A DNA stretch of 64,000 nt, taken from NCBI GenBank assembly GCA_021372435.1, contig JAJFUK010000086.1, positions 7,307-71,306 of the forward strand. The letters are read 5' to 3'. Source of the DNA: Actinomycetes bacterium. GTDB taxonomy: Bacteria > Actinomycetota > Thermoleophilia > RBG-16-64-13. A program made the position numbers and the translations under genes. Positions 1-64,000 of this stretch are shown in pieces (positions within the stretch are counted from its first letter, which is position 1; each line of letters starts with the position of its first letter). A model generated the notes under the pieces. It saw only the letters and a list, made by a program, of their open reading frames with translations, made no database searches and was not told the DNA's origin.

Positions 1-819
1 CGTATGGCCGTACCACATCAGCGTCTTGAAGTAGCGCTTGAGCGTCTCGCTGCGGGTGTAATGGCCGCGGGGGATGTATTGGCTGTAATCCTCGGTGTAC
101 CGCAGGATGGGAGATTCCTCGATACCCTCGGCCGCCTCGATGCGGCCCAGCTCCGCCTCGACCTCATCCCTGACGATGTCCGGAGCCGCGGGCGCCCCCT
201 GGAGCAGGGACGCCGCTACCGAGAAATAAGCCATGTTCAGACGGGCGTCTTCTTTGACCGCCGGGTCGGTGGCAGTGTTCCACTGGTCGGAGGCGGCGGC
301 ATACAAGGCCTGGGTCATGGTCAGAGCCTGATCGTAGAGGGCAGCTTCTTCGAGGCGCTGGAGCAGGGTGTCGAAGAGGCCGTGGTACGCGTTCAACACG
401 GAATCGGTGGTGACGAACAGAGGCAGGCCCTGGTAGCGGGCCGTTTCATAAACCTGCCAGAACTTCCAGGGCCCGTTAGTGGGATCCTGCATGACGGCCA
501 CGAAGCTCTGCCGGGCGAGGACCTGCTTCTGAGTGTCAGAGAGGCCGGCCCGGTCGAGGTCGGCAATGGCAGCCGGGTCCACCGGCTGCGGGTCCAGGTA
601 GTCCGGCTCGGCGAAGGGGCCGGAAGTGACGGCCGGCCGTGCGGAACTCGAGGTGGTGCCCGACGTGCCGGACGACGCGCCGGTGGTGACCGAGCCGGAC
701 GAATCCGTCGAGGTGGTGTCGGCCGACGTCTTGCCGCAACCGGCCGCCGGCAGACCCATGCACAACAGCAGCACGACGCTGACGATGAGACCGCGTTCAG
801 TGATAAGACCCCGTTTCAT
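1..819 (-). CDS. DUF3160-type secreted lipoprotein (C-terminus cut by window edge)
   Basis: Absent from the ORF track because it runs off the window. Reverse translation from ATG (819-817) gives MKRGLITERGLIVSVVLLLCMGLPAAGCGK (signal peptide plus lipobox), then a Ser/Thr-rich linker. It continues ...WKFWQVYETARYQGLPLFVTTDSVLNAYHGLFD...YIPRGHYTRSETLKRYFKTLMWYGHT, which I recognise as DUF3160-like. The + ORF 4..1014 is its antisense shadow. Confidence 0.75.
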   Translation of the reverse strand, partial: MKRGLITERGLIVSVVLLLCMGLPAAGCGKTSADTTSTDSSGSVTTGASSGTSGTTSSSARPAVTSGPFAEPDYLDPQPVDPAAIADLDRAGLSDTQKQVLARQSFVAVMQDPTNGPWKFWQVYETARYQGLPLFVTTDSVLNAYHGLFDTLLQRLEEAALYDQALTMTQALYAAASDQWNTATDPAVKEDARLNMAYFSVAASLLQGAPAAPDIVRDEVEAELGRIEAAEGIEESPILRYTEDYSQYIPRGHYTRSETLKRYFKTLMWYGHT

Positions 820-982
820 GACTTCCCCCTAGCGTCTTCGTCCTGCTTCGAGCCGGATGGACGGCGACTTTGCGCGCCACTTTCCTGCCATTTTCGCTTC
901 GCACGGTCACGCGCCTGCCACAGTCGTGTAACGATTGTGTCACGGCCGCGGCTGCCGGGCTTCACGGTCCGAGACCGCTTCG

Positions 983-1543
983 TCACTCAGACGGCGCCGG
1001 TAGAACGGCCGTGAAGCCGAAGCCGTTCCATCGGTACACCACATCTCGAGTCGCAGGCCCCCCGGCAGCGTCGTCGCCGGCGCCTTCTTCGGTGAGAACG
1101 ATCACATCTCCGGCGTACTCGCCCGCGAAGCCGGCTTCTTGAGCGACCTCCTTCGAGTCCACTACTTTCAGGGCAAGAGGGGGCGGGACGAGCGCACTGG
1201 TGACCAGGCGTTCCCGGTACTCTCCCCCGAAGAAGGCGAATAGCCCCAGATGGCGTCCGTCTTCGGCGTCGAGGAGGGCCACCACCTCGGGCAGTCCATC
1301 ATGGTCGGTGTCGCCGAGCCAAGTCTGGACGATGTGCCACTTGTTTCGGCTGTGGTAGGCGGTGTCGCCGTCGGTGATGGTGAGAGAGCCACGCGCGCCG
1401 TCGATGACGATGGTCTCATCTGCGCCATCGCCGTCGAGGTCCACGGAGTAGATGGTGCCGGGCGCGAGCTCATCGTGCGAACCGGGCGTGACATCTTCGA
1501 CGTCCGCGCAACCGGCCGCGGTCGCCAGGGCGACCGCGAGCAT
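983..1543 (-). CDS. hypothetical lipoprotein with Asp-rich FG-GAP/calcium-binding-like repeats
   Basis: ORF 983..1735. The lipobox LATAAGC is followed by DLDGDGADETIVIDG and DTDHDGLPEVV motifs. Start set at ATG 1543 (MLAVALATAAGC), because the longer ORF would overlap nifU. The start is uncertain: no basic n-region follows this ATG. Confidence 0.55.
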   Translation of the reverse strand: MLAVALATAAGCADVEDVTPGSHDELAPGTIYSVDLDGDGADETIVIDGARGSLTITDGDTAYHSRNKWHIVQTWLGDTDHDGLPEVVALLDAEDGRHLGLFAFFGGEYRERLVTSALVPPPLALKVVDSKEVAQEAGFAGEYAGDVIVLTEEGAGDDAAGGPATRDVVYRWNGFGFTAVLPAPSE

Positions 1544-1592
1544 GAGGAGGGCGAAAAGGGGGCGGCGCGCGCCGCGGGGGCGCGCGCCCGGC

Positions 1593-1967
1593 TCAGCGGG
1601 CGTTCTGCCGGGCGCGGTAGTCGTCGATAGCGGCCCGCAGCCCATCTGCAGCCAGGTTCGAGCAGTGCATCTTGGCCGGCGGAAGGCCGCCCAAGGCCTC
1701 GGCGACGGCCTTGTTGGTGATCTCCAAGGCCTCATCGAGCTTCTTACCCTTCGCCATCTCGGTCACCATGCTCGAGGTAGCCACGGCCGCGCCGCAGCCG
1801 AGTGTCTGGAACTTGATGTCTTCAAGGACGTCATCCTTGACCTTGATGGTGATGCGCATCATGTCTCCGCATACCGGATTGCCGACCTCGCCTACGCCGT
1901 CGGCGTCTTCGATGACGCCCATGTTGCGGGGATTGCGGAAATGCTCCATGACGAGTTCTGAGTACAT
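1593..1967 (-). CDS. nifU: Fe-S cluster assembly scaffold, NifU/IscU N-terminal-domain type
   Basis: 124 aa. Contains the three scaffold cysteines in GNPVCGDMM, FQTLGCGAAVA and KMHCSNLA. Lies 1 nt downstream of the cysteine desulfurase gene. Confidence 0.93.
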   Translation of the reverse strand: MYSELVMEHFRNPRNMGVIEDADGVGEVGNPVCGDMMRITIKVKDDVLEDIKFQTLGCGAAVATSSMVTEMAKGKKLDEALEITNKAVAEALGGLPPAKMHCSNLAADGLRAAIDDYRARQNAR

Positions 1968-1968
1968 G

Positions 1969-3156
1969 TCAGTTCCTTTGTTTGCAGGCGCAGTTGGCGC
2001 ACCAGACGGGTGACATCTCCCGAAGTCGCGCGACTATCGGGGGGAATACCTTGATGAAGAAGTCGATATCCTCGGCGGTGGTGCTCCGTCCCAGCGTGAT
2101 CCGAAGCGACCCGTGGGCATGCTCCGCCGGGATCCCGAGGGCCAGGAGCACATGACTGGGGTCCAAGGACCCGGTGGTGCAGGCGGACCCAGACGACACG
2201 CAGATGCCCTCCATGTCCAGCATCAGGATCATCGACTCGCCTTCGATACCGTCAAGCCGGACGTTGAGATTGCTCGGCAATCGATGGGCCATGTCGCCAT
2301 TGAGGTGCACGGCTTCGATGTTCGCGCTCAGCCCTTCCCAGAGGCGATTGCGAAGCACCGCTTCACGGACGCCGTCCTCGGCCATGCGTGCGGTCGCCAG
2401 TTCAAGGGCCTTCGCCATTCCCACGATCCCTGGGACGTTGTGCGTTCCCGCGCGGCGCCCGTTCTCCTGGTTGCCGCCGTGGAGAAGGGGGCTGACCCGG
2501 GTCCGTTTGCGCAGGTACAGAAGCCCAACTCCCTTCGGACCGTAGAACTTGTGGGCGCTCATGGACAGCAGGTCCACTCCCAGCTCGTTGACGTCGAGGG
2601 GGAGCTTGCCTACCGTCTGGACGGCATCCGTGTGAAAGAGCACGCCCGCCTCGCGCGTGACCCTGCCGATCTCATCGATAGGCTCGATCGTGCCGATCTC
2701 GTTGTTCGCGTGCATGATCGACACGAGGACGGTATCGGGCCGGAGGGCGCGCCGCACGTCGTCGGGGTCGACCAGGCCGCCGGCATCCACCGGCACATGG
2801 GTGATCTCGCAGCCGTGCTTCTCCAGATATTCCATGGGCTCCAGCACCGCGTGGTGCTCGATGGTGGAAGTGATCAGATGGCGACCTTTCTTCTGGTGGG
2901 CATCGGCGGTGCCCAGTATCGCCCAGTTGTCGGCTTCAGTGCCCCCGCTCGTGAAGTAGATCTCTTCCGGCTCAGCGCCTATACACGCAGCGATGGACTC
3001 CCGGGCGTCCTGAAGGGCTTTGGCGGCGGCGACGCCTAGACTATAGACGGTGGAGGGGTTGCCGAACTGCTCCGCCAACCAGGGACGCATGACCTCCACG
3101 ACTTCCGGGTCGGTAGGAGTGGTGGAGGCATGATCGAGGTAGATCACTCTTCCCAT
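1969..3156 (-). CDS. nifS: cysteine desulfurase (NifS/IscS class V aminotransferase)
   Basis: 395 aa. Motifs: HTDAVQ, SMSAHKFYGPKGVG (PLP lysine), SSGSACTTG (active-site Cys loop). Paired with nifU. Confidence 0.93.
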   Translation of the reverse strand: MGRVIYLDHASTTPTDPEVVEVMRPWLAEQFGNPSTVYSLGVAAAKALQDARESIAACIGAEPEEIYFTSGGTEADNWAILGTADAHQKKGRHLITSTIEHHAVLEPMEYLEKHGCEITHVPVDAGGLVDPDDVRRALRPDTVLVSIMHANNEIGTIEPIDEIGRVTREAGVLFHTDAVQTVGKLPLDVNELGVDLLSMSAHKFYGPKGVGLLYLRKRTRVSPLLHGGNQENGRRAGTHNVPGIVGMAKALELATARMAEDGVREAVLRNRLWEGLSANIEAVHLNGDMAHRLPSNLNVRLDGIEGESMILMLDMEGICVSSGSACTTGSLDPSHVLLALGIPAEHAHGSLRITLGRSTTAEDIDFFIKVFPPIVARLREMSPVWCANCACKQRN

Positions 3157-3171
3157 CGGATCCTCGTACTA

Positions 3172-3326
3172 CTCGAACCAAGATGAAGCCACGGCCGCCG
3201 GGTCCGCACTGGACGGCGCGAGGCGGCGTTCTCAGTCGCGCTCGTAGCGACGCTACGAGCGCTCCCTGCGTTCTTGCCTCGCACCCGCCCGTCGCAGCCT
3301 GATCGGCGTTGCTTCATTTTGAAGAC
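3172..3326. repeat. palindromic intergenic repeat, copy A (long imperfect hairpin, MITE/REP-like)
   Basis: Termini are CAAGATGAAGC (3179-3189) and GCTTCATTTTGAAG (3311-3324), inverted relative to each other. The interior is alignable with copy B (ATGAAGCCRCGGCCGCC ... CGCTCCCTGCGT ... GCTTCATTTTGAA). Lies between the ferredoxin stop and the nifS RBS. Confidence 0.7.
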
Positions 3327-3532
3327 GGACTCAGATACACAGCCCAGTCGGGGCACATATCCACGCACAGCGCACACGAATTGCACGCCTCCGGATCGGC
3401 AAGGAACGGCAGACCCTGATCATCGAACGCGATCGCCCCCTTGGGGCAGAAATGGCCGCAAATACCGCATTGTTTACAGCGCGTCAAGGTGAATACCGGC
3501 AGCTTCTTGTGTTGCACGTCCACTTTTGTCAT
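3314..3532 (-). CDS. 2x[4Fe-4S] ferredoxin
   Basis: 72 aa with CKQCGICGHFCP and CNSCALCVDMCP motifs. The last codons (TCA AAA TGA) lie inside the terminal inverted repeat of repeat copy A. The 5' end overlaps the transglutaminase 3' end by 59 nt. Confidence 0.8.
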   Translation of the reverse strand: MTKVDVQHKKLPVFTLTRCKQCGICGHFCPKGAIAFDDQGLPFLADPEACNSCALCVDMCPDWAVYLSPSSK

Positions 3533-5831
3533 CGCGGTATTGTAACTCAGACCCGCCCCTGCGGCCCGAGAGCCCGTACCACGTCATCACGGTTCTCGTC
3601 CACCCGTGCCGTTCTCTCAGGCGGGTCCTGGTTCTGCGGCGCAGTCTCTCCGCCTGCTCCACGTCGTCGGGGGTTGCCGGTCTTCCCCCGAACAGCACTG
3701 CGTTGGCCCGGTCGAGGAAGGCCGGATCGGCGTCGATGTCCAAGTGGTCACGAAGTACCACCAGCGTCTCTTCGAGCGTGTCCGCCGGGCCGACCGGGGC
3801 GTGGTACTCAGAGAGGTGGGTCTTGAGCAACGCCAGCGAAGCCTCGAAACGCCGCTCGAGAGGTCCCCTGTGGATGTGTCTCCGCCGCCGTAGGGACCGT
3901 ACCAACGGCCAACCGACGATGACGGCGACCGCCGCTGCGACCCACGGGAGCCAGGAAGCCCCGCTCAGCCCCCCGTCCTCTCCGGTATCCGTGTTCACGC
4001 CCTCGTCGGGCCCGCTCTCCGGTAGGGCGTCCTGCGGGGGCGACGTAGGCAGGGCTCCGCCTGCGGAGGTGTCGGCGTCGACGAACGGGTTGATGAACCC
4101 AGGACTGGTTGACGACGCTCCCGCGGTGGGCAGGTTTCGTCCCGGGGTCGGGTCGAAGGCCACCCAGCCGACCGTCGGGAAGTAGACTTCCACCCAGGCG
4201 TGGGCGTTGTTGGTGCTTACGAGATAGGTCTGGTCTCCCTGGTCCTCGCCCGACGTGAAACCCACGGCCACCCGGGAAGGAATGCCGTTGAACCGCAGAA
4301 GGAGGGCCATCGCTCCGGCGAAGTGCTGGCAGTACCCCTCCCGGTGGTCGAAGAGGAACGCAGCATACGGTGATGAGTACTCGCTCGCGGGCAGGTCGAG
4401 CGAGTAGCTGTAGAACTGGCGCAGATGCCGCTCGATCCGCAGCGTGATCTGATAGGGGTCGACAGCATCGTGGACTATCCGTTGGTTCAGGGCGAAGAGC
4501 TCTAGCCACTCCCAACCCTCGGGTCCCGTGTCGGTGATCGTGCTGCGCCAGGCCGTCTCCTTGTCCTGTCCTTCGATGTCGGCTAGATGATCGAAAGGCA
4601 GGGTCAGGTAACCATCGAGGTCTTCCGAATACTCTTTCTGCAATCCGACCAGGTCGGTCGGGGCGACTTCAGGCACCACCGCGATGAGGTTGTAGCGCAG
4701 AGTAGGACCGAGCGCGGCGCTGACCCGCAGGGAACGCATGTCGTTCATCCGCAGGGCGACGTCCTGATCGAGGGTGAGGGACCGGGGGTCGCCGCCGGTG
4801 AAGAAGTAGTTGGTATAGACCGACTGGATGTGGAAGGCCTGCGTCACGGTCTTCCCCGGCGGCGTCGGCTCGGCCACCGGGATCCTATAGAGGTATGAGT
4901 CGTAGTGCCCGTCTGCATCGCTCGGTCCCTGAGGGATCGCTTCGATTCGCTGAAGGAAGGCCTGCGACGTGACCCAGGCGGTGCCCGTAAAGGAGTCGAG
5001 CGCGCTTGCCCTCCAGTAGGAGGGCGATGGCGAGTCGACCTTCATGATGACCACGTCGTTGGCCGGGTCGAGCAGTCTGGGATAGTTCTGCAGCCAATTG
5101 AAACTGTAGACCGAACCACCTGCGTTGAAGGGATCCCACGTGCGCCAGTCCTGCCAGGGGGTAGCCACCACGGAGGGGGCTGCTGTGAGCAATCCCAGCG
5201 CGAGGAACGATGCGACTACGCCTATGAGTCCCCCGGCCGCAGCGTCGCGTAGCCGCCAGCCCCTCCGTCGCATCCCTCGAGAGGCCACGAACAGGCAGGC
5301 CGCAAGCACGACGAAGAGCAGCCCGGGCCACGTCACCCGGACATCGGAGTCGACCGTCAGGCTGTAACCGAGGAGGACGAGGAGCAGGACCACCGCGGGA
5401 GCCGGCCTGCGCAGACTCAGAGCCAGAAACGCGGCCGCACCGGTCAGCCAGTACACCACGAATGCCAGTAGAAGCCGCAGTTCCGGGGCGCTCGCCAAGT
5501 CGAGAGGAAAGACCGCGGTTTTGTACGCCGAAGCGCCTAGATTCAACTGCTCAACGTAGTAGCGGTACTGCTCGGCGACCCCGTCGACCAGTTCCGGTAC
5601 CGGCATGATGGTGCGGATCAGCAAGTAGCAGCCCACGGGCAGCAGCACGAGCGCCACCGGCCAGAGCCTGCGGTGGATGAGGCCGGGCGCGCCGCATACG
5701 GCCGCCAGGAAGACCGCCCGGGTGAGTACGGTGGCCATCGACGGCTCGACGACCCGGTTGAGCGCAACGGCGGCCACGATTGCGATCCCGATGAAACAGA
5801 ACAGGTAGACGAAACGAGGCATGGCTCTCAT
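3474..5831 (-). CDS. transglutaminase-like membrane protein (TgpA-like)
   Basis: 785 aa. Multi-TM N-terminus. Transglutaminase core: REGYCQHFAGAMALLLR (Cys), NAHAWVEVYF (His), AFDPTP (Asp). One further TM helix lies near the C-terminus. Confidence 0.9.
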   Translation of the reverse strand: MRAMPRFVYLFCFIGIAIVAAVALNRVVEPSMATVLTRAVFLAAVCGAPGLIHRRLWPVALVLLPVGCYLLIRTIMPVPELVDGVAEQYRYYVEQLNLGASAYKTAVFPLDLASAPELRLLLAFVVYWLTGAAAFLALSLRRPAPAVVLLLVLLGYSLTVDSDVRVTWPGLLFVVLAACLFVASRGMRRRGWRLRDAAAGGLIGVVASFLALGLLTAAPSVVATPWQDWRTWDPFNAGGSVYSFNWLQNYPRLLDPANDVVIMKVDSPSPSYWRASALDSFTGTAWVTSQAFLQRIEAIPQGPSDADGHYDSYLYRIPVAEPTPPGKTVTQAFHIQSVYTNYFFTGGDPRSLTLDQDVALRMNDMRSLRVSAALGPTLRYNLIAVVPEVAPTDLVGLQKEYSEDLDGYLTLPFDHLADIEGQDKETAWRSTITDTGPEGWEWLELFALNQRIVHDAVDPYQITLRIERHLRQFYSYSLDLPASEYSSPYAAFLFDHREGYCQHFAGAMALLLRFNGIPSRVAVGFTSGEDQGDQTYLVSTNNAHAWVEVYFPTVGWVAFDPTPGRNLPTAGASSTSPGFINPFVDADTSAGGALPTSPPQDALPESGPDEGVNTDTGEDGGLSGASWLPWVAAAVAVIVGWPLVRSLRRRRHIHRGPLERRFEASLALLKTHLSEYHAPVGPADTLEETLVVLRDHLDIDADPAFLDRANAVLFGGRPATPDDVEQAERLRRRTRTRLRERHGWTRTVMTWYGLSGRRGGSELQYRDDKSGRATQEAAGIHLDAL

Positions 5832-5838
5832 GAAGGTC

Positions 5839-7251
5839 TCACCGGGCCACCGTTCTACCTCGACGACCTGTGTGCCACAGCGACAAGCGCCTCTCCAGGC
5901 TCTCGCCGCGGCCGAGGGTCAGGCAGGGGATGCCTGCCGATGAAAGTGAGAGCAGAAACGCCCGGTCCTCGAGGCGGAGCGAACCCGCATCGGTATCAAG
6001 ACCGGCTTCCATCGGCCGGGCGGCGGTGGGAAGGCCATCTGCCGGGCGAGCCTCTTCGTTCACGCCGGCCACCGCCTCAGGCTCCTCGCGAGGCGGCAGG
6101 AAGGGCAGGAGCGAGGAAACGGATCCGGGGGCTCCGTCTGCGAAAGAAACGCCGGTCACATAGAGGAACGCCAGATGCACGCCGTCCTCTTTAAGCTGGA
6201 TGAGCGCACGGGTCAGTTGTCTGTCGAGTGAAAGGCTCACGACCGTGACGCTCTCGGCGCGTAGGAGATGAGCGCCGTCGGTACGCAGGTGGCGAAGGGC
6301 GTTGACGAGCGGGACCGCCGCGGTCGGTTGCGCCTCGGCCAGGGCCTGCGATAGGGCTCGTCTTCCGCTGCCGTCGGCGGTGAGACGCACCTCGCGGCGC
6401 CGGCGTTCGTGCGAGACCAAGGTGACTCCATGACCGGCCCGTAGCACAAAATCGGCGATGCTGCCTGTCGCCCGCACGGCCAGCTCGTAGTTGCTGTCGG
6501 GCGCCTCTCCGACGAGCTGCTCGGCGGTGCCATCGAGCAAGATCGTGACGTCGGCGCCGGCGGGGTCCTCCATCTCCCGCAGCATCAACGTCCCGGTCTT
6601 CGCGGTGCTCTTCCAGTCGATGTGACTGAGTGGTTCGCCCGGCTGATGAGGTCTGATGCCTCTGAACTCGGAGGCTCCGATCGAGCGCAGTCCATGGCGG
6701 CCGCTCCAGTCGTGCCGTAGACCCATGTCGGGATACAGGGCGCATGACTCCAGATACACGATCCTGGGCATCACGGTCACCACCAGCGAGTCGCTGACCT
6801 TGCGGGCGGTACCGGCCAGTCCTAGGGGATCGTCGGCTGCGGCCTGCACAGGCGGGAGCACGTGCACTCCCCGGTTCACCCTGCGCACGTGAGTCTTGAC
6901 CAGCCTCTCCCCGCGCGGGGCCAGGCTCTCGATCTCCAGTTCTATGTCCATACCGGCCAACTCCGTCAGCGGACTGCGAAGCGAGAGCTGGGGGCCGGGC
7001 AGCAGGGACGGGTTCTTGACGAGAAAGGCGAACTCCGGTTCGTCACCTGCCACGGGACGCTCGGGAGTCAGTGTCCGGATCACGCGGATACGCCTGCCGG
7101 TGGCCGCGACCAGCAGCCATGAGACCACGAACGTGGCCAAGAACGCGAACGCGATGAAGTAGAGTTCCCAGGTGCCGACCACCCGTCCGGCAAGGTAGGT
7201 CCCGGCGGCCAGACCGAGCAGGGCGTAGCCCCGACCCGTGGGACGAGGCAT
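5839..7251 (-). CDS. DUF58 domain protein (MoxR-associated, vWA-like)
   Basis: 470 aa. Two N-terminal TM helices and the motif HIDWKSTAKTGTLMLREME typical of DUF58. Sandwiched between MoxR and the transglutaminase with 3-7 nt gaps. Confidence 0.88.
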   Translation of the reverse strand: MPRPTGRGYALLGLAAGTYLAGRVVGTWELYFIAFAFLATFVVSWLLVAATGRRIRVIRTLTPERPVAGDEPEFAFLVKNPSLLPGPQLSLRSPLTELAGMDIELEIESLAPRGERLVKTHVRRVNRGVHVLPPVQAAADDPLGLAGTARKVSDSLVVTVMPRIVYLESCALYPDMGLRHDWSGRHGLRSIGASEFRGIRPHQPGEPLSHIDWKSTAKTGTLMLREMEDPAGADVTILLDGTAEQLVGEAPDSNYELAVRATGSIADFVLRAGHGVTLVSHERRRREVRLTADGSGRRALSQALAEAQPTAAVPLVNALRHLRTDGAHLLRAESVTVVSLSLDRQLTRALIQLKEDGVHLAFLYVTGVSFADGAPGSVSSLLPFLPPREEPEAVAGVNEEARPADGLPTAARPMEAGLDTDAGSLRLEDRAFLLSLSSAGIPCLTLGRGESLERRLSLWHTGRRGRTVAR

Positions 7252-7254
7252 GGC

Positions 7255-8370
7255 CTATCCGCCGCTTTGCGGGACCGGTACGGCGTCGAGCAGCTTGGCC
7301 ACTACCGATTCGGCGCTCACTCCGTGGACCTTCGCATCAGGAGAGAGCATGATCCGGTGGGCCAGACACCGAACGGCCAAGTCCTTGACGTCCTTGGGAA
7401 CCACGAAGTCGCGTCCTCGCAGTAGGGCCAGTGCTTTGGCTGCCCGGGTAAGCGCGATCCCCGCCCGCGGGCTTGCTCCAAGATAGACATCCCGTTGCGT
7501 GCGGGTCGCCGCGAGGATATCGACCACATACCGCCGCAGAGCCGGAGCCACGCGGACGCGGATCACAGCCTGGGTCATGGCGAGCACTTCGCTGCCGGTG
7601 AGGACCGGCTGCAATTCGGCCAATGGATTGTGCGAGGTCTGCTCATGGATGATGGCTTCCTCGGCCTCGGCCGAAGGGTAGCCCAGGCTGAGCCGCATCA
7701 TGAACCGGTCGAGTTGAGCCTCGGGCAGAGGATACGTTCCCTCGTACTCGATGGGATTCTGGGTGGCTATGACCATGAAGGGCGGCTCGATGCGATGCGT
7801 GACGTTGTCGACGGTCGCTTGGCGCTCTTCCATGCATTCCAGCAGGCTGGATTGGGTCTTGGGAGATGCCCGGTTGATCTCATCGGCCAGGACGATATTG
7901 GCGAAGATGGGTCCGGGACGGAACTCGAACTCCCCGGTCTTCTGGTTGAACACACTGACGCCGGTCACATCGCTGGGGAGGAGGTCGGGAGTGAACTGGA
8001 CACGGGCGAAACGACAGTCGATGGAACGGGCCAGAGACTTGGCGAGCAGGGTCTTGCCCACGCCCGGGAAGTCTTCGACGATGACATGACCGCCCGCAAG
8101 CAGCGCGACGACACAGGCGCGTATGACCTCCTCTTTGCCGAGGATCACTGAGCCGATGCCGGCGGCGATGCTCGCCGCCCTGCGGGCGACCTCGCGCATC
8201 TCTTCGTCTTGGAGCACGGTCCGGGGCGTAGTCGGCGCCGGTTTCGTGGCCGCCGTGGCCGGTGAATCGTCGGCGGCTGAGTCGGCCACCGTCTCCTGTA
8301 TGGTACGCCCGGCCACGACGCCTTCGGCGTCGTGGCCGGGCTCCGCGGAGCCGTGGGTTCTACTTGGCAT
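7255..8370 (-). CDS. MoxR-family AAA+ ATPase
   Basis: Motifs: LLAGGHVIVEDFPGVGKT (Walker A), VLADEINRASPKTQSSLLE (Walker B/sensor), PLPEAQLDRF. The N-terminal ~57 aa are low-complexity. An alternative start is ATG 8199 (MREVARR...). Confidence 0.92.
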   Translation of the reverse strand: MPSRTHGSAEPGHDAEGVVAGRTIQETVADSAADDSPATAATKPAPTTPRTVLQDEEMREVARRAASIAAGIGSVILGKEEVIRACVVALLAGGHVIVEDFPGVGKTLLAKSLARSIDCRFARVQFTPDLLPSDVTGVSVFNQKTGEFEFRPGPIFANIVLADEINRASPKTQSSLLECMEERQATVDNVTHRIEPPFMVIATQNPIEYEGTYPLPEAQLDRFMMRLSLGYPSAEAEEAIIHEQTSHNPLAELQPVLTGSEVLAMTQAVIRVRVAPALRRYVVDILAATRTQRDVYLGASPRAGIALTRAAKALALLRGRDFVVPKDVKDLAVRCLAHRIMLSPDAKVHGVSAESVVAKLLDAVPVPQSGG

Positions 8371-8465
8371 CGAAGCCTCCCGTTACCTGCTGCGACGACC
8401 CGGGGCCGCGCCGCGTTCCGGGGCCGGCTGGGTGCAGACCAGTCGGCGCGGCCTCATCGCTGTGA

Positions 8466-8474
8466 ATTGTACTA
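8466..8474 (-). promoter_or_regulatory. candidate -10 element TAGTACAAT upstream of moxR operon
   Basis: The AT-rich 9-mer TAGTACAAT (minus strand) stands out against a GC-rich background, ~95 nt upstream of the moxR ATG. The same 9-mer recurs at 57142-57150, at a similar distance from the MFS gene start. Confidence 0.3.
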
Positions 8475-9077
8475 TTCAGGCCCGGCGATCGCCGTCTGGA
8501 CGAGGGTCTTCAGGTCGGCGTCCGGTCGCCAGACCCCGGTGTCTCTGGCGATCAGTCCCGGCTTGAGATACAGCGCGAACGTCAAGGTCTCACGAGTGGG
8601 TAGGACGAAGGTCAGGGTCCCCTCCGGCGTCGCGCCGGCGAGTTCCGCCGTCGCTACTTCCGGATCCAGCCTCTCAGCCTTTGTGACGGCTCTTACAAGG
8701 ACCTGGACGTCCGGAAGATCCACACTCATGCCGTAGCTGGTGAGTGCCCCGCTCTCGTCCGGCACCGAGATGCTGACGAAGGCGGCGTCTTTCACTCTGC
8801 TCAGGTCCACGTTCCCCGGCAGTTCGAGCAGGTCATAGGGTGAGGTGACCACGGTGCCCGACGCGCCCGCGTCGGCGGCCGCGCGGCGCTCTTGGTCCCG
8901 GCTCCGATCGACCAAGAGCGCGACTACCACGATGGCCGCGATGGCCACGACCACGGCGACGCCTGCGACCAGTATCCACTTGCTAGGCTGCCTTAGAACA
9001 AAGCCTCGGCCGGCCGGCCATCTGGGCCGCCGCGATGCTGCGTCGCCAGTCGTATCGGGCGGGTCGGCCGGCATCAA
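8472..9077 (-). CDS. hypothetical single-pass membrane protein
   Basis: 201 aa. One clear TM helix (WILVAGVAVVVAIAAIVVVALLV) followed by a soluble domain. Codon bias is consistent with coding. I recognise no family. Confidence 0.5.
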   Translation of the reverse strand: MMPADPPDTTGDAASRRPRWPAGRGFVLRQPSKWILVAGVAVVVAIAAIVVVALLVDRSRDQERRAAADAGASGTVVTSPYDLLELPGNVDLSRVKDAAFVSISVPDESGALTSYGMSVDLPDVQVLVRAVTKAERLDPEVATAELAGATPEGTLTFVLPTRETLTFALYLKPGLIARDTGVWRPDADLKTLVQTAIAGPE

Positions 9078-9246
9078 ACCCCTCCGTTCCCGGTCTTCAT
9101 GTCACCGGACCATGGCCGCCGGTGGTCGTGCCTCCGGTGGTCGCGCGGTAAGGGTACCCCAACAAGGGAAGGCCGGCCATCGGATCCACAGCGAGCGAAA
9201 GCGCCACATGGAGCGGTGTGCTCTGCGGGGCGAGTCCACAGGGCGC

Positions 9247-9275
9247 TTGAAGTTTGCCCTCCGTGCCACTAGACT
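9247..9275 (+). promoter_or_regulatory. candidate sigma-70-type promoter of ileS leader
   Basis: TTGAAG (9247-9252), a 17-nt spacer, then TAGACT (9270-9275). The T-box Stem I K-turn starts ~14 nt downstream, the usual geometry for T-box leaders. Confidence 0.45.
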
Positions 9276-9288
9276 ACGCCGGCACAAA

Positions 9289-9784
9289 GGCGATGACGGG
9301 AACGAGTAGGCGCCGCTCTTCGCTCGGAGCGAGCCGGGGACGGTGGGAGCCCGGCGGGAACCGGCGTCCGAATATCATCCCCGAGCCGCCAGCCGAACGG
9401 TCGAGCCGACGCCGGCGAGGGCGCAAGCGTCGAGTCCCACAAGGGAACGTGCGCCGAACCGGCGGACCCCGCCGCAGCAAGGCGGATGGCGCTTCTCAGT
9501 AGACCTGGCCGGGTCCTTCCCGTCATAGAAGGGGAGCGTGGACGGTCGAGGCTGGGCGGCGCCGCGAGAGGGCGGGTCCGGCTGCGACGGCGAAGCGTTC
9601 ACTGAGTGGGCCGCACCGGTCGGTACCGCTGTAGGGCGGTGTCGAGCGGGGCAAGGGCAGGCGCGTCGAGCGCCGGCTCCCGGCCAAGTAGGGTGGTACC
9701 GCGGGTCACGTCCCGTCCCTACGCGCAGATGCTCCGGCGTAGTGAGCCGGCAGGCGCAGCGCGGGGCGGGGCGTATTTGTTTGT
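9289..9784 (+). promoter_or_regulatory. T-box riboswitch leader (Ile specifier AUC) controlling ileS
   Basis: Stem I 5' side: GGCGAUGA K-turn (9289-9296), CGGG, GAGUA S-turn half (9304-9308), GGCGCC upper helix. Distal elements: AGCGA AG-bulge (9328-9332) and GGUGGGA distal loop (9342-9348). Stem I 3' side: GGCGUCC, GAA (9370-9372), U, AUC (9374-9376), A, UCCCCG. T-box core AAGUAGGGUGGUACCGCGGG lies at 9686-9705. The antiterminator is GUAGGG / 7-nt bulge UGGUACC / GCGGG...CCCGU / CCCUAC (9688-9722). Confidence 0.85.
9708..9784 (+). terminator. T-box terminator helix plus U-rich tract
   Basis: ACGUCCCGUCCC (9708-9719, the 3' half of the antiterminator) pairs with GGGGCGGGGCGU (9763-9774). GCGC (9723-9726) pairs with GCGC (9754-9757). 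AUUUGUUUGU follows at 9775-9784. This helix is mutually exclusive with the antiterminator. Confidence 0.7.
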
Positions 9785-9888
9785 GGGGTGGAGGTCGCCC
9801 CAGCCGCTGCCGGGCGGCCCGGGGCAGCGGAGGCCGGGCCGGTGTGAGCGACCGCGACACCCGTGAGCAGGGTTCACGAGGAGGGCTT

Positions 9889-12800
9889 ATGGCAGGCCGG
9901 TATCGAGCGGTGGACACAGGACAGAGCTTCCCCGCCCTGGAGGAACGGATCCTCGGGTGGTGGAAAGAACGCTCCATTTTTGAGAAGAGCCTTGAGTCGC
10001 GGGCCGGCGACTCGGAGTGGGTGTTCTACGAAGGCCCCCCCACGGCCAACGGCAGGCCCGGTGTCCACCACGTGCTGGCGCGGGTCTTCAAAGATATCTA
10101 CCCCCGTTACAAGACGATGCGCGGCTATTACGTCGCCCGCAAGGCCGGGTGGGACTGCCACGGTCTACCGGTGGAGCTGGAGATCGAGAGGCTACTGGGC
10201 TTCGACCACAAGGAGCAGATCGAGGCCTACGGGGTGGCTGAGTTCAACCGGCTCTGCCGGGAATCGGTGACGGCATACGTCGACGACTGGAACCGGCTGA
10301 CCGAGCGCATCGGTATGTGGCTCGATCTGGACGACCCCTACATGACCATGGCCGACGACTATATCGAGTCGGTGTGGTGGATCCTGTCGGAGTTCGCAAA
10401 GCAGGACCTGCTCTACGAGGGTTATAAGGTGGTGCCGTACTGCCCGCGGTGTGGGACCGCTCTGTCGTCGCATGAGGTGGCGTCCGGATATCAGATGGTG
10501 ACGGACCCCTCGATCTACGTACGCTTCCCACTGTGCGGTCGCAAGACTCCAGACGAGCCCCCAGCACAGGAGGTGGCGCAGGACGGTCGACCCGTGAGCC
10601 TTCTCGTTTGGACCACCACGCCGTGGACGCTCATCTCCAACGTGGCGGTGGCCGTGGGCCCCGATATCCAGTACGCGCGGGCCCGGCTGGGCGAGGAACA
10701 TCTGATCCTGGCGGCGGACCTGGTCACTGCGGTGCTCGGCTCCGAGGCCGTCATCGAGGAGACCTTTCCGGGCTCAGAGTTGGTCGGGCGCCACTATCGC
10801 GCGCCGTATGACTTCGTCAAGCCGGACAAACCGGCGTGGCGGGTCATCGCAGGCGATTTCGTGGCCACCGACGAGGGGACCGGCATCGTCCACATCGCTC
10901 CGGCCTTCGGAGCCGATGACATGGCCGTCGGCCAGGCCAACGACCTGCCGGTGATCATGCCCGTCGATGAGGAAGCCCGGTTCACCGCCGAGATCACGCC
11001 CTGGGCGGGGAAGTTCGTCAAGGAGGCCGACGCCGGTATCATGGACGACCTGGAATCGCGGGGCCTGCTCTACGCCCGGGAGCCCTACGAGCACAACTAT
11101 CCCTTCTGCTGGCGTTGCGACACACCTCTGATCTACTACGCCAAAACCTCTTGGTACGTGCGTACCACCGCGCGTAAGGACCAGGTGCTGGCCGCGAACG
11201 AAGAGGTCACTTGGTATCCGGACCATCTCAAGCACGGCCGGTTCGGCAAGTGGTTGGAGAACAACATCGACTGGTCGCTCTCCCGCGACCGGTATTGGGG
11301 TACGCCGCTGCCGGTCTGGCGATGCGCGAACGGCCACGACACCATCGTAGGCTCGCGGGCAGAACTCAGTGGCTTGGCGGGGCGTGATCTCTCGACCCTC
11401 GAGTTACACCGCCCCTACGTGGACGAAGTGGTCTTCGCCTGTCCGCGCTGCGGCGCGGAGGCGCGCCGGATCGAAGCGGTCATCGACGCCTGGTTCGACT
11501 CCGGCTCCATGCCCATGGCCCAATGGCACTATCCCTTCGAGAACCAGGAGACGTGGGAGAAACGCTTCCCGGCCGATTTCATCTGCGAGGCCATCGACCA
11601 GACCAGGGGTTGGTTTTATAGTCTGCTGGCCATCAGCGCCCTTCTCACCGGTCACAGCTGCTACCGGAACGTCCTGTGCCTGGGTCATATCCTCGACAGT
11701 GAAGGCCGCAAGATGTCGAAGCGGCTGGGGAACGTGGTCGATCCGTGGAGCATCCTCGACAGGCAAGGGGCCGACGCGCTGCGCTGGTATCTCTTGACCG
11801 TCAGTTCTCCCTGGTTCCCCCGCCGCTTCGGACCGGAGAACGTCGACGAGGTGGTCCGCAAGTTCATCCTCACGCTGTGGAACACATATTCCTTCTACAC
11901 GCTCTACGCGAACATAGACGGATTCGATCCCGCCGAGCACGACGTCGCCGCGGTCGACCGCTCCCTCATGGACCGGTGGATCCTGGGCGACCTGCACATC
12001 CTCATCAAGAAAGTGACCGCCGAGCTCGATGAGTACGATGCGTTCGCCGCCGGCCGGGCTATCGCCGACTTCGTCGATGAGCTTTCCAACTGGTATGTGC
12101 GGCGGAGTCGCCGGCGTTTCTGGAAAAGCGAGGCCGACGCCGACAAGATCGCCGCCTATCTCACTTTGAACCGATGCCTGGTGACCATCAGTGAACTACT
12201 TGCGCCTTTTGCGCCGTTCCTGGCGGAGGAGATCTATCAGAACCTGGTGGCCGAGCGGTCCTCGGAAGCGCAGGAGTCGGTCCATCTGGTGGATTGGCCG
12301 GTCGCGGACGAGGCCTTGATAGACGAAGATCTTTCCTTCCGGATGGCGGTGGCGCGGCAGGTGGTGAACCTAGGGCGGGCCGCGCGAAACTCGGCGCAGA
12401 TCAAGACGCGCCAGCCGGTCGAGGTGGCGGTGGTCGCATGCCGGGGACGGGAACGGGCTGCGTTGGAGAGTCTGGCCTCCGTTGTAGCAGAGGAACTGAA
12501 CGTGAAGGCCCTCGAGTACGTGGATTCGGCCGGCAGGCTGGTGACCTACGTGATCAAGCCGAACTATCGTACTCTGGGGCCGCGGTTCGGGAAGAACATG
12601 CCGGCGGTGGCTGCGGCCCTGGCGGCGCTCTCTGCGGAGGAGACCGCCGACCGCGTCGCGGGCGGCCACCCGGTCGTGGTGACGGTCGACGGCCGCGAGT
12701 ATGAGTTCACCCCCGAGGACTTTGTGATCGAATCGCACGAACGCGATGGATTCCGCGTGGAACGCGACGGCGCTCTGGCCGTGGGGATCTCCACCCGCCT

Positions 12801-13128
12801 GTCGCCGGAGTTGCTACAGGAGGGGCTGGCTCGGGAGTTGGTCCATCACATACAGAACACGCGGAAAGCGGCCGGCTTTCAGATCGACGACCGCATCCGT
12901 CTCTGGGTGACCGGCCCAGACGAGATCGCAGACATGCTCGCCGTCCACGGCGAGTGGGTGCAACGGGAGACCCTGGCCGTGAGCCTCGAGGTGACGCGGG
13001 CGGCCGACGATGACACGAGGGCCGTGGTGGCGACGCGTCCGGCTCAGCGCGACGCTGTGCCCGGTGCATACCGTGAGGAGTTGAGGGTGAACGGCCTCCC
13101 GGTGACGATCGCAGTGGCGAAGGCTTAG
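9889..13128 (+). CDS. ileS: isoleucine--tRNA ligase
   Basis: Start ATG 9889 follows GAGGAGG. N-terminus reads FPALEERILGWWKE...YEGPPTANGRPGVHHVLARV (HIGH-type motif). KMSKRLGN (KMSKS) and Zn-type cysteines CPRCGT / CWRCDT / CPRCG are present. The ORF-track extension 9538..9888 is the T-box leader, not protein. Confidence 0.95.
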   Translation: MAGRYRAVDTGQSFPALEERILGWWKERSIFEKSLESRAGDSEWVFYEGPPTANGRPGVHHVLARVFKDIYPRYKTMRGYYVARKAGWDCHGLPVELEIERLLGFDHKEQIEAYGVAEFNRLCRESVTAYVDDWNRLTERIGMWLDLDDPYMTMADDYIESVWWILSEFAKQDLLYEGYKVVPYCPRCGTALSSHEVASGYQMVTDPSIYVRFPLCGRKTPDEPPAQEVAQDGRPVSLLVWTTTPWTLISNVAVAVGPDIQYARARLGEEHLILAADLVTAVLGSEAVIEETFPGSELVGRHYRAPYDFVKPDKPAWRVIAGDFVATDEGTGIVHIAPAFGADDMAVGQANDLPVIMPVDEEARFTAEITPWAGKFVKEADAGIMDDLESRGLLYAREPYEHNYPFCWRCDTPLIYYAKTSWYVRTTARKDQVLAANEEVTWYPDHLKHGRFGKWLENNIDWSLSRDRYWGTPLPVWRCANGHDTIVGSRAELSGLAGRDLSTLELHRPYVDEVVFACPRCGAEARRIEAVIDAWFDSGSMPMAQWHYPFENQETWEKRFPADFICEAIDQTRGWFYSLLAISALLTGHSCYRNVLCLGHILDSEGRKMSKRLGNVVDPWSILDRQGADALRWYLLTVSSPWFPRRFGPENVDEVVRKFILTLWNTYSFYTLYANIDGFDPAEHDVAAVDRSLMDRWILGDLHILIKKVTAELDEYDAFAAGRAIADFVDELSNWYVRRSRRRFWKSEADADKIAAYLTLNRCLVTISELLAPFAPFLAEEIYQNLVAERSSEAQESVHLVDWPVADEALIDEDLSFRMAVARQVVNLGRAARNSAQIKTRQPVEVAVVACRGRERAALESLASVVAEELNVKALEYVDSAGRLVTYVIKPNYRTLGPRFGKNMPAVAAALAALSAEETADRVAGGHPVVVTVDGREYEFTPEDFVIESHERDGFRVERDGALAVGISTRLSPELLQEGLARELVHHIQNTRKAAGFQIDDRIRLWVTGPDEIADMLAVHGEWVQRETLAVSLEVTRAADDDTRAVVATRPAQRDAVPGAYREELRVNGLPVTIAVAKA

Positions 13129-13131
13129 AAC

Positions 13132-13291
13132 TCGCTTCAAAATGAAGCCGCGGCCGCCCAGTGCCCGGCGGGCGGCGCGATAGCGCGTCCTCGGTCGCGC
13201 CAATAGCGCCGCTACTCACGCTCCCTGCGTCCTCCTCTCGCGCTCGCCCGGCTTGTCCCTTGCGGCGGAGCTTCATTTTGAAACGGGTTTT
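13132..13291. repeat. palindromic intergenic repeat, copy B (full length)
   Basis: TTCAAAATGAAGC (13136-13148) and GCTTCATTTTGAA (13270-13282) are perfect 13-nt terminal inverted repeats. The interior is imperfectly self-complementary. The unit is flanked by the direct 8-mer CTTAGAAC (13124-13131 and 13292-13299). Lies between the convergent ileS and TPR gene ends. Confidence 0.75.
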
Positions 13292-13449
13292 CTTAGAACG
13301 AGTCCGAAGAACCCGCCGGCTTCATCCCCTGCCGGGCCTGGGCCACAGCCGGCGAAGCCCCTGACCAACTCTTGACTCGAGCGGCCCACACTCGACCTCG
13401 ATCTCGTCAGGCGGCGGGCCTTTGCATGGCGTTCCTGAGCGGCTGCGAC

Positions 13450-14094
13450 TCAGGTCGTCGTGGTCGTGGTGCCGGTCAGCTCCTTCTTGTAGGTCTCGAG
13501 CCAACTCTTGTCGTCGCCGGTGGTCGCGGCGATGCCCTGATCCAGAAGACTCAGGGCTGCGTCGGCCTTGCCTTCGCTCCTCAGTATCACGGCCAGGTTG
13601 ACATAGGGGTAGGCGTACGTGGGGTCGAGCGCGATCGCTTTCTCGTACTGAGTCTTCGCCTCATCCCATTTCTTCCAATCGCGCAGGACGTTGCCGTAGT
13701 TGTTCCTCGTCGGGGCGTCGTCCTTCAGTTGGAGCATCTTCTCGTAGGTCCTGGCTGCCGCCTCGTATCGCTCGGTGTTGTACTGAGCGATGGCCAGTTC
13801 CTGGAGGGCCGCCAGGTCCTCGGGGGCCGCTGCGGCCGCTGCTTCCAATGCGGGCAAGGCGGCTTCGTATTCCGCTACCGTCCGGCCTCCGACGATGACG
13901 CGCTCCGTGTTGATGGTGACATCGTCGCTCGCGACGGTGCTCGTCGGACCGGGTGTGGAGGCCGCCGTACCGCCCGTTGTCGTGGTTACATCGTTCCCGG
14001 CCGGGTCTTCACAACCGATCGCGACCCAACTCAGGGCGATGAGTGCGATCAGACTCAGTATCAGTGGGGGGCGTTTCCTCATCGGCCTTATCAT
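13450..14094 (-). CDS. TPR-repeat lipoprotein
   Basis: MIRPMRKRPPLILSLIALIALSWVAIGC gives a signal peptide plus lipobox. TPR-like repeats follow (AIAQYNTERYEAAARTYEKML, YGNVLRDWKKWDEAKTQYEKAIALDP, YVNLAVILRSEGKADAALSLLDQG), then a poly-Thr tail. The start (14094 vs 14082/14130) is uncertain. Confidence 0.75.
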   Translation of the reverse strand: MIRPMRKRPPLILSLIALIALSWVAIGCEDPAGNDVTTTTGGTAASTPGPTSTVASDDVTINTERVIVGGRTVAEYEAALPALEAAAAAAPEDLAALQELAIAQYNTERYEAAARTYEKMLQLKDDAPTRNNYGNVLRDWKKWDEAKTQYEKAIALDPTYAYPYVNLAVILRSEGKADAALSLLDQGIAATTGDDKSWLETYKKELTGTTTTTT

Positions 14095-14176
14095 AGGTCT
14101 CCCTTCTCCGGTCTTGTCGGTGTGATGCATCGGCAGTCACCGAATCGGCGATGTGCCGGACGAGCGATCACCGCAC

Positions 14177-15112
14177 TCACGGCACGAGCACTTCGAGGGC
14201 ATGCCGGTCTACGTGCACGGCGGCGGGCAATCTACCGGCCAGCTCACCGTCGGTCTGGAACCAGACGACGCCCTCGTCCTCGAGGGGGAGCAACTCGGCT
14301 GCTTCGGAACGTAGGTAGGTGACATCAGGGTTGCGCAGGTGCAGTCCGCCGGGAATCCCCAACCAAAGGACGGCGAGGCTGGGCCGGCTGGTTCCGGAGA
14401 ACAGCATGAGGTCGAGCAGGCCGTCGCTGGGATCGGCTTTGGGGGTGATGCCAAGGCGGCCGGCATAGTAGCGGCTGTTGCCGGCTACGAAGAAGGTGCT
14501 GCGGTACTCGCGTCCCCCGGCGCGCACAAGGAAAACGGGCGGCCGGTGCGCGAAGCCGTGTCGCAGTCCGGTGGCCACAAAGGCCAGTTCCCGATAGCGT
14601 CTTTTGGCGCGCGCGTCGACGTTCCGGACGGTAAGAGCATCGATGCCCGCGCCCATCATGAGGACGAACCCGCGTCCATTGACGCGGCCCACATCCAAGG
14701 CGGTAGTCCTGCCCGCGGCGATGACCTCGCAGGCCCTGTCTACCGCGAAGGGGAGCCCCAACTCGAGCGCAAGGACATTGACCGTACCGGCCGGCACGAT
14801 CGCCAGTCTGGCCCTAGGCCTGCCGGGTCGAACCGGCTCCTGCCCCGGCACCGTGTCGTCCTCCACACTCCTGGCGCCCGGGACGGCCATCCCGTTGACG
14901 ACCTCGTTGACGGTGCCGTCTCCGCCTATGGCGACGACGACGTCTACCTCAGCTACGAGACGCCGTGCTATCGACACCGCGTCCTTCGGGTGTCGGGTGG
15001 CGCAGAGTTCCACCTGGATTCCCCGTCTGACCAGGTTCTTCTCCGCCGCCGCGGCGACGGCGCCCGCTCGGGCTTTCCCGGCGGCCGGGTTGTAGATCAG
15101 CGCGGCTCTCAT
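14177..15112 (-). CDS. diacylglycerol-kinase-family lipid kinase (YegS/DagK-like)
   Basis: MRAALIYNPAAGK... and the VVAIGGDGTVNEVVNG motif. Start ATG 15112 overlaps the upstream stop as ATGA. The longer ORF-track N-terminus is Arg-rich non-coding-like sequence. Confidence 0.88.
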   Translation of the reverse strand: MRAALIYNPAAGKARAGAVAAAAEKNLVRRGIQVELCATRHPKDAVSIARRLVAEVDVVVAIGGDGTVNEVVNGMAVPGARSVEDDTVPGQEPVRPGRPRARLAIVPAGTVNVLALELGLPFAVDRACEVIAAGRTTALDVGRVNGRGFVLMMGAGIDALTVRNVDARAKRRYRELAFVATGLRHGFAHRPPVFLVRAGGREYRSTFFVAGNSRYYAGRLGITPKADPSDGLLDLMLFSGTSRPSLAVLWLGIPGGLHLRNPDVTYLRSEAAELLPLEDEGVVWFQTDGELAGRLPAAVHVDRHALEVLVP

Positions 15113-15978
15113 GAACTGGACGCTCCGGTGGACCCGGCCGCCGGCCGGCCCGGCGACGCGTCCGCGGCATCGAACTGTCTGATCCGTACGTGCGCCCGTC
15201 TTCCGTACAGGCCGGTCTCGAGGCAGGCGAAGCCCCGATATCCGGCGGCACGAGCCAGTTCGACGGCGTGGGCGAAGTCCCGACCTACCTCCTCGGGCCG
15301 GTGGGCGTCGGAACCGAAGGTGATCGCCACTCCCGCGGCCCACAAGCGCCGGAGAATGTCCAGCGTGGGATAGGCTTCGCCTACCGGCTTATGGAGTCCG
15401 GCGGTGTTTATCTCGACCAAGATCCCTGCGCGGGCGATCCGTTCCACCAGACGGTCGAGCTCGATCGCGAGCGTTCGGGTGGGTCTGTATCCGAACTTCT
15501 TGACAAGGTCGAGGTGGCCGAGGATCGTGAACAGGCCGGACTCAGCGGCATCCCCCACCAGTTCGAGGTACTCGGTCCAAACGTCGTCGATGTCGCGGTC
15601 GGCATACTCGTCGATCTGGCGGGGATCGTCGAACCCCCAGGCCCCGAGGTGATGCACAGAGCCGATCGTGTAGTCGAAGGGATGGTCCTTGAGGATAGAA
15701 GCGACGTCGGAGACCGTGTGAGGCCGGTAGTCGGCCTCTATCCCCAGGAAGACGTACCCGGGGTAGGCGGTCTTCAAGGCCTGCACCTCGGCCACGTAAT
15801 GACCGAGATCGGACAGACCCATGGACAGCTCCGGATCGGGCTCGGGCAGCAGGGGGAGATGGTCGGCGATGCCGATGCCGAGCAGACCGCGGGACCGCGC
15901 CGCCATCACGTACGCCGAGGGGTCTCCGCAGGCATGGCCGCAACGGGCTGTATGCGTGTGGTAGTCGGGCAGGCGCAT
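15109..15978 (-). CDS. PHP-domain histidinol-phosphatase family protein (HisJ-like)
   Basis: MRLPDYHTHTARCGHA, GIADH, GIEADY, GSVHH, HLD, GSDAH are PHP metal-ligand motifs in HisJ-family order. The start at 15978 lies 1 nt after the dtd stop. Confidence 0.85.
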   Translation of the reverse strand: MRLPDYHTHTARCGHACGDPSAYVMAARSRGLLGIGIADHLPLLPEPDPELSMGLSDLGHYVAEVQALKTAYPGYVFLGIEADYRPHTVSDVASILKDHPFDYTIGSVHHLGAWGFDDPRQIDEYADRDIDDVWTEYLELVGDAAESGLFTILGHLDLVKKFGYRPTRTLAIELDRLVERIARAGILVEINTAGLHKPVGEAYPTLDILRRLWAAGVAITFGSDAHRPEEVGRDFAHAVELARAAGYRGFACLETGLYGRRAHVRIRQFDAADASPGRPAAGSTGASSS

Positions 15979-15979
15979 G

Positions 15980-16558
15980 CTAGTCTTCCGTCGCAACGGT
16001 GGCGGTCTCGGACGCGACGGCCGTCTGTGAGTCCGGCGCCGTAGCGCTGCGACGGCGCCGGGGACCTGTCAGCATCACGCTGTCGAGCAAGATGGTATAG
16101 GGACCGTCGTTGACCGATGAGACGACCATATGGGCTCCGAAGCGGCCCGTGGCCGTCGGTATCCCGAGTCGCTCCAAGGCCAGTCGGAAGTCCTCGACCA
16201 GCGCCTCCGCGGGTCCTGGATCCGCCGCCTCGGTGAAGGACGGACGGCGGCCCCGCCGACAATCGGCGTAGAGGGTGAACTGGCTGATGACGAGGGCCGA
16301 GCCTCGGATGTCGAGGAGCGAGAGGTTCGACCTGCCTTCGGGATCGGGAAAGATGCGAAGGTTGGCGACCTTGTCGGCGAGAGCGGCCGTCCGCGCGGTC
16401 TCGCTGAGGCCCGAGCGCCTCGCTCCGGGGCCGGCCGAGCCCGCCACGTCTTCACGACCTACGCCCACGAACAGCAGGAGTCCGGTGCCGATCTGACCGA
16501 CGACCACGCCCTCGACCTGCACCGAGGCGCTCGCCACCCGTTGCGCGACGATCCGCAT
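15980..16558 (-). CDS. dtd: D-aminoacyl-tRNA deacylase
   Basis: [17 protein letters not shown]...GLLLFVGV...VSQFTLYAD...GRRPSF...NDGPYTILL. Carries a ~35-aa C-terminal extension. The start shares 1 nt with the mtaB stop (TGATG). Confidence 0.9.
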
Positions 16559-18009
16559 CAGGCCGGCTCTTCCACCCACAGCAGACCCGCCTCCCAACGA
16601 TCGTCAGGGAGCGCGCGGTCCAGTCTTACCCGGGCAAAGCGGTTCATCAGGGTGTCGTCTCCGCTCAGAAGGACTTCCTGGTAGCTGCCTGTGAGGCCGA
16701 CCAGCCGCCCGTCCGGATGCCGCTCCCGGAGGACCAGGGCCCGTTGCTCCATCCCGGTCAATCTGCGGCGGAACGTCTCCTTCTTACGCATGCCTAACGC
16801 GCGAAGGCGCACACTGCGGTCGTGGATGGTGTCCGGATGGACCTTGGGTTGCATCGCCGACGCCGGGGTCCCGGGCCGGTCGCTGTAGCTGAAGACGTGC
16901 AGATAGGTGAACGGCGCATGCTCGATGAAGGCAAGCGTGTCCTCGAACTCACGATCGGTCTCGCCCGGAAAACCGGCGATGACATCGGCGCCCAGAGCGG
17001 CATTGGGAAACCTATCGGCAAGTCGGGTGACCACCTCCAGATACTGTGCGGCCGTGTAGGGGCGGCCCATTCGACTGAGCACGGAGTCGGACCCGCTCTG
17101 GAGGGGCAGGTGGAAGTGGTGAGCGACCCGGTCGCCGGCTTCTTGGATCACGTCTTGGAGCGCCTCATCGGTCTCCAGGGGCTCGATCGAGCTGAGACGG
17201 TAGCGGCCCGCTCCTCCCCGGTCGAGAAGGACCGCGAGCAGATCGGCAAGCGAGCCCTCTCCCGTATCACGGCCCCAACTTCCCAGGTCGATGCCGGTCA
17301 GCACCACCTCATGGTGATCCCGGGAGACCAATAGGCGCACCTGTTCCAGCACCTGTGCCCTGGGCATGCTGCGCGCGGGGCCCCTGGCCAGAGGGATGAC
17401 GCAGTAGGCGCAGCGTGAATCGCAGCCCGTCTGGATCTTGAGGAAGGCGCGGGTGTACCCATAGAAGTGAGAGAAGAACGTGCCTTCGAAAGAAGGGTGA
17501 TCGACGTAGGGCGAGACCGTGACCAGTGGAGGGGGCGTGGTGCCCTCCGGGATCGTGGCGCCACCCTCCGGGATCGTGGCGCCACCCCCCCGGATCGTGG
17601 CGCCATCCTGCGCGTCCTCGGGGACCGCGGGGTGATCCTTGAGCCGTCCGGCCAGATGCTCGGCCAGCCGCGGCTTCTCCGTGTTGCCGAGGACAAGGTC
17701 GACCCCAGGGATGGCGGCCACCGCGTCGGGGCGCACTTGCGCGTAGCATCCGGTCACGGCGACGACGCAACCCGGGTCGAGGCGCTTGGCCGAGCGGATC
17801 TCGTTGCGGCAGGTCTTATCGCTCCTGGATGTGACCGTACAGGTGTTGATGACCCGGATGTCCGCGGACTCTTCCCAATCCACAAGCCGGTATCCCTCAG
17901 CCAGCAGAGCCTCCTGCATCTGGGCAGTCTCACACTGGTTCAGCCGGCAACCGATGGTGCGAAAGGCTACGGTGTTCCGCACCTGCGCCTGCGTATCGAG
18001 GAGGGGCAT
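16558..18009 (-). CDS. mtaB: radical-SAM methylthiotransferase (MtaB/MiaB family)
   Basis: N-terminal MTTase domain ([26 protein letters not shown]). Radical-SAM CDSRCAYC motif. TRAM-like C-terminus. Contains a repeat-encoded insertion between the domains. Confidence 0.88.
17537..17607. repeat. 21-bp tandem repeat (about 3.4 copies) inside mtaB
   Basis: Units are GTGGTGCCCTCCGGGATC, GTGGCGCCACCCTCCGGGATC, GTGGCGCCACCCCCCCGGATC and GTGGCGCCATC. The repeat is in frame (7 aa per unit) and encodes ...[22 protein letters not shown]... in the interdomain linker. Confidence 0.85.
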
Positions 18010-18066
18010 GTTGGCCGAAGATCGCTTCTCTTAAGTCGGTTCTGCAAGCTATAGAAGACCGAGGGA

Positions 18067-18075
18067 TGTTAGCAT
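18067..18075 (+). promoter_or_regulatory. candidate extended -10 (TGT TAGCAT) upstream of gtrA-like operon
   Basis: TGTTAGCAT lies 38 nt upstream of the ORF start at 18113. It resembles TGTTAGAAT, found upstream of manC and of the DMT transporter. Confidence 0.3.
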
Positions 18076-18112
18076 ATACGCCGCTCGCCTCCAGCGGGCT
18101 CTATCGCAGGGA

Positions 18113-18577
18113 TTGTGGGGACTCGTGGACTTGATTCGCAGACTGTTGCATCGCGACCGGATGACGGGTCAGGCGGTCCGCTTTGTCATCGTAGGCGTCC
18201 TCAATACCTTCGTAGACCTCGGCGCCTTCTATCTCCTCAGTCTGATCCCGGGCATGCCTCTGGTCGCCGCCAAGGCCGTCTCGTACGTCCTGGGCATCTG
18301 CAACAGCTTCGTGTGGAACAAGTACTGGACCTTCAGCGCGCGTAGGTCTGAGCGCGGCGGCCGTGAGTTCGCCGTCTTCTTCGCCGTCAATCTGCCGCCT
18401 CTGCTGGTGAACGTCGTGGTCTTCACCCTCTTGGGGTTGTGGATCGGCTCTGGGAGCGAGGCGGTCCGGCTGGCCAAGGCCTTCGCGGCTGCTGTGGTGT
18501 CGGTGATGTGGAACTTCCTGGGGAGCCGGTATCTGGCGTTCCGGCACACGGCGCTCAAGGGGTCGCGGGATGGATGA
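18113..18577 (+). CDS. GtrA-family membrane protein
   Basis: 154 aa with 4 TM helices. Motifs: RFVIVGVLNTFVDLGAFYLL and NSFVWNKYWTF. An internal ATG (MTGQAVRF) is an equally plausible start. Confidence 0.85.
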   Translation: MWGLVDLIRRLLHRDRMTGQAVRFVIVGVLNTFVDLGAFYLLSLIPGMPLVAAKAVSYVLGICNSFVWNKYWTFSARRSERGGREFAVFFAVNLPPLLVNVVVFTLLGLWIGSGSEAVRLAKAFAAAVVSVMWNFLGSRYLAFRHTALKGSRDG

Positions 18578-19412
18578 TCCGGCCGACGTTCGCCACCCGG
18601 CGCCACCGGCGGCGGCCGGCGCAAATCCTCCCCGCTACTCGATCGTGATCCCGATCCACAATGAGGCGGAGTGTCTTAGTGAGGAGGTCGCCGAGCTGGT
18701 CGCCGAGCTGGAGGCCCACGGGGTCGACTACGAGCTGTTACTCGCGGAGAACGGCAGTTCCGACGACACTCCTGCGATTGCCGAAGCGCTGGCGGCGGCC
18801 AATCCACGTATCCGTGCGCTTCGCATCCCCGTGCCCGACTACGGAGCGGCCATGAAGACCGGCATGCTGACCGGGCGTGGCGAACTCATCGTCAACTTCG
18901 ATATCGACTTCCACGACGTCGATTTCATGGTCAAGGCGGGTGAGATCCTCCTCGGGGCGAGGGAGACCGCCGGAGGGGAGCGGGCCGGGTGGGCCAGTGC
19001 AACCGGGGCCGAGGTCACCGGCGGTGCCGCTCCCGGCATAGTGGTCGGCAGCAAGCTGATGGAAGGGTCGGAGGACCGCCGCTCGGCCGCGCGGCACTTC
19101 GTGTCCCTTGGATTCACCACGATCCTACGGATGTTGTTCGACCGGCGGATGGACGACACCCACGGCGTGAAGGTCCTTCGCCGCGAGGTGGTGGAGCGTT
19201 ATGCTCCCCAGACGATGATGACCCGGGACCTTTTCGATACCGAACTGATCATCCGTGCCCGCCGGGGCGGCGTCATGGTGAAGCCGCTCCCGGTGACCGT
19301 CGAGGAGAAGAGGAAACCTCGTTCTTCCATAGCGCGTCGCATTCCGCGTACAATGAAGAGCCTCATCAGGTTGCGGATAGCATTGTGGAAGGAGGGGAGC
19401 GCTGGAACCTGA
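18570..19412 (+). CDS. family-2 glycosyltransferase (polyprenyl-phosphate sugar synthase-like)
   Basis: YSIVIPIHNEAECL, LLAENGSSDDT, IVNFDIDF(H)D (DxD region). Overlaps the gtrA-like stop by 8 nt. Confidence 0.88.
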   Translation: MDDPADVRHPAPPAAAGANPPRYSIVIPIHNEAECLSEEVAELVAELEAHGVDYELLLAENGSSDDTPAIAEALAAANPRIRALRIPVPDYGAAMKTGMLTGRGELIVNFDIDFHDVDFMVKAGEILLGARETAGGERAGWASATGAEVTGGAAPGIVVGSKLMEGSEDRRSAARHFVSLGFTTILRMLFDRRMDDTHGVKVLRREVVERYAPQTMMTRDLFDTELIIRARRGGVMVKPLPVTVEEKRKPRSSIARRIPRTMKSLIRLRIALWKEGSAGT

Positions 19413-19461
19413 CGCGCCGGAGAGGGAAGATCTAGTCGAAAAAGGGAGCATCCGGGACTGG

Positions 19462-21621
19462 GTGCCCACGCTTCTCGCCTTCTTGGCGATCTACGCCGTT
19501 CTCCTCACCTTCTACAAGCCCAACCTGCTTTTCAGTCTCACCACGACCGCCGGCGGTGACACCGGCGCCCATCACTATCCGGCGCAGTACCTGATCCAGG
19601 AACTTCTGCCGAATTTCCGCCTCACCGGCTGGGCCCCCGGGTGGTACGCGGGCATGCCCATGCTCACGTTCTACTTCCCGTTCCCCTTCCTGCTGATCGC
19701 CATCCTCGATTGGTTCATCCCGTACCAGATAGCGTTCAAGATCGTCACGGTGCTCGGGGTCTTCGCCCTCCCTGCCGCGGCGTACGCTCTGGGGCGCCTG
19801 TGGAGGGTACGACGCCCGTTCCCCGCCCTGGCGGCCGTCATGGCCCTGGCCTTCCTTCTCATGGAGAGCTATTCCATCTACGGAGCCAACATCCTCAGCA
19901 CCCTGGCGGGCGAATTCGGATACATGCTGAGCTTCGCGCTGGTATTCCTCTTCCTGGGCACCGTGCATAGGGGGATGGAGAAGCCCGGCTTCAACATGCT
20001 CTTCGTGCTCAACTGTCTCATCCTGATGGCGCTGGTCCTCTCGCACATAGTAACGACCATCGTTCTGGTGTGTCTCGTGCCCGGGCTCCTGCTCGTGAAC
20101 CCGCGCTGGCGGTCGCTGGGTTATCTGGTCGCCGTGGCGGCGGTCGGCTTCTGTCTCAGCGCCTTCTGGTCGCTGCCGTTCGCCGGGAACCTGGAGTGGA
20201 CGGCCCACATGGCCTGGAACCAGCTGGACTCGATCAAGGACCTGCTGCCGACTGCGCTGTTGCCCGCGGCCGGTCTGGGTCTCGTAGGCATGGCCTACGC
20301 CGTTGCGCGCAAGGAGAAGAAGCTCCTACCGTTGGCTTGGATCACCTTCGTCACCCTGGTGCTCTTCTGGGTCCTGCCCGATGGTCGTCTTTGGAACGCG
20401 CGCATCCTGCCCTTCTTCTATTTCTCCATCCACTTGTGGGCGGCGTACGGCGCCACCTGGCTGGTGCGGCCTTTCATGGTGATGATGCACGACCTGTTCC
20501 GCCTACGCGGCCTGACCGCGCGGCGGATCTACGTGCCCGTGGTCGCGGTGGTCATCGGAGTAATCCTTATTCTGACCAGCACGACGGCCGCCGGCTGGAT
20601 CAAGTGGAACTACTCGGGCTATGAGGGTAAACCGATGTGGAGCCAGTACAAACAGATCAATGATTTCCTGAATACGTTGGAACCGGGCCGGGTGATGGTC
20701 GAGCACGGTCAGAAGCTGGACGAGTTCGGTACTCCTCGCGCGTTTGAGATCATCCCCTACTGGACCGATCTCGACACCATGGAAGGTACTCTGATGGAGG
20801 CTTCCTACACGGCTCCCTTCCATTTCATCAACCAGGCGGAGCTGTCCAAAGAGGCCAGCAATGCCATCATCGGTGTCGATTACCCGGGTCTCGACGTACC
20901 GATGGGCATCACTCATCTGCAGCTCATGAACATCCCCTACTTCATGACATTCTCCGAGGAGGTCACAAGCCAGGTCAAGGCCGACCCGCGGGCCGAGCTC
21001 TTGGCCGTCTTCGGCGACTACAACATCTTCCGCATATCCGGCTGCACCGGCTATGTCGAAGTGATGGAGAACCAGCCTGTTCGTCTCCAGGTCGAGCAGA
21101 GCGGGTGGCGCGATGTGGCCGTCGAGTGGTACCGGAACGAGGCGGATCTCACCACTCCGCTCGTGTGGGACAGGGGGGAAGAAGCTCTTCGCCGCTACGG
21201 ATCCATCACTCCCGACCAGATCTCCGCCTTGCCGGTGACCCCGGTCACGGCGGAGGGCTCCGTCACCAACGAGCGGCTGGAGAACGAGCGTCTCTCCTTC
21301 GATACGACCGCGGTCGGACAGCCGCATTGGATCAAGATCTCCTACTTCCCTAACTGGCACGTCGAGGGCGCGGAAGGGCCATATCTGGCTTCACCGTCGA
21401 TGATGATGGTCATCCCTACCCAGAGTCATGTCACTCTCTACTACGGGCGCACCGCAGCCAATACGGTCGGTCAAGTGTTGGAGGTTCTCGCCTGGATCCT
21501 TCTGTTAGGCCTCACCGCCTGGCGTACGGTACTGTGGCGTAGACGGAGACGATTGGCGGGTGCGGTGCAGAAGTCCGAGCCCGGCGTTGAGGGCAGGGAC
21601 GAAGCCCGTCGGGACCTTTAG
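19462..21621 (+). CDS. large polytopic membrane protein, putative GT-C-type glycosyltransferase
   Basis: 719 aa. About 12 or more N-terminal TM helices followed by a ~330-aa soluble domain and a C-terminal TM helix. The N-terminal GGDTGAHHYPAQYL...GWAPGWYAGMP resembles the uncharacterised membrane family often mislabelled as 6-pyruvoyl-tetrahydropterin-synthase-related. The function is inferred from GtrA/GT2 context. Confidence 0.75.
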   Translation: MPTLLAFLAIYAVLLTFYKPNLLFSLTTTAGGDTGAHHYPAQYLIQELLPNFRLTGWAPGWYAGMPMLTFYFPFPFLLIAILDWFIPYQIAFKIVTVLGVFALPAAAYALGRLWRVRRPFPALAAVMALAFLLMESYSIYGANILSTLAGEFGYMLSFALVFLFLGTVHRGMEKPGFNMLFVLNCLILMALVLSHIVTTIVLVCLVPGLLLVNPRWRSLGYLVAVAAVGFCLSAFWSLPFAGNLEWTAHMAWNQLDSIKDLLPTALLPAAGLGLVGMAYAVARKEKKLLPLAWITFVTLVLFWVLPDGRLWNARILPFFYFSIHLWAAYGATWLVRPFMVMMHDLFRLRGLTARRIYVPVVAVVIGVILILTSTTAAGWIKWNYSGYEGKPMWSQYKQINDFLNTLEPGRVMVEHGQKLDEFGTPRAFEIIPYWTDLDTMEGTLMEASYTAPFHFINQAELSKEASNAIIGVDYPGLDVPMGITHLQLMNIPYFMTFSEEVTSQVKADPRAELLAVFGDYNIFRISGCTGYVEVMENQPVRLQVEQSGWRDVAVEWYRNEADLTTPLVWDRGEEALRRYGSITPDQISALPVTPVTAEGSVTNERLENERLSFDTTAVGQPHWIKISYFPNWHVEGAEGPYLASPSMMMVIPTQSHVTLYYGRTAANTVGQVLEVLAWILLLGLTAWRTVLWRRRRRLAGAVQKSEPGVEGRDEARRDL

Positions 21622-21670
21622 CGGCACCCAAGCCGCCCGCCGGCCCCTCGAGGCGCTTGACTGCTCCATC

Positions 21671-21725
21671 CAAGATGAAGCCACCGCTGCCCAGTGCAAC
21701 CGGAACGGCGCTGCTTTATCTTGAA
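21671..21725. repeat. palindromic intergenic repeat, copy C (short, internally deleted)
   Basis: CAAGATGAAGCCACCGCTGCCCAGTGC ... GGCGCTGCTTTATCTTGAA. Both arms match the ends of copies A and B and pair with each other. Lies between convergent gene ends (21621 and 21734). Confidence 0.65.
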
Positions 21726-21733
21726 TGCAGTTC

Positions 21734-22636
21734 TCAGGGTACGGGGATGCCGGACTCGCACGGCACGCCGGTCTGGCACAAGCCGCAACCGTAACCGTCG
21801 AACCCGTACTCATGCTTCACGTAGTCTGCCGTCGCCGACTCGAGATGCTGGGCGCACGCCTTCTTGTCGCGGCCGCCCGGGGTGACTGAGCCCACCGGGC
21901 AGCGGTCCACGCACGCGGTGCACGAACGGTCGTGATAGAAGAGGCAATAGGCGAAGGGATCGGAGTACGAACGGGCAGTGGACGGGATGGCGGCGTGGAC
22001 GACGAGAGAGCCGAACCGGGCCGCCTGGCCTCGCTCCGTGATCAAGCCGCCGCACAGGCTGAACGTGCCCAGACCCGAGACATAGGCTACATGGCGCTCA
22101 GACCAGGTAGACGCCCGGCCGTAGGTGGGCGATTCGGTCTCCGTCCACTCGGGAAGCAGCGCCGGGGCGACGGCGGCGTACCCTTCGCTCGCCAGAGCCT
22201 TCACCAAAGCTCTTTGCAGGGAACGGCCGCACTTCTGACCGTAGATGCGGGACCGGGCCCAAGGTTCAGAGGGGAAACGGGTCTGGGCGCGATTCGCCTT
22301 CTTGGTGGCTTCGGTCTGGCAGAGCGCCCAACTGACCACGGTGAGTTCGTCCGGGCGCGGGTTGCCGGGGCCGGCGGCGGATGGCCCGCCGGCGGCGTCG
22401 TGGGCCTCCGCGGCCGCGGTCTGCGCAGCCGGCCAACCGAGGGTGAAGGCCTCTGCAGGCGACCAATGGAACTCACCGATGTGCTCCTTCAAGAAGTCAT
22501 AGAGGGGGTCGGCGCCGTTTGAGAAGCCGAGCACGAAACCATCCCAGGCTTGGTCGGTGGTGCCTGGACCGAGGTTGTTCTTCTCGGGGTCGGCGAGGAA
22601 CTCCTGGATAAAACGCGCTATGAACGCCCGAAGCAT
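21734..22636 (-). CDS. 4Fe-4S protein of the epoxyqueuosine-reductase (QueG)/reductive-dehalogenase-like family
   Basis: 300 aa. The C-terminal part reads HVAYVSGLGTFSLCGGLITERG...RFGS, then CTACVDRCP and CGLCQTGVPC cluster motifs. Family-level call only. Confidence 0.65.
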   Translation of the reverse strand: MLRAFIARFIQEFLADPEKNNLGPGTTDQAWDGFVLGFSNGADPLYDFLKEHIGEFHWSPAEAFTLGWPAAQTAAAEAHDAAGGPSAAGPGNPRPDELTVVSWALCQTEATKKANRAQTRFPSEPWARSRIYGQKCGRSLQRALVKALASEGYAAVAPALLPEWTETESPTYGRASTWSERHVAYVSGLGTFSLCGGLITERGQAARFGSLVVHAAIPSTARSYSDPFAYCLFYHDRSCTACVDRCPVGSVTPGGRDKKACAQHLESATADYVKHEYGFDGYGCGLCQTGVPCESGIPVP

Positions 22637-23043
22637 TAGTCCGTCGCCAGAGGGATCAGCCGGATCGTGCGCGTCCGCGGGCCGTCGAACTCGGCCAGGT
22701 AGATGCTTTGCCAGGTGCCCAGACGGAGACGCCCCTGTTGCACAGGCACGGCCACATGGCTCCCCACCAACCCAGCCTTGATGTGCGCATCGGAATTGCC
22801 TTCACTGTGCCGGTAGCCCGCTTCCCGAGGAACGAGCCGGGCCAGCCCTTCGATGATGTCGCGGGCGACGGACGGATCGGCGCCTTCGTTGATCGTCACT
22901 CCCGCCGTGGTGTGCGGCACGAAGACGCTTAACATGCCGTTCAATCCGGGGGCCGATTCTGCGAGCGCGCTCTGGATCCGCGCGGTGATGTCCACGAGCA
23001 CCTCGCGGGCCGGTGTGCCGACCCGTAGTTCCATCACCGGCAT
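22636..23043 (-). CDS. YjbQ/UPF0047 family protein (secondary thiamine-phosphate synthase-like)
   Basis: MPVMELRVGT...VFVPHTTAGVTINEGADP...HSEGNSDAHIKAGLVG...LGTWQSIYLAEFDGPR. The stop shares 1 nt with the next start. Confidence 0.88.
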   Translation of the reverse strand: MPVMELRVGTPAREVLVDITARIQSALAESAPGLNGMLSVFVPHTTAGVTINEGADPSVARDIIEGLARLVPREAGYRHSEGNSDAHIKAGLVGSHVAVPVQQGRLRLGTWQSIYLAEFDGPRTRTIRLIPLATD

Positions 23044-23125
23044 GCCGGCCCCCTCTCCGCTGATACTCCGGCATGGAAGCGCGCGGCGTCGGGACACGCA
23101 CCGCCGAGCAGCCGGGTCGTCGAAG

Positions 23126-23198
23126 TGGAGGTAAGGGGACTCGAACCCCTGGCCTTCGCGATGCGAACGCGACGCTCTCCCAACTGAGCTATACCCCC
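23126..23198 (-). tRNA. tRNA-Ala (anticodon CGC)
   Basis: The reverse complement GGGGGTATAGCTCAGTTGGGAGAGCGTCGCGTTCGCATCGCGAAGGCCAGGGGTTCGAGTCCCCTTACCTCCA folds as a cloverleaf. The anticodon loop is TTCGCAT. The G3:U70 alanine identity pair and GTTCGAGTC T-loop are present. CCA is not encoded. Confidence 0.95.
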
Positions 23199-23218
23199 AG
23201 GAAGACTCACGGCCGCGT

Positions 23219-23226
23219 ATTTATAG
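23219..23226 (-). promoter_or_regulatory. candidate -10 (TATAAAT) for tRNA-Ala
   Basis: This is the only AT-rich hexamer in the spacer, ~22 nt upstream of the mature tRNA 5' end on the minus strand. Confidence 0.3.
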
Positions 23227-23272
23227 CACACGCGTGCGTTGCCATACACGCCATGCCGCTGGAGATGGGACC

Positions 23273-24040
23273 TCAGGCGCCTTCGCCGCGCTTTCTCAGG
23301 AAGGGCTCCACCAGTTCGATGGGGATGGGGAAGATCGTGGTCGAGTTCTTCTCGGTCGCGATCTCGGCCAGAGTCTGGAGATAACGCAACTGGATGGCGG
23401 CCGGGGTCCTCGAGAGCACCACGGCGGCCTGCTCGAGCTTCTCCGAGGCCTGATACTCGCCTTCGGCGGCGATGACCTTGGCCCGTCGTTCCCGCTCTGC
23501 TTCAGCCTGGCGCGCCATCGCCCGCTGCATACCGGCGGGGATCTCGACGTCCTTGATCTCCACGATGCTCACCTTCACACCCCAGGGATCGGTCTGTTCA
23601 TCGATGATCTCCTGCAGCCGGGTGTTCAGCTTGTCGCGCTCAGTCAGAAGGTGGTCGAGGTCGGATTGCCCGAGGACGCTCCGCAGCGTGGTCTGGGCGA
23701 TCTGGGAGGTGGCCACCACGTAGTTCTGCACCTGTATGACGGCTTTCGTCGGGTCGATGACCCGGAAATACGCCACGGCATTGACCTTGACCGGGACGTT
23801 GTCCTTGGTGATGACCTCTTGGGCCGGCACATCCATAGTGATCGTCCGGAGGTCGACCCGCACGACCCTGTCGACTATCGGGATGATCAAGAAGATCCCC
23901 GGACCCTTGGGCGGGTTAATGCGCCCCAGGCGGAAGATCACTCCCCGTTGGTACTCCGGAAAGACCTTGATCGCCGCCGACAGGATGATTATCAGCAGCA
24001 CGACGATGATGACGATGATCGCTATGGTGCCTGTGTCCAT
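23273..24040 (-). CDS. SPFH/band-7 (stomatin-like) membrane protein
   Basis: 255 aa with an N-terminal TM helix. Motifs: [27 protein letters not shown], and a coiled-coil [15 protein letters not shown] region. Confidence 0.92.
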
Positions 24041-24058
24041 GAATCCTCCCTTGGTGTG

Positions 24059-25570
24059 CTACGCCTTTCCCGTCGAGGGACCCGCGTCCGGCTCGGCGAG
24101 CCGCCGCACGATCAACGTGAGTCCTTCTACTTTAAGTACCTCGACCGGCTCGTCTTTATTCAGGATGCCTTCTTCCGTTCGCGCCTTCCAGATCTCGCCC
24201 TGCAGGCGCACCCGTCCTTCAGGGCTGAGGGGTGAGACCGCCACCGCGGTCGCCCCCACCATGCTTTCCAGGCCGGTGGCATGGGGACGGCGCATCGACC
24301 GGGCTACCTTCGTGATCACCAAGGCAAAGAACAGGAGCACGATGACCGCCGCCGCGATAAGTACCGGCCAACTCACTTTGAGAAAGGATGCCGACGTGTT
24401 GAACAGGAGCAGTCCGCCGGCGATGAGGGACGCGGTCCCCCCTATGCCTAAGATGCCGTGGCTTTGGACCTTGATCTCGGCTATGTACAGGATCATGGCC
24501 AACACGATGAGCGCGATCCCCGCCAGATTGACCGGTAGCACCTGAAAAGCGTAGAAGGCCAGGATGAGGCAGATGACCCCTGCTATCCCCGAGCCCCCCA
24601 GTCCTGGCGTAGAGAGCTCCATGATGATCCCCAGGACTCCTATGGTCATGAGGATGTAGGCGATGTCGGGGTTGGCGACGGTATGCAGGAAGCGCTGCAC
24701 CCAACCCATGCCCACCTCCTTGATGGGCGCTCCGGCGGTCCGCAGGGTCAGGTTCTTGGGAGTCGTCACGTAGCCGTCGATGGCGGCTAAGAGCGAGGGC
24801 AGATCTTCAGCTACGAATTCGATCACGTTCTGCTCCAGAGCATCCTCGGCGGGAAGTGAGACGGCTTCTCGGACCGCCTTCTCGGCCCACTCGGCGTTTC
24901 GCCCGTGACTGGTGGCCAGCCCCACGATGTACGCCGCGGCGTCGTTGGTGACCTTAGCCTGCATGGTCTCGTCCATGTCCCCGGTGAGCGAAACGGGCGT
25001 AGCCGCTCCCAGATTGGTCTGAGGGGCCATGGCCGCCACATCGGAGCCCATGAGGATGTAGAGACCGGCCGAAGCCGCCCTCGCCCCCTGCGGATACACA
25101 TAGAAGACGATGGGGATGGGAGAGTCGATCTCAGCCTGGATTATGTCGCGCATGGAAGTGTCGAGGCCACCGGGGGTGTCGATCTGGATCACGAGCGCGG
25201 CCGCCCCGGCCTCGGCCGCTTCCTGCATGGTGTCGACAAGGTATCCGGCCATAGCCGGGTCGACGATGCCGTCGACTTCAGTGACCCAGACGGCTCCACG
25301 CGTGTCTTCGGCGGCGCCGCTTCCCAAGGCTGAACCAAGGGCGGCCGTCTTTCCCCCCGAGGGGAAAAGCAGCCAGGTGACGGCGGTCACGAGGACCAAC
25401 AGGGCGACCATCAAGACGGCGGACGCAGCCGGGCGGATCGCCTTTCTCGAGCGACGCGAGCCGTCCGGCCTTCGGGGCCCACGCGGCCCGCGCGACGCTC
25501 CGTTCTCGGCTTCGCGCGGGGCCCTGCCGGCCGCACCGCGCGGCGCTCGGTCCGGCACCCTGCGCATCAT
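24059..25570 (-). CDS. NfeD-family membrane-bound serine protease (ClpP-class)
   Basis: 503 aa. Contains a ClpP-like domain (IDTPGGLDTSMRDI, ARAASAGLYI), 4-5 TM helices and a C-terminal NfeD OB domain (GRVRLQGEIWKAR). Lies directly upstream of the SPFH gene, the classical pairing. Confidence 0.9.
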   Translation of the reverse strand: MMRRVPDRAPRGAAGRAPREAENGASRGPRGPRRPDGSRRSRKAIRPAASAVLMVALLVLVTAVTWLLFPSGGKTAALGSALGSGAAEDTRGAVWVTEVDGIVDPAMAGYLVDTMQEAAEAGAAALVIQIDTPGGLDTSMRDIIQAEIDSPIPIVFYVYPQGARAASAGLYILMGSDVAAMAPQTNLGAATPVSLTGDMDETMQAKVTNDAAAYIVGLATSHGRNAEWAEKAVREAVSLPAEDALEQNVIEFVAEDLPSLLAAIDGYVTTPKNLTLRTAGAPIKEVGMGWVQRFLHTVANPDIAYILMTIGVLGIIMELSTPGLGGSGIAGVICLILAFYAFQVLPVNLAGIALIVLAMILYIAEIKVQSHGILGIGGTASLIAGGLLLFNTSASFLKVSWPVLIAAAVIVLLFFALVITKVARSMRRPHATGLESMVGATAVAVSPLSPEGRVRLQGEIWKARTEEGILNKDEPVEVLKVEGLTLIVRRLAEPDAGPSTGKA

Positions 25571-26208
25571 GCCCCCCGGTGCGTCCAGGCGGCCGGACTG
25601 GGCGTCGGCTCATTGTGCAGCATGCGTCTTACCGCCGTCTCTAGGCGGTCGACCAGAGAGAGGAGACCGCGGAGGTCGGCCCGCATCAGGACGAGCTCGC
25701 CGCTTTTCGTGACTTCCGCGAAGCCGTTGGCCACCAGGAGGTCGACCGAAAAGAACCGGCACGCGCCCGGGTCGTCACGATCGCCATCGGACTCCGCCAG
25801 CGCGTAGACCTCCTCCATCCCCCGGCTCTTCAAGTGGGCCATGGCTTTCTGGAGTACCCGCTTAGCCTGGGAGCGAGGCTGGCCGTCCGCCAAGGTCAGG
25901 CAGAAGAGCAATGCGGCGGCCTCAGGCAGAGGACCGAAGGGGAGCTCACGTAGACGTGGGACGGCAGCGGTGGGAGCGAAGCTGATCGAGGCATGGACCG
26001 TGGGCGTCGGTCCCCCCGTTGCATCCGACAACAGGAAACCGCTGGTGCCCCAGCTGGTCTCAAGGTGAGCCATCCACCGGTGCCGCTTCTCGACCGCGTC
26101 CTGAGCCGAGCATCGCTGACTGCCGACGGTCTGCCACCAGACACAAGACCGACAGGGAATGGGCAAGAGCCCTTGCCGGAAAGCGCAGAGGGGGAGGTAC
26201 TCCGACAT
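25567..26208 (-). CDS. hypothetical protein, N-terminal Cys motif plus GNAT-like C-terminal region
   Basis: 213 aa. Motif: CAFRQGLLPIPCRSCVWWQ. The C-terminal part has an acetyltransferase-like layout (RVLQKAMAHLKSRGMEEVYALA...FFSVDLLVANGF). Its stop overlaps the nfeD start by 4 nt. Confidence 0.55.
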   Translation of the reverse strand: MSEYLPLCAFRQGLLPIPCRSCVWWQTVGSQRCSAQDAVEKRHRWMAHLETSWGTSGFLLSDATGGPTPTVHASISFAPTAAVPRLRELPFGPLPEAAALLFCLTLADGQPRSQAKRVLQKAMAHLKSRGMEEVYALAESDGDRDDPGACRFFSVDLLVANGFAEVTKSGELVLMRADLRGLLSLVDRLETAVRRMLHNEPTPSPAAWTHRGA

Positions 26209-26211
26209 CGC

Positions 26212-26646
26212 CTATCTCTCCTGCGAGGTATCGACCTCCATCGGCCCGGCTATCCCATCGACGAAGAGGGTCACTGTGTCGACTCCGATGTTGAGCAGGG
26301 CCGTGACCCTCTCGCGCACGGCTCTCTCGACGTCGCGGGCCAGTTCCGGGATCACTGTACCCCAGGCCACCCGCACGTGTATGTCGACATGCACACTCCC
26401 GGGAGCGGAGTCTTTCACCACCACCCCGCCCGAATGCGTTTCGCGCACGCGAGAAGAGAGGCCTTTCCACGGTGAGCTGTGCAGATCGACGACTCCGTGT
26501 ACAGAGCGGGCGGCGTCGGCGACATAGCTCGCGATCACCTCGTGTGAGACCGAAGGCCCTTCTTGGTCGGCGAACTGAGCTTCGGCGTACTGGATCGGAG
26601 TGACGGGAAGGTCTCCGGAGTAGCTCTCATCCTGCGAGTCGACCAT
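26212..26646 (-). CDS. Asp23/Gls24-family envelope stress protein
   Basis: 144 aa. Motifs: VIASYVADAARSVHGVVDL, VDIHVRVAWGTVIPELARDVERAVRERV. Confidence 0.85.
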   Translation of the reverse strand: MVDSQDESYSGDLPVTPIQYAEAQFADQEGPSVSHEVIASYVADAARSVHGVVDLHSSPWKGLSSRVRETHSGGVVVKDSAPGSVHVDIHVRVAWGTVIPELARDVERAVRERVTALLNIGVDTVTLFVDGIAGPMEVDTSQER

Positions 26647-26659
26647 AAGCGTCCCCTGT

Positions 26660-27658
26660 TCACGTGGATCTATCCGCCTGCGCGGGCCCCTCAGAGGAAG
26701 TGTATACCAATCTCCATAAGGTCGCCTCCGGCCTGGTCAGAAGGCGAAGAGGCAAGAAACTGGTACCGATCCCCCGTGACACCACCAGCGTGCCGGCGCC
26801 CCACCGGTGGACTCCTCCGAGGTATACATCGTCCTTCATGTGGACCGGCGTAAGACCGGAAGGTCCGGGGACCCGCAGCTGGCCTCCATGGGTATGCCCG
26901 GCAAAAACCAAGGGGAATGCCGTCAGAGGTGAGTCCGCGGCGGGCGGATCGTGGATCAGCAGTATGGGGAAGATCGCGGCCGGCGGTCCACCGGCGCCGG
27001 CCGCAGCCGGCGCCTCATGGCCCGGTCCCCGGCCGGCGGCGTGCAGGACGCTACCCTCTGCGGGCAGTCCGAAGCCCCCACTGACGTAGTCGGCGCCGCA
27101 GATCAGGACGCTGGTCCCCTCGCGGGCCGGGAGAGTCACGCATGAATCGGAGAGGAGCGTGACCCCGGCCTCGGTCCAGAGACCGGCGGCGTCACGGGAG
27201 CGCGCAAGGGGGGCTTTGCTCAGGCCGTACTCGTGGTTGCCTGTCACGGCGAACATACCGAGGGGAGGGTGGAGCCGGCCGAGCAGCTCGAGACAGGTCT
27301 TGCTTCGCTTGGGGTCTCCCACGATATCTCCGGTGAGAAAGACCAGGTCGGGTCCCGCGGCCTCCGCCCAGCGGACGACCTTGGCCAAGCTGCGTGCGTT
27401 ACTCATGAACGTACCGGCATGGACGTCGGAGAGGTGAAGGACGGTCAAGCCCGACCAGGGGAGTGGAAGGCCGGGGACCGGTAGATCCGCCCTGCGGCAA
27501 CGTACCCACTGGGCCTCGAAGGCCATGTATGCGACCGACAGGACGCCGGCAAGCGCCAGCCCGGTCAGCACTCGTTGCGCCCGCCGGCCGGCGGACGCGA
27601 CTCTCTCACGGTCGGGCGCGTGTGACGGCCGGTCGGGGATGTTACTGGGTCCAGCCAT
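26660..27658 (-). CDS. metallophosphoesterase (YaeI-like)
   Basis: N-terminal TM helix. Motifs: HLSDVHAG, LTGDIVGD, VTGNHEY, AGHTHGGQ. The start is uncertain (27658 vs 27742). Confidence 0.85.
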   Translation of the reverse strand: MAGPSNIPDRPSHAPDRERVASAGRRAQRVLTGLALAGVLSVAYMAFEAQWVRCRRADLPVPGLPLPWSGLTVLHLSDVHAGTFMSNARSLAKVVRWAEAAGPDLVFLTGDIVGDPKRSKTCLELLGRLHPPLGMFAVTGNHEYGLSKAPLARSRDAAGLWTEAGVTLLSDSCVTLPAREGTSVLICGADYVSGGFGLPAEGSVLHAAGRGPGHEAPAAAGAGGPPAAIFPILLIHDPPAADSPLTAFPLVFAGHTHGGQLRVPGPSGLTPVHMKDDVYLGGVHRWGAGTLVVSRGIGTSFLPLRLLTRPEATLWRLVYTSSEGPAQADRST

Positions 27659-27710
27659 GAGTCGTATGGTACCCCGGGGCGTCGAGGTCGGTGGTATGGT
27701 GAGGGTCGCG

Positions 27711-28688
27711 ATGAATGCCTTCTTCCCACCCTTCGATGTCACCGCCGGTCTCCGCCGGCCTCTTACCTCTGATGAGGCGCGATGGTTGACCTGTGCCGCG
27801 CATATGGCCGCGGAGGGGAAAAAGGCGGCCCGCCCGCTTGCCGGGATGGCGGCAGGCCGTGTGGCCCTTGGGCGGGGAGCCGGCGGCGATCATACACTGG
27901 AGATAGACAGGGCCTGCGAGACGGCCATCCGAAGGGTGCTGGAGCGCGAGGCCCCGGCTTCTTACCTGTTGGTCTCGGAGGAGACGGGCGTCGGCGGCTC
28001 CCAGGATGCACCATGGCGGGTCGTGGTCGACCCTCTCGACGGGAGCCTCAACGCCAAGCGGGGCTTGGAGCCCTACTGTGCCTCGATAGCCATCGCCCAG
28101 GGAGAGACTCTCGGGGACGTCTCGATCGCATATGTAGAGGACTACACTCGCCCTCGATGCTTCGCGGCCGTCCAAGGGGTCGGGCTGGTGTGTCCAGGAA
28201 CGGCTCCTGGCGTCTGTACGGAGAAAGCGCAGGAGTCGGTCTCCGCCGTAGTCTCAAGCGGATACCGCGCCGAGCCGGCCGGGGTTGTAGGCGGTCTCGT
28301 GGAGGTCGTCCTTCTGGAAGCAGGCAGGCCGGACCGTTATCACTTCGGGTACCACGATCTGAGCACGATCGGTGCCGTGGGAAGAAGTCAAGATATGCGC
28401 GTCCGCCAAATAGGGTCGCTGGCTCTTGCACTCTGCTATGTGGCGATAGCCGTGGCCGACATCCTGCTGGCAGCGGTACCCGCGCGGTCGGTCGATATCG
28501 CCGCGGGGCTACGGATCCTGTCAGAAGCCGGTGGAGGAGCCGCCGCGTTGACGGATCAGGACATCTGGGCCCAGCCGCTCGATCTGGAGAAACGGTCGGC
28601 CTTTGTGGCGTGGCGGGCGGGTCTCGATCAGGTCGAGGTCGTCTCACGGGCACGCGAGCTGAGCAAGAACCTACTGGTCGTCACCTAG
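27711..28688 (+). CDS. inositol-monophosphatase/FBPase-family phosphatase
   Basis: LVSEETGV, VVDPLDGSLNAKRG, and a C-terminal SVDIAAG region. The long ORF-track N-terminus overlaps the divergent phosphoesterase gene. Start placed at ATG 27711 after GGTGAGGG, which is uncertain. Confidence 0.82.
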   Translation: MNAFFPPFDVTAGLRRPLTSDEARWLTCAAHMAAEGKKAARPLAGMAAGRVALGRGAGGDHTLEIDRACETAIRRVLEREAPASYLLVSEETGVGGSQDAPWRVVVDPLDGSLNAKRGLEPYCASIAIAQGETLGDVSIAYVEDYTRPRCFAAVQGVGLVCPGTAPGVCTEKAQESVSAVVSSGYRAEPAGVVGGLVEVVLLEAGRPDRYHFGYHDLSTIGAVGRSQDMRVRQIGSLALALCYVAIAVADILLAAVPARSVDIAAGLRILSEAGGGAAALTDQDIWAQPLDLEKRSAFVAWRAGLDQVEVVSRARELSKNLLVVT

Positions 28689-30035
28689 CAGGCGATCGGC
28701 CGCGTCCAGGGCGTAGACCTGGATCTCGGGGTCGGGGTCTTCGAGACAGTCGTGGATGACATCAAGCGACTTCGTGTTGCCGATATGCTCCAAGGTGTCG
28801 ATGACCGACTTCTTAAGATCTGCGTCTTTGGTGCCTTGAAAAACCTTCCCCAGCTCGGCCGGGTTCAAGAAAGCCAGCATGCCGGCCTGCTCGCCGGCGG
28901 GGAGCGCGAGCAACTCCTCCGCGCTGGTGACGGTAGTTCGGAGACTTGAGAAGAAGTCATCGATGTCCATCGAGTCTTGGAGCCCGACGGTCTTGACGAC
29001 TTCCTCCTCCGCCGGCTCCTCTGCCGCCGTGCGCACTTCTGTAGCCGGTGCCGCTGCCGGCTCCTCTTCCGCTCCCGACCGCTCATGGACTAGGGGCGGC
29101 TCCTCGTCGACTGTGGATATCCTCTCCTCGACGACCTCGGTGGGCATCTCTTCCACCAGCTCGGGTTCTTCTTCCACAAAAGCCTCGATCTCCTCGGCTT
29201 CCACTTCGGGGGCCGGCTCAGCGCCCTCACTCTCTTCGTCCGCGAAGACGTCCGCGAAGATCTCGGCCCGTCCTGACCCGGCCTCCCCGCCGGCGGTCTC
29301 TGCCGGTTGGGACGATGTGTCTGCCGCGGTCATGCTGACTGCCGCGGTTTGGTCGGTCTCGGCAGTCTCGGCGGGGGACTTCTGCTCCAGCGGAACGCCG
29401 TACCAGGAGACGGCGGCGCCTGAGGGAGTCCCAAGGACGTCGCTCTTCGCGATGCCCCAGGACGCTTCGGCAGCCCTTTCTTCTCCGGCCGTCTCGCTCT
29501 GATCGGCCGAGGGCGGCGTTTGCGGGGCCGTCGCCGAAGGCTCCTGGAGAGACGATGCGTAGTGGCGCAGCTGGCTCAAACGGGCGCGGGCGTGCTCGCT
29601 GTTCTTGAGATTCTGTGGCAGTTCCGCGACAGCGACCGCGGCGGCTACCTTGTCGGCTCGAAAGATCTTGAGGCGGTTCGTGTCTTCAGCGGTCAGATCC
29701 CCCCAGCCCTGGAGAAGGTCTGCGATGACCGCCGCTACTGGGTCGGCGCCCGAGGAACGAACGGCCTCGGCCGGCCGGACGGCGGAGCCGGCGCTCTTGG
29801 CGAGGCCGTGGGAGACGCGGCCGGCGCCCGTATCGCCCCTCGCAGTGGCGGCGGCCGTGGCCGTGGGCCCTCTTGGAACTGTGGCCTTTCTCGTGGGCGC
29901 GATTAGCTTGCCGGCCGAGCGGGCGCGTCTCCTGCGGCTCACGCTGAGCAGCAAGAGCAGGAGGAGGAGCACGACGACGACGATGATCGCAGGTAGGACA
30001 TAAGGACTGCCGAAAAGCTCAGGTAACTCAAACAT
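28671..30035 (-). CDS. membrane-anchored acidic Ala/Glu/Pro-rich protein with C-terminal HEAT-like repeats
   Basis: Start ATG 30035 follows GAGGAGGG. Contains a TM helix (VLPAIIVVVVLLLLLLLL), a long low-complexity acidic region, and the C-terminal DADLKKSVIDTLEHIGNTKSLDVIHDCLEDPDPEIQVYALDAADRL (PBS-lyase HEAT-like). Confidence 0.65.
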   Translation of the reverse strand: MFELPELFGSPYVLPAIIVVVVLLLLLLLLSVSRRRRARSAGKLIAPTRKATVPRGPTATAAATARGDTGAGRVSHGLAKSAGSAVRPAEAVRSSGADPVAAVIADLLQGWGDLTAEDTNRLKIFRADKVAAAVAVAELPQNLKNSEHARARLSQLRHYASSLQEPSATAPQTPPSADQSETAGEERAAEASWGIAKSDVLGTPSGAAVSWYGVPLEQKSPAETAETDQTAAVSMTAADTSSQPAETAGGEAGSGRAEIFADVFADEESEGAEPAPEVEAEEIEAFVEEEPELVEEMPTEVVEERISTVDEEPPLVHERSGAEEEPAAAPATEVRTAAEEPAEEEVVKTVGLQDSMDIDDFFSSLRTTVTSAEELLALPAGEQAGMLAFLNPAELGKVFQGTKDADLKKSVIDTLEHIGNTKSLDVIHDCLEDPDPEIQVYALDAADRLLGDDQ

Positions 30036-30323
30036 CCGTCGACCCTCCTCGAGTTCCCCGTGACTCACCGTGGCTCGGTACGACCTTCACCCATATAGTA
30101 TCGGTCCCCGGCTGCGGGGTATAGTGTCTTCGTCGGCCGGGCGGGCCAACTACTTGAGAACGCTTTAGGACCGGTCTCCGGATCGATCTCCGCCGGCAAG
30201 GATGCGCGGAGGGGGCGCGGCGTCACGGATGTGACGCCAGACCAGGCACCGTGTCGCCCGGCATCTACAGGACGGCTGCTCTTCCATTCTGAACCGAGTT
30301 CTTGGGCAAAGGGGAACCTTGTC

Positions 30324-31106
30324 ATGATCGACACGCACTCGCACCTGCTCCCTGGGCTCGACCACGGTTGCCCCGATCTCCAAACAGCCGTCCTCATGGC
30401 TCGGGAAGCGGCAGAGTCCGGTGTCAGTACCGTCGTATGCACGCCGCACCTTCCCGAGTGGGACGAGGGTGTCGTGGGGAGCGCGGGTCTCATCCTGGAG
30501 AAGGTCAGGGGGGAGGTGACGGCCGCGGGCATCGCGCTGGAGTTGAGGCTCGGCTTCGAAGTCGATCTCGGTGTCGTGGCCGGCGTCGATATGGTCAAGC
30601 TAGCCGCTCTTACCGTGGAGGGCTCTCGGGGAGCGATCATTTTGGAGATGCCCTACTATGGGTGGCCGCCCTTCATCCGAGAGATGATCTTCCGTCTTTC
30701 AGCGGCCGGCTTCGTGCCTGTGCTCGCTCACCCGGAGAGGAACGAGCGGGTCCAGAGGTCCTCGGATCTGCTTGCGGACTGCCTGAAGGCCGGAGCGGTG
30801 GCGCAGGCGACCGCGGGCAGCCTCGGCGGGGCCTTCGGGCGCGATGCCGAGCGGACCTTCTTCCGTCTCATCTCTGAAGGTATGATCAGCCTCCTTGCCT
30901 CCGACGCCCATTCGTTCCGTCGAGAAGGTTGGACGATGGGGCCGATGCTAAGGGTTCTGCAGGGCAAGGTATCCCGCGAGGATCTAGTGGTGTTGACCGA
31001 CTCCAACCCAAGAAAGCTGCTTGCCGGAGAAAGACCTGCCGAGGTGAACCCGGACACCGGCAGGGTTCCACGGATGGGCAGGACCCGGCGGAAGAACGGG
31101 CGCTGA
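30324..31106 (+). CDS. CpsB/YwqE-type PHP-domain protein-tyrosine phosphatase
   Basis: MIDTHSHLLPGLDHG, CTPH, AHPERN and SDAH motifs appear in CpsB order. Confidence 0.85.
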   Translation: MIDTHSHLLPGLDHGCPDLQTAVLMAREAAESGVSTVVCTPHLPEWDEGVVGSAGLILEKVRGEVTAAGIALELRLGFEVDLGVVAGVDMVKLAALTVEGSRGAIILEMPYYGWPPFIREMIFRLSAAGFVPVLAHPERNERVQRSSDLLADCLKAGAVAQATAGSLGGAFGRDAERTFFRLISEGMISLLASDAHSFRREGWTMGPMLRVLQGKVSREDLVVLTDSNPRKLLAGERPAEVNPDTGRVPRMGRTRRKNGR

Positions 31107-31174
31107 CTCCGTGACCCGGCGGGTCCGGCGGCGGGGAGGATGCCCGGGCCCGGAAACCGCCTCTCCCTCCGTGC

Positions 31175-32656
31175 CTATCCATCCTCCAGGCGGCCGTACG
31201 TGTCGTCCAGCCTCACGATGTCATCCTCGCCTAGGTAGTCCCCCGATTGCACCTCTATGATCTCGAGAAGGTCCGGTCCGGGATTCGTCAGGCGGTGAGG
31301 GGTGTTGACGGGCACGTAGGTGGACTCGTCCTCCCTCAGCCGGAACATCTCCGGTCCGCAGGTGACTTCCGCGGTCCCCTGCACCACGACCCAATGTTCG
31401 GCCCGGCGCCTATGCAACTGAAGGCTCAGGCTGGCCCCTGGTGAGACGACGATGCGCTTCACCTGGAAGCGTTCGCCCCGGTCGATGCACTCGAAGCAGC
31501 CCCAGGGCCGGTGCACGCGGCGATGGGCGATGGCCAGGTCCTCATGGCACTCGGCGACCCGGGCGACCAGTCGTTTCAGGTCGTGCGTCTTGTCCTTGCC
31601 GGCCACCAGGACGGCATCGGCGGTCTCGATGACGACGAGATCCTCGACTCCGAGCACCGCGACGAGGCGGGACTCGGAGTGTGCCAGGGTCCCGCGGGTC
31701 TCCTCCAGGATGACATCCCCTTGGGCGAGGTTGCCGTCCTCGTCTTTCGGGCAGGCCGCCCATAAGGCCGCCCAGCCGCCGATGTCCGACCAGCCGGCCT
31801 TCAGCGGCACCACTACGGCCGCCGGTCCGGCGGCCGGATGGCCGGCGGGAACGGGTTTAGAGGAAAGGACCAGTCTCTCCATCACGGCGTAGTCGATGGA
31901 GTCGGAGGGGCAGGTCTCGAATGCTCCTCTGTCCAAGCGTAGGAAAAGGCCGTCGCGCCGGGAGCCGGCGAGCGCCGCCCGGCATGCCGCGACGATCTCG
32001 GGCCGGCTCCGTTCGAGCGCGGCCAGCCACACAGACCGTCTCATTACGAACATCCCGCTGTTCCAGAGGTATCCGCCTGTATCGAGGTAGCGACGGGCGG
32101 TCGCTGCGTCGGGCTTCTCTGCGAAGCCGGCCAGCGTGCAGGCGCCGGCCGCCCCGGGGATCGGTTCGCCCGTTCGAATGTAACCGTAGCCGGTCTCGGG
32201 CCGGTCGGGGACTATGCCGAACGTGACGAGCCTGCCCGCTTCGGCCTGGCCGGCGCCTGCGGCCACCGCCGCTTGGAACGCCGGTACGTCGGTGATCAGG
32301 TGGTCGGAAGCCATGACCAGAAGGACAGGGTCGTCTTCGACCGCCAGCAACGCGGCCAGAGTCAGAGCGGGGGCGGTGCTACGGCCTACCGGTTCAAGCA
32401 CGATGAGAGGCTCCGTAACCCCGGCCTCCAAAAGCTGGCCGGCCACCATGAAGCGGTACTCCTCATTGGTGACCACGATCGGCCGGGGGGAGACGGTACC
32501 GGCGCCGAAGCCGCGCAGGCGCAGGACGGTCTCCTGGAGGAGGGTGCGCGGACCGGTGAGAGCCAGCAGTTGCTTGGGATGACTCCGGCGAGAGACCGGC
32601 CACAGCCTGGTGCCGGAGCCTCCGGCGAGTATGACGGGCTGGATGGTCGCGGTCAT
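31175..32656 (-). CDS. manC: mannose-1-phosphate guanylyltransferase / mannose-6-phosphate isomerase (type II)
   Basis: Start ATG 32656 follows GGGAG. Motifs: ILAGGSGTRLWPVSR..HPKQ and the C-terminal cupin HRRRAEHWVVVQGTAEV. Confidence 0.92.
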   Translation of the reverse strand: MTATIQPVILAGGSGTRLWPVSRRSHPKQLLALTGPRTLLQETVLRLRGFGAGTVSPRPIVVTNEEYRFMVAGQLLEAGVTEPLIVLEPVGRSTAPALTLAALLAVEDDPVLLVMASDHLITDVPAFQAAVAAGAGQAEAGRLVTFGIVPDRPETGYGYIRTGEPIPGAAGACTLAGFAEKPDAATARRYLDTGGYLWNSGMFVMRRSVWLAALERSRPEIVAACRAALAGSRRDGLFLRLDRGAFETCPSDSIDYAVMERLVLSSKPVPAGHPAAGPAAVVVPLKAGWSDIGGWAALWAACPKDEDGNLAQGDVILEETRGTLAHSESRLVAVLGVEDLVVIETADAVLVAGKDKTHDLKRLVARVAECHEDLAIAHRRVHRPWGCFECIDRGERFQVKRIVVSPGASLSLQLHRRRAEHWVVVQGTAEVTCGPEMFRLREDESTYVPVNTPHRLTNPGPDLLEIIEVQSGDYLGEDDIVRLDDTYGRLEDG

Positions 32657-32711
32657 GACGCTCCCTTCTGCCGTGCGTGCCGGGCGGCCGCTGAGATGCC
32701 CGCTCTGCCGG

Positions 32712-32722
32712 CATTCTAACAA
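32712..32722 (-). promoter_or_regulatory. candidate extended -10 (TTGTTAGAATG) upstream of manC
   Basis: The 11-mer TTGTTAGAATG (minus strand) lies ~57 nt upstream of the manC ATG. An identical 11-mer occurs at 44036-44046, upstream of another minus-strand gene. Confidence 0.35.
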
Positions 32723-32802
32723 ACCGGCGTCGATCTTCCCTTTGTGGTATCAATGACCAGGGAAGTCCCATCCGGTGGCGCGATCTCGATCAGGAGCGAG
32801 TC

Positions 32803-33780
32803 ATGCATGTCCTTGTGACCGGCGCCGCGGGTTTCATAGGCAGCCGCGTGGCGGAGATGCTCCTCGAGCAGGGCCACGGGGTATGTGGGGTCGACAACAT
32901 GTGTCCCGCCTATGACATCCGTCTCAAGGAATATCGTCTGGAGAGACTCCGGAGCCGACACCGGCTCGATGTACATCCGGTAGACATCGCCGACCGGGGG
33001 TCGATGGCCGCCCTATGGCAGGGATACGGCCCGTTCGACGCGGTCGTCGACCTGGCCGCCCGCGCCGGCGTGCGCCAAAGTGTAGAGGACCCCTGGGTCT
33101 ACATCGACACCAACGTCACCGGGACCCTCAATCTGCTGGAACTCTGCCGTGAGCACGGGGTGCGCAAGTTCGTACTTGCCTCGACCTCCAGCCTCTACGG
33201 GGCGGGCAACCCGGTGCCCTTCTCAGAGGACGCCGGCACCGACCGGCCGCTCTCACCATACGCGGCCTCGAAGAAAGGGGCCGAGGCCCTCTGCTACACC
33301 TACTACCACCTGTACGGCATCGATGTGACCATCTTACGGTACTTCACCGTCTACGGTCCGGCCGGACGGCCGGACATGAGCCTTTTCCGCTTTGTGCAGT
33401 GGATCTACGAAGAGCGCCCCCTTCGTCTGTACGGTGACGGGAGGCAATCGCGGGACTTCACCTACGTGGACGACGTGGCCCGTGGCACCATCTTGGGGCT
33501 CAAGCCCTTAGGACACGAGATCATCAACCTGGGCGGAGACAGTCCCCACGACCTTCTCGAGTTGATCCGTCTCGTGGAGGCGCAGGTGGGCAAGAAGGCT
33601 CTGATCGAGCGACATCCCATGCATCCCGCCGACGTGATGGCCACCTGGGCCGATATCGGCAAGGCCGGGAGGCTGCTGGGCTGGCGGCCTGAGGTAAGCT
33701 TGGACGAAGGAGTGTGTCGGCTTTGCTGCTGGTACCGGGAGAACCGCTCCTGGGCGAAGAACATCGATACGGCGGACTGA
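32803..33780 (+). CDS. NAD-dependent nucleotide-sugar epimerase (UDP-glucuronate 4-epimerase-like SDR)
   Basis: VTGAAGFIGS, the catalytic YAASKKGAE motif, RYFTVYGPAGRPDM, RDFTYVDD. Confidence 0.9.
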   Translation: MHVLVTGAAGFIGSRVAEMLLEQGHGVCGVDNMCPAYDIRLKEYRLERLRSRHRLDVHPVDIADRGSMAALWQGYGPFDAVVDLAARAGVRQSVEDPWVYIDTNVTGTLNLLELCREHGVRKFVLASTSSLYGAGNPVPFSEDAGTDRPLSPYAASKKGAEALCYTYYHLYGIDVTILRYFTVYGPAGRPDMSLFRFVQWIYEERPLRLYGDGRQSRDFTYVDDVARGTILGLKPLGHEIINLGGDSPHDLLELIRLVEAQVGKKALIERHPMHPADVMATWADIGKAGRLLGWRPEVSLDEGVCRLCCWYRENRSWAKNIDTAD

Positions 33781-33955
33781 TCGAAGCCTGCGGTGGTCGA
33801 TCAGGTACAGATTGTGTGTTCGCCGGCGCGTCGCCGTCGGTGTGCGGGACCGGTGCCGGCGGCGCTTCCTGGTCACACGCCCGGCGCGGCTAAGGTTCCG
33901 AACGGTTGCTGACGAATCTTGTTGTATCACGGCTTTTGTCTTCAGTGGAGTCGCC

Positions 33956-35590
33956 ATGTCTGACATATCGGTGAGCCCCTCGGGGGAGCCCTTCCCGGTC
34001 CCGGGTCCTGCGGAGTACGTGCGTGAGCTCGAACGCGTGGAGGCCTTGGCCGCGGCTGCCCGTGCCCGGGGCCAAGAGGTCGTCGTGGTCATGGGGGTCG
34101 GCTTCGTGGGAGCCGTCATGGCGGCCATCATCGCCGATGCCGTGGACGAGAGCGGCCGGCCCACGAAGTTCGTCATCGGCTGCCAGCGCCCGAGTACACG
34201 GAGCTACTGGAAGATCCCCCTTCTCAACCGGGGTCTGTCGCCCGTCAAGGCTGAAGATCCCGAGGTGGATCTGCTCATCTCCCGGTGCGTCAACGACAAG
34301 AAGACGCTCACGGCCACCTTCAACAGCGACTGTCTCGCGCTTGCGGACTGTGTGGTCGTGGACGTTCAATGCGACTACCTCAAGCAGAGTCTCGGTGACA
34401 TGAAGACCGGCGAGGTGGAGATGGCGGCTCTCGAGGCGACCATGCGGACCATCGGCGAGAAGGTCCCGGCTCACTGTCTGGTCATGATCGAGACCACTGT
34501 GGCCCCGGGGACCACCGAGTTCGTCGCGTATCCCATCATGAGGAAGGCCTTTCAAGCCCGCGGCATCGAATCCCCGCCTGTGCTGGCTCACAGCTACGAG
34601 CGGGTCATGCCGGGGCGGCAATACGTGGCCTCCATCCGGGACTTCTGGCGGGTCTGCTCGGGCTGCACAGAGGAAGCCACCGGTCGGGTGGTCAAGTTCC
34701 TGAACGAGGTGCTCAACACCAAGGACTACCCGCTCACCGTGATGAACCGGCCCATCGAGAGCGAGACCGCCAAGATCGTGGAGAACTCGTACCGGGCGAC
34801 CATCCTGGCCTTTCTGGACGAGTGGAGTCTATTCGCCGAGCGCAACGGTGTCGACCTGACCAAGGTCATCCAGGCGATCAAGGTGCGTCCGACCCACAGC
34901 AACATGATCTTCCCCGGACCGGGTATCGGCGGGTACTGCCTACCTAAGGACGGTGGCCTGGGCTACTGGGCGTACAAGCACATCCTGGGCTTCGAAGACG
35001 ACATCTTCCGCATGACCACGGCGGCCATCGACATCAACGACACGCGCAGCCTGCATGCAGCCGAGCTGACTCGGGACGCGCTCCGCAACATGGGACGGTA
35101 CATCGCCGGGGCACGGGTGCTTTTGTGCGGGGCCAGCTACCGCGAGGACGTGGGCGATACCCGCTACAGCGGCTCGGAACTCGTGGTCCGGAAGCTCGCC
35201 GAGATGGGCGCTGAGCTGAGCGTGCACGACCCGTATGTCGAGCATTGGTATGAAATAGAGACACCGGACACCTATCCCGCGACCGGCCAATCACTGGCCC
35301 GCTTCTTCAGGAACCAGCAGGACCTGCCCCGCCTACGTGTGCAAAAAGACCTGGCCACCGCCCTCCGAGGTGTCGAGGCCGTGGTCTTCGCCGTGCGTCA
35401 CTCGGCCTATTTGGATCTCGACCCCGACCAGGTGGTGGACTGGGCCGGGTCGCAGCCGGCCGTGATCGACTGTTTCGGTATCCTGGACGACGCCAAGATC
35501 CGCAGGTACTTCGAGTTGGGTTGCGAGGTCAAAGGGCTGGGCCGGGGTCACATCCAGCGGATCAAGGAAGACGTGCGCCGGCTGCGCTGA
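33956..35590 (+). CDS. nucleotide-sugar dehydrogenase (UDP-glucose/GDP-mannose dehydrogenase family), long form
   Basis: Start ATG 33956 follows GTGGAG. Motifs: VVVMGVGFVGAVMAA (Rossmann), GPGIGGYCLPKD (catalytic Cys) and a C-terminal UDP-binding-type domain. It looks roughly 100 aa longer than typical family members (from memory). Confidence 0.88.
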   Translation: MSDISVSPSGEPFPVPGPAEYVRELERVEALAAAARARGQEVVVVMGVGFVGAVMAAIIADAVDESGRPTKFVIGCQRPSTRSYWKIPLLNRGLSPVKAEDPEVDLLISRCVNDKKTLTATFNSDCLALADCVVVDVQCDYLKQSLGDMKTGEVEMAALEATMRTIGEKVPAHCLVMIETTVAPGTTEFVAYPIMRKAFQARGIESPPVLAHSYERVMPGRQYVASIRDFWRVCSGCTEEATGRVVKFLNEVLNTKDYPLTVMNRPIESETAKIVENSYRATILAFLDEWSLFAERNGVDLTKVIQAIKVRPTHSNMIFPGPGIGGYCLPKDGGLGYWAYKHILGFEDDIFRMTTAAIDINDTRSLHAAELTRDALRNMGRYIAGARVLLCGASYREDVGDTRYSGSELVVRKLAEMGAELSVHDPYVEHWYEIETPDTYPATGQSLARFFRNQQDLPRLRVQKDLATALRGVEAVVFAVRHSAYLDLDPDQVVDWAGSQPAVIDCFGILDDAKIRRYFELGCEVKGLGRGHIQRIKEDVRRLR

Positions 35591-35603
35591 ACCCACGCCC
35601 GGC

Positions 35604-36590
35604 GTGGCGCTCAGACCGCTTAGTCGCTCAGCTATACTCTGCCGCGCCATGGATAGGGATCCTGTAGAACCGCCAGTCCCCGGGCCGCAGCAGCCGACGG
35701 CCGGTGCGCTCAGCGGAGCCGGGCAGTCACCTTCGCCGGCCCCTGAGTCGGCGCTCAATCCGGCTTCGTCCGCAACAGCGGCCGACTCGCCGGTCGAGCC
35801 GGGCGCAACAGGGAGGCGCCGCAGGCGCCGGTCATGGCAGCGGTGGGTCGCCGATCTGATGATCGTCGGGGGGATTCTTGTACTTCCCGGCTATTTCCTG
35901 GGTTCGTGCGGCTATACCTGGCTTCAGCAGCGCGACTTCCGTGAAGAGCTAGAGGCGGCCGGCCCCGAACTGACCGTTTCGGTCGCGGAGATACCCGAGC
36001 TGGAATTCGTGTCGCTGGAGACGACCAGCTCGACCACGCTCCCGCCGTCGGCTACGGAGGAGGAGATCTCGGCGGCTGAAGCGGCGATAGCGGCGGCAAA
36101 AGCCGAGCGTGACGCGCGGCTGGCGGCGTTGAAGGCGGCGGCCGACGCATTCGCGGCAGAAGTGAGCGGCCGGACGCGGACACCGTTGGGCAGGATCGTG
36201 ATCCCGAGCATCGACCTGGACGTCGTCATGTTGGAGGGTACGAGCAAGGCCGACCTCAAGGAGGGGCCGGGTCACTGGGAGGAGACACCCTTCCCCGGCC
36301 AGGGGGGCAACTTCGTGGTGTCCGGCCATAGAACGACCTACGGCGCCCCGTTCTTCGATCTCGACGATGTGAAGGTTGGTGACGAGATCCAGTTGATCAT
36401 GCCGTACGTCGTCGCCCGCTACGTGGTGACCAAGAACATCATCGTGTATCCCGACGAGGTCGAGACGGTACGCTCGGCGGGCAGGGAACAGGTGTCTCTC
36501 GCTGCCTGCCACCCGCTCCACAGCGCCAAGCAGCGGATAGTCGTGATCGGCGATCTGGCGAGCTTCAAGCTGGTCGAGCCGGAAGGCTGA
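35604..36590 (+). CDS. class E-like sortase
   Basis: N-terminal low-complexity region plus TM helix (LMIVGGILVLPGYFL). Catalytic domain motifs: GHWEETPFPGQGGNFVVSGHRTTYG, LAACHP (active-site Cys), and a trailing Arg region. The start is uncertain (alternative ATG 35649). Confidence 0.85.
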   Translation: MALRPLSRSAILCRAMDRDPVEPPVPGPQQPTAGALSGAGQSPSPAPESALNPASSATAADSPVEPGATGRRRRRRSWQRWVADLMIVGGILVLPGYFLGSCGYTWLQQRDFREELEAAGPELTVSVAEIPELEFVSLETTSSTTLPPSATEEEISAAEAAIAAAKAERDARLAALKAAADAFAAEVSGRTRTPLGRIVIPSIDLDVVMLEGTSKADLKEGPGHWEETPFPGQGGNFVVSGHRTTYGAPFFDLDDVKVGDEIQLIMPYVVARYVVTKNIIVYPDEVETVRSAGREQVSLAACHPLHSAKQRIVVIGDLASFKLVEPEG

Positions 36591-36669
36591 GTCTCTCGAT
36601 CGAGGCAGGCACCTTTGCCGGCCGGGTACCGACCCGGGCCGGGGTGGACGGTATGCTATCGTTCAGAAT

Positions 36670-37692
36670 ATGGAGGGCGATCTCTTCATCGACTATCTGA
36701 ACTCGGTCAGTCCGGAGATCGACGAACACCTTCACCGTTATCTGGCCAAAGTCCCGCGGGACTCTACGCTTGACCGTTACCTGTACGGCATCCTGGATGA
36801 ATTCATCGCCCGGGGCGGCAAACGCACCCGTCCGGCTATGGCCATGTTGGCCTGCGAGGCGGTGGGCGGAGACCCGCGGAAGGCCATGTCCACCGGGTGT
36901 GCCATAGAGTTCTTCCATGCTGCGGCCCTCATACACGACGACATCATGGACGCCGGCCTTCTGCGCCGGGGCCGAAAGTGCGCCCACATACTCCACGGGG
37001 AGCCGTTGGCCATCAATGCCGGCGACTACGCGCTCGGGCTGGTCTGCACGGTAGTGGTGCGTGACCCGTTGCTGGACGATGCGACAAAGCTGGCGGTGGT
37101 GGACGTCATCGGCGAGATGAGCGAACACACGGTCGAAGGCCAAGCGCTGGACGTAGGCTGGGTGCGTGATGACATCTTCGACCTGACGCCGGACGACTAT
37201 CTCCAGATGGCCTTAGGCAAGACCGGCTACTACAGCGGGATTGCTCCGCTCAAAGCAGGAGCGATCATCGGTGGGGCGACCGAGCGGGAGATACGGGCGC
37301 TCGAGGAATTCGGCAAGAACGCCTCCATCGCTTTTCAGATCCAGGACGACCTCCTCAACATCCTGGGCGATGAAACGACCATGGGGAAGGACTATCTCAC
37401 CGACGTCCTCGAGAGCAAGCGGACGCTCATGGTCATCCACTGCCTCTCGGCCGCCAATGCGACGGACCGGAGCCGCCTCGTCGAGATACTACGGCTCAGG
37501 CATGACAAGACTCTCGTCGAAGCTGCGGAAGTCGTGCGTCTCTTGGGGCGCTACGGATCGATCGACTACGCCCGGCAGGTGGCACGCAGCCTGATCGTCG
37601 AGGCCCACTCGCAGTTGAGCGCGGTACGCGATTCGACGGCTCGCGACATCCTGATGTCGATGGCCCGCTACTTTCTGGACCGGGTCAACTAG
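36670..37692 (+). CDS. polyprenyl diphosphate synthase (GGPP synthase-like)
   Basis: FHAAALIHDDIMD (first DDxxD) and FQIQDDLLN (second DDxxD). Confidence 0.9.
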   Translation: MEGDLFIDYLNSVSPEIDEHLHRYLAKVPRDSTLDRYLYGILDEFIARGGKRTRPAMAMLACEAVGGDPRKAMSTGCAIEFFHAAALIHDDIMDAGLLRRGRKCAHILHGEPLAINAGDYALGLVCTVVVRDPLLDDATKLAVVDVIGEMSEHTVEGQALDVGWVRDDIFDLTPDDYLQMALGKTGYYSGIAPLKAGAIIGGATEREIRALEEFGKNASIAFQIQDDLLNILGDETTMGKDYLTDVLESKRTLMVIHCLSAANATDRSRLVEILRLRHDKTLVEAAEVVRLLGRYGSIDYARQVARSLIVEAHSQLSAVRDSTARDILMSMARYFLDRVN

Positions 37693-37700
37693 AGGCCCCG

Positions 37701-39326
37701 GTGGACGCTGAGACACAGAAAGCGTTGCGGGCGCTGCCCTCTGTCGAGGAACTGCTCAGCCATCCCGCGGCGGCGCCGCTGGTGGAGCGCTTCTCGCGGG
37801 CTGAGACGGTGGAGGCCGTGCGGGCGGCTGTGGATGCAGCGCGGACCGGCATCCTGTCGGGGATGGAACCCGGGACCGGGGGAACACTGCCCACCCGCGG
37901 AGAAGCGCTCGTTGTCGGCGCCGGGACGTCGTCCATCAAGCCGAATCCGACTCCTGAGGCGCTCTTGTCTCAGGCGGCCGCCCTGCTCGACGCATGGTCG
38001 CAGCCCAGCCTGCGCCGGGTCGCCAATCTCAGCGGGGTGGTGATCCACACCAATCTGGGTAGATCGGCCCTGTCCGAGAGGGCGGTCGCCCGGGTGGCCG
38101 AGGTCGCCCGCGGGTACTGCAACCTCGAATACGATCTGGCGTCCGGGATCAGGGGATCCCGGGAGGCGCATGTGGAGTCCCTGCTCAAGCGGGTGACCGG
38201 CGCCGAGGCGGCCTTCGCCGTCAACAACAACGCGGGAGCGGTACTCCTTCTCCTGATGGCGCTGGCTTCGGGACGGGAGGTGCTGGTCTCGCGGGGCCAA
38301 TTGGTGGAGATCGGAGGTTCGTTCCGGCTGCCGGACATCATCCGAGCCGGCGGTGTCCGTCTGATGGAGGTAGGGACGACTAATCGCACCCGTCTCGAAG
38401 ACTACGAGACGGCCATCGGTCCCGACACTGCGCTTTTGCTGCGGGTGCACACTTCGAACTACCGGGTCGTGGGCTTCACCGAGGAGGTGAGCCTGGCCCA
38501 GTTGGTCGAATTGGGGCATCGGCGGGGTCTGCCGGTAGCCGACGACCTGGGTAGCGGGGCTCTCAGTGACCTGGATGTGTTCCGGGGGGAGCCCAGCGTG
38601 GCCGCCTCTCTGCGGGGGGGCGCCGACGTGGTCTGTTTCAGCGGGGACAAGCTGCTGGGAGGTCCGCAGGCGGGCATCCTGGTGGGCGGGGCCGAGGTGA
38701 TCGGGCTGCTGCGCAGGCATCCTGTGGCCCGGGCGCTTCGGCTCGACAAGATGACACTGGCGGCCCTAGAGGCGACCGTGGAAGCATACCGGGACCCTGA
38801 GAGGGCCCGCCGGGAGGTGCCGACTCTCCGGTTCCTCGGTCGCGCCACAGAAGAAACCGCCGCGTTGGCTGCAGCCCTTCAGGCGGCCATCGAGCGGCGC
38901 TGCGGCGATGGCTTTATCCTCGAGGTGGAGGAGTCGAGCGCTCGGGCCGGCGGTGGCTCCATGCCCCTGATGGAGTTGCCGTCGCACGCGGTCCGCATCC
39001 GCTTCCCGGTGTCGTCCGTCCCGGGCGGGACGTTCGGAGGCACGGCCCGCCCGACAAAAGCGGCCGGAGGTCCGGGAGGGTCGGCCGGTGAGGAGGGGTC
39101 GACCGTTCAGACGACCCCGACCATGGCCGCCCTCGAAGCTGAGTTGCGGCGCGCGCCACTACCCGTCGTTGCGCGGGTGGCACAGGACAGCCTGCACCTG
39201 GATGTGATAGCGCTGGCGGAGCGAGATGTGGAGACCGTCGCCGAGAGCGTGGCGTGGGCGATCGCCCGAGTGGTGGAGGCGGCCGGCGCGGAGTCGGGCT
39301 CGCCCGACTCCGCGCCGGAACAGTAA
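37701..39326 (+). CDS. selA: L-seryl-tRNA(Sec) selenium transferase
   Basis: LRALPSVEELL N-terminus, NLGRS, and FSGDKLLGGPQAGI (PLP lysine). Carries a ~45-aa Gly/Pro-rich insertion (VPGGTFGGTARPTKAAGGPGGSAGEEGSTVQ) and a C-terminal tail, making it longer than usual. Confidence 0.92.
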   Translation: MDAETQKALRALPSVEELLSHPAAAPLVERFSRAETVEAVRAAVDAARTGILSGMEPGTGGTLPTRGEALVVGAGTSSIKPNPTPEALLSQAAALLDAWSQPSLRRVANLSGVVIHTNLGRSALSERAVARVAEVARGYCNLEYDLASGIRGSREAHVESLLKRVTGAEAAFAVNNNAGAVLLLLMALASGREVLVSRGQLVEIGGSFRLPDIIRAGGVRLMEVGTTNRTRLEDYETAIGPDTALLLRVHTSNYRVVGFTEEVSLAQLVELGHRRGLPVADDLGSGALSDLDVFRGEPSVAASLRGGADVVCFSGDKLLGGPQAGILVGGAEVIGLLRRHPVARALRLDKMTLAALEATVEAYRDPERARREVPTLRFLGRATEETAALAAALQAAIERRCGDGFILEVEESSARAGGGSMPLMELPSHAVRIRFPVSSVPGGTFGGTARPTKAAGGPGGSAGEEGSTVQTTPTMAALEAELRRAPLPVVARVAQDSLHLDVIALAERDVETVAESVAWAIARVVEAAGAESGSPDSAPEQ

Positions 39327-39336
39327 CCGGGTCGCG

Positions 39337-41406
39337 ATGGTCGCGGAGCATCCTCTCACCCTCGGCACGGCGGGACACATCGATCACGGCAAGACCACTC
39401 TTGTCAAGGCCCTGACCGGACGCGACACCGACCGTCTTGAAGAAGAGAAGCGACGCGGCATCAGCATCGAGTTGGGCTTCGCCGAACTGGTGTTGCCGAG
39501 CGGGCGGCACATCAGCGTAGTGGACGTCCCCGGCCACGAGCGCTTCGTCAAGACCATGGTGGCCGGAGCCACGGGGATCGATCTGTTCCTGCTGGTGGTT
39601 GCCGCAGATGATGGCGTGATGCCCCAGACGCGCGAGCATCTGCGCATCATCGAACTCCTAGGGATCCCGGCGGGCGCGGTCGCGCTGACCAAGATCGATG
39701 TCGTCGACCAGGACTTCGTCGAATTGGCCGGTGCCGACGTCGAGGAGTTCTTGGCCACCACCAGGTATGTGGATGCGCCCATCGTGCCCGTGAGCGGGGT
39801 CACCGGGGAGGGGCTGCCTGCGCTGCTGTCCGTACTGGACGAACTGGGAGCCCGTGTGCCCCCTCGTGCGGCCTACCCTGCTACCCGCATGCCGGTGGAC
39901 CGGGTGTTCTCGCTGAGGGGGATCGGGACCGTGGTCACAGGGACCCTCTGGTCGGGTCGCATAGGCGCTGAAGATACGGTGGCCATTCTTCCTCCGCGCC
40001 ACGGCCGGGGCTCGAGTGCGCTTCGCGAGGTGCGGGTGCGCAGCGTCCAGGTGCACGACCGGGAAGTCGCCGAGGCGGTCGGGGGCCGGCGGGTCGCGCT
40101 GAACCTGACCGGAGTCGACCGGGACGAGGTAGTCCGGGGGCAGTGGGTCGTGAAAGACCCCGCCATCGAGCCTACGTATCTCGCCGATGTGCGTCTGACG
40201 CTCTTGACCGACGCCGGTGCTCCGCTCCCCCGGATCTCAAGAGTCCGGGTAGATCATGGGACCGCTGAGGTACTGGCCAAGGTGGTGCTGGCCGACCGGC
40301 AGATCCTCAACCCCGGGGGGTCGTGTTACGCTCAGGTCAGGTTCGATGAGCGGTGCCTGGTGTATCCGGGCGATCAGTTCATCGTCCGCTCGGTGACGCC
40401 CGTGACGACCATCGGCGGGGGCAGGGTGATCGATCCGGCGCCCCGCAAGCACAGCACCGGGCAGCATTGGCACGATCGGCTGGCCGTTCTGGAGGACGGG
40501 CGGCCGGAGGCGGTCGCCGCCCTCCTGCTCCAAGAATCGTTCCCGTCGGGCCCAGTCCGCGGGAGGTTTGAAACGAGTCCGTACCTGTGGCCGTTCACAC
40601 CGGAGGAGACCCGGGAGGCGGTCGTTGCCCTGCTGGCCGACGGCCGTGCCCTGGCGGTGGGAGCGGGCGTCGGGGGACCGGGGGGCGAGACTCGGTCTGG
40701 AGCAGTAGGCCCGAACGTCCGCCTGTTCCACGGTCCCTCTCTGCTCGCTCTTACCGACGCGGCGCTCACGGCGCTGCGTGCCAAGGCTGATGATGACCCG
40801 CTCGATCCCTATCTGACCCTGGGAGACCTACGGCGCGAGCTGGCCGGCGGGAGGGGATCCCCGGCTCTTGAAGTGGCTCTGGACCGCCTGCAGGATGCCG
40901 GCGAAGCCATCCGGTCCGAGCACGGGTACCGTTGGGCCGGAGCGGCAGTGGCCGCGCGGGGTGCACAGGCGGAGGTCGTTGAGCGTCTTCTGGAGCAGTT
41001 CAGCGCCGGCGCCGCCGGCCAGGGCCCGACCGGTAGAGGTGAAGTTCTCGGGAGCACGGCTGCCGTCGTGGCTTCAGGAGCCGCTGAGACGCCCAGTGTG
41101 ACCGCGGCGGCTGAAGCAGTAGGGCTCACCGTGGAGGCCGCTCAGAAGGTGATCGATGCATTGGTGCGACAAGGGCGGCTGGTCAGGGTGGGTGAAGACC
41201 TCTACTACCCGCCCGACCGGCTGGAGGCGCTCATCGGCCGCATCATCGTCGCGATGGAAGCTGCGGGGCAGGTCACGCTGGCCGAGGTCCGAGACCTCCT
41301 GGGGACATCGCGCCGATACTCGCAGGCCCTGCTGGAGCACATGGATTCCGAGGGCCTTACGCTGAGGGTGGGGGAGGCGCGGCGCCTGCGTCGCCGGCGC
41401 CGGTAG
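39337..41406 (+). CDS. selB: selenocysteine-specific translation elongation factor
   Basis: Start ATG 39337 lies 10 nt after the selA stop. Motifs: GTAGHIDHGKTTL, EEKRRGISIELGF, DVPGHERF, LTKID. The long C-terminal winged-helix region ends RRYSQALLEHMDSEGLTLRVG (SECIS-binding domain pattern). Confidence 0.92.
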   Translation: MVAEHPLTLGTAGHIDHGKTTLVKALTGRDTDRLEEEKRRGISIELGFAELVLPSGRHISVVDVPGHERFVKTMVAGATGIDLFLLVVAADDGVMPQTREHLRIIELLGIPAGAVALTKIDVVDQDFVELAGADVEEFLATTRYVDAPIVPVSGVTGEGLPALLSVLDELGARVPPRAAYPATRMPVDRVFSLRGIGTVVTGTLWSGRIGAEDTVAILPPRHGRGSSALREVRVRSVQVHDREVAEAVGGRRVALNLTGVDRDEVVRGQWVVKDPAIEPTYLADVRLTLLTDAGAPLPRISRVRVDHGTAEVLAKVVLADRQILNPGGSCYAQVRFDERCLVYPGDQFIVRSVTPVTTIGGGRVIDPAPRKHSTGQHWHDRLAVLEDGRPEAVAALLLQESFPSGPVRGRFETSPYLWPFTPEETREAVVALLADGRALAVGAGVGGPGGETRSGAVGPNVRLFHGPSLLALTDAALTALRAKADDDPLDPYLTLGDLRRELAGGRGSPALEVALDRLQDAGEAIRSEHGYRWAGAAVAARGAQAEVVERLLEQFSAGAAGQGPTGRGEVLGSTAAVVASGAAETPSVTAAAEAVGLTVEAAQKVIDALVRQGRLVRVGEDLYYPPDRLEALIGRIIVAMEAAGQVTLAEVRDLLGTSRRYSQALLEHMDSEGLTLRVGEARRLRRRRR

Positions 41407-41552
41407 GGAAGCAAGGGGAGCCGTAGGGGCCTTGGTCCCGACGTATTCCCGGCGGTTCGTGACGGAGAGGGCGCGCCGGCCGGAGGGCGGCGTAAGATAT
41501 GATGGTCGGCTTAGGCGCGGCCCTTGGGGTGCGGCCCTTGTTCTAGCGATGT

Positions 41553-41649
41553 GGAGCGGCTTTCGGTCTGGTGGCCGGCCCGGTCTTCAAAACCGGTGTT
41601 GGGGGGTAGGCCCCTCCAGGGTGGGTTCGATTCCCATGCCGCTCCGCCA
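41553..41649 (+). tRNA. selC: tRNA-Sec (anticodon UCA), CCA encoded
   Basis: GGAGCGGC...GCCGCTCC forms an 8-bp acceptor stem. The D-stem is 6 bp (UCGGUC/GGCCGG) with a 4-nt loop. The anticodon loop is CUUCAAA. A long variable arm (GGGGGG..CCCCUCC) and a 5-bp T-stem with UUCGAUU follow, then discriminator G plus CCA. This is the 8/5 bacterial tRNA-Sec geometry. Confidence 0.95.
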
Positions 41650-41723
41650 GGGTCCGCGGTCGGGCCCAGGCCGTGGTGCACGATGTAGTCCGTCGGGTGT
41701 CTGCCGTGCGATTGGAGAGAGTG

Positions 41724-42227
41724 ATGCCAGACAAGGATGACCGGGATTCTCAAGATGAGTACTTCATGCTTTGGGTACTGATCGCCCAGACCAAGGACGC
41801 CATCCTGAAAGCGCGCGAAAGAGACTACGCGCGCTTCGGGATAAGCAATGAGAGAAGAGCCGTTCTCTGGGATATCCAAAACAACGGTGGATGTTCGACG
41901 CCTGCCGAGATAGCGCGGAACCTGTTTCGCGAGCTGCACTCCGTGACCGAGCTGCTCAAGAGAATGGAGAAGGATGGGCTGATCGCTACCTCCAGAGCTT
42001 CCGGCAGATCAAAAGTCGAGGTCCGACTTACAGACAAGGGACATGACATTCTGAGTCAATCCCTTCATAACGAGACCGATACGAGAATATTCTCCGTTCT
42101 TAACAAGAAAGAGCGCGAGCACCTGGCCTCATGCCTGTGGAAGCTGAGAAGCAAGGCCCTTCAGGATCTTGGGATCGCGGAATGGCGGATCAAGTTCCCG
42201 CTCAACGTCAACGGCAGACGAGAATGA
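41724..42227 (+). CDS. MarR-family transcriptional regulator
   Basis: Winged-HTH pattern: ISNERRAVLWDIQNNGGCSTPAEIARNLFRELHSVTELLKRMEKDGLI...KVEVRLTDKGHDIL. GC content is visibly lower than in neighbouring genes. Confidence 0.85.
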   Translation: MPDKDDRDSQDEYFMLWVLIAQTKDAILKARERDYARFGISNERRAVLWDIQNNGGCSTPAEIARNLFRELHSVTELLKRMEKDGLIATSRASGRSKVEVRLTDKGHDILSQSLHNETDTRIFSVLNKKEREHLASCLWKLRSKALQDLGIAEWRIKFPLNVNGRRE

Positions 42228-42232
42228 GGACT

Positions 42233-42251
42233 CCGGCCGGGTCCCCGGCCG
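42233..42251. terminator. GC-rich hairpin between convergent marR and SDR genes
   Basis: CCGGCCGGG TC CCCGGCCG forms a perfect short palindrome. There is no U-tract, so this is a weak call. Confidence 0.25.
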
Positions 42252-42285
42252 TCGTCGCGGTCGACGAGATGCGTCCGGCGGCCTC

Positions 42286-43047
42286 CTATAGGCACATCCC
42301 TCTGTCGATGACCAGCACCTGGCCGGTCACATAACAGGATTCGTCGCTCGCGAAGAACAAGATGGCGTTCGCCTGGTCGATCACTTCGCTCTCCCCGACG
42401 CTCATGTCGGTGTGTTTCGCGCAGATCTCTCTGAACTCCTGATCGAAGGTCGCCAGCTTTTCGGGAGTGTTGAACTCGGTCGGAGTGGGCCCCGGGCATA
42501 TCGCGTTGCAGCGTATCCCCATACCCGAGTACTGGATCGCTATGTTCCTGGTGAGGGCCTCGACCCCGGCTTTCGCCGCTGAATACGCGGCGCCGGAGTT
42601 GGCGTACTTGCCGCCTATCGATGACACGTTCACGATCGACCCAGACCCTGTCTCGACCATGTGCTTCAGCGTCTCCCGGCAGTAGTAGAAGACGCCGGTG
42701 AGATTCGTCGCTACGACTTCGTCCCACAGGGCGTCAGTGACTCTGACGGTAGGCGTGTGCCGGTCGGATATCCCGGCGTTGCAGACCAGGATGTCGATCC
42801 TACCGAAAGCGGCTACGGCCCGGTCCAGGACTCTTCTTACGTCTGTAGACGACCTGACGTCCCCTGGGAGGGCCAGCGCGCGACCCCCGGCCCCGCATAT
42901 GCTCGACTCGAGCGCCGCCAGCCTGCCCGGCCCGCGGGCTGTGAGGACCACGGCGGCTCCTTCTCGGGCGAACAACTCAGCCGTACAGCGGCCGATCCCG
43001 GCCCCGGCTCCGGTGATGATCGCCACTTTCCCCTCGAGTCTGTGCAT
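42286..43047 (-). CDS. short-chain dehydrogenase/reductase
   Basis: TGAGAGIG Rossmann motif, NAG, S...YSAAK catalytic set, and PGPTPT. Confidence 0.9.
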   Translation of the reverse strand: MHRLEGKVAIITGAGAGIGRCTAELFAREGAAVVLTARGPGRLAALESSICGAGGRALALPGDVRSSTDVRRVLDRAVAAFGRIDILVCNAGISDRHTPTVRVTDALWDEVVATNLTGVFYYCRETLKHMVETGSGSIVNVSSIGGKYANSGAAYSAAKAGVEALTRNIAIQYSGMGIRCNAICPGPTPTEFNTPEKLATFDQEFREICAKHTDMSVGESEVIDQANAILFFASDESCYVTGQVLVIDRGMCL

Positions 43048-43063
43048 GCCCGCCGGCTCCTCG

Positions 43064-43993
43064 TCACGGTCGCGCGCGGATGATATCCACCGCCTCTGGC
43101 TTCACCGTGCCATTGTCCCGCGCCCGGCCCCTCGCCTCCCAGAGCACCAGCAGGCTCAGAGCCGTGACGACCATCACCATGCCCGCGATCTCCCAGGGGC
43201 TGAGCTCCTCGTTCAGTTGGAGCCATGAGGCCAACACGCCGACGACCGGAGTCCCGATCGTGCCGATACCGGCGACGTTCGCCGACAGCGCGCCCAGTAC
43301 GTACAGCCACAGGATGGAACCGAGGGCGGTTCCCAGCAGGATACTGTACGCCAGCGACCAGATGAAAGTGCCCGACCAGTGGATGCCGTCGCCTGGGATC
43401 AGGGCTCCCAACACCACCAGGGGGATCGAGCCGCAGAAGGTCGACCACGCCGTGAACGAGAGCAGATCGACCTCCTGTCGCATCCTGAGGACCTTCGCAA
43501 CGACCGCGCCTGCCGCGAAGCATACGGCCGCCGCCAGGGTCAAGAGGCTGCTGGACAGCCCACGCAGTCCCCAGGGCTCGATGATGAGCACGAGTCCCAC
43601 CAAACCGAGGCCCACGGACAGCCATTGACCTCCCCGTAGTCGCTCCCCCAGAAGCACCCAGGCGAGGATGAGCAGCCAGAACTGCCAGGTGTTGGCGAGC
43701 ATGGCGGTGTGTCCTGCCCCCCCTACCACCAGAGCGGCGGAGGTCAGGCCGGTGAAGGCCCCGCCCTGCATGATCCCCACAAAGGCCGTGAGCCTCAAAG
43801 CCTTGGGTCTGAGGGGACGGCCGGTGGCCGGGAGCAGGGCGAGTAGAAGGATACCCGCCGGAAGGCTGCGAAGGGCCGCGAACATGAAGGCGCTGCTCTC
43901 CATGATGCCCAGCTTGCTGGGTACCCAGGAATACCCCCAGATGAAGGGGAGGATCGCGAGCACCAAGACCGGGAGATAGCGAGTCGACCGCAC
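43064..43993 (-). CDS. EamA/DMT-family transporter
   Basis: 309 aa with 10 predicted TM helices and two EamA-like halves. Confidence 0.85.
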   Translation of the reverse strand: MRSTRYLPVLVLAILPFIWGYSWVPSKLGIMESSAFMFAALRSLPAGILLLALLPATGRPLRPKALRLTAFVGIMQGGAFTGLTSAALVVGGAGHTAMLANTWQFWLLILAWVLLGERLRGGQWLSVGLGLVGLVLIIEPWGLRGLSSSLLTLAAAVCFAAGAVVAKVLRMRQEVDLLSFTAWSTFCGSIPLVVLGALIPGDGIHWSGTFIWSLAYSILLGTALGSILWLYVLGALSANVAGIGTIGTPVVGVLASWLQLNEELSPWEIAGMVMVVTALSLLVLWEARGRARDNGTVKPEAVDIIRARP

Positions 43994-44035
43994 CGCGCCT
44001 CCACTTCGCCGTCAGGTCGGACAGCCCCATCCGGC

Positions 44036-44046
44036 CATTCTAACAA
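44036..44046 (-). promoter_or_regulatory. candidate extended -10 (TTGTTAGAATG) upstream of DMT transporter
   Basis: Identical 11-mer to 32712-32722, ~44 nt upstream of the start at 43993. Confidence 0.35.
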
Positions 44047-44287
44047 CTGGTTCCAGGATGAGACCGGGAGCGCGCAGCGCCTCCCCGGCGGCGTGATGCG
44101 TTCTCGGCCTGCAACGAGTTCCGGCTCCGGAGGCCTGCGGCCTACTCAGGAGACCCCTGTAATGGTAATGTGGCGCCAGGTGGACGAGGTTCGACCGAGG
44201 CCCGGCCGTGTAGGATGCGGCGGCGTCGCGGACGAGCGATGCCGCCGGGTTGATGAGGATCACGGATAGGCTGCAAGGGGGACGCGC

Positions 44288-45397
44288 GTGAAGATCAAGG
44301 GTGCTGTGCTGCGGGAGGTCGATAAGCCGTACTCCTTCGAAGAGCTGGAACTCGACTCTCCCCATGCCAACGAAGTACTCGTCAAGTGGTTGTACACGGG
44401 CTACTGCCATAGCGATCTGAGCAACCTCAAGGGCCGGACGATGATGGCTCTGCCTCTGGTCGCAGGTCACGAGTGCGCGGGGCTGGTCGAAGCGGTGGGC
44501 GAAGGGGTGACCCAGGTCAAGAAGGGTGACCACGTGGTCGGCACCTGGATGGTCCCCTGCGGACAGTGCCCGGAGTGTAGGCGCGGTCTGGGCAATATCT
44601 GCTCGGGCAACTTCGGGCCCTTCGTGTCCGGAACCATGCTCGATGGGACCACCCGGATCAAGGATGCCAACGGCGAGCCCGTCCTTCACGGCAACTTCGT
44701 GTCGGGTTTCTCCGACTACACCGTCGTCCCCGAGGGCGGGGTGGTGCCCATACGCAAGGACATGCCGCTCGATTGGGCCTGCCTCCTGAGCTGTTGCGTC
44801 CCCACCGGTTGGGGAACCGTCACCAAGGCGGCCAATGTGCAGCCGATGGACAGGGTGGCCATCTGGGGGCTGGGGGGCGTCGGCCAGAACGTGCTTCGGG
44901 CGGCCAAAGTGCGCGGGGCCCATCCTTTGATCGCCGTGGATCTCGAAGAATCCCGGCGGGAGAAGGCGCTGGCGCTCGGCGCAAGCCACTTCATCTGCAA
45001 TGCGAAGGAGGATCCGATCCCTCAGATCCTGGACCTGACCGGCGGAGGGTGTGACTATGTGTTCGAGGCCGCCGGACAGGTCGGTGCGACCGAGCAGGCC
45101 TGGTGGGCGCTGCGTCCGGCCGGCAAACTGATGATGGTCGGCATCATCTCCCAGCATGAGCCGGCGAGGCTGCCTCTTACCTTCTCGGTGTTTCACCAGA
45201 AGGGCGTGATAGGCACCCTTTATGGGTCGGTCGCGGTGCAGGACGAGATCCCTAAGCTGGTCGAGCAGGCGATGAACGGCGAGTTGATGATCGACACGAT
45301 CATAGAGGGGTACTTCAAGTTCGAGGAGCTCAACGATATCGCGGAGAAGATGGAGAACCGGCAATTGGGCGGGCGCTGGATCTGCAGGTTGGACTGA
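44288..45397 (+). CDS. Zn-dependent alcohol dehydrogenase (mycofactocin-associated nicotinoprotein-type candidate)
   Basis: GTG start. Motifs: GYCHSD, PLVAGHECAG, and structural-Zn cysteines CGQCPECRRGLGNIC. Lies immediately upstream of mftA on the same strand. Confidence 0.9.
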   Translation: MKIKGAVLREVDKPYSFEELELDSPHANEVLVKWLYTGYCHSDLSNLKGRTMMALPLVAGHECAGLVEAVGEGVTQVKKGDHVVGTWMVPCGQCPECRRGLGNICSGNFGPFVSGTMLDGTTRIKDANGEPVLHGNFVSGFSDYTVVPEGGVVPIRKDMPLDWACLLSCCVPTGWGTVTKAANVQPMDRVAIWGLGGVGQNVLRAAKVRGAHPLIAVDLEESRREKALALGASHFICNAKEDPIPQILDLTGGGCDYVFEAAGQVGATEQAWWALRPAGKLMMVGIISQHEPARLPLTFSVFHQKGVIGTLYGSVAVQDEIPKLVEQAMNGELMIDTIIEGYFKFEELNDIAEKMENRQLGGRWICRLD

Positions 45398-45492
45398 CGG
45401 ACACGGCTCCATCTTGGATCGGGTAGTCGGGGGGATCGATCACGGCGCTTTTCTTGACGGAGGTCTTGTTGGATACGACACATGGTGACGGC

Positions 45493-45594
45493 ATGGGTCC
45501 CGTCTCTGAGGCGATCGGTGCGGACGGGCCGGAGATCCTCGAGGAGATCGAGGTCGAGGACCTGGCTGTCGACGGTATCTGTGGAGTCTACTGA
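45493..45594 (+). CDS. mftA: mycofactocin precursor peptide
   Basis: 33-aa ORF, below the ORF-track cutoff: MGPVSEAIGADGPEILEEIEVEDLAVDGICGVY. The acidic leader and C-terminal DGICGVY match the conserved IDGMCGVY core. Lies directly upstream of mftB/mftC. An alternative in-frame TTG start at 45469 lies 5 nt after GGAGG. Confidence 0.85.
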   Translation: MGPVSEAIGADGPEILEEIEVEDLAVDGICGVY

Positions 45595-45865
45595 GACGGC
45601 CACGCATGCCGTCGAGGCGGCCGAGTACCTTGTGCCCCATTGGGTCCGGGTACGGCGGGAGGACTTCGGGATCCTCTTCTACGACGCCCGGTCGGCCAGG
45701 CTGACGTTCGTCGCTTCGGGCGACAGCCTGGAGCCGCCGCCGTTCACGGGTACCCGGCGTGCGCTCCGTGTCGCCACGCTTGACGGAAGCCGACAGGCCG
45801 CCGTGGCGCGACTGCTCCAGGACCTCGTCAGGAGAGGTCTGATCATTGCCGTCGAGCCTGACTAG
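45581..45865 (+). CDS. mftB: mycofactocin chaperone (PqqD-like RRE protein)
   Basis: HWVRVRREDFGILFYDARSARLTFV matches the MftB W.L...V..R.E.FG.L.Y pattern. There is no ATG. GTG 45581 (overlapping the mftA end) or GTG 45632 are possible starts. Confidence 0.78.
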   Translation: MESTETATHAVEAAEYLVPHWVRVRREDFGILFYDARSARLTFVASGDSLEPPPFTGTRRALRVATLDGSRQAAVARLLQDLVRRGLIIAVEPD

Positions 45866-46874
45866 CACCCGCCTGCGCGCGCCGGTCAACGTCACGTGGG
45901 AGATCACCGGGGCCTGCAACCTGCGGTGCCGCCATTGCCTGTCGGCCGGGCTACGGACGCGCGGCCACGGTGAACTCGACCTTGCTCACTGTCGAGAACT
46001 CATCGACGAACTGGCCCGTATGCAGGTCTTTCAAGTGAACTTCGGGGGAGGGGAGCCGTTCTTGCGGGCCGACTTCCTCGACATCCTGCGCTGTGTCCAT
46101 GAACGAGGCATCACGGCCTGCGTCAGCACCAACGGGACGGTGCTGGACGACGCCCTAGTGGACGAGCTCCTGGCGATGGCGCCCGTCTATCTGCAGGTGA
46201 GTCTGGACGGGGCCCGAGCCGAGACCAATGACACCATCCGGGGAGATGGGACCTTCGAGCGCATCCTTGCCGGGATAGAGCTACTTTCCAGGCGGGGCTA
46301 TCCCGATCTCAGCCTCAATATGGTAGTGACCCGCCTCAACGTTTCCGAGATCGGTGAGTTCGACCGGCTTGCCCGCCACTACGGGGCCAAGACGCGATTA
46401 TCCCGGTTCCGTCCTTCGGGGAGGGCGTGTGGCGTCTGGGAGGACTATCGGCTGGACAGGGAGCAGCTTCTGCAGCTGTCGGCGTTCCTGGGAGACCACC
46501 CGGAGATCCTCACCGGTGACTCGTTCTTTGCTCTTACGCCCGACGGCCGGCGCGCGCTGGGCCTGAACATGTGTGGGGCGGCCAAGATGACCTGCGCCGT
46601 GGCGCCGGACGGCGGGGTGTATCCCTGCGCGTTCTTGTGTGCGCCTGAGTTTCTCGCCGGCAATGTGACCTCCGCGCCCCTTGGGCAGATCTTCGGCTCC
46701 TCACCGGTATTCGAGAGGTTCCGGACGCTCGAGGTAGAGATCTGTCGCGCCTGCGATCGTTTTTCCCTCTGTCACGGGGGATGTCCGGCGATAGCGTGTT
46801 TTCTTACCGAGTCGATGGATCTCCCCGACCCGGAGTGCCTGCGCGCGGTGGTGTCCGGGAAGGAGGTGGCGTAG
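45846..46874 (+). CDS. mftC: mycofactocin radical-SAM maturase
   Basis: TTG start. WEITGACNLRCRHC (CxxxCxxC), GGGEPF, and SPASM cysteines (CGAAKMTCAVAPDGGVYPCAFL, CRACDRFSLCHGGCPA). Confidence 0.92.
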   Translation: MPSSLTSTRLRAPVNVTWEITGACNLRCRHCLSAGLRTRGHGELDLAHCRELIDELARMQVFQVNFGGGEPFLRADFLDILRCVHERGITACVSTNGTVLDDALVDELLAMAPVYLQVSLDGARAETNDTIRGDGTFERILAGIELLSRRGYPDLSLNMVVTRLNVSEIGEFDRLARHYGAKTRLSRFRPSGRACGVWEDYRLDREQLLQLSAFLGDHPEILTGDSFFALTPDGRRALGLNMCGAAKMTCAVAPDGGVYPCAFLCAPEFLAGNVTSAPLGQIFGSSPVFERFRTLEVEICRACDRFSLCHGGCPAIACFLTESMDLPDPECLRAVVSGKEVA

Positions 46875-46877
46875 ACC

Positions 46878-48827
46878 ATGCAGTTCCCTCATCTGTTCAG
46901 CCCTCTGCGGATAGGCCGGGTGACCGTGCCGAACCGGATCTCGTTCTCGGCGCATCTGACGAATCTGTCGAAGGACGGACTTCCGACCGAGCGGCTCGTG
47001 AGCTACTTAGCCGCCCGCGCCCGGGGCGGCGCGGGCCTGATCATCACAGAGGAGCAGTCGGTGCACCCTACCGACCGTGCCTACGAGCACCTCATGGAAG
47101 CCTTCCGGCCGGAGATCATCCCGGGGTACAAGCGGCTTACGCGGGCGATCCATGCCTATGACACACGCATCTTCGCCCAGATCAACCACAACGGGCAGCA
47201 GTGCAGCGGGGTTTTGTCGCGGCTGCCGGTGTGGGCCCCGTCGGCCGTTCCCGACGTCATGTACCGGGAGACTCCCAAAGTCATGGAGCTCGAGGACATC
47301 CGGGAGGTCGTCGCTCATTTCGCGCTGGGGGCGATCCATGTCCGCGAAGGCGGATTCGACGGGGTGGAGCTCCAATTCGGCCACAGCTCCCTGGCCCGGC
47401 AGTTCATGTCGCCGCTTACGAACTTCCGCACCGATGAGTACGGAGGCGGGTTCGACAACCGCATGCGGTTCCCTCTGGAGGTGATCGCGGCGGTCCGTCA
47501 AGCGGTGGGTAGCGACTTCACCGTGGGCGTGCGCCTCTGCGCCGACGAGATGATCCCCGGAGGGCTGACGCTTGAAGACGCCAAGCAGATCGCGCAGCGG
47601 TTGGAGGCGACCGGGGAGCTCGACTACTTCAATCTCACTCTCGCGACGTTCTACAACCTCTACCTGGTCGGGGGGCCGATGCACCTGCCCTTGGGCTACG
47701 CCGTCCCCCTGGCCGCAGGCGTCAAGCAGGTGACGGCTCTGCCGGTGTTCACCGCCGGACGCATCAACGACCCGGCTTTGGCCGAGCGGATATTGGCTGA
47801 TGGACAGGCCGACATGATCGGTGTGGTGCGGGGCCAGATCGCCGACCCCGACTTCTCGAGCAAGGCCCGGGAGGGCCGCACCGACGAGATCCGCTACTGC
47901 ATCGCCTGTAATCAGAACTGCTACGGGCGCGTGGGCCTGAATCACACGATAGGATGCGTCCAGAACCCGGCGGTGGGTCACGAGGACACCGAGGGTGAGT
48001 GCCACCTCCGACCGACTCTGCGTAAGAAGCGGGTCATGGTGGTGGGTGGAGGCCCGGCCGGCATGTGGGCGGCCAAGATAGCCTCTCTCCGCGGGCACGA
48101 CGTCACGTTGTACGAAAAGTCCCAGGACCTGGGCGGCCAGGTCCTGCTGGCGGCGAAAGGAGCCGGACGCGACGAGTTTGGAGCGATAGCACGCAACGAG
48201 CGGAACCAGCTGGCCCGTCTTCGTGTGCCCGTGGAACTCGGCGTCGAGGTCACGCCGGAGTTCGTGCTCGACCGCGCCCCAGACGCGGTGATCGTGGCCA
48301 CCGGCTCGCGCCCCAAATCCTGTCCGGTGGCCGGAGCCGATGGGCCCAACGTCTTCAACGTATGGCAGGTGCTCGGCGGTGAGGCGCAACTCGGCGAGCG
48401 GGTGCTCCTCATCGACTACGACGGCCACCACCAGGCGACCGCCACAGCCGAGTTCATCGCCGACCTGGGGAAGACGGTGCACGTGGTCACCTCCGCGCTC
48501 TTCGTCGGTTCCGACCTGGGTCCATCGCAGGATCTCTACCTGTCACGCCAGAGGCTGCTCCAGAAAGGCGTCACCCTCACCGCCGATTTCGCGGTCATGG
48601 AGATCAAAGGCCTGGACGTCCATGGCTTCGACGTGTACTCGAACGTGTGGAGTGTCATCTCGGGCTACGACAGCATCGTGACCGCCATGGGCAATGATGC
48701 CTGCGACGGGCTCTATTTCGCGCTCAAAGGCAGGGTACCGGAGATTGTGCGGGTGGGAGACTGTGTCGCGCCCAGGAAGGTCGACATGGCCATCCTCGAA
48801 GGCTACAGGGCCGGGAAGCGCGTGTGA
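46878..48827 (+). CDS. FadH/OYE-family FMN + 4Fe-4S + FAD/NAD(P) oxidoreductase (2,4-dienoyl-CoA-reductase/TMADH architecture)
   Basis: 649 aa. OYE-like TIM barrel (RIGRVTVPNRI, INHNGQQ, GFDGVELQFGH), the CIACNQNCYGRV...C cluster motif, then VVGGGPAGMWAA Rossmann. A FadH/OYE family has been described as mycofactocin-associated (from memory, not checked). Confidence 0.88.
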   Translation: MQFPHLFSPLRIGRVTVPNRISFSAHLTNLSKDGLPTERLVSYLAARARGGAGLIITEEQSVHPTDRAYEHLMEAFRPEIIPGYKRLTRAIHAYDTRIFAQINHNGQQCSGVLSRLPVWAPSAVPDVMYRETPKVMELEDIREVVAHFALGAIHVREGGFDGVELQFGHSSLARQFMSPLTNFRTDEYGGGFDNRMRFPLEVIAAVRQAVGSDFTVGVRLCADEMIPGGLTLEDAKQIAQRLEATGELDYFNLTLATFYNLYLVGGPMHLPLGYAVPLAAGVKQVTALPVFTAGRINDPALAERILADGQADMIGVVRGQIADPDFSSKAREGRTDEIRYCIACNQNCYGRVGLNHTIGCVQNPAVGHEDTEGECHLRPTLRKKRVMVVGGGPAGMWAAKIASLRGHDVTLYEKSQDLGGQVLLAAKGAGRDEFGAIARNERNQLARLRVPVELGVEVTPEFVLDRAPDAVIVATGSRPKSCPVAGADGPNVFNVWQVLGGEAQLGERVLLIDYDGHHQATATAEFIADLGKTVHVVTSALFVGSDLGPSQDLYLSRQRLLQKGVTLTADFAVMEIKGLDVHGFDVYSNVWSVISGYDSIVTAMGNDACDGLYFALKGRVPEIVRVGDCVAPRKVDMAILEGYRAGKRV

Positions 48828-49909
48828 ACCGGGCCGCCGACAGGGAACAGAAGCGCGGCGTTGCCGCGGGCGGCGAGGCCGGCGACGGGGTGGAGACGGC
48901 GCCGGCCTCCGGAGGCCTCCTTGTACTTGTGGAACCGCCGGACGCCGAAGACGGGCCGGGCCGCTTTGTTCTTGCGGCCGAGGGGACTAGGTTGGCACGC
49001 TTACTCGAGGGGCCGCTCCACCTTGTCACGTGGCCCGAGGGCGCGGATCTCGATCTGGAGGCGCTCGCCACGGCGGCGGCCGGCCTGGCGGAGCGCACGC
49101 GGCCGGCGGCCGTGCTTTTGGCCGACACCGACACCGGCCGTCAGTTGGCGCCGATGATCGCGTGCCGGCTGGGTTCTGGGTGCGTGACTGCGTGCAGCGA
49201 CGTGCTGGTGCGGGATCCGGCTGCGCCGGCGGGCCGGGCAGGGCGGCCGGTCTGCATGACGCCCGGAAGGGAGAGGACCCTCGTGTTCGTAAAACCCGTC
49301 TACGGCGGCGGGCTGGAGCAGGAGATCGAACCTCTGCACGACACCATACCGGTCGTCGCCCTTGATCTTACCGGGATGGATGCCCCGGAGACCGGCGCGG
49401 CTGCCCTTCCGGTTGCTGGGGTCCTGCAGGTGGACGTTACCCCCACTCCTCGGGTTCCTCGGGTCCGGCGGCTCGAGATGATCCGACCAGACCCGCGTTC
49501 CGTGGACCTGGTCCACGCGCGACGGATCGTGACGGCGGGGGCGGGCAGCGCCGGGGATGCGCTTCTGGCCGCCGTGGGTGAACTTGCCGAACTTCTCGAG
49601 GGCTCGGTGGGGGCTACTCGACCGGTGGTGGACGATGGCCGCCTTCCCAAAGAACGGCTGATCGGACAGACGGGCCGTACCGTGGCCCCGGACCTCTATG
49701 TCGCTCTCGGCCTGTCCGGATCGCCTCACCACCTCGCGGGAGTGAAACGGGCGGAGCGCATCCTGGCCATCAACAAGGACGGAAGCGCTCCCATCTTCCA
49801 CTTCTCCGATGTGGGCTACGTAGCCGATCTGGAGATGGTGCTTCCTGCTTTGGTGAAGAAGATCAAGGAGTGGCGGGATGCCTCCGGCGGCCCCGACGAC
49901 TCTGGGTAG
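48824..49909 (+). CDS. fixB: electron transfer flavoprotein alpha subunit (FixB-like)
   Basis: GTGA overlap with the upstream stop. The C-terminal FAD domain reads GATRPVVDDGRLPKERLIGQTGRTVAPDLYVALGLSGSPHHLAG...ILAINKD. Confidence 0.88.
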   Translation: MNRAADREQKRGVAAGGEAGDGVETAPASGGLLVLVEPPDAEDGPGRFVLAAEGTRLARLLEGPLHLVTWPEGADLDLEALATAAAGLAERTRPAAVLLADTDTGRQLAPMIACRLGSGCVTACSDVLVRDPAAPAGRAGRPVCMTPGRERTLVFVKPVYGGGLEQEIEPLHDTIPVVALDLTGMDAPETGAAALPVAGVLQVDVTPTPRVPRVRRLEMIRPDPRSVDLVHARRIVTAGAGSAGDALLAAVGELAELLEGSVGATRPVVDDGRLPKERLIGQTGRTVAPDLYVALGLSGSPHHLAGVKRAERILAINKDGSAPIFHFSDVGYVADLEMVLPALVKKIKEWRDASGGPDDSG

Positions 49910-51242
49910 CGACCGCGGCGCCTTCGACGCCATCGTGGTAGGGGCGGGTCCGGCGGGCACGAGCGCGGCGCTTGCGCTTGCCCAGAAGGGGTTCAGGGTC
50001 CTCCTGCTGGAACGGGGCGACTACCCGGGGGCCAAGAACATGTTCGGCGGGATGATGGCTTACTGTCCTGCGCCGGAAGAGCTGGTTCCCGGCTTCTGGG
50101 AGCGGGCCCCGTGGGAGCGGGCGGTGACCAAGCGTGTACTGTCGGTCGTGGGCGGGGGCTCCAGCACGTCCCTGGTCTTCCAAGCCGCCTCTGACTCCGG
50201 CCGGCCGTCGGCGGGCGGTGGTTCCACCTCCGATCAAACGCTGACCGGGTTCACGCTCTTTCGTCCCCAGTTCGACCGCTGGTACGCGGAGCAGGCCGTC
50301 GCCCAGGGAGTGACCCTGCTCACCGGCTGTCGCGTGGAGGGACTCCTGCTGCATGACGGAGCGGTCTGGGGTGTGCGTATCGCCGGTGCTGAAGACGTAG
50401 TCGAAGCCCCTGTGGTCGTGGCCTGCGACGGGACGCTCTCGTTGGTGGCGCAGCAGGCCGGTCTGCACACAGGAGTGAGGGCAGAGCATGTGGCCCTAGG
50501 GGTTCGGGCCCTCTACGCGCTCAGCGAAGAAGGGATCGACGAACGGTTCGCACTCGACGGCCGGGAGGGCGCCACCTACGAATTCCTTGGCTGCACCGAG
50601 GGGATCCGGGGCGGGAGCTTCATGTATACGCAGACCGAGACGGTCTCCGTAGGTATGGTGCTCCACCTTGACTCGCTCAAAGCGCGCGGGGTGCCTCCCT
50701 ATGGACTCTTGGAGCGCTTCGTTGCATCCCCGCCGGCGGCCTCACTGCTCAGGGCAGCGCGTTTGGTCGAGTACTCGGCCCACCTCCTCCCGGAGGCGGG
50801 CACGCGCATGGTGCCTCGTCTGTCCGCAGCCGGACTGCTTGTCGCCGGAGACGCGGCCGGTCTCTGCTATACGAACGGCCTCATCCAGGAAGGGATGAAC
50901 CTGGCCATGACGTCCGGTCTGCTGGCCGGACGCGTGGCCGCCGAAGCCCTAGCGGAGGGCGATCTCAGCGCGCGTCGTCTGGCCCGGTACGCGGGTGAAT
51001 TGGAGCGGAGCTTTGTCCTCAAGGACATGAAGACCTTCGACCGGGCCGTCGACTTCATGCGCGAAGACCGGCTGTTCACCGTGTATCCGCGGGTCATCAG
51101 CGCGCTGATGGAAGACCTCTACCGTTCCGACGGCACGCCGAAGGAAAAGATAGGGCCGCTTGCCCGCCGCGCTCTCAAGGGCGAGTTGCCGGTGCGTGCC
51201 TTGATCGCCGATCTCTTCCGAGGAGGGAGGGGCTACCTGTGA
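49878..51242 (+). CDS. fixC: FAD-dependent ETF:quinone-type oxidoreductase (FixC-like)
   Basis: FDAIVVGAGPAGTSAALALAQKG, GAKNMFGG, and C-terminal AGDAAG. Confidence 0.88.
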   Translation: MPPAAPTTLGSDRGAFDAIVVGAGPAGTSAALALAQKGFRVLLLERGDYPGAKNMFGGMMAYCPAPEELVPGFWERAPWERAVTKRVLSVVGGGSSTSLVFQAASDSGRPSAGGGSTSDQTLTGFTLFRPQFDRWYAEQAVAQGVTLLTGCRVEGLLLHDGAVWGVRIAGAEDVVEAPVVVACDGTLSLVAQQAGLHTGVRAEHVALGVRALYALSEEGIDERFALDGREGATYEFLGCTEGIRGGSFMYTQTETVSVGMVLHLDSLKARGVPPYGLLERFVASPPAASLLRAARLVEYSAHLLPEAGTRMVPRLSAAGLLVAGDAAGLCYTNGLIQEGMNLAMTSGLLAGRVAAEALAEGDLSARRLARYAGELERSFVLKDMKTFDRAVDFMREDRLFTVYPRVISALMEDLYRSDGTPKEKIGPLARRALKGELPVRALIADLFRGGRGYL

Positions 51243-51514
51243 TAGTGGACGACCTGTTCGATCTGGTGAGCTACCGGATCCATCCCGAGGCGCACATCGT
51301 CGTCGATGCGGAGGGGTGTAAGGACTGCGCGCATCGGGCCTGTACCTTCTCCTGCCCGGCCCGCTGCTATACGTGGAGCGAGGAGAGAGCCCGGGTGGAG
51401 TTCGCCTATGAGGCCTGTCTCGAATGCGGTACCTGCCTGCTCGTGTGCGACCGGAAGGCCGTCGACTGGCACTATCCTCCCGGGGGATACGGTGTGCGCT
51501 TCCGGCTCACATAG
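51239..51514 (+). CDS. fixX: ferredoxin-like protein FixX
   Basis: 91 aa. Motifs: CKDCAHRACTFSCPARCY, CLECGTCLLVC, and a trailing HYPPGGYGV. Confidence 0.85.
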   Translation: MIVDDLFDLVSYRIHPEAHIVVDAEGCKDCAHRACTFSCPARCYTWSEERARVEFAYEACLECGTCLLVCDRKAVDWHYPPGGYGVRFRLT

Positions 51515-51523
51515 GAGCGCCCG

Positions 51524-52534
51524 ATGAGGATCCTGGTCCTTCTGGGAATCGGGGCAGACGTCCGCGTCTCTGTGGAGCGCGATCCACGCAGCGGGCGCGT
51601 ACGCGCCGAACGGCTCGTGCGCGAGATCGATCCGGACTGCGGTCGCGCACTGGATCTGGCTCTGCGCCTGAAGTGCGCCCACCCGGGAACGGAGCTGACG
51701 GCCCTGCACTTTGGGCCCCCGAGTGGGGAGTCCCGGCTTCGGCACGCTCTGGCCCAGGGTGTCGACCGGGCGGTGCGCATATGGGATGAAGAAGTCACCG
51801 GGGCGCGGGCGGCCGGCAAGGCAGTCATCCTGGCCGCGGCCGCCGAAGCGGCCGGCTTTGACCTGATCTTAGCCGGAGCGACCGGTGTCGTCGAAGCCGG
51901 CGGTCAGCTCGGCGTGTTGGTGGCGGCGCACCTGGGAGTCCCCTGCGTGACCCAGGTGGTCGATATGGCCGCTGCAGAGGGCCCGGATGCCTCGGCCGGG
52001 CGGCAAAGCCTGGAGATGATGCGCGGCCTGGATCGGGGCTTCCGCGAGCGGGTGCTGGTCTCGTTGCCGGTCGTCGCGACGGTGTCGTGTCTCGGGGCAG
52101 TCCCGGTGACCACGGCGAAGACGCTCGACACGACCCACGCGGCGGTGACCGCCCGTGCGCTTCTGGCGGTCCAAGATCAGGAGATCGCCACGTGGGACCT
52201 GGCCGATCTAGGCGTGCCGCTCGATGGGGTGCGACGTGCCGATGGGTCTCTCGTCTATGGGCGGCCGCGTCCCCGGCGTCCCCGGCTGCGCCCCCTTGCT
52301 GCTCCCGACCCGGCGCTTCCCGCGTTCGACCGTATCCTCAAGCTGATCGAGGGGTCCGTCAAACGGCGGGAAGGCCGCGTCGTCCGGCGCTCCGCGGACG
52401 CGATCGTCGACGAGATATTCAGGCTTCTCCATGATGAAGGCTGGCTGGATCACCTTCGTCCCGGCGCGCAGCGTGTCCGTCTTGCGGCCCCAGGCGACGA
52501 CCGGGAGACTCCTGAGCCCGGCGACGGCCGATGA
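51524..52534 (+). CDS. fixA: electron transfer flavoprotein beta subunit (FixA-like) with C-terminal extension
   Basis: MRILVLLG..., IDPDCGRALDLALRLK, LRHALAQGVDRAVRIWD, DLILAGATGV..GQLGVLVAAHLGVP. About 75 extra C-terminal residues include a Pro/Arg linker. Confidence 0.8.
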   Translation: MRILVLLGIGADVRVSVERDPRSGRVRAERLVREIDPDCGRALDLALRLKCAHPGTELTALHFGPPSGESRLRHALAQGVDRAVRIWDEEVTGARAAGKAVILAAAAEAAGFDLILAGATGVVEAGGQLGVLVAAHLGVPCVTQVVDMAAAEGPDASAGRQSLEMMRGLDRGFRERVLVSLPVVATVSCLGAVPVTTAKTLDTTHAAVTARALLAVQDQEIATWDLADLGVPLDGVRRADGSLVYGRPRPRRPRLRPLAAPDPALPAFDRILKLIEGSVKRREGRVVRRSADAIVDEIFRLLHDEGWLDHLRPGAQRVRLAAPGDDRETPEPGDGR

Positions 52535-53991
52535 TCCCTGTAGCCTATTGGCTGCGCGAATCGGTACGGATCGAGCCCGCCGGCGCCGGTCGCCGGCGCG
52601 TAGTGTCCGAAGCGCCCCTCACAGTCTTGACGATCAATCATGCCGCAGCGGAGCTCCTGGAAGTGACGCGCCGAGGCGCCTCGGTCGCCGACCTGGCCGC
52701 TGCGTTCGACGCGGACCAGGAACGGATCTTTCTGCTGTGCGAGCGCTTCCGTCGCCGCGGGATTCTCCAGGTCCGCCGGGCGCCGGTCGACGCCGGCTTT
52801 TCACCCACGGTGACCGTGATCGTTCCCACACAGGACCGCGTGGACGATCTGGACGATTGTCTCCAAGCTCTCAGCCGCCTGGACCATCCCCGCGACCGGC
52901 TCGAGGTGATCGTGGTGGACGACGGCTCGACGGATCCCTCGGCAGTCGCCGACGTCGTTGCTCGTCACGACGCCCGCCTTCTGACCAACGAGTGCAATCA
53001 CGGAGCTCCGTACTCCCGCAACCGGGCGGCCCGGGTGGCGGCGGGCGAGATACTGGCCTTCATCGACAGCGACTGCGTGCCCGGCCGTGGGTGGCTTGGG
53101 GAACTCATCCCCTACTTCTGCTGGGACAAGGTCGGAGCGGTGGGTGGCCGCACCGTCAACTATTACACCGGGTCGCGACTCGACCGGTACGAGGAGGTCT
53201 CGTCTCCGCTGGATATGGGCAAGGACCTGATCATCCAAGCGCGCGGGCAGAGCACCTTCTACGTGCCCACGTGCAACCTGCTCGTCCGCCGTTCCACGTA
53301 CGAGGATCTGGGGGGCCTACGAGAGGATCTGCTCGTGGGCGAAGATGTGGACTTCTGCTGGCGTCTGCGGGCGAACGGCCTCTATCTTGTGTATGCTCCG
53401 GAGGGTCTGGTGCGGCACAAGCACCGGGACCGGCTGGGCGCGATGCTACGGCGGCGGGCAGAGTACGGCACTTCCGAGGCGACCCTCTACTCGCTCCATC
53501 GCGACAAGCGCAAACGCTTTCCGGTATCCCCCGCTCCGGCGGCCACTGTGGGCCTTTTCTCTACGGCACTGCTTACACGTAAGGTGCAGTTGCTCCTGCC
53601 CTGCCTGCTCCCTCCGTTGGCGGACTGCGTCCGCCGCGGCCTGAAACTTCGCAGGGAGGCGATCGGAGCCCCGGCTCGAGCGGTTTGTGTTTCGGTGGCG
53701 CGCGGTCATCTTTCCATGGTCTACTTCGTCTTCTTTCACCTCGTTCGATACTACTTGGCGCCTCTGGCTGCCGCCGGCCTGTTTGTTCCTGGGATCCGGC
53801 TACTGGCCGCCACTGCCGTCCTTTACTCGGGAGGGGTCGATTACGTCACTCGAAGACCTCGGATGACCTACCCTGTGTACCTCGCGTACTACGTGGCAGA
53901 GCACGCCGCCTATCAGGCGGGCGTCATGGCGGGCTGCGTGCGGTCAAGGACCTTTCGCTGCTACCTCCTTGGGCGCAGCGGGACGAGATAG
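52531..53991 (+). CDS. mftF: mycofactocin-system glycosyltransferase candidate (GT2 with N-terminal extra domain and C-terminal TM region)
   Basis: 486 aa. GT2 core (VTVIVPTQDR, VIVVDDGSTD, FIDSDCVP, VGEDVDFCWR) preceded by a ~95-aa domain and followed by hydrophobic helices, the size and layout of MftF. Last gene of the mft operon. The assignment is context-based. Confidence 0.72.
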   Translation: MIPVAYWLRESVRIEPAGAGRRRVVSEAPLTVLTINHAAAELLEVTRRGASVADLAAAFDADQERIFLLCERFRRRGILQVRRAPVDAGFSPTVTVIVPTQDRVDDLDDCLQALSRLDHPRDRLEVIVVDDGSTDPSAVADVVARHDARLLTNECNHGAPYSRNRAARVAAGEILAFIDSDCVPGRGWLGELIPYFCWDKVGAVGGRTVNYYTGSRLDRYEEVSSPLDMGKDLIIQARGQSTFYVPTCNLLVRRSTYEDLGGLREDLLVGEDVDFCWRLRANGLYLVYAPEGLVRHKHRDRLGAMLRRRAEYGTSEATLYSLHRDKRKRFPVSPAPAATVGLFSTALLTRKVQLLLPCLLPPLADCVRRGLKLRREAIGAPARAVCVSVARGHLSMVYFVFFHLVRYYLAPLAAAGLFVPGIRLLAATAVLYSGGVDYVTRRPRMTYPVYLAYYVAEHAAYQAGVMAGCVRSRTFRCYLLGRSGTR

Positions 53992-54171
53992 ACCGCCCCG
54001 GCCGGCCGGAAACGAGTTCTCGGCCTGCACATGAAGGGCGCCGCCCGTATTATGCCGTCGCGCGTGGTGCAGTCTGTGGGCCGGAGGCGTGCGCGATCGT
54101 GACGTACGTCGTATCGGTGATAAGGGCGATGACGCTCGGAGTCTGGCGCCCACCGGTCGAGCCGCCTGCCT

Positions 54172-54639
54172 CTATTGCTCGAGCGAGGCTATCAGGTCCA
54201 GTATTTCGCCGTCAGGCGGTATGTCGCTCATGTCATGCCCGTAGTGGACGAAGCGGGCGATGCCGGACTTGTCCACCAGCACCTGCGCCGGCATCCGGCC
54301 GAGCTTGAACAGCTTGATCTCCTGTCCGTAGAGCTTGAGGACGCTGTGTTTGGGATCGGGAAGACCGACGAAGGGCAGATCGTTGTTCTGCCAATAGGAA
54401 GCAAAGGCTTCAGCGTCCTCGGGACCAACGACCACGATCATCGTGCCGGATTCCTGGAACTTCTCGTAGTCTTGGCGCAACTGCGCCATATGCGCCCGGC
54501 AGAACGGTCACATGAAGCCGCGATTGAAGACCAGCAGCACATTCGACCGACCATGCTGGTCGGACAGTCTGAACGTCGCTCCGGTGTAGTCGGTCAACTC
54601 GAAATCGGGAGCCGGAGCCGTGAGATTGACTTTGGGCAC
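54172..54639 (-). CDS. peroxiredoxin-like (AhpC/TSA-redoxin) selenoprotein, Sec44 encoded by in-frame TGA
   Basis: The ORF track splits this gene into 54508..54921 and 54172..54489, which are in the same frame. GTG start 54639 lies 5 nt after AGGAGGAG. The product reads VPKVNLTAPAPDFELTDYTGATFRLSDQHGRSNVLLVFNRGFM-U(TGA 54510-54508)-PFCRAHMAQLRQDYEKF.... The TGA sits exactly at the first Cys of the family's CPFC/CxxC redox motif. selA/selB/selC lie in the same window. Confidence 0.8.
54473..54488 (-). promoter_or_regulatory. candidate bacterial SECIS hairpin
   Basis: mRNA UGGCGC-AGUU-GCGCCA: a perfect 6-bp stem with a 4-nt loop, starting 19 nt after the UGA. This is within the spacing range used by SelB-dependent SECIS elements. 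Confidence 0.45.
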
Positions 54640-54992
54640 TGTTCTCCTCCTGGTTCTTGGGGCTGATGAGCCGGAAAAGCATCTCCGGCCGAGATCAGCA
54701 GTCCTTATAGTCCTCGACGGGCATCCCGCCGGCGGGCCGCACCGCACAGGTCCAAGGGTGGCTCCCTGTGCTCGACCTGCTCCTGCCGCCGCCGGCATGC
54801 CTCCTGCCGTCTTGGTGAAGATCATTTCCCCAATACCGTAGCTACGTAACAAGTGACACGTGGCGTACGTGGTGTATGGCCCTACGAAGTCACGACGCCC
54901 TCTGGACCCGAGGCGTCCCAAGGACTAGTCTAGAAGTGCGGGAGTCCGGCGCCGACCGTCGGCGGGCCGGGAGCGAAGTAAGGAGGTCGCAG

Positions 54993-55214
54993 ATGTCCGG
55001 TGGCGTGTACAAGGTGATCGAGCTGGTTGGAACAAGCACCGAGTCCTGGGAGGCGGCTGCAAAGTCGGCCATCGAAGCGGCGACGGCGACCCTGCAGGAC
55101 ATCCGCGTAGCCGAGGTCGTCAAGATGGACGTGCGGCTCGATCAGAACAAGATCGTCGAATACCGCACGCGGCTTACGGTCTCGTTCAAGTATCACAAGG
55201 AGCTGAGCGACTAG
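54993..55214 (+). CDS. dodecin-family flavin-binding protein
   Basis: ATG 54993 follows AAGGAGG. MSGGVYKVIELVGTSTESWEAAAKSAIEAATATLQDIRVAEVVKMDVRLD...YRTRLTVSFKY matches the dodecin pattern. Confidence 0.85.
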   Translation: MSGGVYKVIELVGTSTESWEAAAKSAIEAATATLQDIRVAEVVKMDVRLDQNKIVEYRTRLTVSFKYHKELSD

Positions 55215-55264
55215 CCCGACAAGACCACCCGCCGGTCACTGTAGCTTCACAGCGCAGGGTGTGG

Positions 55265-55699
55265 TCAGGCCGCAGTGACCGGACGGACCTTAGCACCGTC
55301 GTCGCGTTCCTCTGCCGTGGTCGTGTGCGCGCCGTGTTCGTGCGCCGCGGCCGGTCGCAGCGAGAAAGTCGACGGTTTCTGTGCCTGCTGCTTCCACTCG
55401 TCGAGCACCGCTTGATTCGGGAGAGGGAGTGGCTGCATCCCGACGATCTGACAGGCGCGTTCATAGATGCAGTCTGACTCGTGCGTGCACTCGCCCGCCG
55501 AGATCTCGAACGGGGCGTGACAGTAGATGCAGCACAAGGTATGAAGATCCCACCATGGCGTGCGGACCAAACGCTCAAGCACCCAACGCATGCGCCGCCA
55601 GTCATAGCAGACCGTCTCCACATCCGCCGAAAGCCTGTCGACTTCGCGCGTGCTCGGAACACGATTCTCGAACACCGTCGCCTCTCCTTGGGAATCCAT
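55265..55699 (-). CDS. hypothetical Cys/His/Trp-rich protein
   Basis: 144 aa, LHTLCCIYCHAPFEISAGECTHESDCIYERAC. Amino-acid composition is unlike the Arg/Pro-rich shadow ORFs. I recognise no family. Confidence 0.45.
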   Translation of the reverse strand: MDSQGEATVFENRVPSTREVDRLSADVETVCYDWRRMRWVLERLVRTPWWDLHTLCCIYCHAPFEISAGECTHESDCIYERACQIVGMQPLPLPNQAVLDEWKQQAQKPSTFSLRPAAAHEHGAHTTTAEERDDGAKVRPVTAA

Positions 55700-55794
55700 G
55701 CCCTATGGGCGCAAATCAGTTATCGGCAGATGCAGGCCGTGGGATGATACCCGCCGGGGGACGTTGTCCAAAACGGGCGGCGGTACCGAAGAGA

Positions 55795-57045
55795 CTAACT
55801 TCCGACGTTCGCAGCCAACGCGTCCCGGTCGGCCTCTGTCGCCGCAACTCTGTCGGAGGCGATCCGCTCCGCGCACTTCTGTGTCGCGGGGTCGAGTCGT
55901 AGGGTAAGGAAGAAGGCGACCACTGCCACCCCGCAGGCGGCAAAGAACGGGATCTGATAACCGACGAAATTGAGGATGAACCCGGCTGCCACCGGGACGA
56001 CGATCGCCGCTGCGTGTTGCATGGTGACGCCCATAGAGAGGCTGGGCGCCAGGTCGGCCGCGGTGGAGATCTTCCGTAGATAGGTAGATGCGCCCATGTA
56101 AGAAAGAGGCGCGATGATCGCGTAGATGAGATAGAAGACGCATGCCGCCCATACGTTGGGGGCGAGCGCATAGCCGGCCAGCGCCACGATGTACGACAGG
56201 TTGACGATGGAGAGGAAGCGACGTTCCCCGAACCGGTCGATGCTGCGCCCCAGTCGCGACACCGTCAGCATGCATCCCAACGTCACGGCGATCATGACCA
56301 AGGAGATCTGCGCCACTCCCAAGCCGAAATGATTGACAAGCACCCAGAGGCCGAAGGAGAAGAACACCTGCTGCCGCGCTCCATCCAAGAACACCAGAGC
56401 GTAGTAGTAGCGGTAATCCCTGCGGAACACGATACGCTCGCGTTTGGGCGCGAAGCGGCGAAGACGTCCTTCGTGGAGGTGCGGGAAACGGACTATGGCA
56501 AGAGCTCCGATGATGCCGGCGATCGCGAGGATGATGAACGTCGGGCGGTAGGACACCAGTTTGAAGTGGAAGAGCAGGAAGACCATGACAAGGGCGACGA
56601 ACGTCCCGATCTGGCCCGCGGCCGACATGCGTCCCAGGACCGAGCCGGTCCTGTCCTCTGTGGTAAGGCTCATCCCGAGTGCTACCTGGGTCTGCAGTAC
56701 CATGTGCAGGCCGAAGCTGCCCAGGAGGGTCCAGGGAAGCACCGTCCAGAAGTCGGTTGCGACCGTGAAAAGGACGTAGCTGATGGAGAGCACGACCAGG
56801 GCTCCGGCGGTGAGCGCCTGCAGAGAGACCCGGTAGAAGAGGGCCGCAAGGAAGATGAGGATGAAACCGCCCAGCTCCCTGATGGCCGTCCAGTAGCCGA
56901 ACTGCGGGCCCGATAGATGCAGCACCTCTTCCAGGTAGTTGGTCACGATGCTGGAGTGGGCGTTCGAGGCGAAGCCGAAGGCCGCCGACATGACCGCGAG
57001 CATGATGAACCCGCGGCCCGCAGGGGTTCGCCACATCTCACGCAT
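55795..57045 (-). CDS. MFS transporter
   Basis: 416 aa with about 12 TM helices and a typical MFS layout. The alternate-frame ORF 55703..57034 is a shadow ORF. Confidence 0.85.
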   Translation of the reverse strand: MREMWRTPAGRGFIMLAVMSAAFGFASNAHSSIVTNYLEEVLHLSGPQFGYWTAIRELGGFILIFLAALFYRVSLQALTAGALVVLSISYVLFTVATDFWTVLPWTLLGSFGLHMVLQTQVALGMSLTTEDRTGSVLGRMSAAGQIGTFVALVMVFLLFHFKLVSYRPTFIILAIAGIIGALAIVRFPHLHEGRLRRFAPKRERIVFRRDYRYYYALVFLDGARQQVFFSFGLWVLVNHFGLGVAQISLVMIAVTLGCMLTVSRLGRSIDRFGERRFLSIVNLSYIVALAGYALAPNVWAACVFYLIYAIIAPLSYMGASTYLRKISTAADLAPSLSMGVTMQHAAAIVVPVAAGFILNFVGYQIPFFAACGVAVVAFFLTLRLDPATQKCAERIASDRVAATEADRDALAANVGS

Positions 57046-57141
57046 GCAGGGTCCTTTCGTACCAGCGCCTGGGGGATCCGGGGGGTCGCCGGTCTGGAGG
57101 AGGCGTCATGCCCTCGCACCGACGACCCGGAGGGTCTAGCG

Positions 57142-57150
57142 ATTGTACTA
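57142..57150 (-). promoter_or_regulatory. candidate -10 element TAGTACAAT upstream of MFS gene
   Basis: Same 9-mer as 8466-8474, ~95 nt upstream of the ATG at 57045. It is embedded in the small palindrome GCGAT TGTACTAC ATCGC. Confidence 0.3.
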
Positions 57151-57194
57151 CATCGCCGTTTGCCTGCGCCGCCGCCCGGTTGTACCTTGGTCGG

Positions 57195-58169
57195 ATGACC
57201 TCCGAACCGACCACCCCGTCGACGCCGGGCGCGTCGCCCCAGCAGGGCGCATCCTCCGGAGCAACGCCGGTCACGACTCGGCGCGACTCTTTGACCGCTG
57301 TGGCGCTCGTGGTGGTTGTGGGCCTGCTCATGCAGGCGGGCTCGGCGGTGGCCGTCATGGTGATCGATTCGGTCGGAGTGGTCGAGGCCTTGTGGCTGCG
57401 GACCGCCCTTGCGGCCATCATCCTCACGGCGGCCCGTCCCCGCCTGGCCCGTTTGCCCAAGAAGGGCGACCGTCTTTTGGTCATCGCTCTGACTATCAGT
57501 CTGGTGAGTATGAACCTCTGCTTCTACGAGGCCATCAGCCGGGCCGCCGTGGGGATCGTGGTGGCGGTGGAATTCCTGGGTCCCCTGGGGGTGGCGGTGG
57601 CCGGTTCGCACCGGCCGTTGGACCTGCTGTGGGTGGTGCTTGCAGGAGGTGGGGTGACGCTCCTCGCCAGGCCGAGCGGCTCGGTCGGAGTGACGGGGCT
57701 GCTGTTCGCACTGGGAGCCGCCGCCTGCTGGGCGGCGTTCATCGTCCTCGCGAAGAGGACGGTCGCTCGGATCGAACCGCTGCGGGCGACCATCCTGATG
57801 CTCATCGGAGCGGCGGTCATCATCACGCCCATCTGGGTGGCTACCGGGGTCAAGATCGTAGGCTACGGCCGGGCGCTTCTTCTCGGTTTGGCAGTGGCCC
57901 TCCTGTCGTCGGCGCTTCCCTATTTCCTGGAACTGGCCGCCATCAAACGGGTGCGCGCCTCTACGTACAGCGTCTTACTCAGCATCGAGCCGGCCATCGC
58001 GGCTCTGATGGGATTCCTCATACTCTCACAGCGTCTGGCCTATCGGGATATCGGCGCGATCTTGGCGATCATCGCGGCGGCTGCGGGAGCCAGTTGGGCC
58101 GCTACGACGGAAAGAGGTCTCCGGAGGCGGCCGCGCCCGCCCGATGAGCGCTGGAGGGCGGGCTCCTGA
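57195..58169 (+). CDS. EamA/DMT-family transporter (RhtA-like)
   Basis: Start ATG 57195 (MTSEPTTP). 10 TM helices. Motif: LCFYEAISRAAVGIVVAVEFLGPLGVAV. Confidence 0.8.
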   Translation: MTSEPTTPSTPGASPQQGASSGATPVTTRRDSLTAVALVVVVGLLMQAGSAVAVMVIDSVGVVEALWLRTALAAIILTAARPRLARLPKKGDRLLVIALTISLVSMNLCFYEAISRAAVGIVVAVEFLGPLGVAVAGSHRPLDLLWVVLAGGGVTLLARPSGSVGVTGLLFALGAAACWAAFIVLAKRTVARIEPLRATILMLIGAAVIITPIWVATGVKIVGYGRALLLGLAVALLSSALPYFLELAAIKRVRASTYSVLLSIEPAIAALMGFLILSQRLAYRDIGAILAIIAAAAGASWAATTERGLRRRPRPPDERWRAGS

Positions 58170-58213
58170 CCTCTTCGGGCGAACATAGGACCGGCGGCGG
58201 CACGAAGTCGGCT

Positions 58214-59095
58214 GTGGCTGCTCTGGCGGGCCAGTCCGTGTTTCTCGGCTACAACTGGGTGGTCATGAAAGTGGGTCTGGAGTACTCAGACCCGTGGCCT
58301 TTTACAGCGCTTCGCACCACTCTGGGGGCCGTGGCCCTTTTCATAGTGCTGATTGTTCTTCGCCGGCCGTTAGGTCCCCGCCGCCCCCTTGCCACTATGC
58401 TCCTCGGCCTGCTGCAGACGACGGGCATGATCGGGCTGCTCATGTGGGCGCTCGAGACAGGGGCGGCAGGCAGGGTGTCGGCCCTCGTCTACACGATGCC
58501 GTTCTGGTCGCTGATGCTGGGCCGGGCGTTCTTGGGAGAACGCATGCAAGGACTTCACTGGTTCGCCGCGGGTCTGTCGCTTGCCGGGCTTGTGTTGGTC
58601 CTGGACCCACTGCATCTGGGCGGCAGCCTCCTCAGCAAAGCTCTGGCCATCGCCTCAGGCATCTCGTGGGCGGCGAGCGCCGTCGTCGCCCGGTGGATGA
58701 ACAGGCAGGGTCCCTCGGATGTGATCAACCTCACCGCTTGGCAGATGCTCTACGGGAGCGTGCCTCTCATCGTGATCGCCGTGCTCGTGCCGGCCCGGCC
58801 GATCAAGTGGTCCGGCCAGTTCATCGCCGCGTTGGCCTACAATGTGATCCCCGCGACCGCCATCTCCTGGGTCTTGTGGCTGTTTGTCCTCCAGGTCCTG
58901 CCCGCGGGGATCGCAGGCATCAGCACTCTCGCCACTCCAGTCATCGGGATAGTCTCGGCCGTCATTCAATTGGGAGAACGGGTCTCGCCGATGGAGGCCG
59001 CGGGGATGGCCTGTATTCTGGCGGCTTTGCTCGTGCTGGTAGTGCCCGGTCTACCGCGGCGGGGTAAGAACTCGTCTCAGAAGCAAGAGGAGTGA
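58214..59095 (+). CDS. EamA/DMT-family transporter
   Basis: 293 aa with a GTG start, 10 TM helices and two EamA halves. Confidence 0.82.
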   Translation: MAALAGQSVFLGYNWVVMKVGLEYSDPWPFTALRTTLGAVALFIVLIVLRRPLGPRRPLATMLLGLLQTTGMIGLLMWALETGAAGRVSALVYTMPFWSLMLGRAFLGERMQGLHWFAAGLSLAGLVLVLDPLHLGGSLLSKALAIASGISWAASAVVARWMNRQGPSDVINLTAWQMLYGSVPLIVIAVLVPARPIKWSGQFIAALAYNVIPATAISWVLWLFVLQVLPAGIAGISTLATPVIGIVSAVIQLGERVSPMEAAGMACILAALLVLVVPGLPRRGKNSSQKQEE

Positions 59096-59112
59096 GCAGG
59101 CGCCGGCCGGGG

Positions 59113-59316
59113 TCAGACCTTTCCTTCCTCGACCAAGCGCGCGAAATGGGCGAACGAACGGTCATAGGTGCGCTCTGCGTCTTTTGGGAAAGCGCAGGCC
59201 GGCAGTTCTCTGCTCCGAAGATGGTAGGCGATGCAGTCGCAGCAGACCCCCTTGCGGGAGCAAGGCTCGTAGCTGCACGTGCAACGGGCCAGGTTGGTAT
59301 CGTTCTTGCAGTCCAC
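59113..59316 (-). CDS. small Cys-rich protein (DUF6485-like)
   Basis: GTG 59316 lies 6 nt after AAGGAG. 67 aa: (M)[45 protein letters not shown].... I recognise this C-x-C...C...CC-x-C..YH pattern as DUF6485. The longer ORF-track N-terminus is unlikely to be coding. Confidence 0.65.
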
Positions 59317-59401
59317 GGGGCGCTCCTTGCGACGCACACTCACCGGCTTGGATGTGGGACGGACTTGCGGCCGATCTCCCCTGGTGGCATCATGCCGCAT
59401 C

Positions 59402-60337
59402 ATGCGGGGTTTGACCATAACCGAGTTGGAAGACGCAAGCGGCGTTCCGCGAAGCACCATCTACTTCTATGTGCGGGAAGGCCTGCTTCCAGTCGCGCAG
59501 AAAGCCGCGGTCAGCCGCGCCGTGTATCCCGAATCGTATGTCGATCTGCTGAGCGAGATAGCGGCGCTCAAGGCCGAAGGGTTGTCTCTTCAGACCATCA
59601 AAGAGCGGCTGTCGGCGCGCATCGCCTCCGCAGGCGCCTCCGACGTCGATCTGATCGCCGAGCAGGCAGAGCAGGTCAAGCGTTCGATCCTCCATGCCGC
59701 CGCCCGCCTGTTCGCACGCAGAGGCTACAAACGTACCCGCATAGCAGACATCATCAAAGAGGCCGGGGTCACTCCGCCGGTCTTCTACGACCACTTCATC
59801 TCTAAGCAGCAACTGTTCGCCGAAGCCTTCGGACTCCTCAGCGGGTGGATGAGCGGGTTCCTGCAAAGCCGGCTCGCGGGCGAGCCGGACCCAGCGGCGC
59901 GCGAACTGGCCAGGGTGCAGTGCTACGTCGGTTTCCAGACCCTCAGCCCCGATCTGATGTCTTTGGCCCGTTCCGAGGCCCTGCAGGAAGCCGGGGAGAT
60001 GCGTGCAGAGGTCGAGCGCTCCTACAAAGACATGGTCCGCGGTACCTTAGAGGACCTGGTAAGACTGCGCGGGCAAAGCGGGGTCTCCCTGCCTGTCTCG
60101 GACGAGCTGGTCGCGTTCGGGCTACTCGGCAGCGTCGAGGACATCGTTATGCGCGCTTCCTGGGATGAGCAGTATTCGACCGAGCGCATCCTCTGGACGA
60201 CTCTCTGTATGTACCTGGCCGTGGAAGCGCTCTACACCGGTCGACTGGACGTCAGCGAGAGGTTGACCGCATACGCCGACAGGATCCGGCGGTTGGCCGC
60301 TGCGCCTCCCGTCATGCCTCCTGAGGCCCGTCCTTGA
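59402..60337 (+). CDS. transcriptional regulator with MerR-type HTH fused to a TetR-family module
   Basis: [30 protein letters not shown] is MerR-like. After a coiled linker, [44 protein letters not shown] is a TetR_N HTH. A TetR-like helical C-domain follows. Confidence 0.78.
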
Positions 60338-60338
60338 C

Positions 60339-62411
60339 TTGATGAGCATGCTCCGCGTCACGGTCGACGGCGGGGAGATCGAGGCGGGAGAGGGTCGCAC
60401 CGTGCTGCAGACGTGCCTCGACGCCGGCGTATACGTCCCTCATCTGTGCTCGCATCCCGACCTTCATCCGGCCGGGGTCTGCAGGCTGTGCCTCGTCGAG
60501 ATCGAGGGGCGGGACGGTCTCTTCACATCCTGCACGACGCCGGTGGAAGACGGTATGAGCGTGCTAACAGGCACCGAGCGGGTCAAGCGGGTGAGGAGGT
60601 TGTCGGCGGAGCTTCTTCTGGCCAATCACCCTGCCGACTGTGCATCATGCCCGGTCTACCTCGACTGCGAGCTGCAATCTCTGATGCAGTACCTCGAGTT
60701 CACCGACGCGCGCATCCGCAAAAGGTTGAACCTCACAGCGCCCGTCGAGTCGAACCCTCTGATCGTGCACGATATGGTCCGCTGTATCGCGTGCGGTAGG
60801 TGTATCCGAGCCTGTTCCGAACTGCGCGGGGTCGATGCTCTCACCTTCGTCAAGAAAGGCGAGAACCTCATGGTGGGACCACGCGAGGGGGGAAATCTGG
60901 CCGCCGCCGGGTGTAGGTTCTGCGGCGCCTGTGTGGAGGTCTGTCCGACCGGCGCGATCCGCGATCAGACGAGTGTGTTCGAGAAGTACAAGAACAAGAG
61001 GGCCGCCCTCGTTCCCTGCAGAGAGACCTGCCCCGCCGGTATCGACGTGCCGCGGTACATACGGTTCGTCAAAGAGGGCAAGGACGGCTACGCCACCGCG
61101 GTAGTGCGGGAAAAAGTCCCCTTCCCGGGCACGCTGGGGTATGTCTGTCCCCACCCCTGCGAGTTCGATTGCCGTAGGGAGCGCCTCGACGAGAGCACGG
61201 CCATCAAGAGCATCAAGCGGTATGCGGCCGAGCACGATGACGGTGCGTGGAAAGAGAAGGGTTATCGGAAGGCTCCCACCGGCAGGCGGGTCGCCGTCGT
61301 CGGCGCCGGGCCGGCCGGCCTGACCGCCGCCTACTACCTTGCGAAGTCGGGCCATGATGTAACCGTGTTCGAGAGGCTGGACCGACCCGGCGGGATGCTG
61401 CGGGTGGGAGTGCCCCCGTACCGGCTCCCGCGGGAGGTGCTGGATGAGGAAATCGCCCATATCCGCTCCATCGGAGTCGACATCACATGCGGCGCGGCCG
61501 TCGAGCGCGTCGAAGCGCTCAAGAAGGATGGCTATGATGCCGTGCTGGTTGCGGTCGGCACCCATCAGGGCGTGAAGCTGCGCATCCCTGGAGCGGAATC
61601 GGCAGACGTCCTTGCCGGGATCGACTTCTTGAAGAGGGCCAACCTCGGCGAGGCCGTCGCCCTAGGAGACAAGGTGCTTGTCTTGGGCGGGGGGAGCGTG
61701 GCTTTCGACTGCGCTGGGGTGGCGCGAAGGCTGGGTGCGAAGGAGGTCGCTCTGGCCTGCCTTGAGCCTCGAGACGCGATGTTGGCGAACGAGGAGGAGG
61801 TCGAGGAAGCGCTGGCGGAAGGCTCCGCCCTCTACAATTCCCTCACGTTCGAAGAGATCATCGCCGAAGGCGGCGGGATCACCGGCGTGCGCTGCCGCAG
61901 GGTCACGTCATGCACTTTCGACGAGGACGGTCTGCCCCTCATATGCGTAGAACCGGACTCAGACTTCGTCCTGCCGGCCGGTGCGGTGATATTCGCGGTG
62001 GGGCAAAGGCCCGATCTTCGGCCGGAGTTCGGTGTCCGGCTGGGCAGAGGCAACCGGATCGTCCTCAAGGAAGGTACCGCCAGCCACACCGAGGCCCCCG
62101 GCGTGTTCGCCGCGGGAGATGCCGTGCAGGGGACGGCGTCGGTAGTGACCGCTATCGCCCACGGGAGAGAGGCCGCCCGTGAGATCGACCTCTACCTCCA
62201 CGGCGATGGGGTGATCGATGAGGTGTTGGCCCCCAGGGTGGCTGGAAACCCGTGGATAGGACGGGAAGAGGGCTACGTATCACGGTACCGCTGCGGCTAC
62301 GAGCCGGTCGAAGCGCGACGATGTCTACAGTGTGACCTAAGGCTGGACATCGCGCCTCGGAAATTCTGGGGCGAATATGGGCCTACGTCGAGACAGACGG
62401 GCAAAGGGTAG
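60339..62411 (+). CDS. multidomain Fe-S flavoprotein: 2Fe-2S + NuoG-type 4Fe-4S + 2x[4Fe-4S] + GltD-like FAD/NAD(P)H oxidoreductase
   Basis: CSHPDLHPAGVCRLCLVEIEG (2Fe-2S), HPADCASCPVYLDCELQ, CIACGRCIRAC, CRFCGACVEVCP, CPAGIDVPRY...CPHPCEFDC (GltD N-terminal clusters), VVGAGPAGLTAAYYLA, FAAGDAV. Confidence 0.88.
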   Translation: MMSMLRVTVDGGEIEAGEGRTVLQTCLDAGVYVPHLCSHPDLHPAGVCRLCLVEIEGRDGLFTSCTTPVEDGMSVLTGTERVKRVRRLSAELLLANHPADCASCPVYLDCELQSLMQYLEFTDARIRKRLNLTAPVESNPLIVHDMVRCIACGRCIRACSELRGVDALTFVKKGENLMVGPREGGNLAAAGCRFCGACVEVCPTGAIRDQTSVFEKYKNKRAALVPCRETCPAGIDVPRYIRFVKEGKDGYATAVVREKVPFPGTLGYVCPHPCEFDCRRERLDESTAIKSIKRYAAEHDDGAWKEKGYRKAPTGRRVAVVGAGPAGLTAAYYLAKSGHDVTVFERLDRPGGMLRVGVPPYRLPREVLDEEIAHIRSIGVDITCGAAVERVEALKKDGYDAVLVAVGTHQGVKLRIPGAESADVLAGIDFLKRANLGEAVALGDKVLVLGGGSVAFDCAGVARRLGAKEVALACLEPRDAMLANEEEVEEALAEGSALYNSLTFEEIIAEGGGITGVRCRRVTSCTFDEDGLPLICVEPDSDFVLPAGAVIFAVGQRPDLRPEFGVRLGRGNRIVLKEGTASHTEAPGVFAAGDAVQGTASVVTAIAHGREAAREIDLYLHGDGVIDEVLAPRVAGNPWIGREEGYVSRYRCGYEPVEARRCLQCDLRLDIAPRKFWGEYGPTSRQTGKG

Positions 62412-63760
62412 TGGTGGACATGGCCGAGGCTCTGAAGCGGGCCGCCGCGCTTGGTGCGGAAAAGACCATCGGGGAACTCAAGCAGGCCGGTCTGAGGGAC
62501 CGCGACTACGAGAACCTCTTGACCGGTCGTAGGCTCCAGGCGCATGCGCAGCTCGCGGGGAAGGGCAAGCGGGTCGTCTGTGATTGCGTCGACAGGGAAC
62601 CCGGGCTGGGCATCCAGCGACACCTTTTGGCTAGGGAGGCCGGTCTGGTCGCGGAAGGCGCGCTGATCGCGGCGTTCGTCACATCCTCGTTCGATGTGGT
62701 CGTCCATGTAGCCGAGGACGATGCGAAGGGGGCTGGTGCAGTCGCAGCGGCGCTGGAACGTTTCCGAGCGGCCTGCGCTCTCGGGAAGGACATGATGATC
62801 GAGACCGTGCGCAGGCCGCTCAGGCCGAATCTCAAGGGATACGAAGATGTGCCCACCTTGGTAGTGGATGGGGAGACACTGACGCACATAGGGCGCATCC
62901 TGCGAGACGGGGCCGACCATTACCGGCTGCAAGGCACACCGGGGAGCCCGGGAACGAAGCTTTTCCAGGTATCAGGCAGTGTGAACCAGACCGGGATCTT
63001 CGAGCTGGCCTTGGGTCTCACGCTGAGGCGCGTGATCGAAGATGTCTGTGGAGGAATCAAGGACGGGGACCGGCTCCAGTCGGTCATCGTGGGCGGGAGC
63101 AAGGGGGCCTGCTATGCGCCGGACGAGTTGGACCTGGTCCTTGACTTCGACAGCGTCAGGGAGTCGGGCGGGGTCATCGGGTCAGGCGGGATCGCGGTGC
63201 TGAACGAGCGGGACTGCATCGTCGACCAGGTGAAGGCGAGGATCGCCGTCGCCTGCAACGTGGACTGCGGGAAATGTTCGCTCGGTAGGGAAGGCTCCTA
63301 CCAACTCAGGGAGATCGTGGCCGATATGACCCGGGGGAAGAGCCGCAGTGGTGATCTCGAGATGCTGCGGGAGGTCGGACAGGCCATGCAGGTGGGGTGC
63401 GCCTGCGGTGCCGGCCGGACGACGCCCAACATCATCCTGTCCACCTTGGAGAAATTCCCCGATGATTACGAGGCCCACATGAAACGCCGGCTGTGCAGGG
63501 CCCTCGTCTGCGAACAGTACGTGACCTTCCACATCCTCCCCGACCTGTGCGACGGATGCGGGGTCTGCGCCGAGCGATGTCCGGAGGATGCCATCGAAGG
63601 CGGGACGAAGAAGATCCATGTCATCGACCAAGACTCCTGCACGAAGTGCGCGAAGTGCTATGAAGCGTGCCTTGACCTTCGCAAAGCCGTGGTCAAAGCA
63701 GGCCCCATCAAGCCGCGCACTCCAAAGAAGCCGATCCCGGCGGGGAGCTGGGGAGCCTGA
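62411..63760 (+). CDS. NuoF/RnfC-like (complex I 51-kDa family) Fe-S protein with C-terminal 2x[4Fe-4S] domain
   Basis: VVCDCVDREPGLGIQRHLL (ADESEPG-like), an SLBB-like segment, CGKCSLGREG (N3-cluster-like), and C-terminal CDGCGVCAERCP / CTKCAKCYEAC. Its start overlaps the previous stop by 1 nt. Confidence 0.82.
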   Translation: MVDMAEALKRAAALGAEKTIGELKQAGLRDRDYENLLTGRRLQAHAQLAGKGKRVVCDCVDREPGLGIQRHLLAREAGLVAEGALIAAFVTSSFDVVVHVAEDDAKGAGAVAAALERFRAACALGKDMMIETVRRPLRPNLKGYEDVPTLVVDGETLTHIGRILRDGADHYRLQGTPGSPGTKLFQVSGSVNQTGIFELALGLTLRRVIEDVCGGIKDGDRLQSVIVGGSKGACYAPDELDLVLDFDSVRESGGVIGSGGIAVLNERDCIVDQVKARIAVACNVDCGKCSLGREGSYQLREIVADMTRGKSRSGDLEMLREVGQAMQVGCACGAGRTTPNIILSTLEKFPDDYEAHMKRRLCRALVCEQYVTFHILPDLCDGCGVCAERCPEDAIEGGTKKIHVIDQDSCTKCAKCYEACLDLRKAVVKAGPIKPRTPKKPIPAGSWGA

Positions 63761-63779
63761 GTGCCGGCCCAGCCGCGGC

Positions 63780-63838
63780 GCCACGTCGACGTGCCGCCCA
63801 GTACCCATTGCGGACAGGCGGCCGCGCCTTCATCCTGG
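63780..63838. repeat. possible degenerate copy D of the palindromic repeat
   Basis: GCCGCCCAGTAC (63793-63804) resembles GCCGCCCAGTGC of copy B. GGCGGCCGCGCCTTCATCCTGG (63817-63838) resembles the reverse complement of CAAGATGAAGCCACGGCCGCC. It again lies between convergent gene ends. The match is weak. Confidence 0.3.
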
Positions 63839-63847
63839 ACGGGGGCC

Positions 63848-64000
63848 CTAGAGTCCGGCTGCGTTCTCTCCCGCGATCCGGCCGGAGTTCAAAGCGAAGC
63901 CCATGGAGTTGCCCGGAAGGATGAACGGATAACTGTCGCCGTAGATGGTACAGGCGTCCAAACCCGCGGCGTAGAGGCCGGGGATGGGATCGTGGTTCTC
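63848..64000 (-). CDS. C-terminal end of an FAD-dependent oxidoreductase (fumarate-reductase/succinate-dehydrogenase flavoprotein-like), N-terminus outside window
   Basis: The reverse translation reads ENHDPIPGLYAAGLDACTIYGDSYPFILPGNSMGFALNSGRIAGENAAGL*. The PIPGLYAAG...GRIAG ending is typical of FAD_binding_2 flavoproteins. Confidence 0.6.
   Translation of the reverse strand, partial: ENHDPIPGLYAAGLDACTIYGDSYPFILPGNSMGFALNSGRIAGENAAGL

What the first reader, a model, noticed from the sequence alone, without database searches (positions are those of the whole stretch)
54172..54639. Peroxiredoxin-like gene split by an in-frame TGA at the redox Cys position: probable selenoprotein (U-P-F-C)
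Seen: two ORF-track entries (54508..54921 and 54172..54489, minus strand) are in the same frame and separated only by TGA 54510-54508. With the GTG start at 54639 (AGGAGGAG 5 nt upstream) they form one 155-codon redoxin fold. The TGA falls exactly where homologues carry the first Cys of the W/F-C-P-F-C motif (here ...FNRGFM-U-PFCRAHM...). A perfect hairpin, UGGCGC-AGUU-GCGCCA, begins 19 nt downstream. selA, selB and tRNA-Sec lie 13-17 kb upstream.

Established: Prx-like and thiol:disulfide-oxidoreductase-like proteins are recurrent bacterial selenoprotein families, and UxxC replaces CxxC in them. Standard gene callers would annotate this gene as a pseudogene or as two fragments.
Basis: partly seen in the sequence, partly recalled or inferred. 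Interest (0 to 1): 0.75.

Follow-up and report, generated by a model that had tools for sequence, protein, structure and literature searches.

The report
Peroxiredoxin-like selenoprotein gene with SECIS
This is a real but ordinary selenoprotein gene: a small peroxiredoxin-like redox enzyme in which an in-frame TGA most likely encodes selenocysteine in a U-P-F-C active site, a known kind of bacterial selenoprotein that gene callers routinely truncate or mistranslate.

Summary
On the minus strand, 54639..54172 is one 155-codon AhpC/TSA-fold reading frame interrupted only by TGA 54510-54508 (...FNRGFM-U-PFCRAHM...).

- **Conservation of the TGA.** In 158 related loci from at least five phyla, the aligned codon is TGA. 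The protein is conserved on both sides of it. True Cys forms (TGC/TGT) are rare.
- **SECIS hairpin.** The hairpin UGGCGC-AGUU-GCGCCA starts 19 nt after the UGA and meets all four criteria of the published bacterial SECIS model. Synonymous variation collapses only at its codons (GCG 80/81, CAG 82/82, UUG 82/82, CGY 81/81). A few lineages carry compensatory pair changes.
- **Sec machinery.** selA, selB and tRNA-Sec lie at 37.7-41.6 kb. selD was not found in the window.
- **Active site.** Sec occupies the Thr position and Cys47 the peroxidatic-Cys position of the peroxiredoxin PxxxTxxC motif. The catalytic Arg is kept.

This matches the "Prx-like thiol:disulfide oxidoreductase" selenoprotein kind (PF00578, UxxC) described since 2004. 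I rate it a new, unannotated member of a known kind, of modest interest.

Two side results: 64 of the 120 top database homologues show a "W" at this site, and the one checked at DNA level has TGA (code-4 reading). The SECIS sequence is almost invariant across phyla.

The parts
54172..54639 (-). Complete selenoprotein coding sequence: 155 codons plus a TAG stop. It has an AhpC/TSA (peroxiredoxin-like) fold with a U44-P-F-C47 active site.
   Evidence: Translation. Pfam PF00578 at 79.2 bits against a cut-off of 26. Full-length homologues at 51-76% identity.
54637..54651 (-). Ribosome-binding site AGGAGGAG (54651-54644), a 4-nt spacer, and the GTG start codon (54639-54637).
   Evidence: Read directly. 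The start is in register with the MPKV.../VPKV... N-termini of homologues.
54508..54510 (-). In-frame TGA, read here as the selenocysteine codon (residue 44).
   Evidence: TGA at the aligned codon in 82/82 loci and in 76 further metagenome loci. TGC/TGT in the rare Cys forms.
54473..54488 (-). Bacterial SECIS core hairpin: 5' arm UGGCGC, loop AGUU, 3' arm GCGCCA. The loop starts 25 nt after the UGA. The hairpin is encoded by the M-A-Q-L-R-Q codons.
   Evidence: -10.8 kcal/mol. Consensus structure across loci. Synonymous variation collapses at these codons. 98.5% of cells are paired, with compensatory changes at 2 pairs.
54491..54501 (-). Possible 3-bp mini-helix between the UGA and the SECIS: UGC (the Cys47 codon) pairing with G-CA (the wobble G of codon 50 plus the first two bases of the His51 codon). 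Its role is uncertain.
   Evidence: RNAalifold predicts it. UA 144/144, GC 144/144, CG 129/144. The Cys47 codon is TGC in 80/82 loci.
41553..41649 (+). tRNA-Sec with anticodon UCA.
   Evidence: ARAGORN. Rfam RF01852 at 77.9 bits against a gathering score of 47.
37701..39326 (+). selA, L-seryl-tRNA(Sec) selenium transferase.
   Evidence: TIGR00474 at 519.3 bits against a cut-off of 267.9.
39226..41406 (+). selB, the Sec-specific elongation factor. The coordinates are those of the ORF. The true start is probably near 39331.
   Evidence: TIGR00475 at 330.8 bits against a cut-off of 242.25. ORF listed.

Best explanation
The locus is one intact gene for a cytoplasmic, peroxiredoxin-fold thiol/selenol oxidoreductase.

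**Decoding (inferred).** UGA at codon 44 is recoded as selenocysteine. SelB carrying Sec-tRNA(Sec) would bind the 16-nt hairpin UGGCGC-AGUU-GCGCCA, which lies inside the coding sequence 19 nt downstream, and deliver Sec to the ribosome. This follows from the fit to the bacterial SECIS model, from the conservation pattern, and from the selA-selB-tRNA-Sec cluster 13-17 kb away.

**Chemistry (inferred).** The product carries U44-P-F-C47 at the N-terminus of the first active-site helix. Sec occupies the position of the conserved Thr of the peroxiredoxin PxxxTxxC motif. Cys47 occupies the peroxidatic-Cys position, and the catalytic Arg (R115) is retained. The likely mechanism has three steps:
1. 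The exposed selenolate attacks a peroxide or a disulfide substrate.
2. The oxidised selenium is resolved by Cys47 to an intramolecular selenenylsulfide.
3. That bond is re-reduced by a thioredoxin-type reductant.

**What is shown and what is not.**
- Shown: the reading frame, the Sec/Cys column, the conserved TGA, the nucleotide-level constraint on the hairpin, the fold class, and the presence of selA, selB and tRNA-Sec.
- Inferred: SelB binding, actual Sec insertion, the substrate, and the reductant.
For: **Frame and motif.**

**Family.** PF00578 (3e-22) and Redoxin (7e-16).

**Conserved TGA.** TGA is the aligned codon in 82/82 loci from Actinomycetota, Chloroflexota, Smithella/Deltaproteobacteria, Leptospirales and Acidobacteriota. 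It is also TGA in 76 of 83 metagenome loci, even though that scan was seeded with Cys forms.

**Genuine Cys forms.** TGC/TGT at the same codon.

**Translation on both sides of the TGA.** Residues upstream of it (A, P, D, F, L, G, V, N, R columns) are 89-100% conserved as amino acids, with synonymous entropy 0.66-1.0 of the maximum. So the N-terminal part is translated in the same frame.

**Nucleotide-level constraint on the hairpin.**
- Entropy collapses only at Ala GCG (80/81), Gln CAG (82/82), Leu UUG (82/82) and Arg CGC/CGU (63/18, with no CGR or AGR).
- Hairpin cells are paired in 98.5% of 144 distinct sequences.
- Compensatory changes occur: G-C to C-G in 4 sequences and G-C to U-G in 1.
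- 0 of 500 shuffles reach the observed pairing.
- Two of five independent Cys forms carry hairpin-breaking synonymous changes (CGA, GCA) that are never seen in the Sec forms.

**Fit to the bacterial SECIS model (PMC13188914, Fig. 2A).** The loop is 4 nt, the stem 6 bp, G is at loop position 2 followed by U, the UGA-to-loop spacing is 25 nt, and the energy is -10.8 kcal/mol.

**Sec machinery.**

**TGA is an ordinary stop elsewhere in the window.** The mycofactocin OYE2 gene matches its profile at positions 1-644 of 645 and ends in TGA at 48827.

**Active-site register.** Taken from the alignment to M. tuberculosis AhpE.

**Structure.** An AlphaFold2 model of the Cys form P0017 has pLDDT 91.7, and residue 44 caps helix 45-56. 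The best structural matches are Bcp1 3drn (TM 0.83), AhpE and ResA.
Against: - No experimental evidence of Sec insertion exists.
- selD was not found among the window ORFs tested. The window is only part of a roughly 108-kb contig.
- Covariation in the hairpin is thin. Most pairs never vary, and only 5 sequences carry double changes. The argument rests mainly on synonymous-site conservation.
- Some TGA-containing relatives have a weakened hairpin, for example L119-L121 at -3.6 kcal/mol and L050 with one mismatch.
- The substrate and the physiological reductant are unknown. No conserved operon partner was found.
Confidence: 0.93

Rival explanations
1. The gene is a pseudogene. A nonsense mutation (for example TGG or TGC to TGA) has inactivated a peroxiredoxin-like gene.
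For: A single in-frame stop splits the gene. Isolated relatives do look damaged: L168 has CGA at the site and an out-of-frame N-terminus, and L167 has TTA.
Against: The same TGA is present in 158 loci across at least five phyla. Both halves remain under strong amino-acid conservation while synonymous sites are saturated. A conserved RNA hairpin follows the TGA. The Sec machinery is encoded nearby.
Confidence: 0.01
2. TGA is read as tryptophan (genetic code 4) or glycine (code 25) in this organism, so the residue is W or G, as many database entries show.
For: 64 of the 120 best database homologues carry W at this column.
Against: The one W-form whose DNA could be read (P0020, locus L001) has TGA and does not translate to the database protein under code 11. 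Its W is therefore a gene-caller choice made on a short contig. In the window, well-supported genes end at TGA with full-length profile matches (OYE2 ending at 48827 and ADH ending at 45397). tRNA-Sec(UCA), selA and selB are present. Host lineages such as Anaerolineae and Actinomycetota use code 11 (established knowledge).
Confidence: 0.01
3. There are two separate products. Termination at the TGA gives a 43-aa peptide, and independent initiation at ATG 54489 gives a 105-aa C-terminal protein. The hairpin would then serve as a translational coupling or attenuation signal rather than a SECIS.
For: Gene callers annotate exactly this 105-111 aa product (P0009; GAP15703.1). The ATG of the M-A-Q-L-R motif lies within the hairpin.
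Against: The C-terminal fragment lacks the U/C-x-x-C active site and the first four beta strands of the fold. No Shine-Dalgarno sequence precedes ATG 54489. Cys forms encode a single continuous protein. The hairpin satisfies the SECIS geometry (PMC13188914).
Confidence: 0.03
4. The hairpin is an incidental consequence of the conserved peptide M-A-Q-L-R-Q in GC-rich DNA, and Sec insertion relies on some other signal.
For: The surrounding 42-66 nt do not fold better than shuffled sequence (z = -0.6 to -0.7). Most stem pairs never vary.
Against: The peptide alone cannot explain UUG in 82/82 loci when other conserved Leu columns use UUG in only 8-23%. It also cannot explain GCG in 80/81 when other Ala columns use all four codons, or CGY only for Arg. 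Compensatory changes occur at two pairs. Synonymous hairpin-breaking changes are seen only in Cys forms.
Confidence: 0.03

Closest known systems
Prx-like thiol:disulfide oxidoreductase selenoprotein. First described by Kryukov & Gladyshev (2004). It appears as 'Prx-like protein' in the Sargasso Sea study (PMC1088965), as 'Prx-like 1' (pfam00578, UxxC) in GOS (PMC2398784), and in the 2026 review table as PF00578, UxxC/UxxU, WP_010940744.1 (PMC13188914).
   Same: Both are distant members of the AhpC/TSA family. Both carry a thioredoxin-like UxxC motif where peroxiredoxins have TxxC, have an in-frame UGA followed by a bacterial SECIS, and have Cys-containing homologues. The known family occurs in Syntrophus, Geobacter and Desulfotalea (PMC1794560). 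The present clade includes the related Smithella.
   Different: Orthology to the reference sequence could not be tested. The FNRGFxUPFC motif was not found in the stored part of the GOS selenoprotein sequence supplement. This clade is mainly from Anaerolineae and Actinomycetota of soils, sediments and digesters. It is almost exclusively Sec-containing.
Sec-containing peroxiredoxin (PrxU, Eubacterium acidaminophilum type; TxxU)
   Same: Same fold and Pfam family. Sec lies in the active-site helix turn, and the SECIS is inside the coding region.
   Different: In PrxU, Sec replaces the peroxidatic Cys (TxxU). Here Sec replaces the Thr, and the peroxidatic-position Cys is kept (UxxC). The NCBIfam peroxi_PrxU model scores only 20.4 bits against a cut-off of 270.
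SelL / SelL-related redox proteins (NCBIfam NF040769; Prx-like2)
   Same: This is the best NCBIfam hit (78.6 bits over residues 9-105). It is a redox motif at the same position in a Prx-like fold.
   Different: The score is below the curated cut-off of 120, so the protein is not a member by NCBI's criterion. SelL carries UxxU (PMC2398784). The Pfam AhpC-TSA_2 model gives only E = 0.0016.
BCP/PrxQ and AhpE 1-Cys peroxiredoxins (PDB 3drn, 1xxu, 5c04)
   Same: These are the closest solved structures by sequence (E = 4e-8) and by fold (TM 0.81-0.83). The peroxidatic-position Cys and the catalytic Arg are conserved.
   Different: The Pro and Thr of PxxxTxxC are replaced by Arg40 and Sec44.
ResA/TlpA CxxC thiol-disulfide oxidoreductases (PDB 1st9, 2f9s)
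   Same: A C/U-x-x-C motif at the helix N-terminus. Structural similarity is TM 0.73-0.82. NCBIfam ResA gives 47 bits.
   Different: ResA scores far below its cut-off of 170. There is no membrane anchor or signal sequence. The Prx-type Arg is retained.

Membership tests
Bacterial selenoprotein gene (Sec-UGA plus bSECIS) | The in-frame UGA aligns with Cys in homologues (a Sec/Cys pair). | tested here: met
   The aligned codon is TGC or TGT in L082, L083/84, L085, L086 and L117.
Bacterial selenoprotein gene (Sec-UGA plus bSECIS) | The UGA is conserved in orthologues, with coding conservation on both sides. | tested here: met
   158 loci have TGA. Upstream and downstream columns are conserved as protein while synonymous sites vary freely.
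Bacterial selenoprotein gene (Sec-UGA plus bSECIS) | The bSECIS model of PMC13188914 Fig. 2A: apical loop of 3-9 nt, upper stem of 4-16 bp, G in the first two loop positions, 16-37 nt between the UGA and the loop, and MFE of -7.5 kcal/mol or lower. | tested here: met
   The loop is AGUU (4 nt, G at position 2 followed by U). The stem is 6 bp. The spacing is 25 nt. The energy is -10.8 kcal/mol. bSECISearch itself was not run.
Bacterial selenoprotein gene (Sec-UGA plus bSECIS) | The genome encodes tRNA-Sec, SelA and SelB. | tested here: met
   All three score above their curated cut-offs.
Bacterial selenoprotein gene (Sec-UGA plus bSECIS) | The genome encodes SelD (selenophosphate synthetase). 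| tested here: inconclusive
   SelD was not found by motif regex or by NCBIfam scans of 20 window ORFs. The rest of the genome is not available.
Bacterial selenoprotein gene (Sec-UGA plus bSECIS) | Selenium is incorporated into the polypeptide. | not testable with these tools
   This needs 75Se labelling or mass spectrometry.
Prx-like thiol:disulfide oxidoreductase selenoprotein (PF00578, UxxC) | Membership of Pfam AhpC-TSA (PF00578). | tested here: met
   79.2 bits against a gathering score of 26.
Prx-like thiol:disulfide oxidoreductase selenoprotein (PF00578, UxxC) | A UxxC motif in place of the TxxC of peroxiredoxins. | tested here: met
   In the alignment to AhpE, the Sec position (entered as Cys in the query) aligns with Thr and Cys47 with the peroxidatic Cys. 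The residue caps the active-site helix in the model.
Prx-like thiol:disulfide oxidoreductase selenoprotein (PF00578, UxxC) | Orthology to the reference member WP_010940744.1 (Geobacter sulfurreducens). | not tested
   The reference sequence could not be obtained with the tools. Related Smithella loci belong to the present clade, and Syntrophus is listed with the known family (PMC1794560). This is suggestive only.
Canonical peroxiredoxin (PxxxTxxC) | The conserved Pro and Thr of PxxxTxxC. | tested here: not met
   Arg40 stands at the Pro position and Sec44 at the Thr position.
Canonical peroxiredoxin (PxxxTxxC) | The peroxidatic Cys and the catalytic Arg. | tested here: met
   Cys47 is invariant and Arg115 nearly invariant.
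NCBIfam NF040769 SelL-related redox protein | A score at or above the curated cut-off of 120 bits. | tested here: not met
   78.6 bits.
ResA/TlpA thiol-disulfide oxidoreductase (NF002854) | A score at or above the curated cut-off of 170 bits. | tested here: not met
   47.1 bits. There is fold similarity only.

The most novel reading that the evidence does not exclude
The FNR[GTA]Fx-U-P[FY]C clade may be a distinct, so far uncatalogued orthologous group of Prx-like selenoproteins. No NCBIfam equivalog matches it, and the best model is below its cut-off. In this clade Sec, not Cys, is the ancestral and overwhelmingly dominant state (about 95% of loci). Its 16-nt SECIS, AUGGCGCAGUUGCGY, is nearly invariant across Actinomycetota, Chloroflexota, Deltaproteobacteria, Leptospirales and Acidobacteriota. 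That would make it a compact, apparently 'universal' bacterial SECIS accepted by very divergent SelB proteins. It would also be an example of an RNA signal freezing a peptide motif (MAQLR). A second conserved 3-bp helix lies between the UGA and the SECIS.
Probability: 0.35. Interest if true: 0.45.

Novelty: new member of a known kind. Interest (0 to 1): 0.3.

Why it matters
**Annotation.** The gene is systematically mis-annotated in public data. It appears either as a 105-111 aa "peroxiredoxin" fragment or, in 64 of the 120 best database homologues, as a full-length protein with W at the active site; the one W-form checked at DNA level has TGA. Recognising it restores a redox enzyme to the proteomes of many uncultured Actinomycetota and Anaerolineae. 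It also flags selenium use in these soil and sediment lineages.

**Selenoprotein biology.** The family offers an unusually clean and short SECIS (6 bp plus an AGUU loop) that is conserved across phyla. That could serve as a compact test element for SelB recognition. The family is also one of the few in which Sec strongly dominates over Cys.

None of this changes current understanding of Sec decoding.

Tried and rejected
- **Structure prediction with the window protein.** The Cys-form homologue P0017 (63% identical) was modelled instead.
- **Cluster look-up with 'U'.** The listing of cluster members does not accept sequences containing U. The look-up was repeated with fragments.
- **DNA for P0001.** It was not retrievable.
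- **GOS supplements.** A search for FNRGF, HMAQLR and LFKLGRMPAQ found nothing. The stored file is truncated, so this is weak negative evidence.
- **Conserved operon partner.** Neighbour ORFs in 81 loci were clustered. The largest neighbour families occur in at most 17 loci, so there is no conserved partner. Synteny with the window (dodecin, the hypothetical protein at 55265, MftF) is limited to L002, L008, L015 and L055.
- **Other TGA-split genes in the window.** Two crude GC3 and Cys-proximity filters were applied. Apart from this gene, only candidates that appear antisense to real genes were found. The stricter filter missed the true gene, so this screen is insensitive.
- **Promoter and terminator scan of 53900-55000.** Nothing useful was found.
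- **Rfam at gathering threshold.** There was no hit at the hairpin.
- **Single-sequence folding statistics.** For the 42-66 nt region these are not significant. They were rejected as evidence in favour of the comparative analysis.
Full report
**1. Observation**

The minus strand between 54639 and 54172 is a single reading frame of 155 codons plus a TAG stop. It is interrupted only by TGA at 54510-54508.

The start is GTG at 54639-54637, preceded by AGGAGGAG at 54651-54644. The peptide around the stop is LLVFNRGFM-*-PFCRAHMAQLRQDY.

The hairpin has a 5' arm UGGCGC (54488-54483), a loop AGUU (54482-54479) and a 3' arm GCGCCA (54478-54473). It begins 19 nt after the UGA and appears in the minimum-free-energy fold. 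Alone it is -10.8 kcal/mol (z = -3.3). The surrounding 42-66 nt do not fold better than shuffles in this 65% GC DNA (z about -0.6 to -0.7). A single-sequence argument is therefore weak, and the case rests on comparison.

**2. What the protein is**

With Cys in place of the stop, the product matches Pfam AhpC-TSA (PF00578, 79.2 bits, cut-off 26) and Redoxin. No NCBIfam model reaches its cut-off. The best is NF040769, SelL-related redox protein, at 78.6 bits against 120. ResA, PrxQ and PrxU score far lower.

The nearest solved structures by sequence are M. tuberculosis AhpE and Sulfolobus Bcp1 (E about 5e-8). In the AhpE alignment:
- the Sec position falls on the Thr of the peroxiredoxin TxxC;
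- Cys47 falls on the peroxidatic Cys;
- Arg115 falls on the catalytic Arg;
- the Pro of PxxxT is replaced by an invariant Arg40.

An AlphaFold2 model of a 63%-identical Cys-form homologue (P0017) is confident (pLDDT 91.7). It places residue 44 as the N-cap of helix 45-56. Foldseek finds BCP-type peroxiredoxins (TM 0.83), AhpE and, slightly lower, the CxxC protein ResA. The protein is thus a peroxiredoxin-fold enzyme with a thioredoxin-like U-x-x-C centre.

**3. Is the TGA a Sec codon?**

A protein search gave two classes of relatives. The first class is full-length proteins of about 155 aa at 51-68% identity. The second class is closer relatives, at 77-87% identity, that are all fragments of about 105-110 aa starting at MAQLRQD.

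Most of the full-length proteins carry W at the stop column (64 of the 120 top hits). For P0020, the one such protein whose contig could be read, the DNA has TGA and does not translate to the database protein under code 11. Its W is therefore a gene-caller artefact (code 4), not a real Trp; the other W-forms were not checked at DNA level.

A scan of one genome per species returned 80 loci. They come from about 20 Actinomycetota and about 55 Chloroflexota (mostly Anaerolineae, including the cultured Longilinea arvoryzae), plus three Smithella/Deltaproteobacteria, one Leptospirales and one Acidobacteriota. All 80, as well as the window and L001, have TGA at the aligned codon within the motif FNR[GTA]Fx-U-P[FY]C.

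A metagenome scan was deliberately seeded with Cys forms. It still returned TGA in 76 of 83 motif-bearing loci. Genuine Cys forms exist but are rare: L082=L104 (TGC), L083=L084 (TGC), L085 (TGT), L086 (TGT) and L117 (TGC).

Upstream of the TGA, amino acids are 89-100% conserved while synonymous sites are nearly saturated. The N-terminal 43 codons are therefore translated in frame with the rest. This excludes a pseudogene and an independent 105-aa product.

TGA is a normal stop elsewhere in the window. The mycofactocin OYE2 gene matches its profile end to end and stops at TGA 48827. This excludes a code-4 or code-25 organism.

**4. The SECIS**

Across the 82 loci of the first (genome) set, synonymous-codon entropy at conserved residues is 0.59-1.0 of the maximum everywhere except in two places.
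- Within the hairpin: Ala GCG 80/81, Gln CAG 82/82, Leu UUG 82/82 and Arg CGC 63 / CGU 18. There are no CGR or AGR codons for Arg.
- At the Cys47 codon: TGC 80/82.

Other conserved Leu columns use UUG in only about 8-23% of sequences. RNAalifold recovers the 6-bp hairpin as the consensus structure.

On the 144 distinct 45-nt sequences of all 158 Sec-form loci (genome and metagenome sets):
- 98.5% of hairpin cells are paired.
- One-sided changes keep pairing: G-C to G-U in 29 sequences and U-A to U-G in 22.
- Two pairs show compensatory double changes: G-C to C-G in L088-L090 and L165, and G-C to U-G in L166.
- No shuffle out of 500 reaches the observed pairing or the number of double-change cells.

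Among the five independent Cys forms, two carry synonymous changes that break the stem (CGA in L085 and GCA in L117). Such changes never occur in the 158 Sec forms. The other three Cys forms keep an apparently fossil hairpin.

The element meets every criterion of the published bacterial SECIS model (PMC13188914, Fig. 2A). The loop is 4 nt with G at position 2 followed by U. The stem is 6 bp. There are 25 nt between the UGA and the loop. The energy is at or below -7.5 kcal/mol.

A second, weaker feature is a possible 3-bp helix between the Cys47 codon UGC and G-CA. The G is the wobble base of a variable codon, and the C-G pair is kept in 129 of 144 sequences. Its role is unknown.

**5. Sec machinery**

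| Component | Coordinates | Evidence |
|---|---|---|
| tRNA-Sec (UCA) | 41553-41649 | |
| selA | 37701-39326 | TIGR00474, 519 bits |
| selB | about 39.3-41.4 kb | TIGR00475, 331 bits |

selD was not found by motif search or among the 20 ORFs scanned against NCBIfam. The window is part of a contig of about 108 kb, so this is inconclusive.

**6. Mechanism**

The inferred decoding mechanism is that SelB carrying Sec-tRNA(Sec) binds the hairpin as the ribosome reaches UGA44 and inserts Sec.

The inferred chemistry follows from the active-site geometry. The exposed selenolate at the helix N-terminus attacks a peroxide or a disulfide. Cys47 resolves the oxidised selenium to a selenenylsulfide. A thioredoxin-type system then reduces it.

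Retention of the Prx Arg and of the peroxidatic-position Cys leaves peroxidase chemistry possible. The UxxC centre and the similarity to ResA leave thiol-disulfide exchange possible. I cannot discriminate between the two.

There is no signal peptide-like N-terminus. No conserved operon partner was found.

**7. Comparison with the known**

[quoted passage not shown] It is listed as 'Prx-like 1' (pfam00578, UxxC) in GOS (PMC2398784). The 2026 review lists it as 'Prx-like thiol:disulfide oxidoreductase' (PF00578, UxxC/UxxU) (PMC13188914). It was reported in Syntrophus, Geobacter and Desulfotalea (PMC1794560).

The window gene has all the testable defining features of that kind. Orthology to the reference sequence could not be tested. 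The specific FNRGFxUPFC motif was absent from the stored part of the marine GOS sequence supplement. The protein is not a canonical peroxiredoxin, because the Pro and Thr are missing. By NCBI's cut-offs it is not a SelL-related or ResA family member either.

**8. Verdict**

This is an unannotated member of a known kind of bacterial selenoprotein. Interest is modest (0.3).

The points of some wider value are:
- the systematic database artefacts, namely truncated 'peroxiredoxin' entries such as Longilinea GAP15703.1 and W at the Sec site;
- the strong dominance of Sec over Cys in this clade;
- the near-invariance of a very compact SECIS across phyla.

Noticed in passing
window 42286-53991: A mycofactocin system lies next to the selenoprotein gene. 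It comprises a mycofactocin-type SDR (42286-43047, minus strand), an NDMA-dependent-type alcohol dehydrogenase (44288-45397), the MftC radical SAM maturase (45843-46874), OYE-family oxidoreductase 2 (46875-48827), ETF alpha and beta (48698-49909 and 51515-52534), a FixC-like flavoprotein (49857-51242) and the MftF glycosyltransferase (52531-53991). The selenoprotein gene is convergent with mftF. The adjacency is shared only with the closest relative, L015.
   Followed up: partly
database homologues P0001-P0120; L001:192-194: 64 of the 120 best database homologues show Trp at the Sec position. The DNA of the one that could be read (P0020, L001) has TGA, consistent with short metagenomic contigs being translated with genetic code 4. 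A further 40 are C-terminal fragments of about 105 aa. Longilinea arvoryzae GAP15703.1 ('peroxiredoxin', 111 aa) is one such truncation.
   Followed up: yes
window 54491-54501 (-); alignment A4 columns 10-12 and 18-20: The Cys47 codon is almost always UGC. The wobble base of the variable codon 50 is G in about 90% of sequences. Together they could form a 3-bp helix (UGC/GCA) between the UGA and the SECIS. Its function is unknown.
   Followed up: partly
L082/L104, L083/L084, L085, L086, L117: The rare Cys forms look like recent Sec-to-Cys conversions. Three keep an intact 'fossil' hairpin. Two carry synonymous changes that break it (CGA in L085, GCA in L117). L083/L084 have close TGA-containing relatives (L088-L090) with the same variant hairpin, UCGCGC-GCCU-GCGCGA.
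   Followed up: partly
L167:430-432 and L168:331-333: Two relatives have single-base variants of the Sec codon. L167 has TTA (Leu) with an intact hairpin. L168 has CGA (Arg) with an out-of-frame N-terminus. These are probably sequencing errors or decaying copies.
   Followed up: partly
window 37701-41649: selA, selB and tRNA-Sec form one tight cluster. The selB ORF overlaps the end of selA, and the tRNA lies about 150 nt downstream. No selD was found in the window, and no other convincing TGA-split gene was found in the 64 kb.
   Followed up: partly
window 54996-55214 (+) and 55265-55699 (-): A dodecin-family gene lies divergently upstream of the selenoprotein gene. The profile match covers 54996-55214, inside the longer ORF 54876-55214, so the true start is uncertain. 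Next to it is a 144-aa protein with no family match. Both are conserved next to the selenoprotein gene only in the closest actinobacterial relatives (L002, L008, L015, L055).
   Followed up: partly
L082:442-1404: A reverse-transcriptase (RVT_1) gene sits immediately upstream of the Cys-form homologue on a JGI metagenome contig.
   Followed up: no
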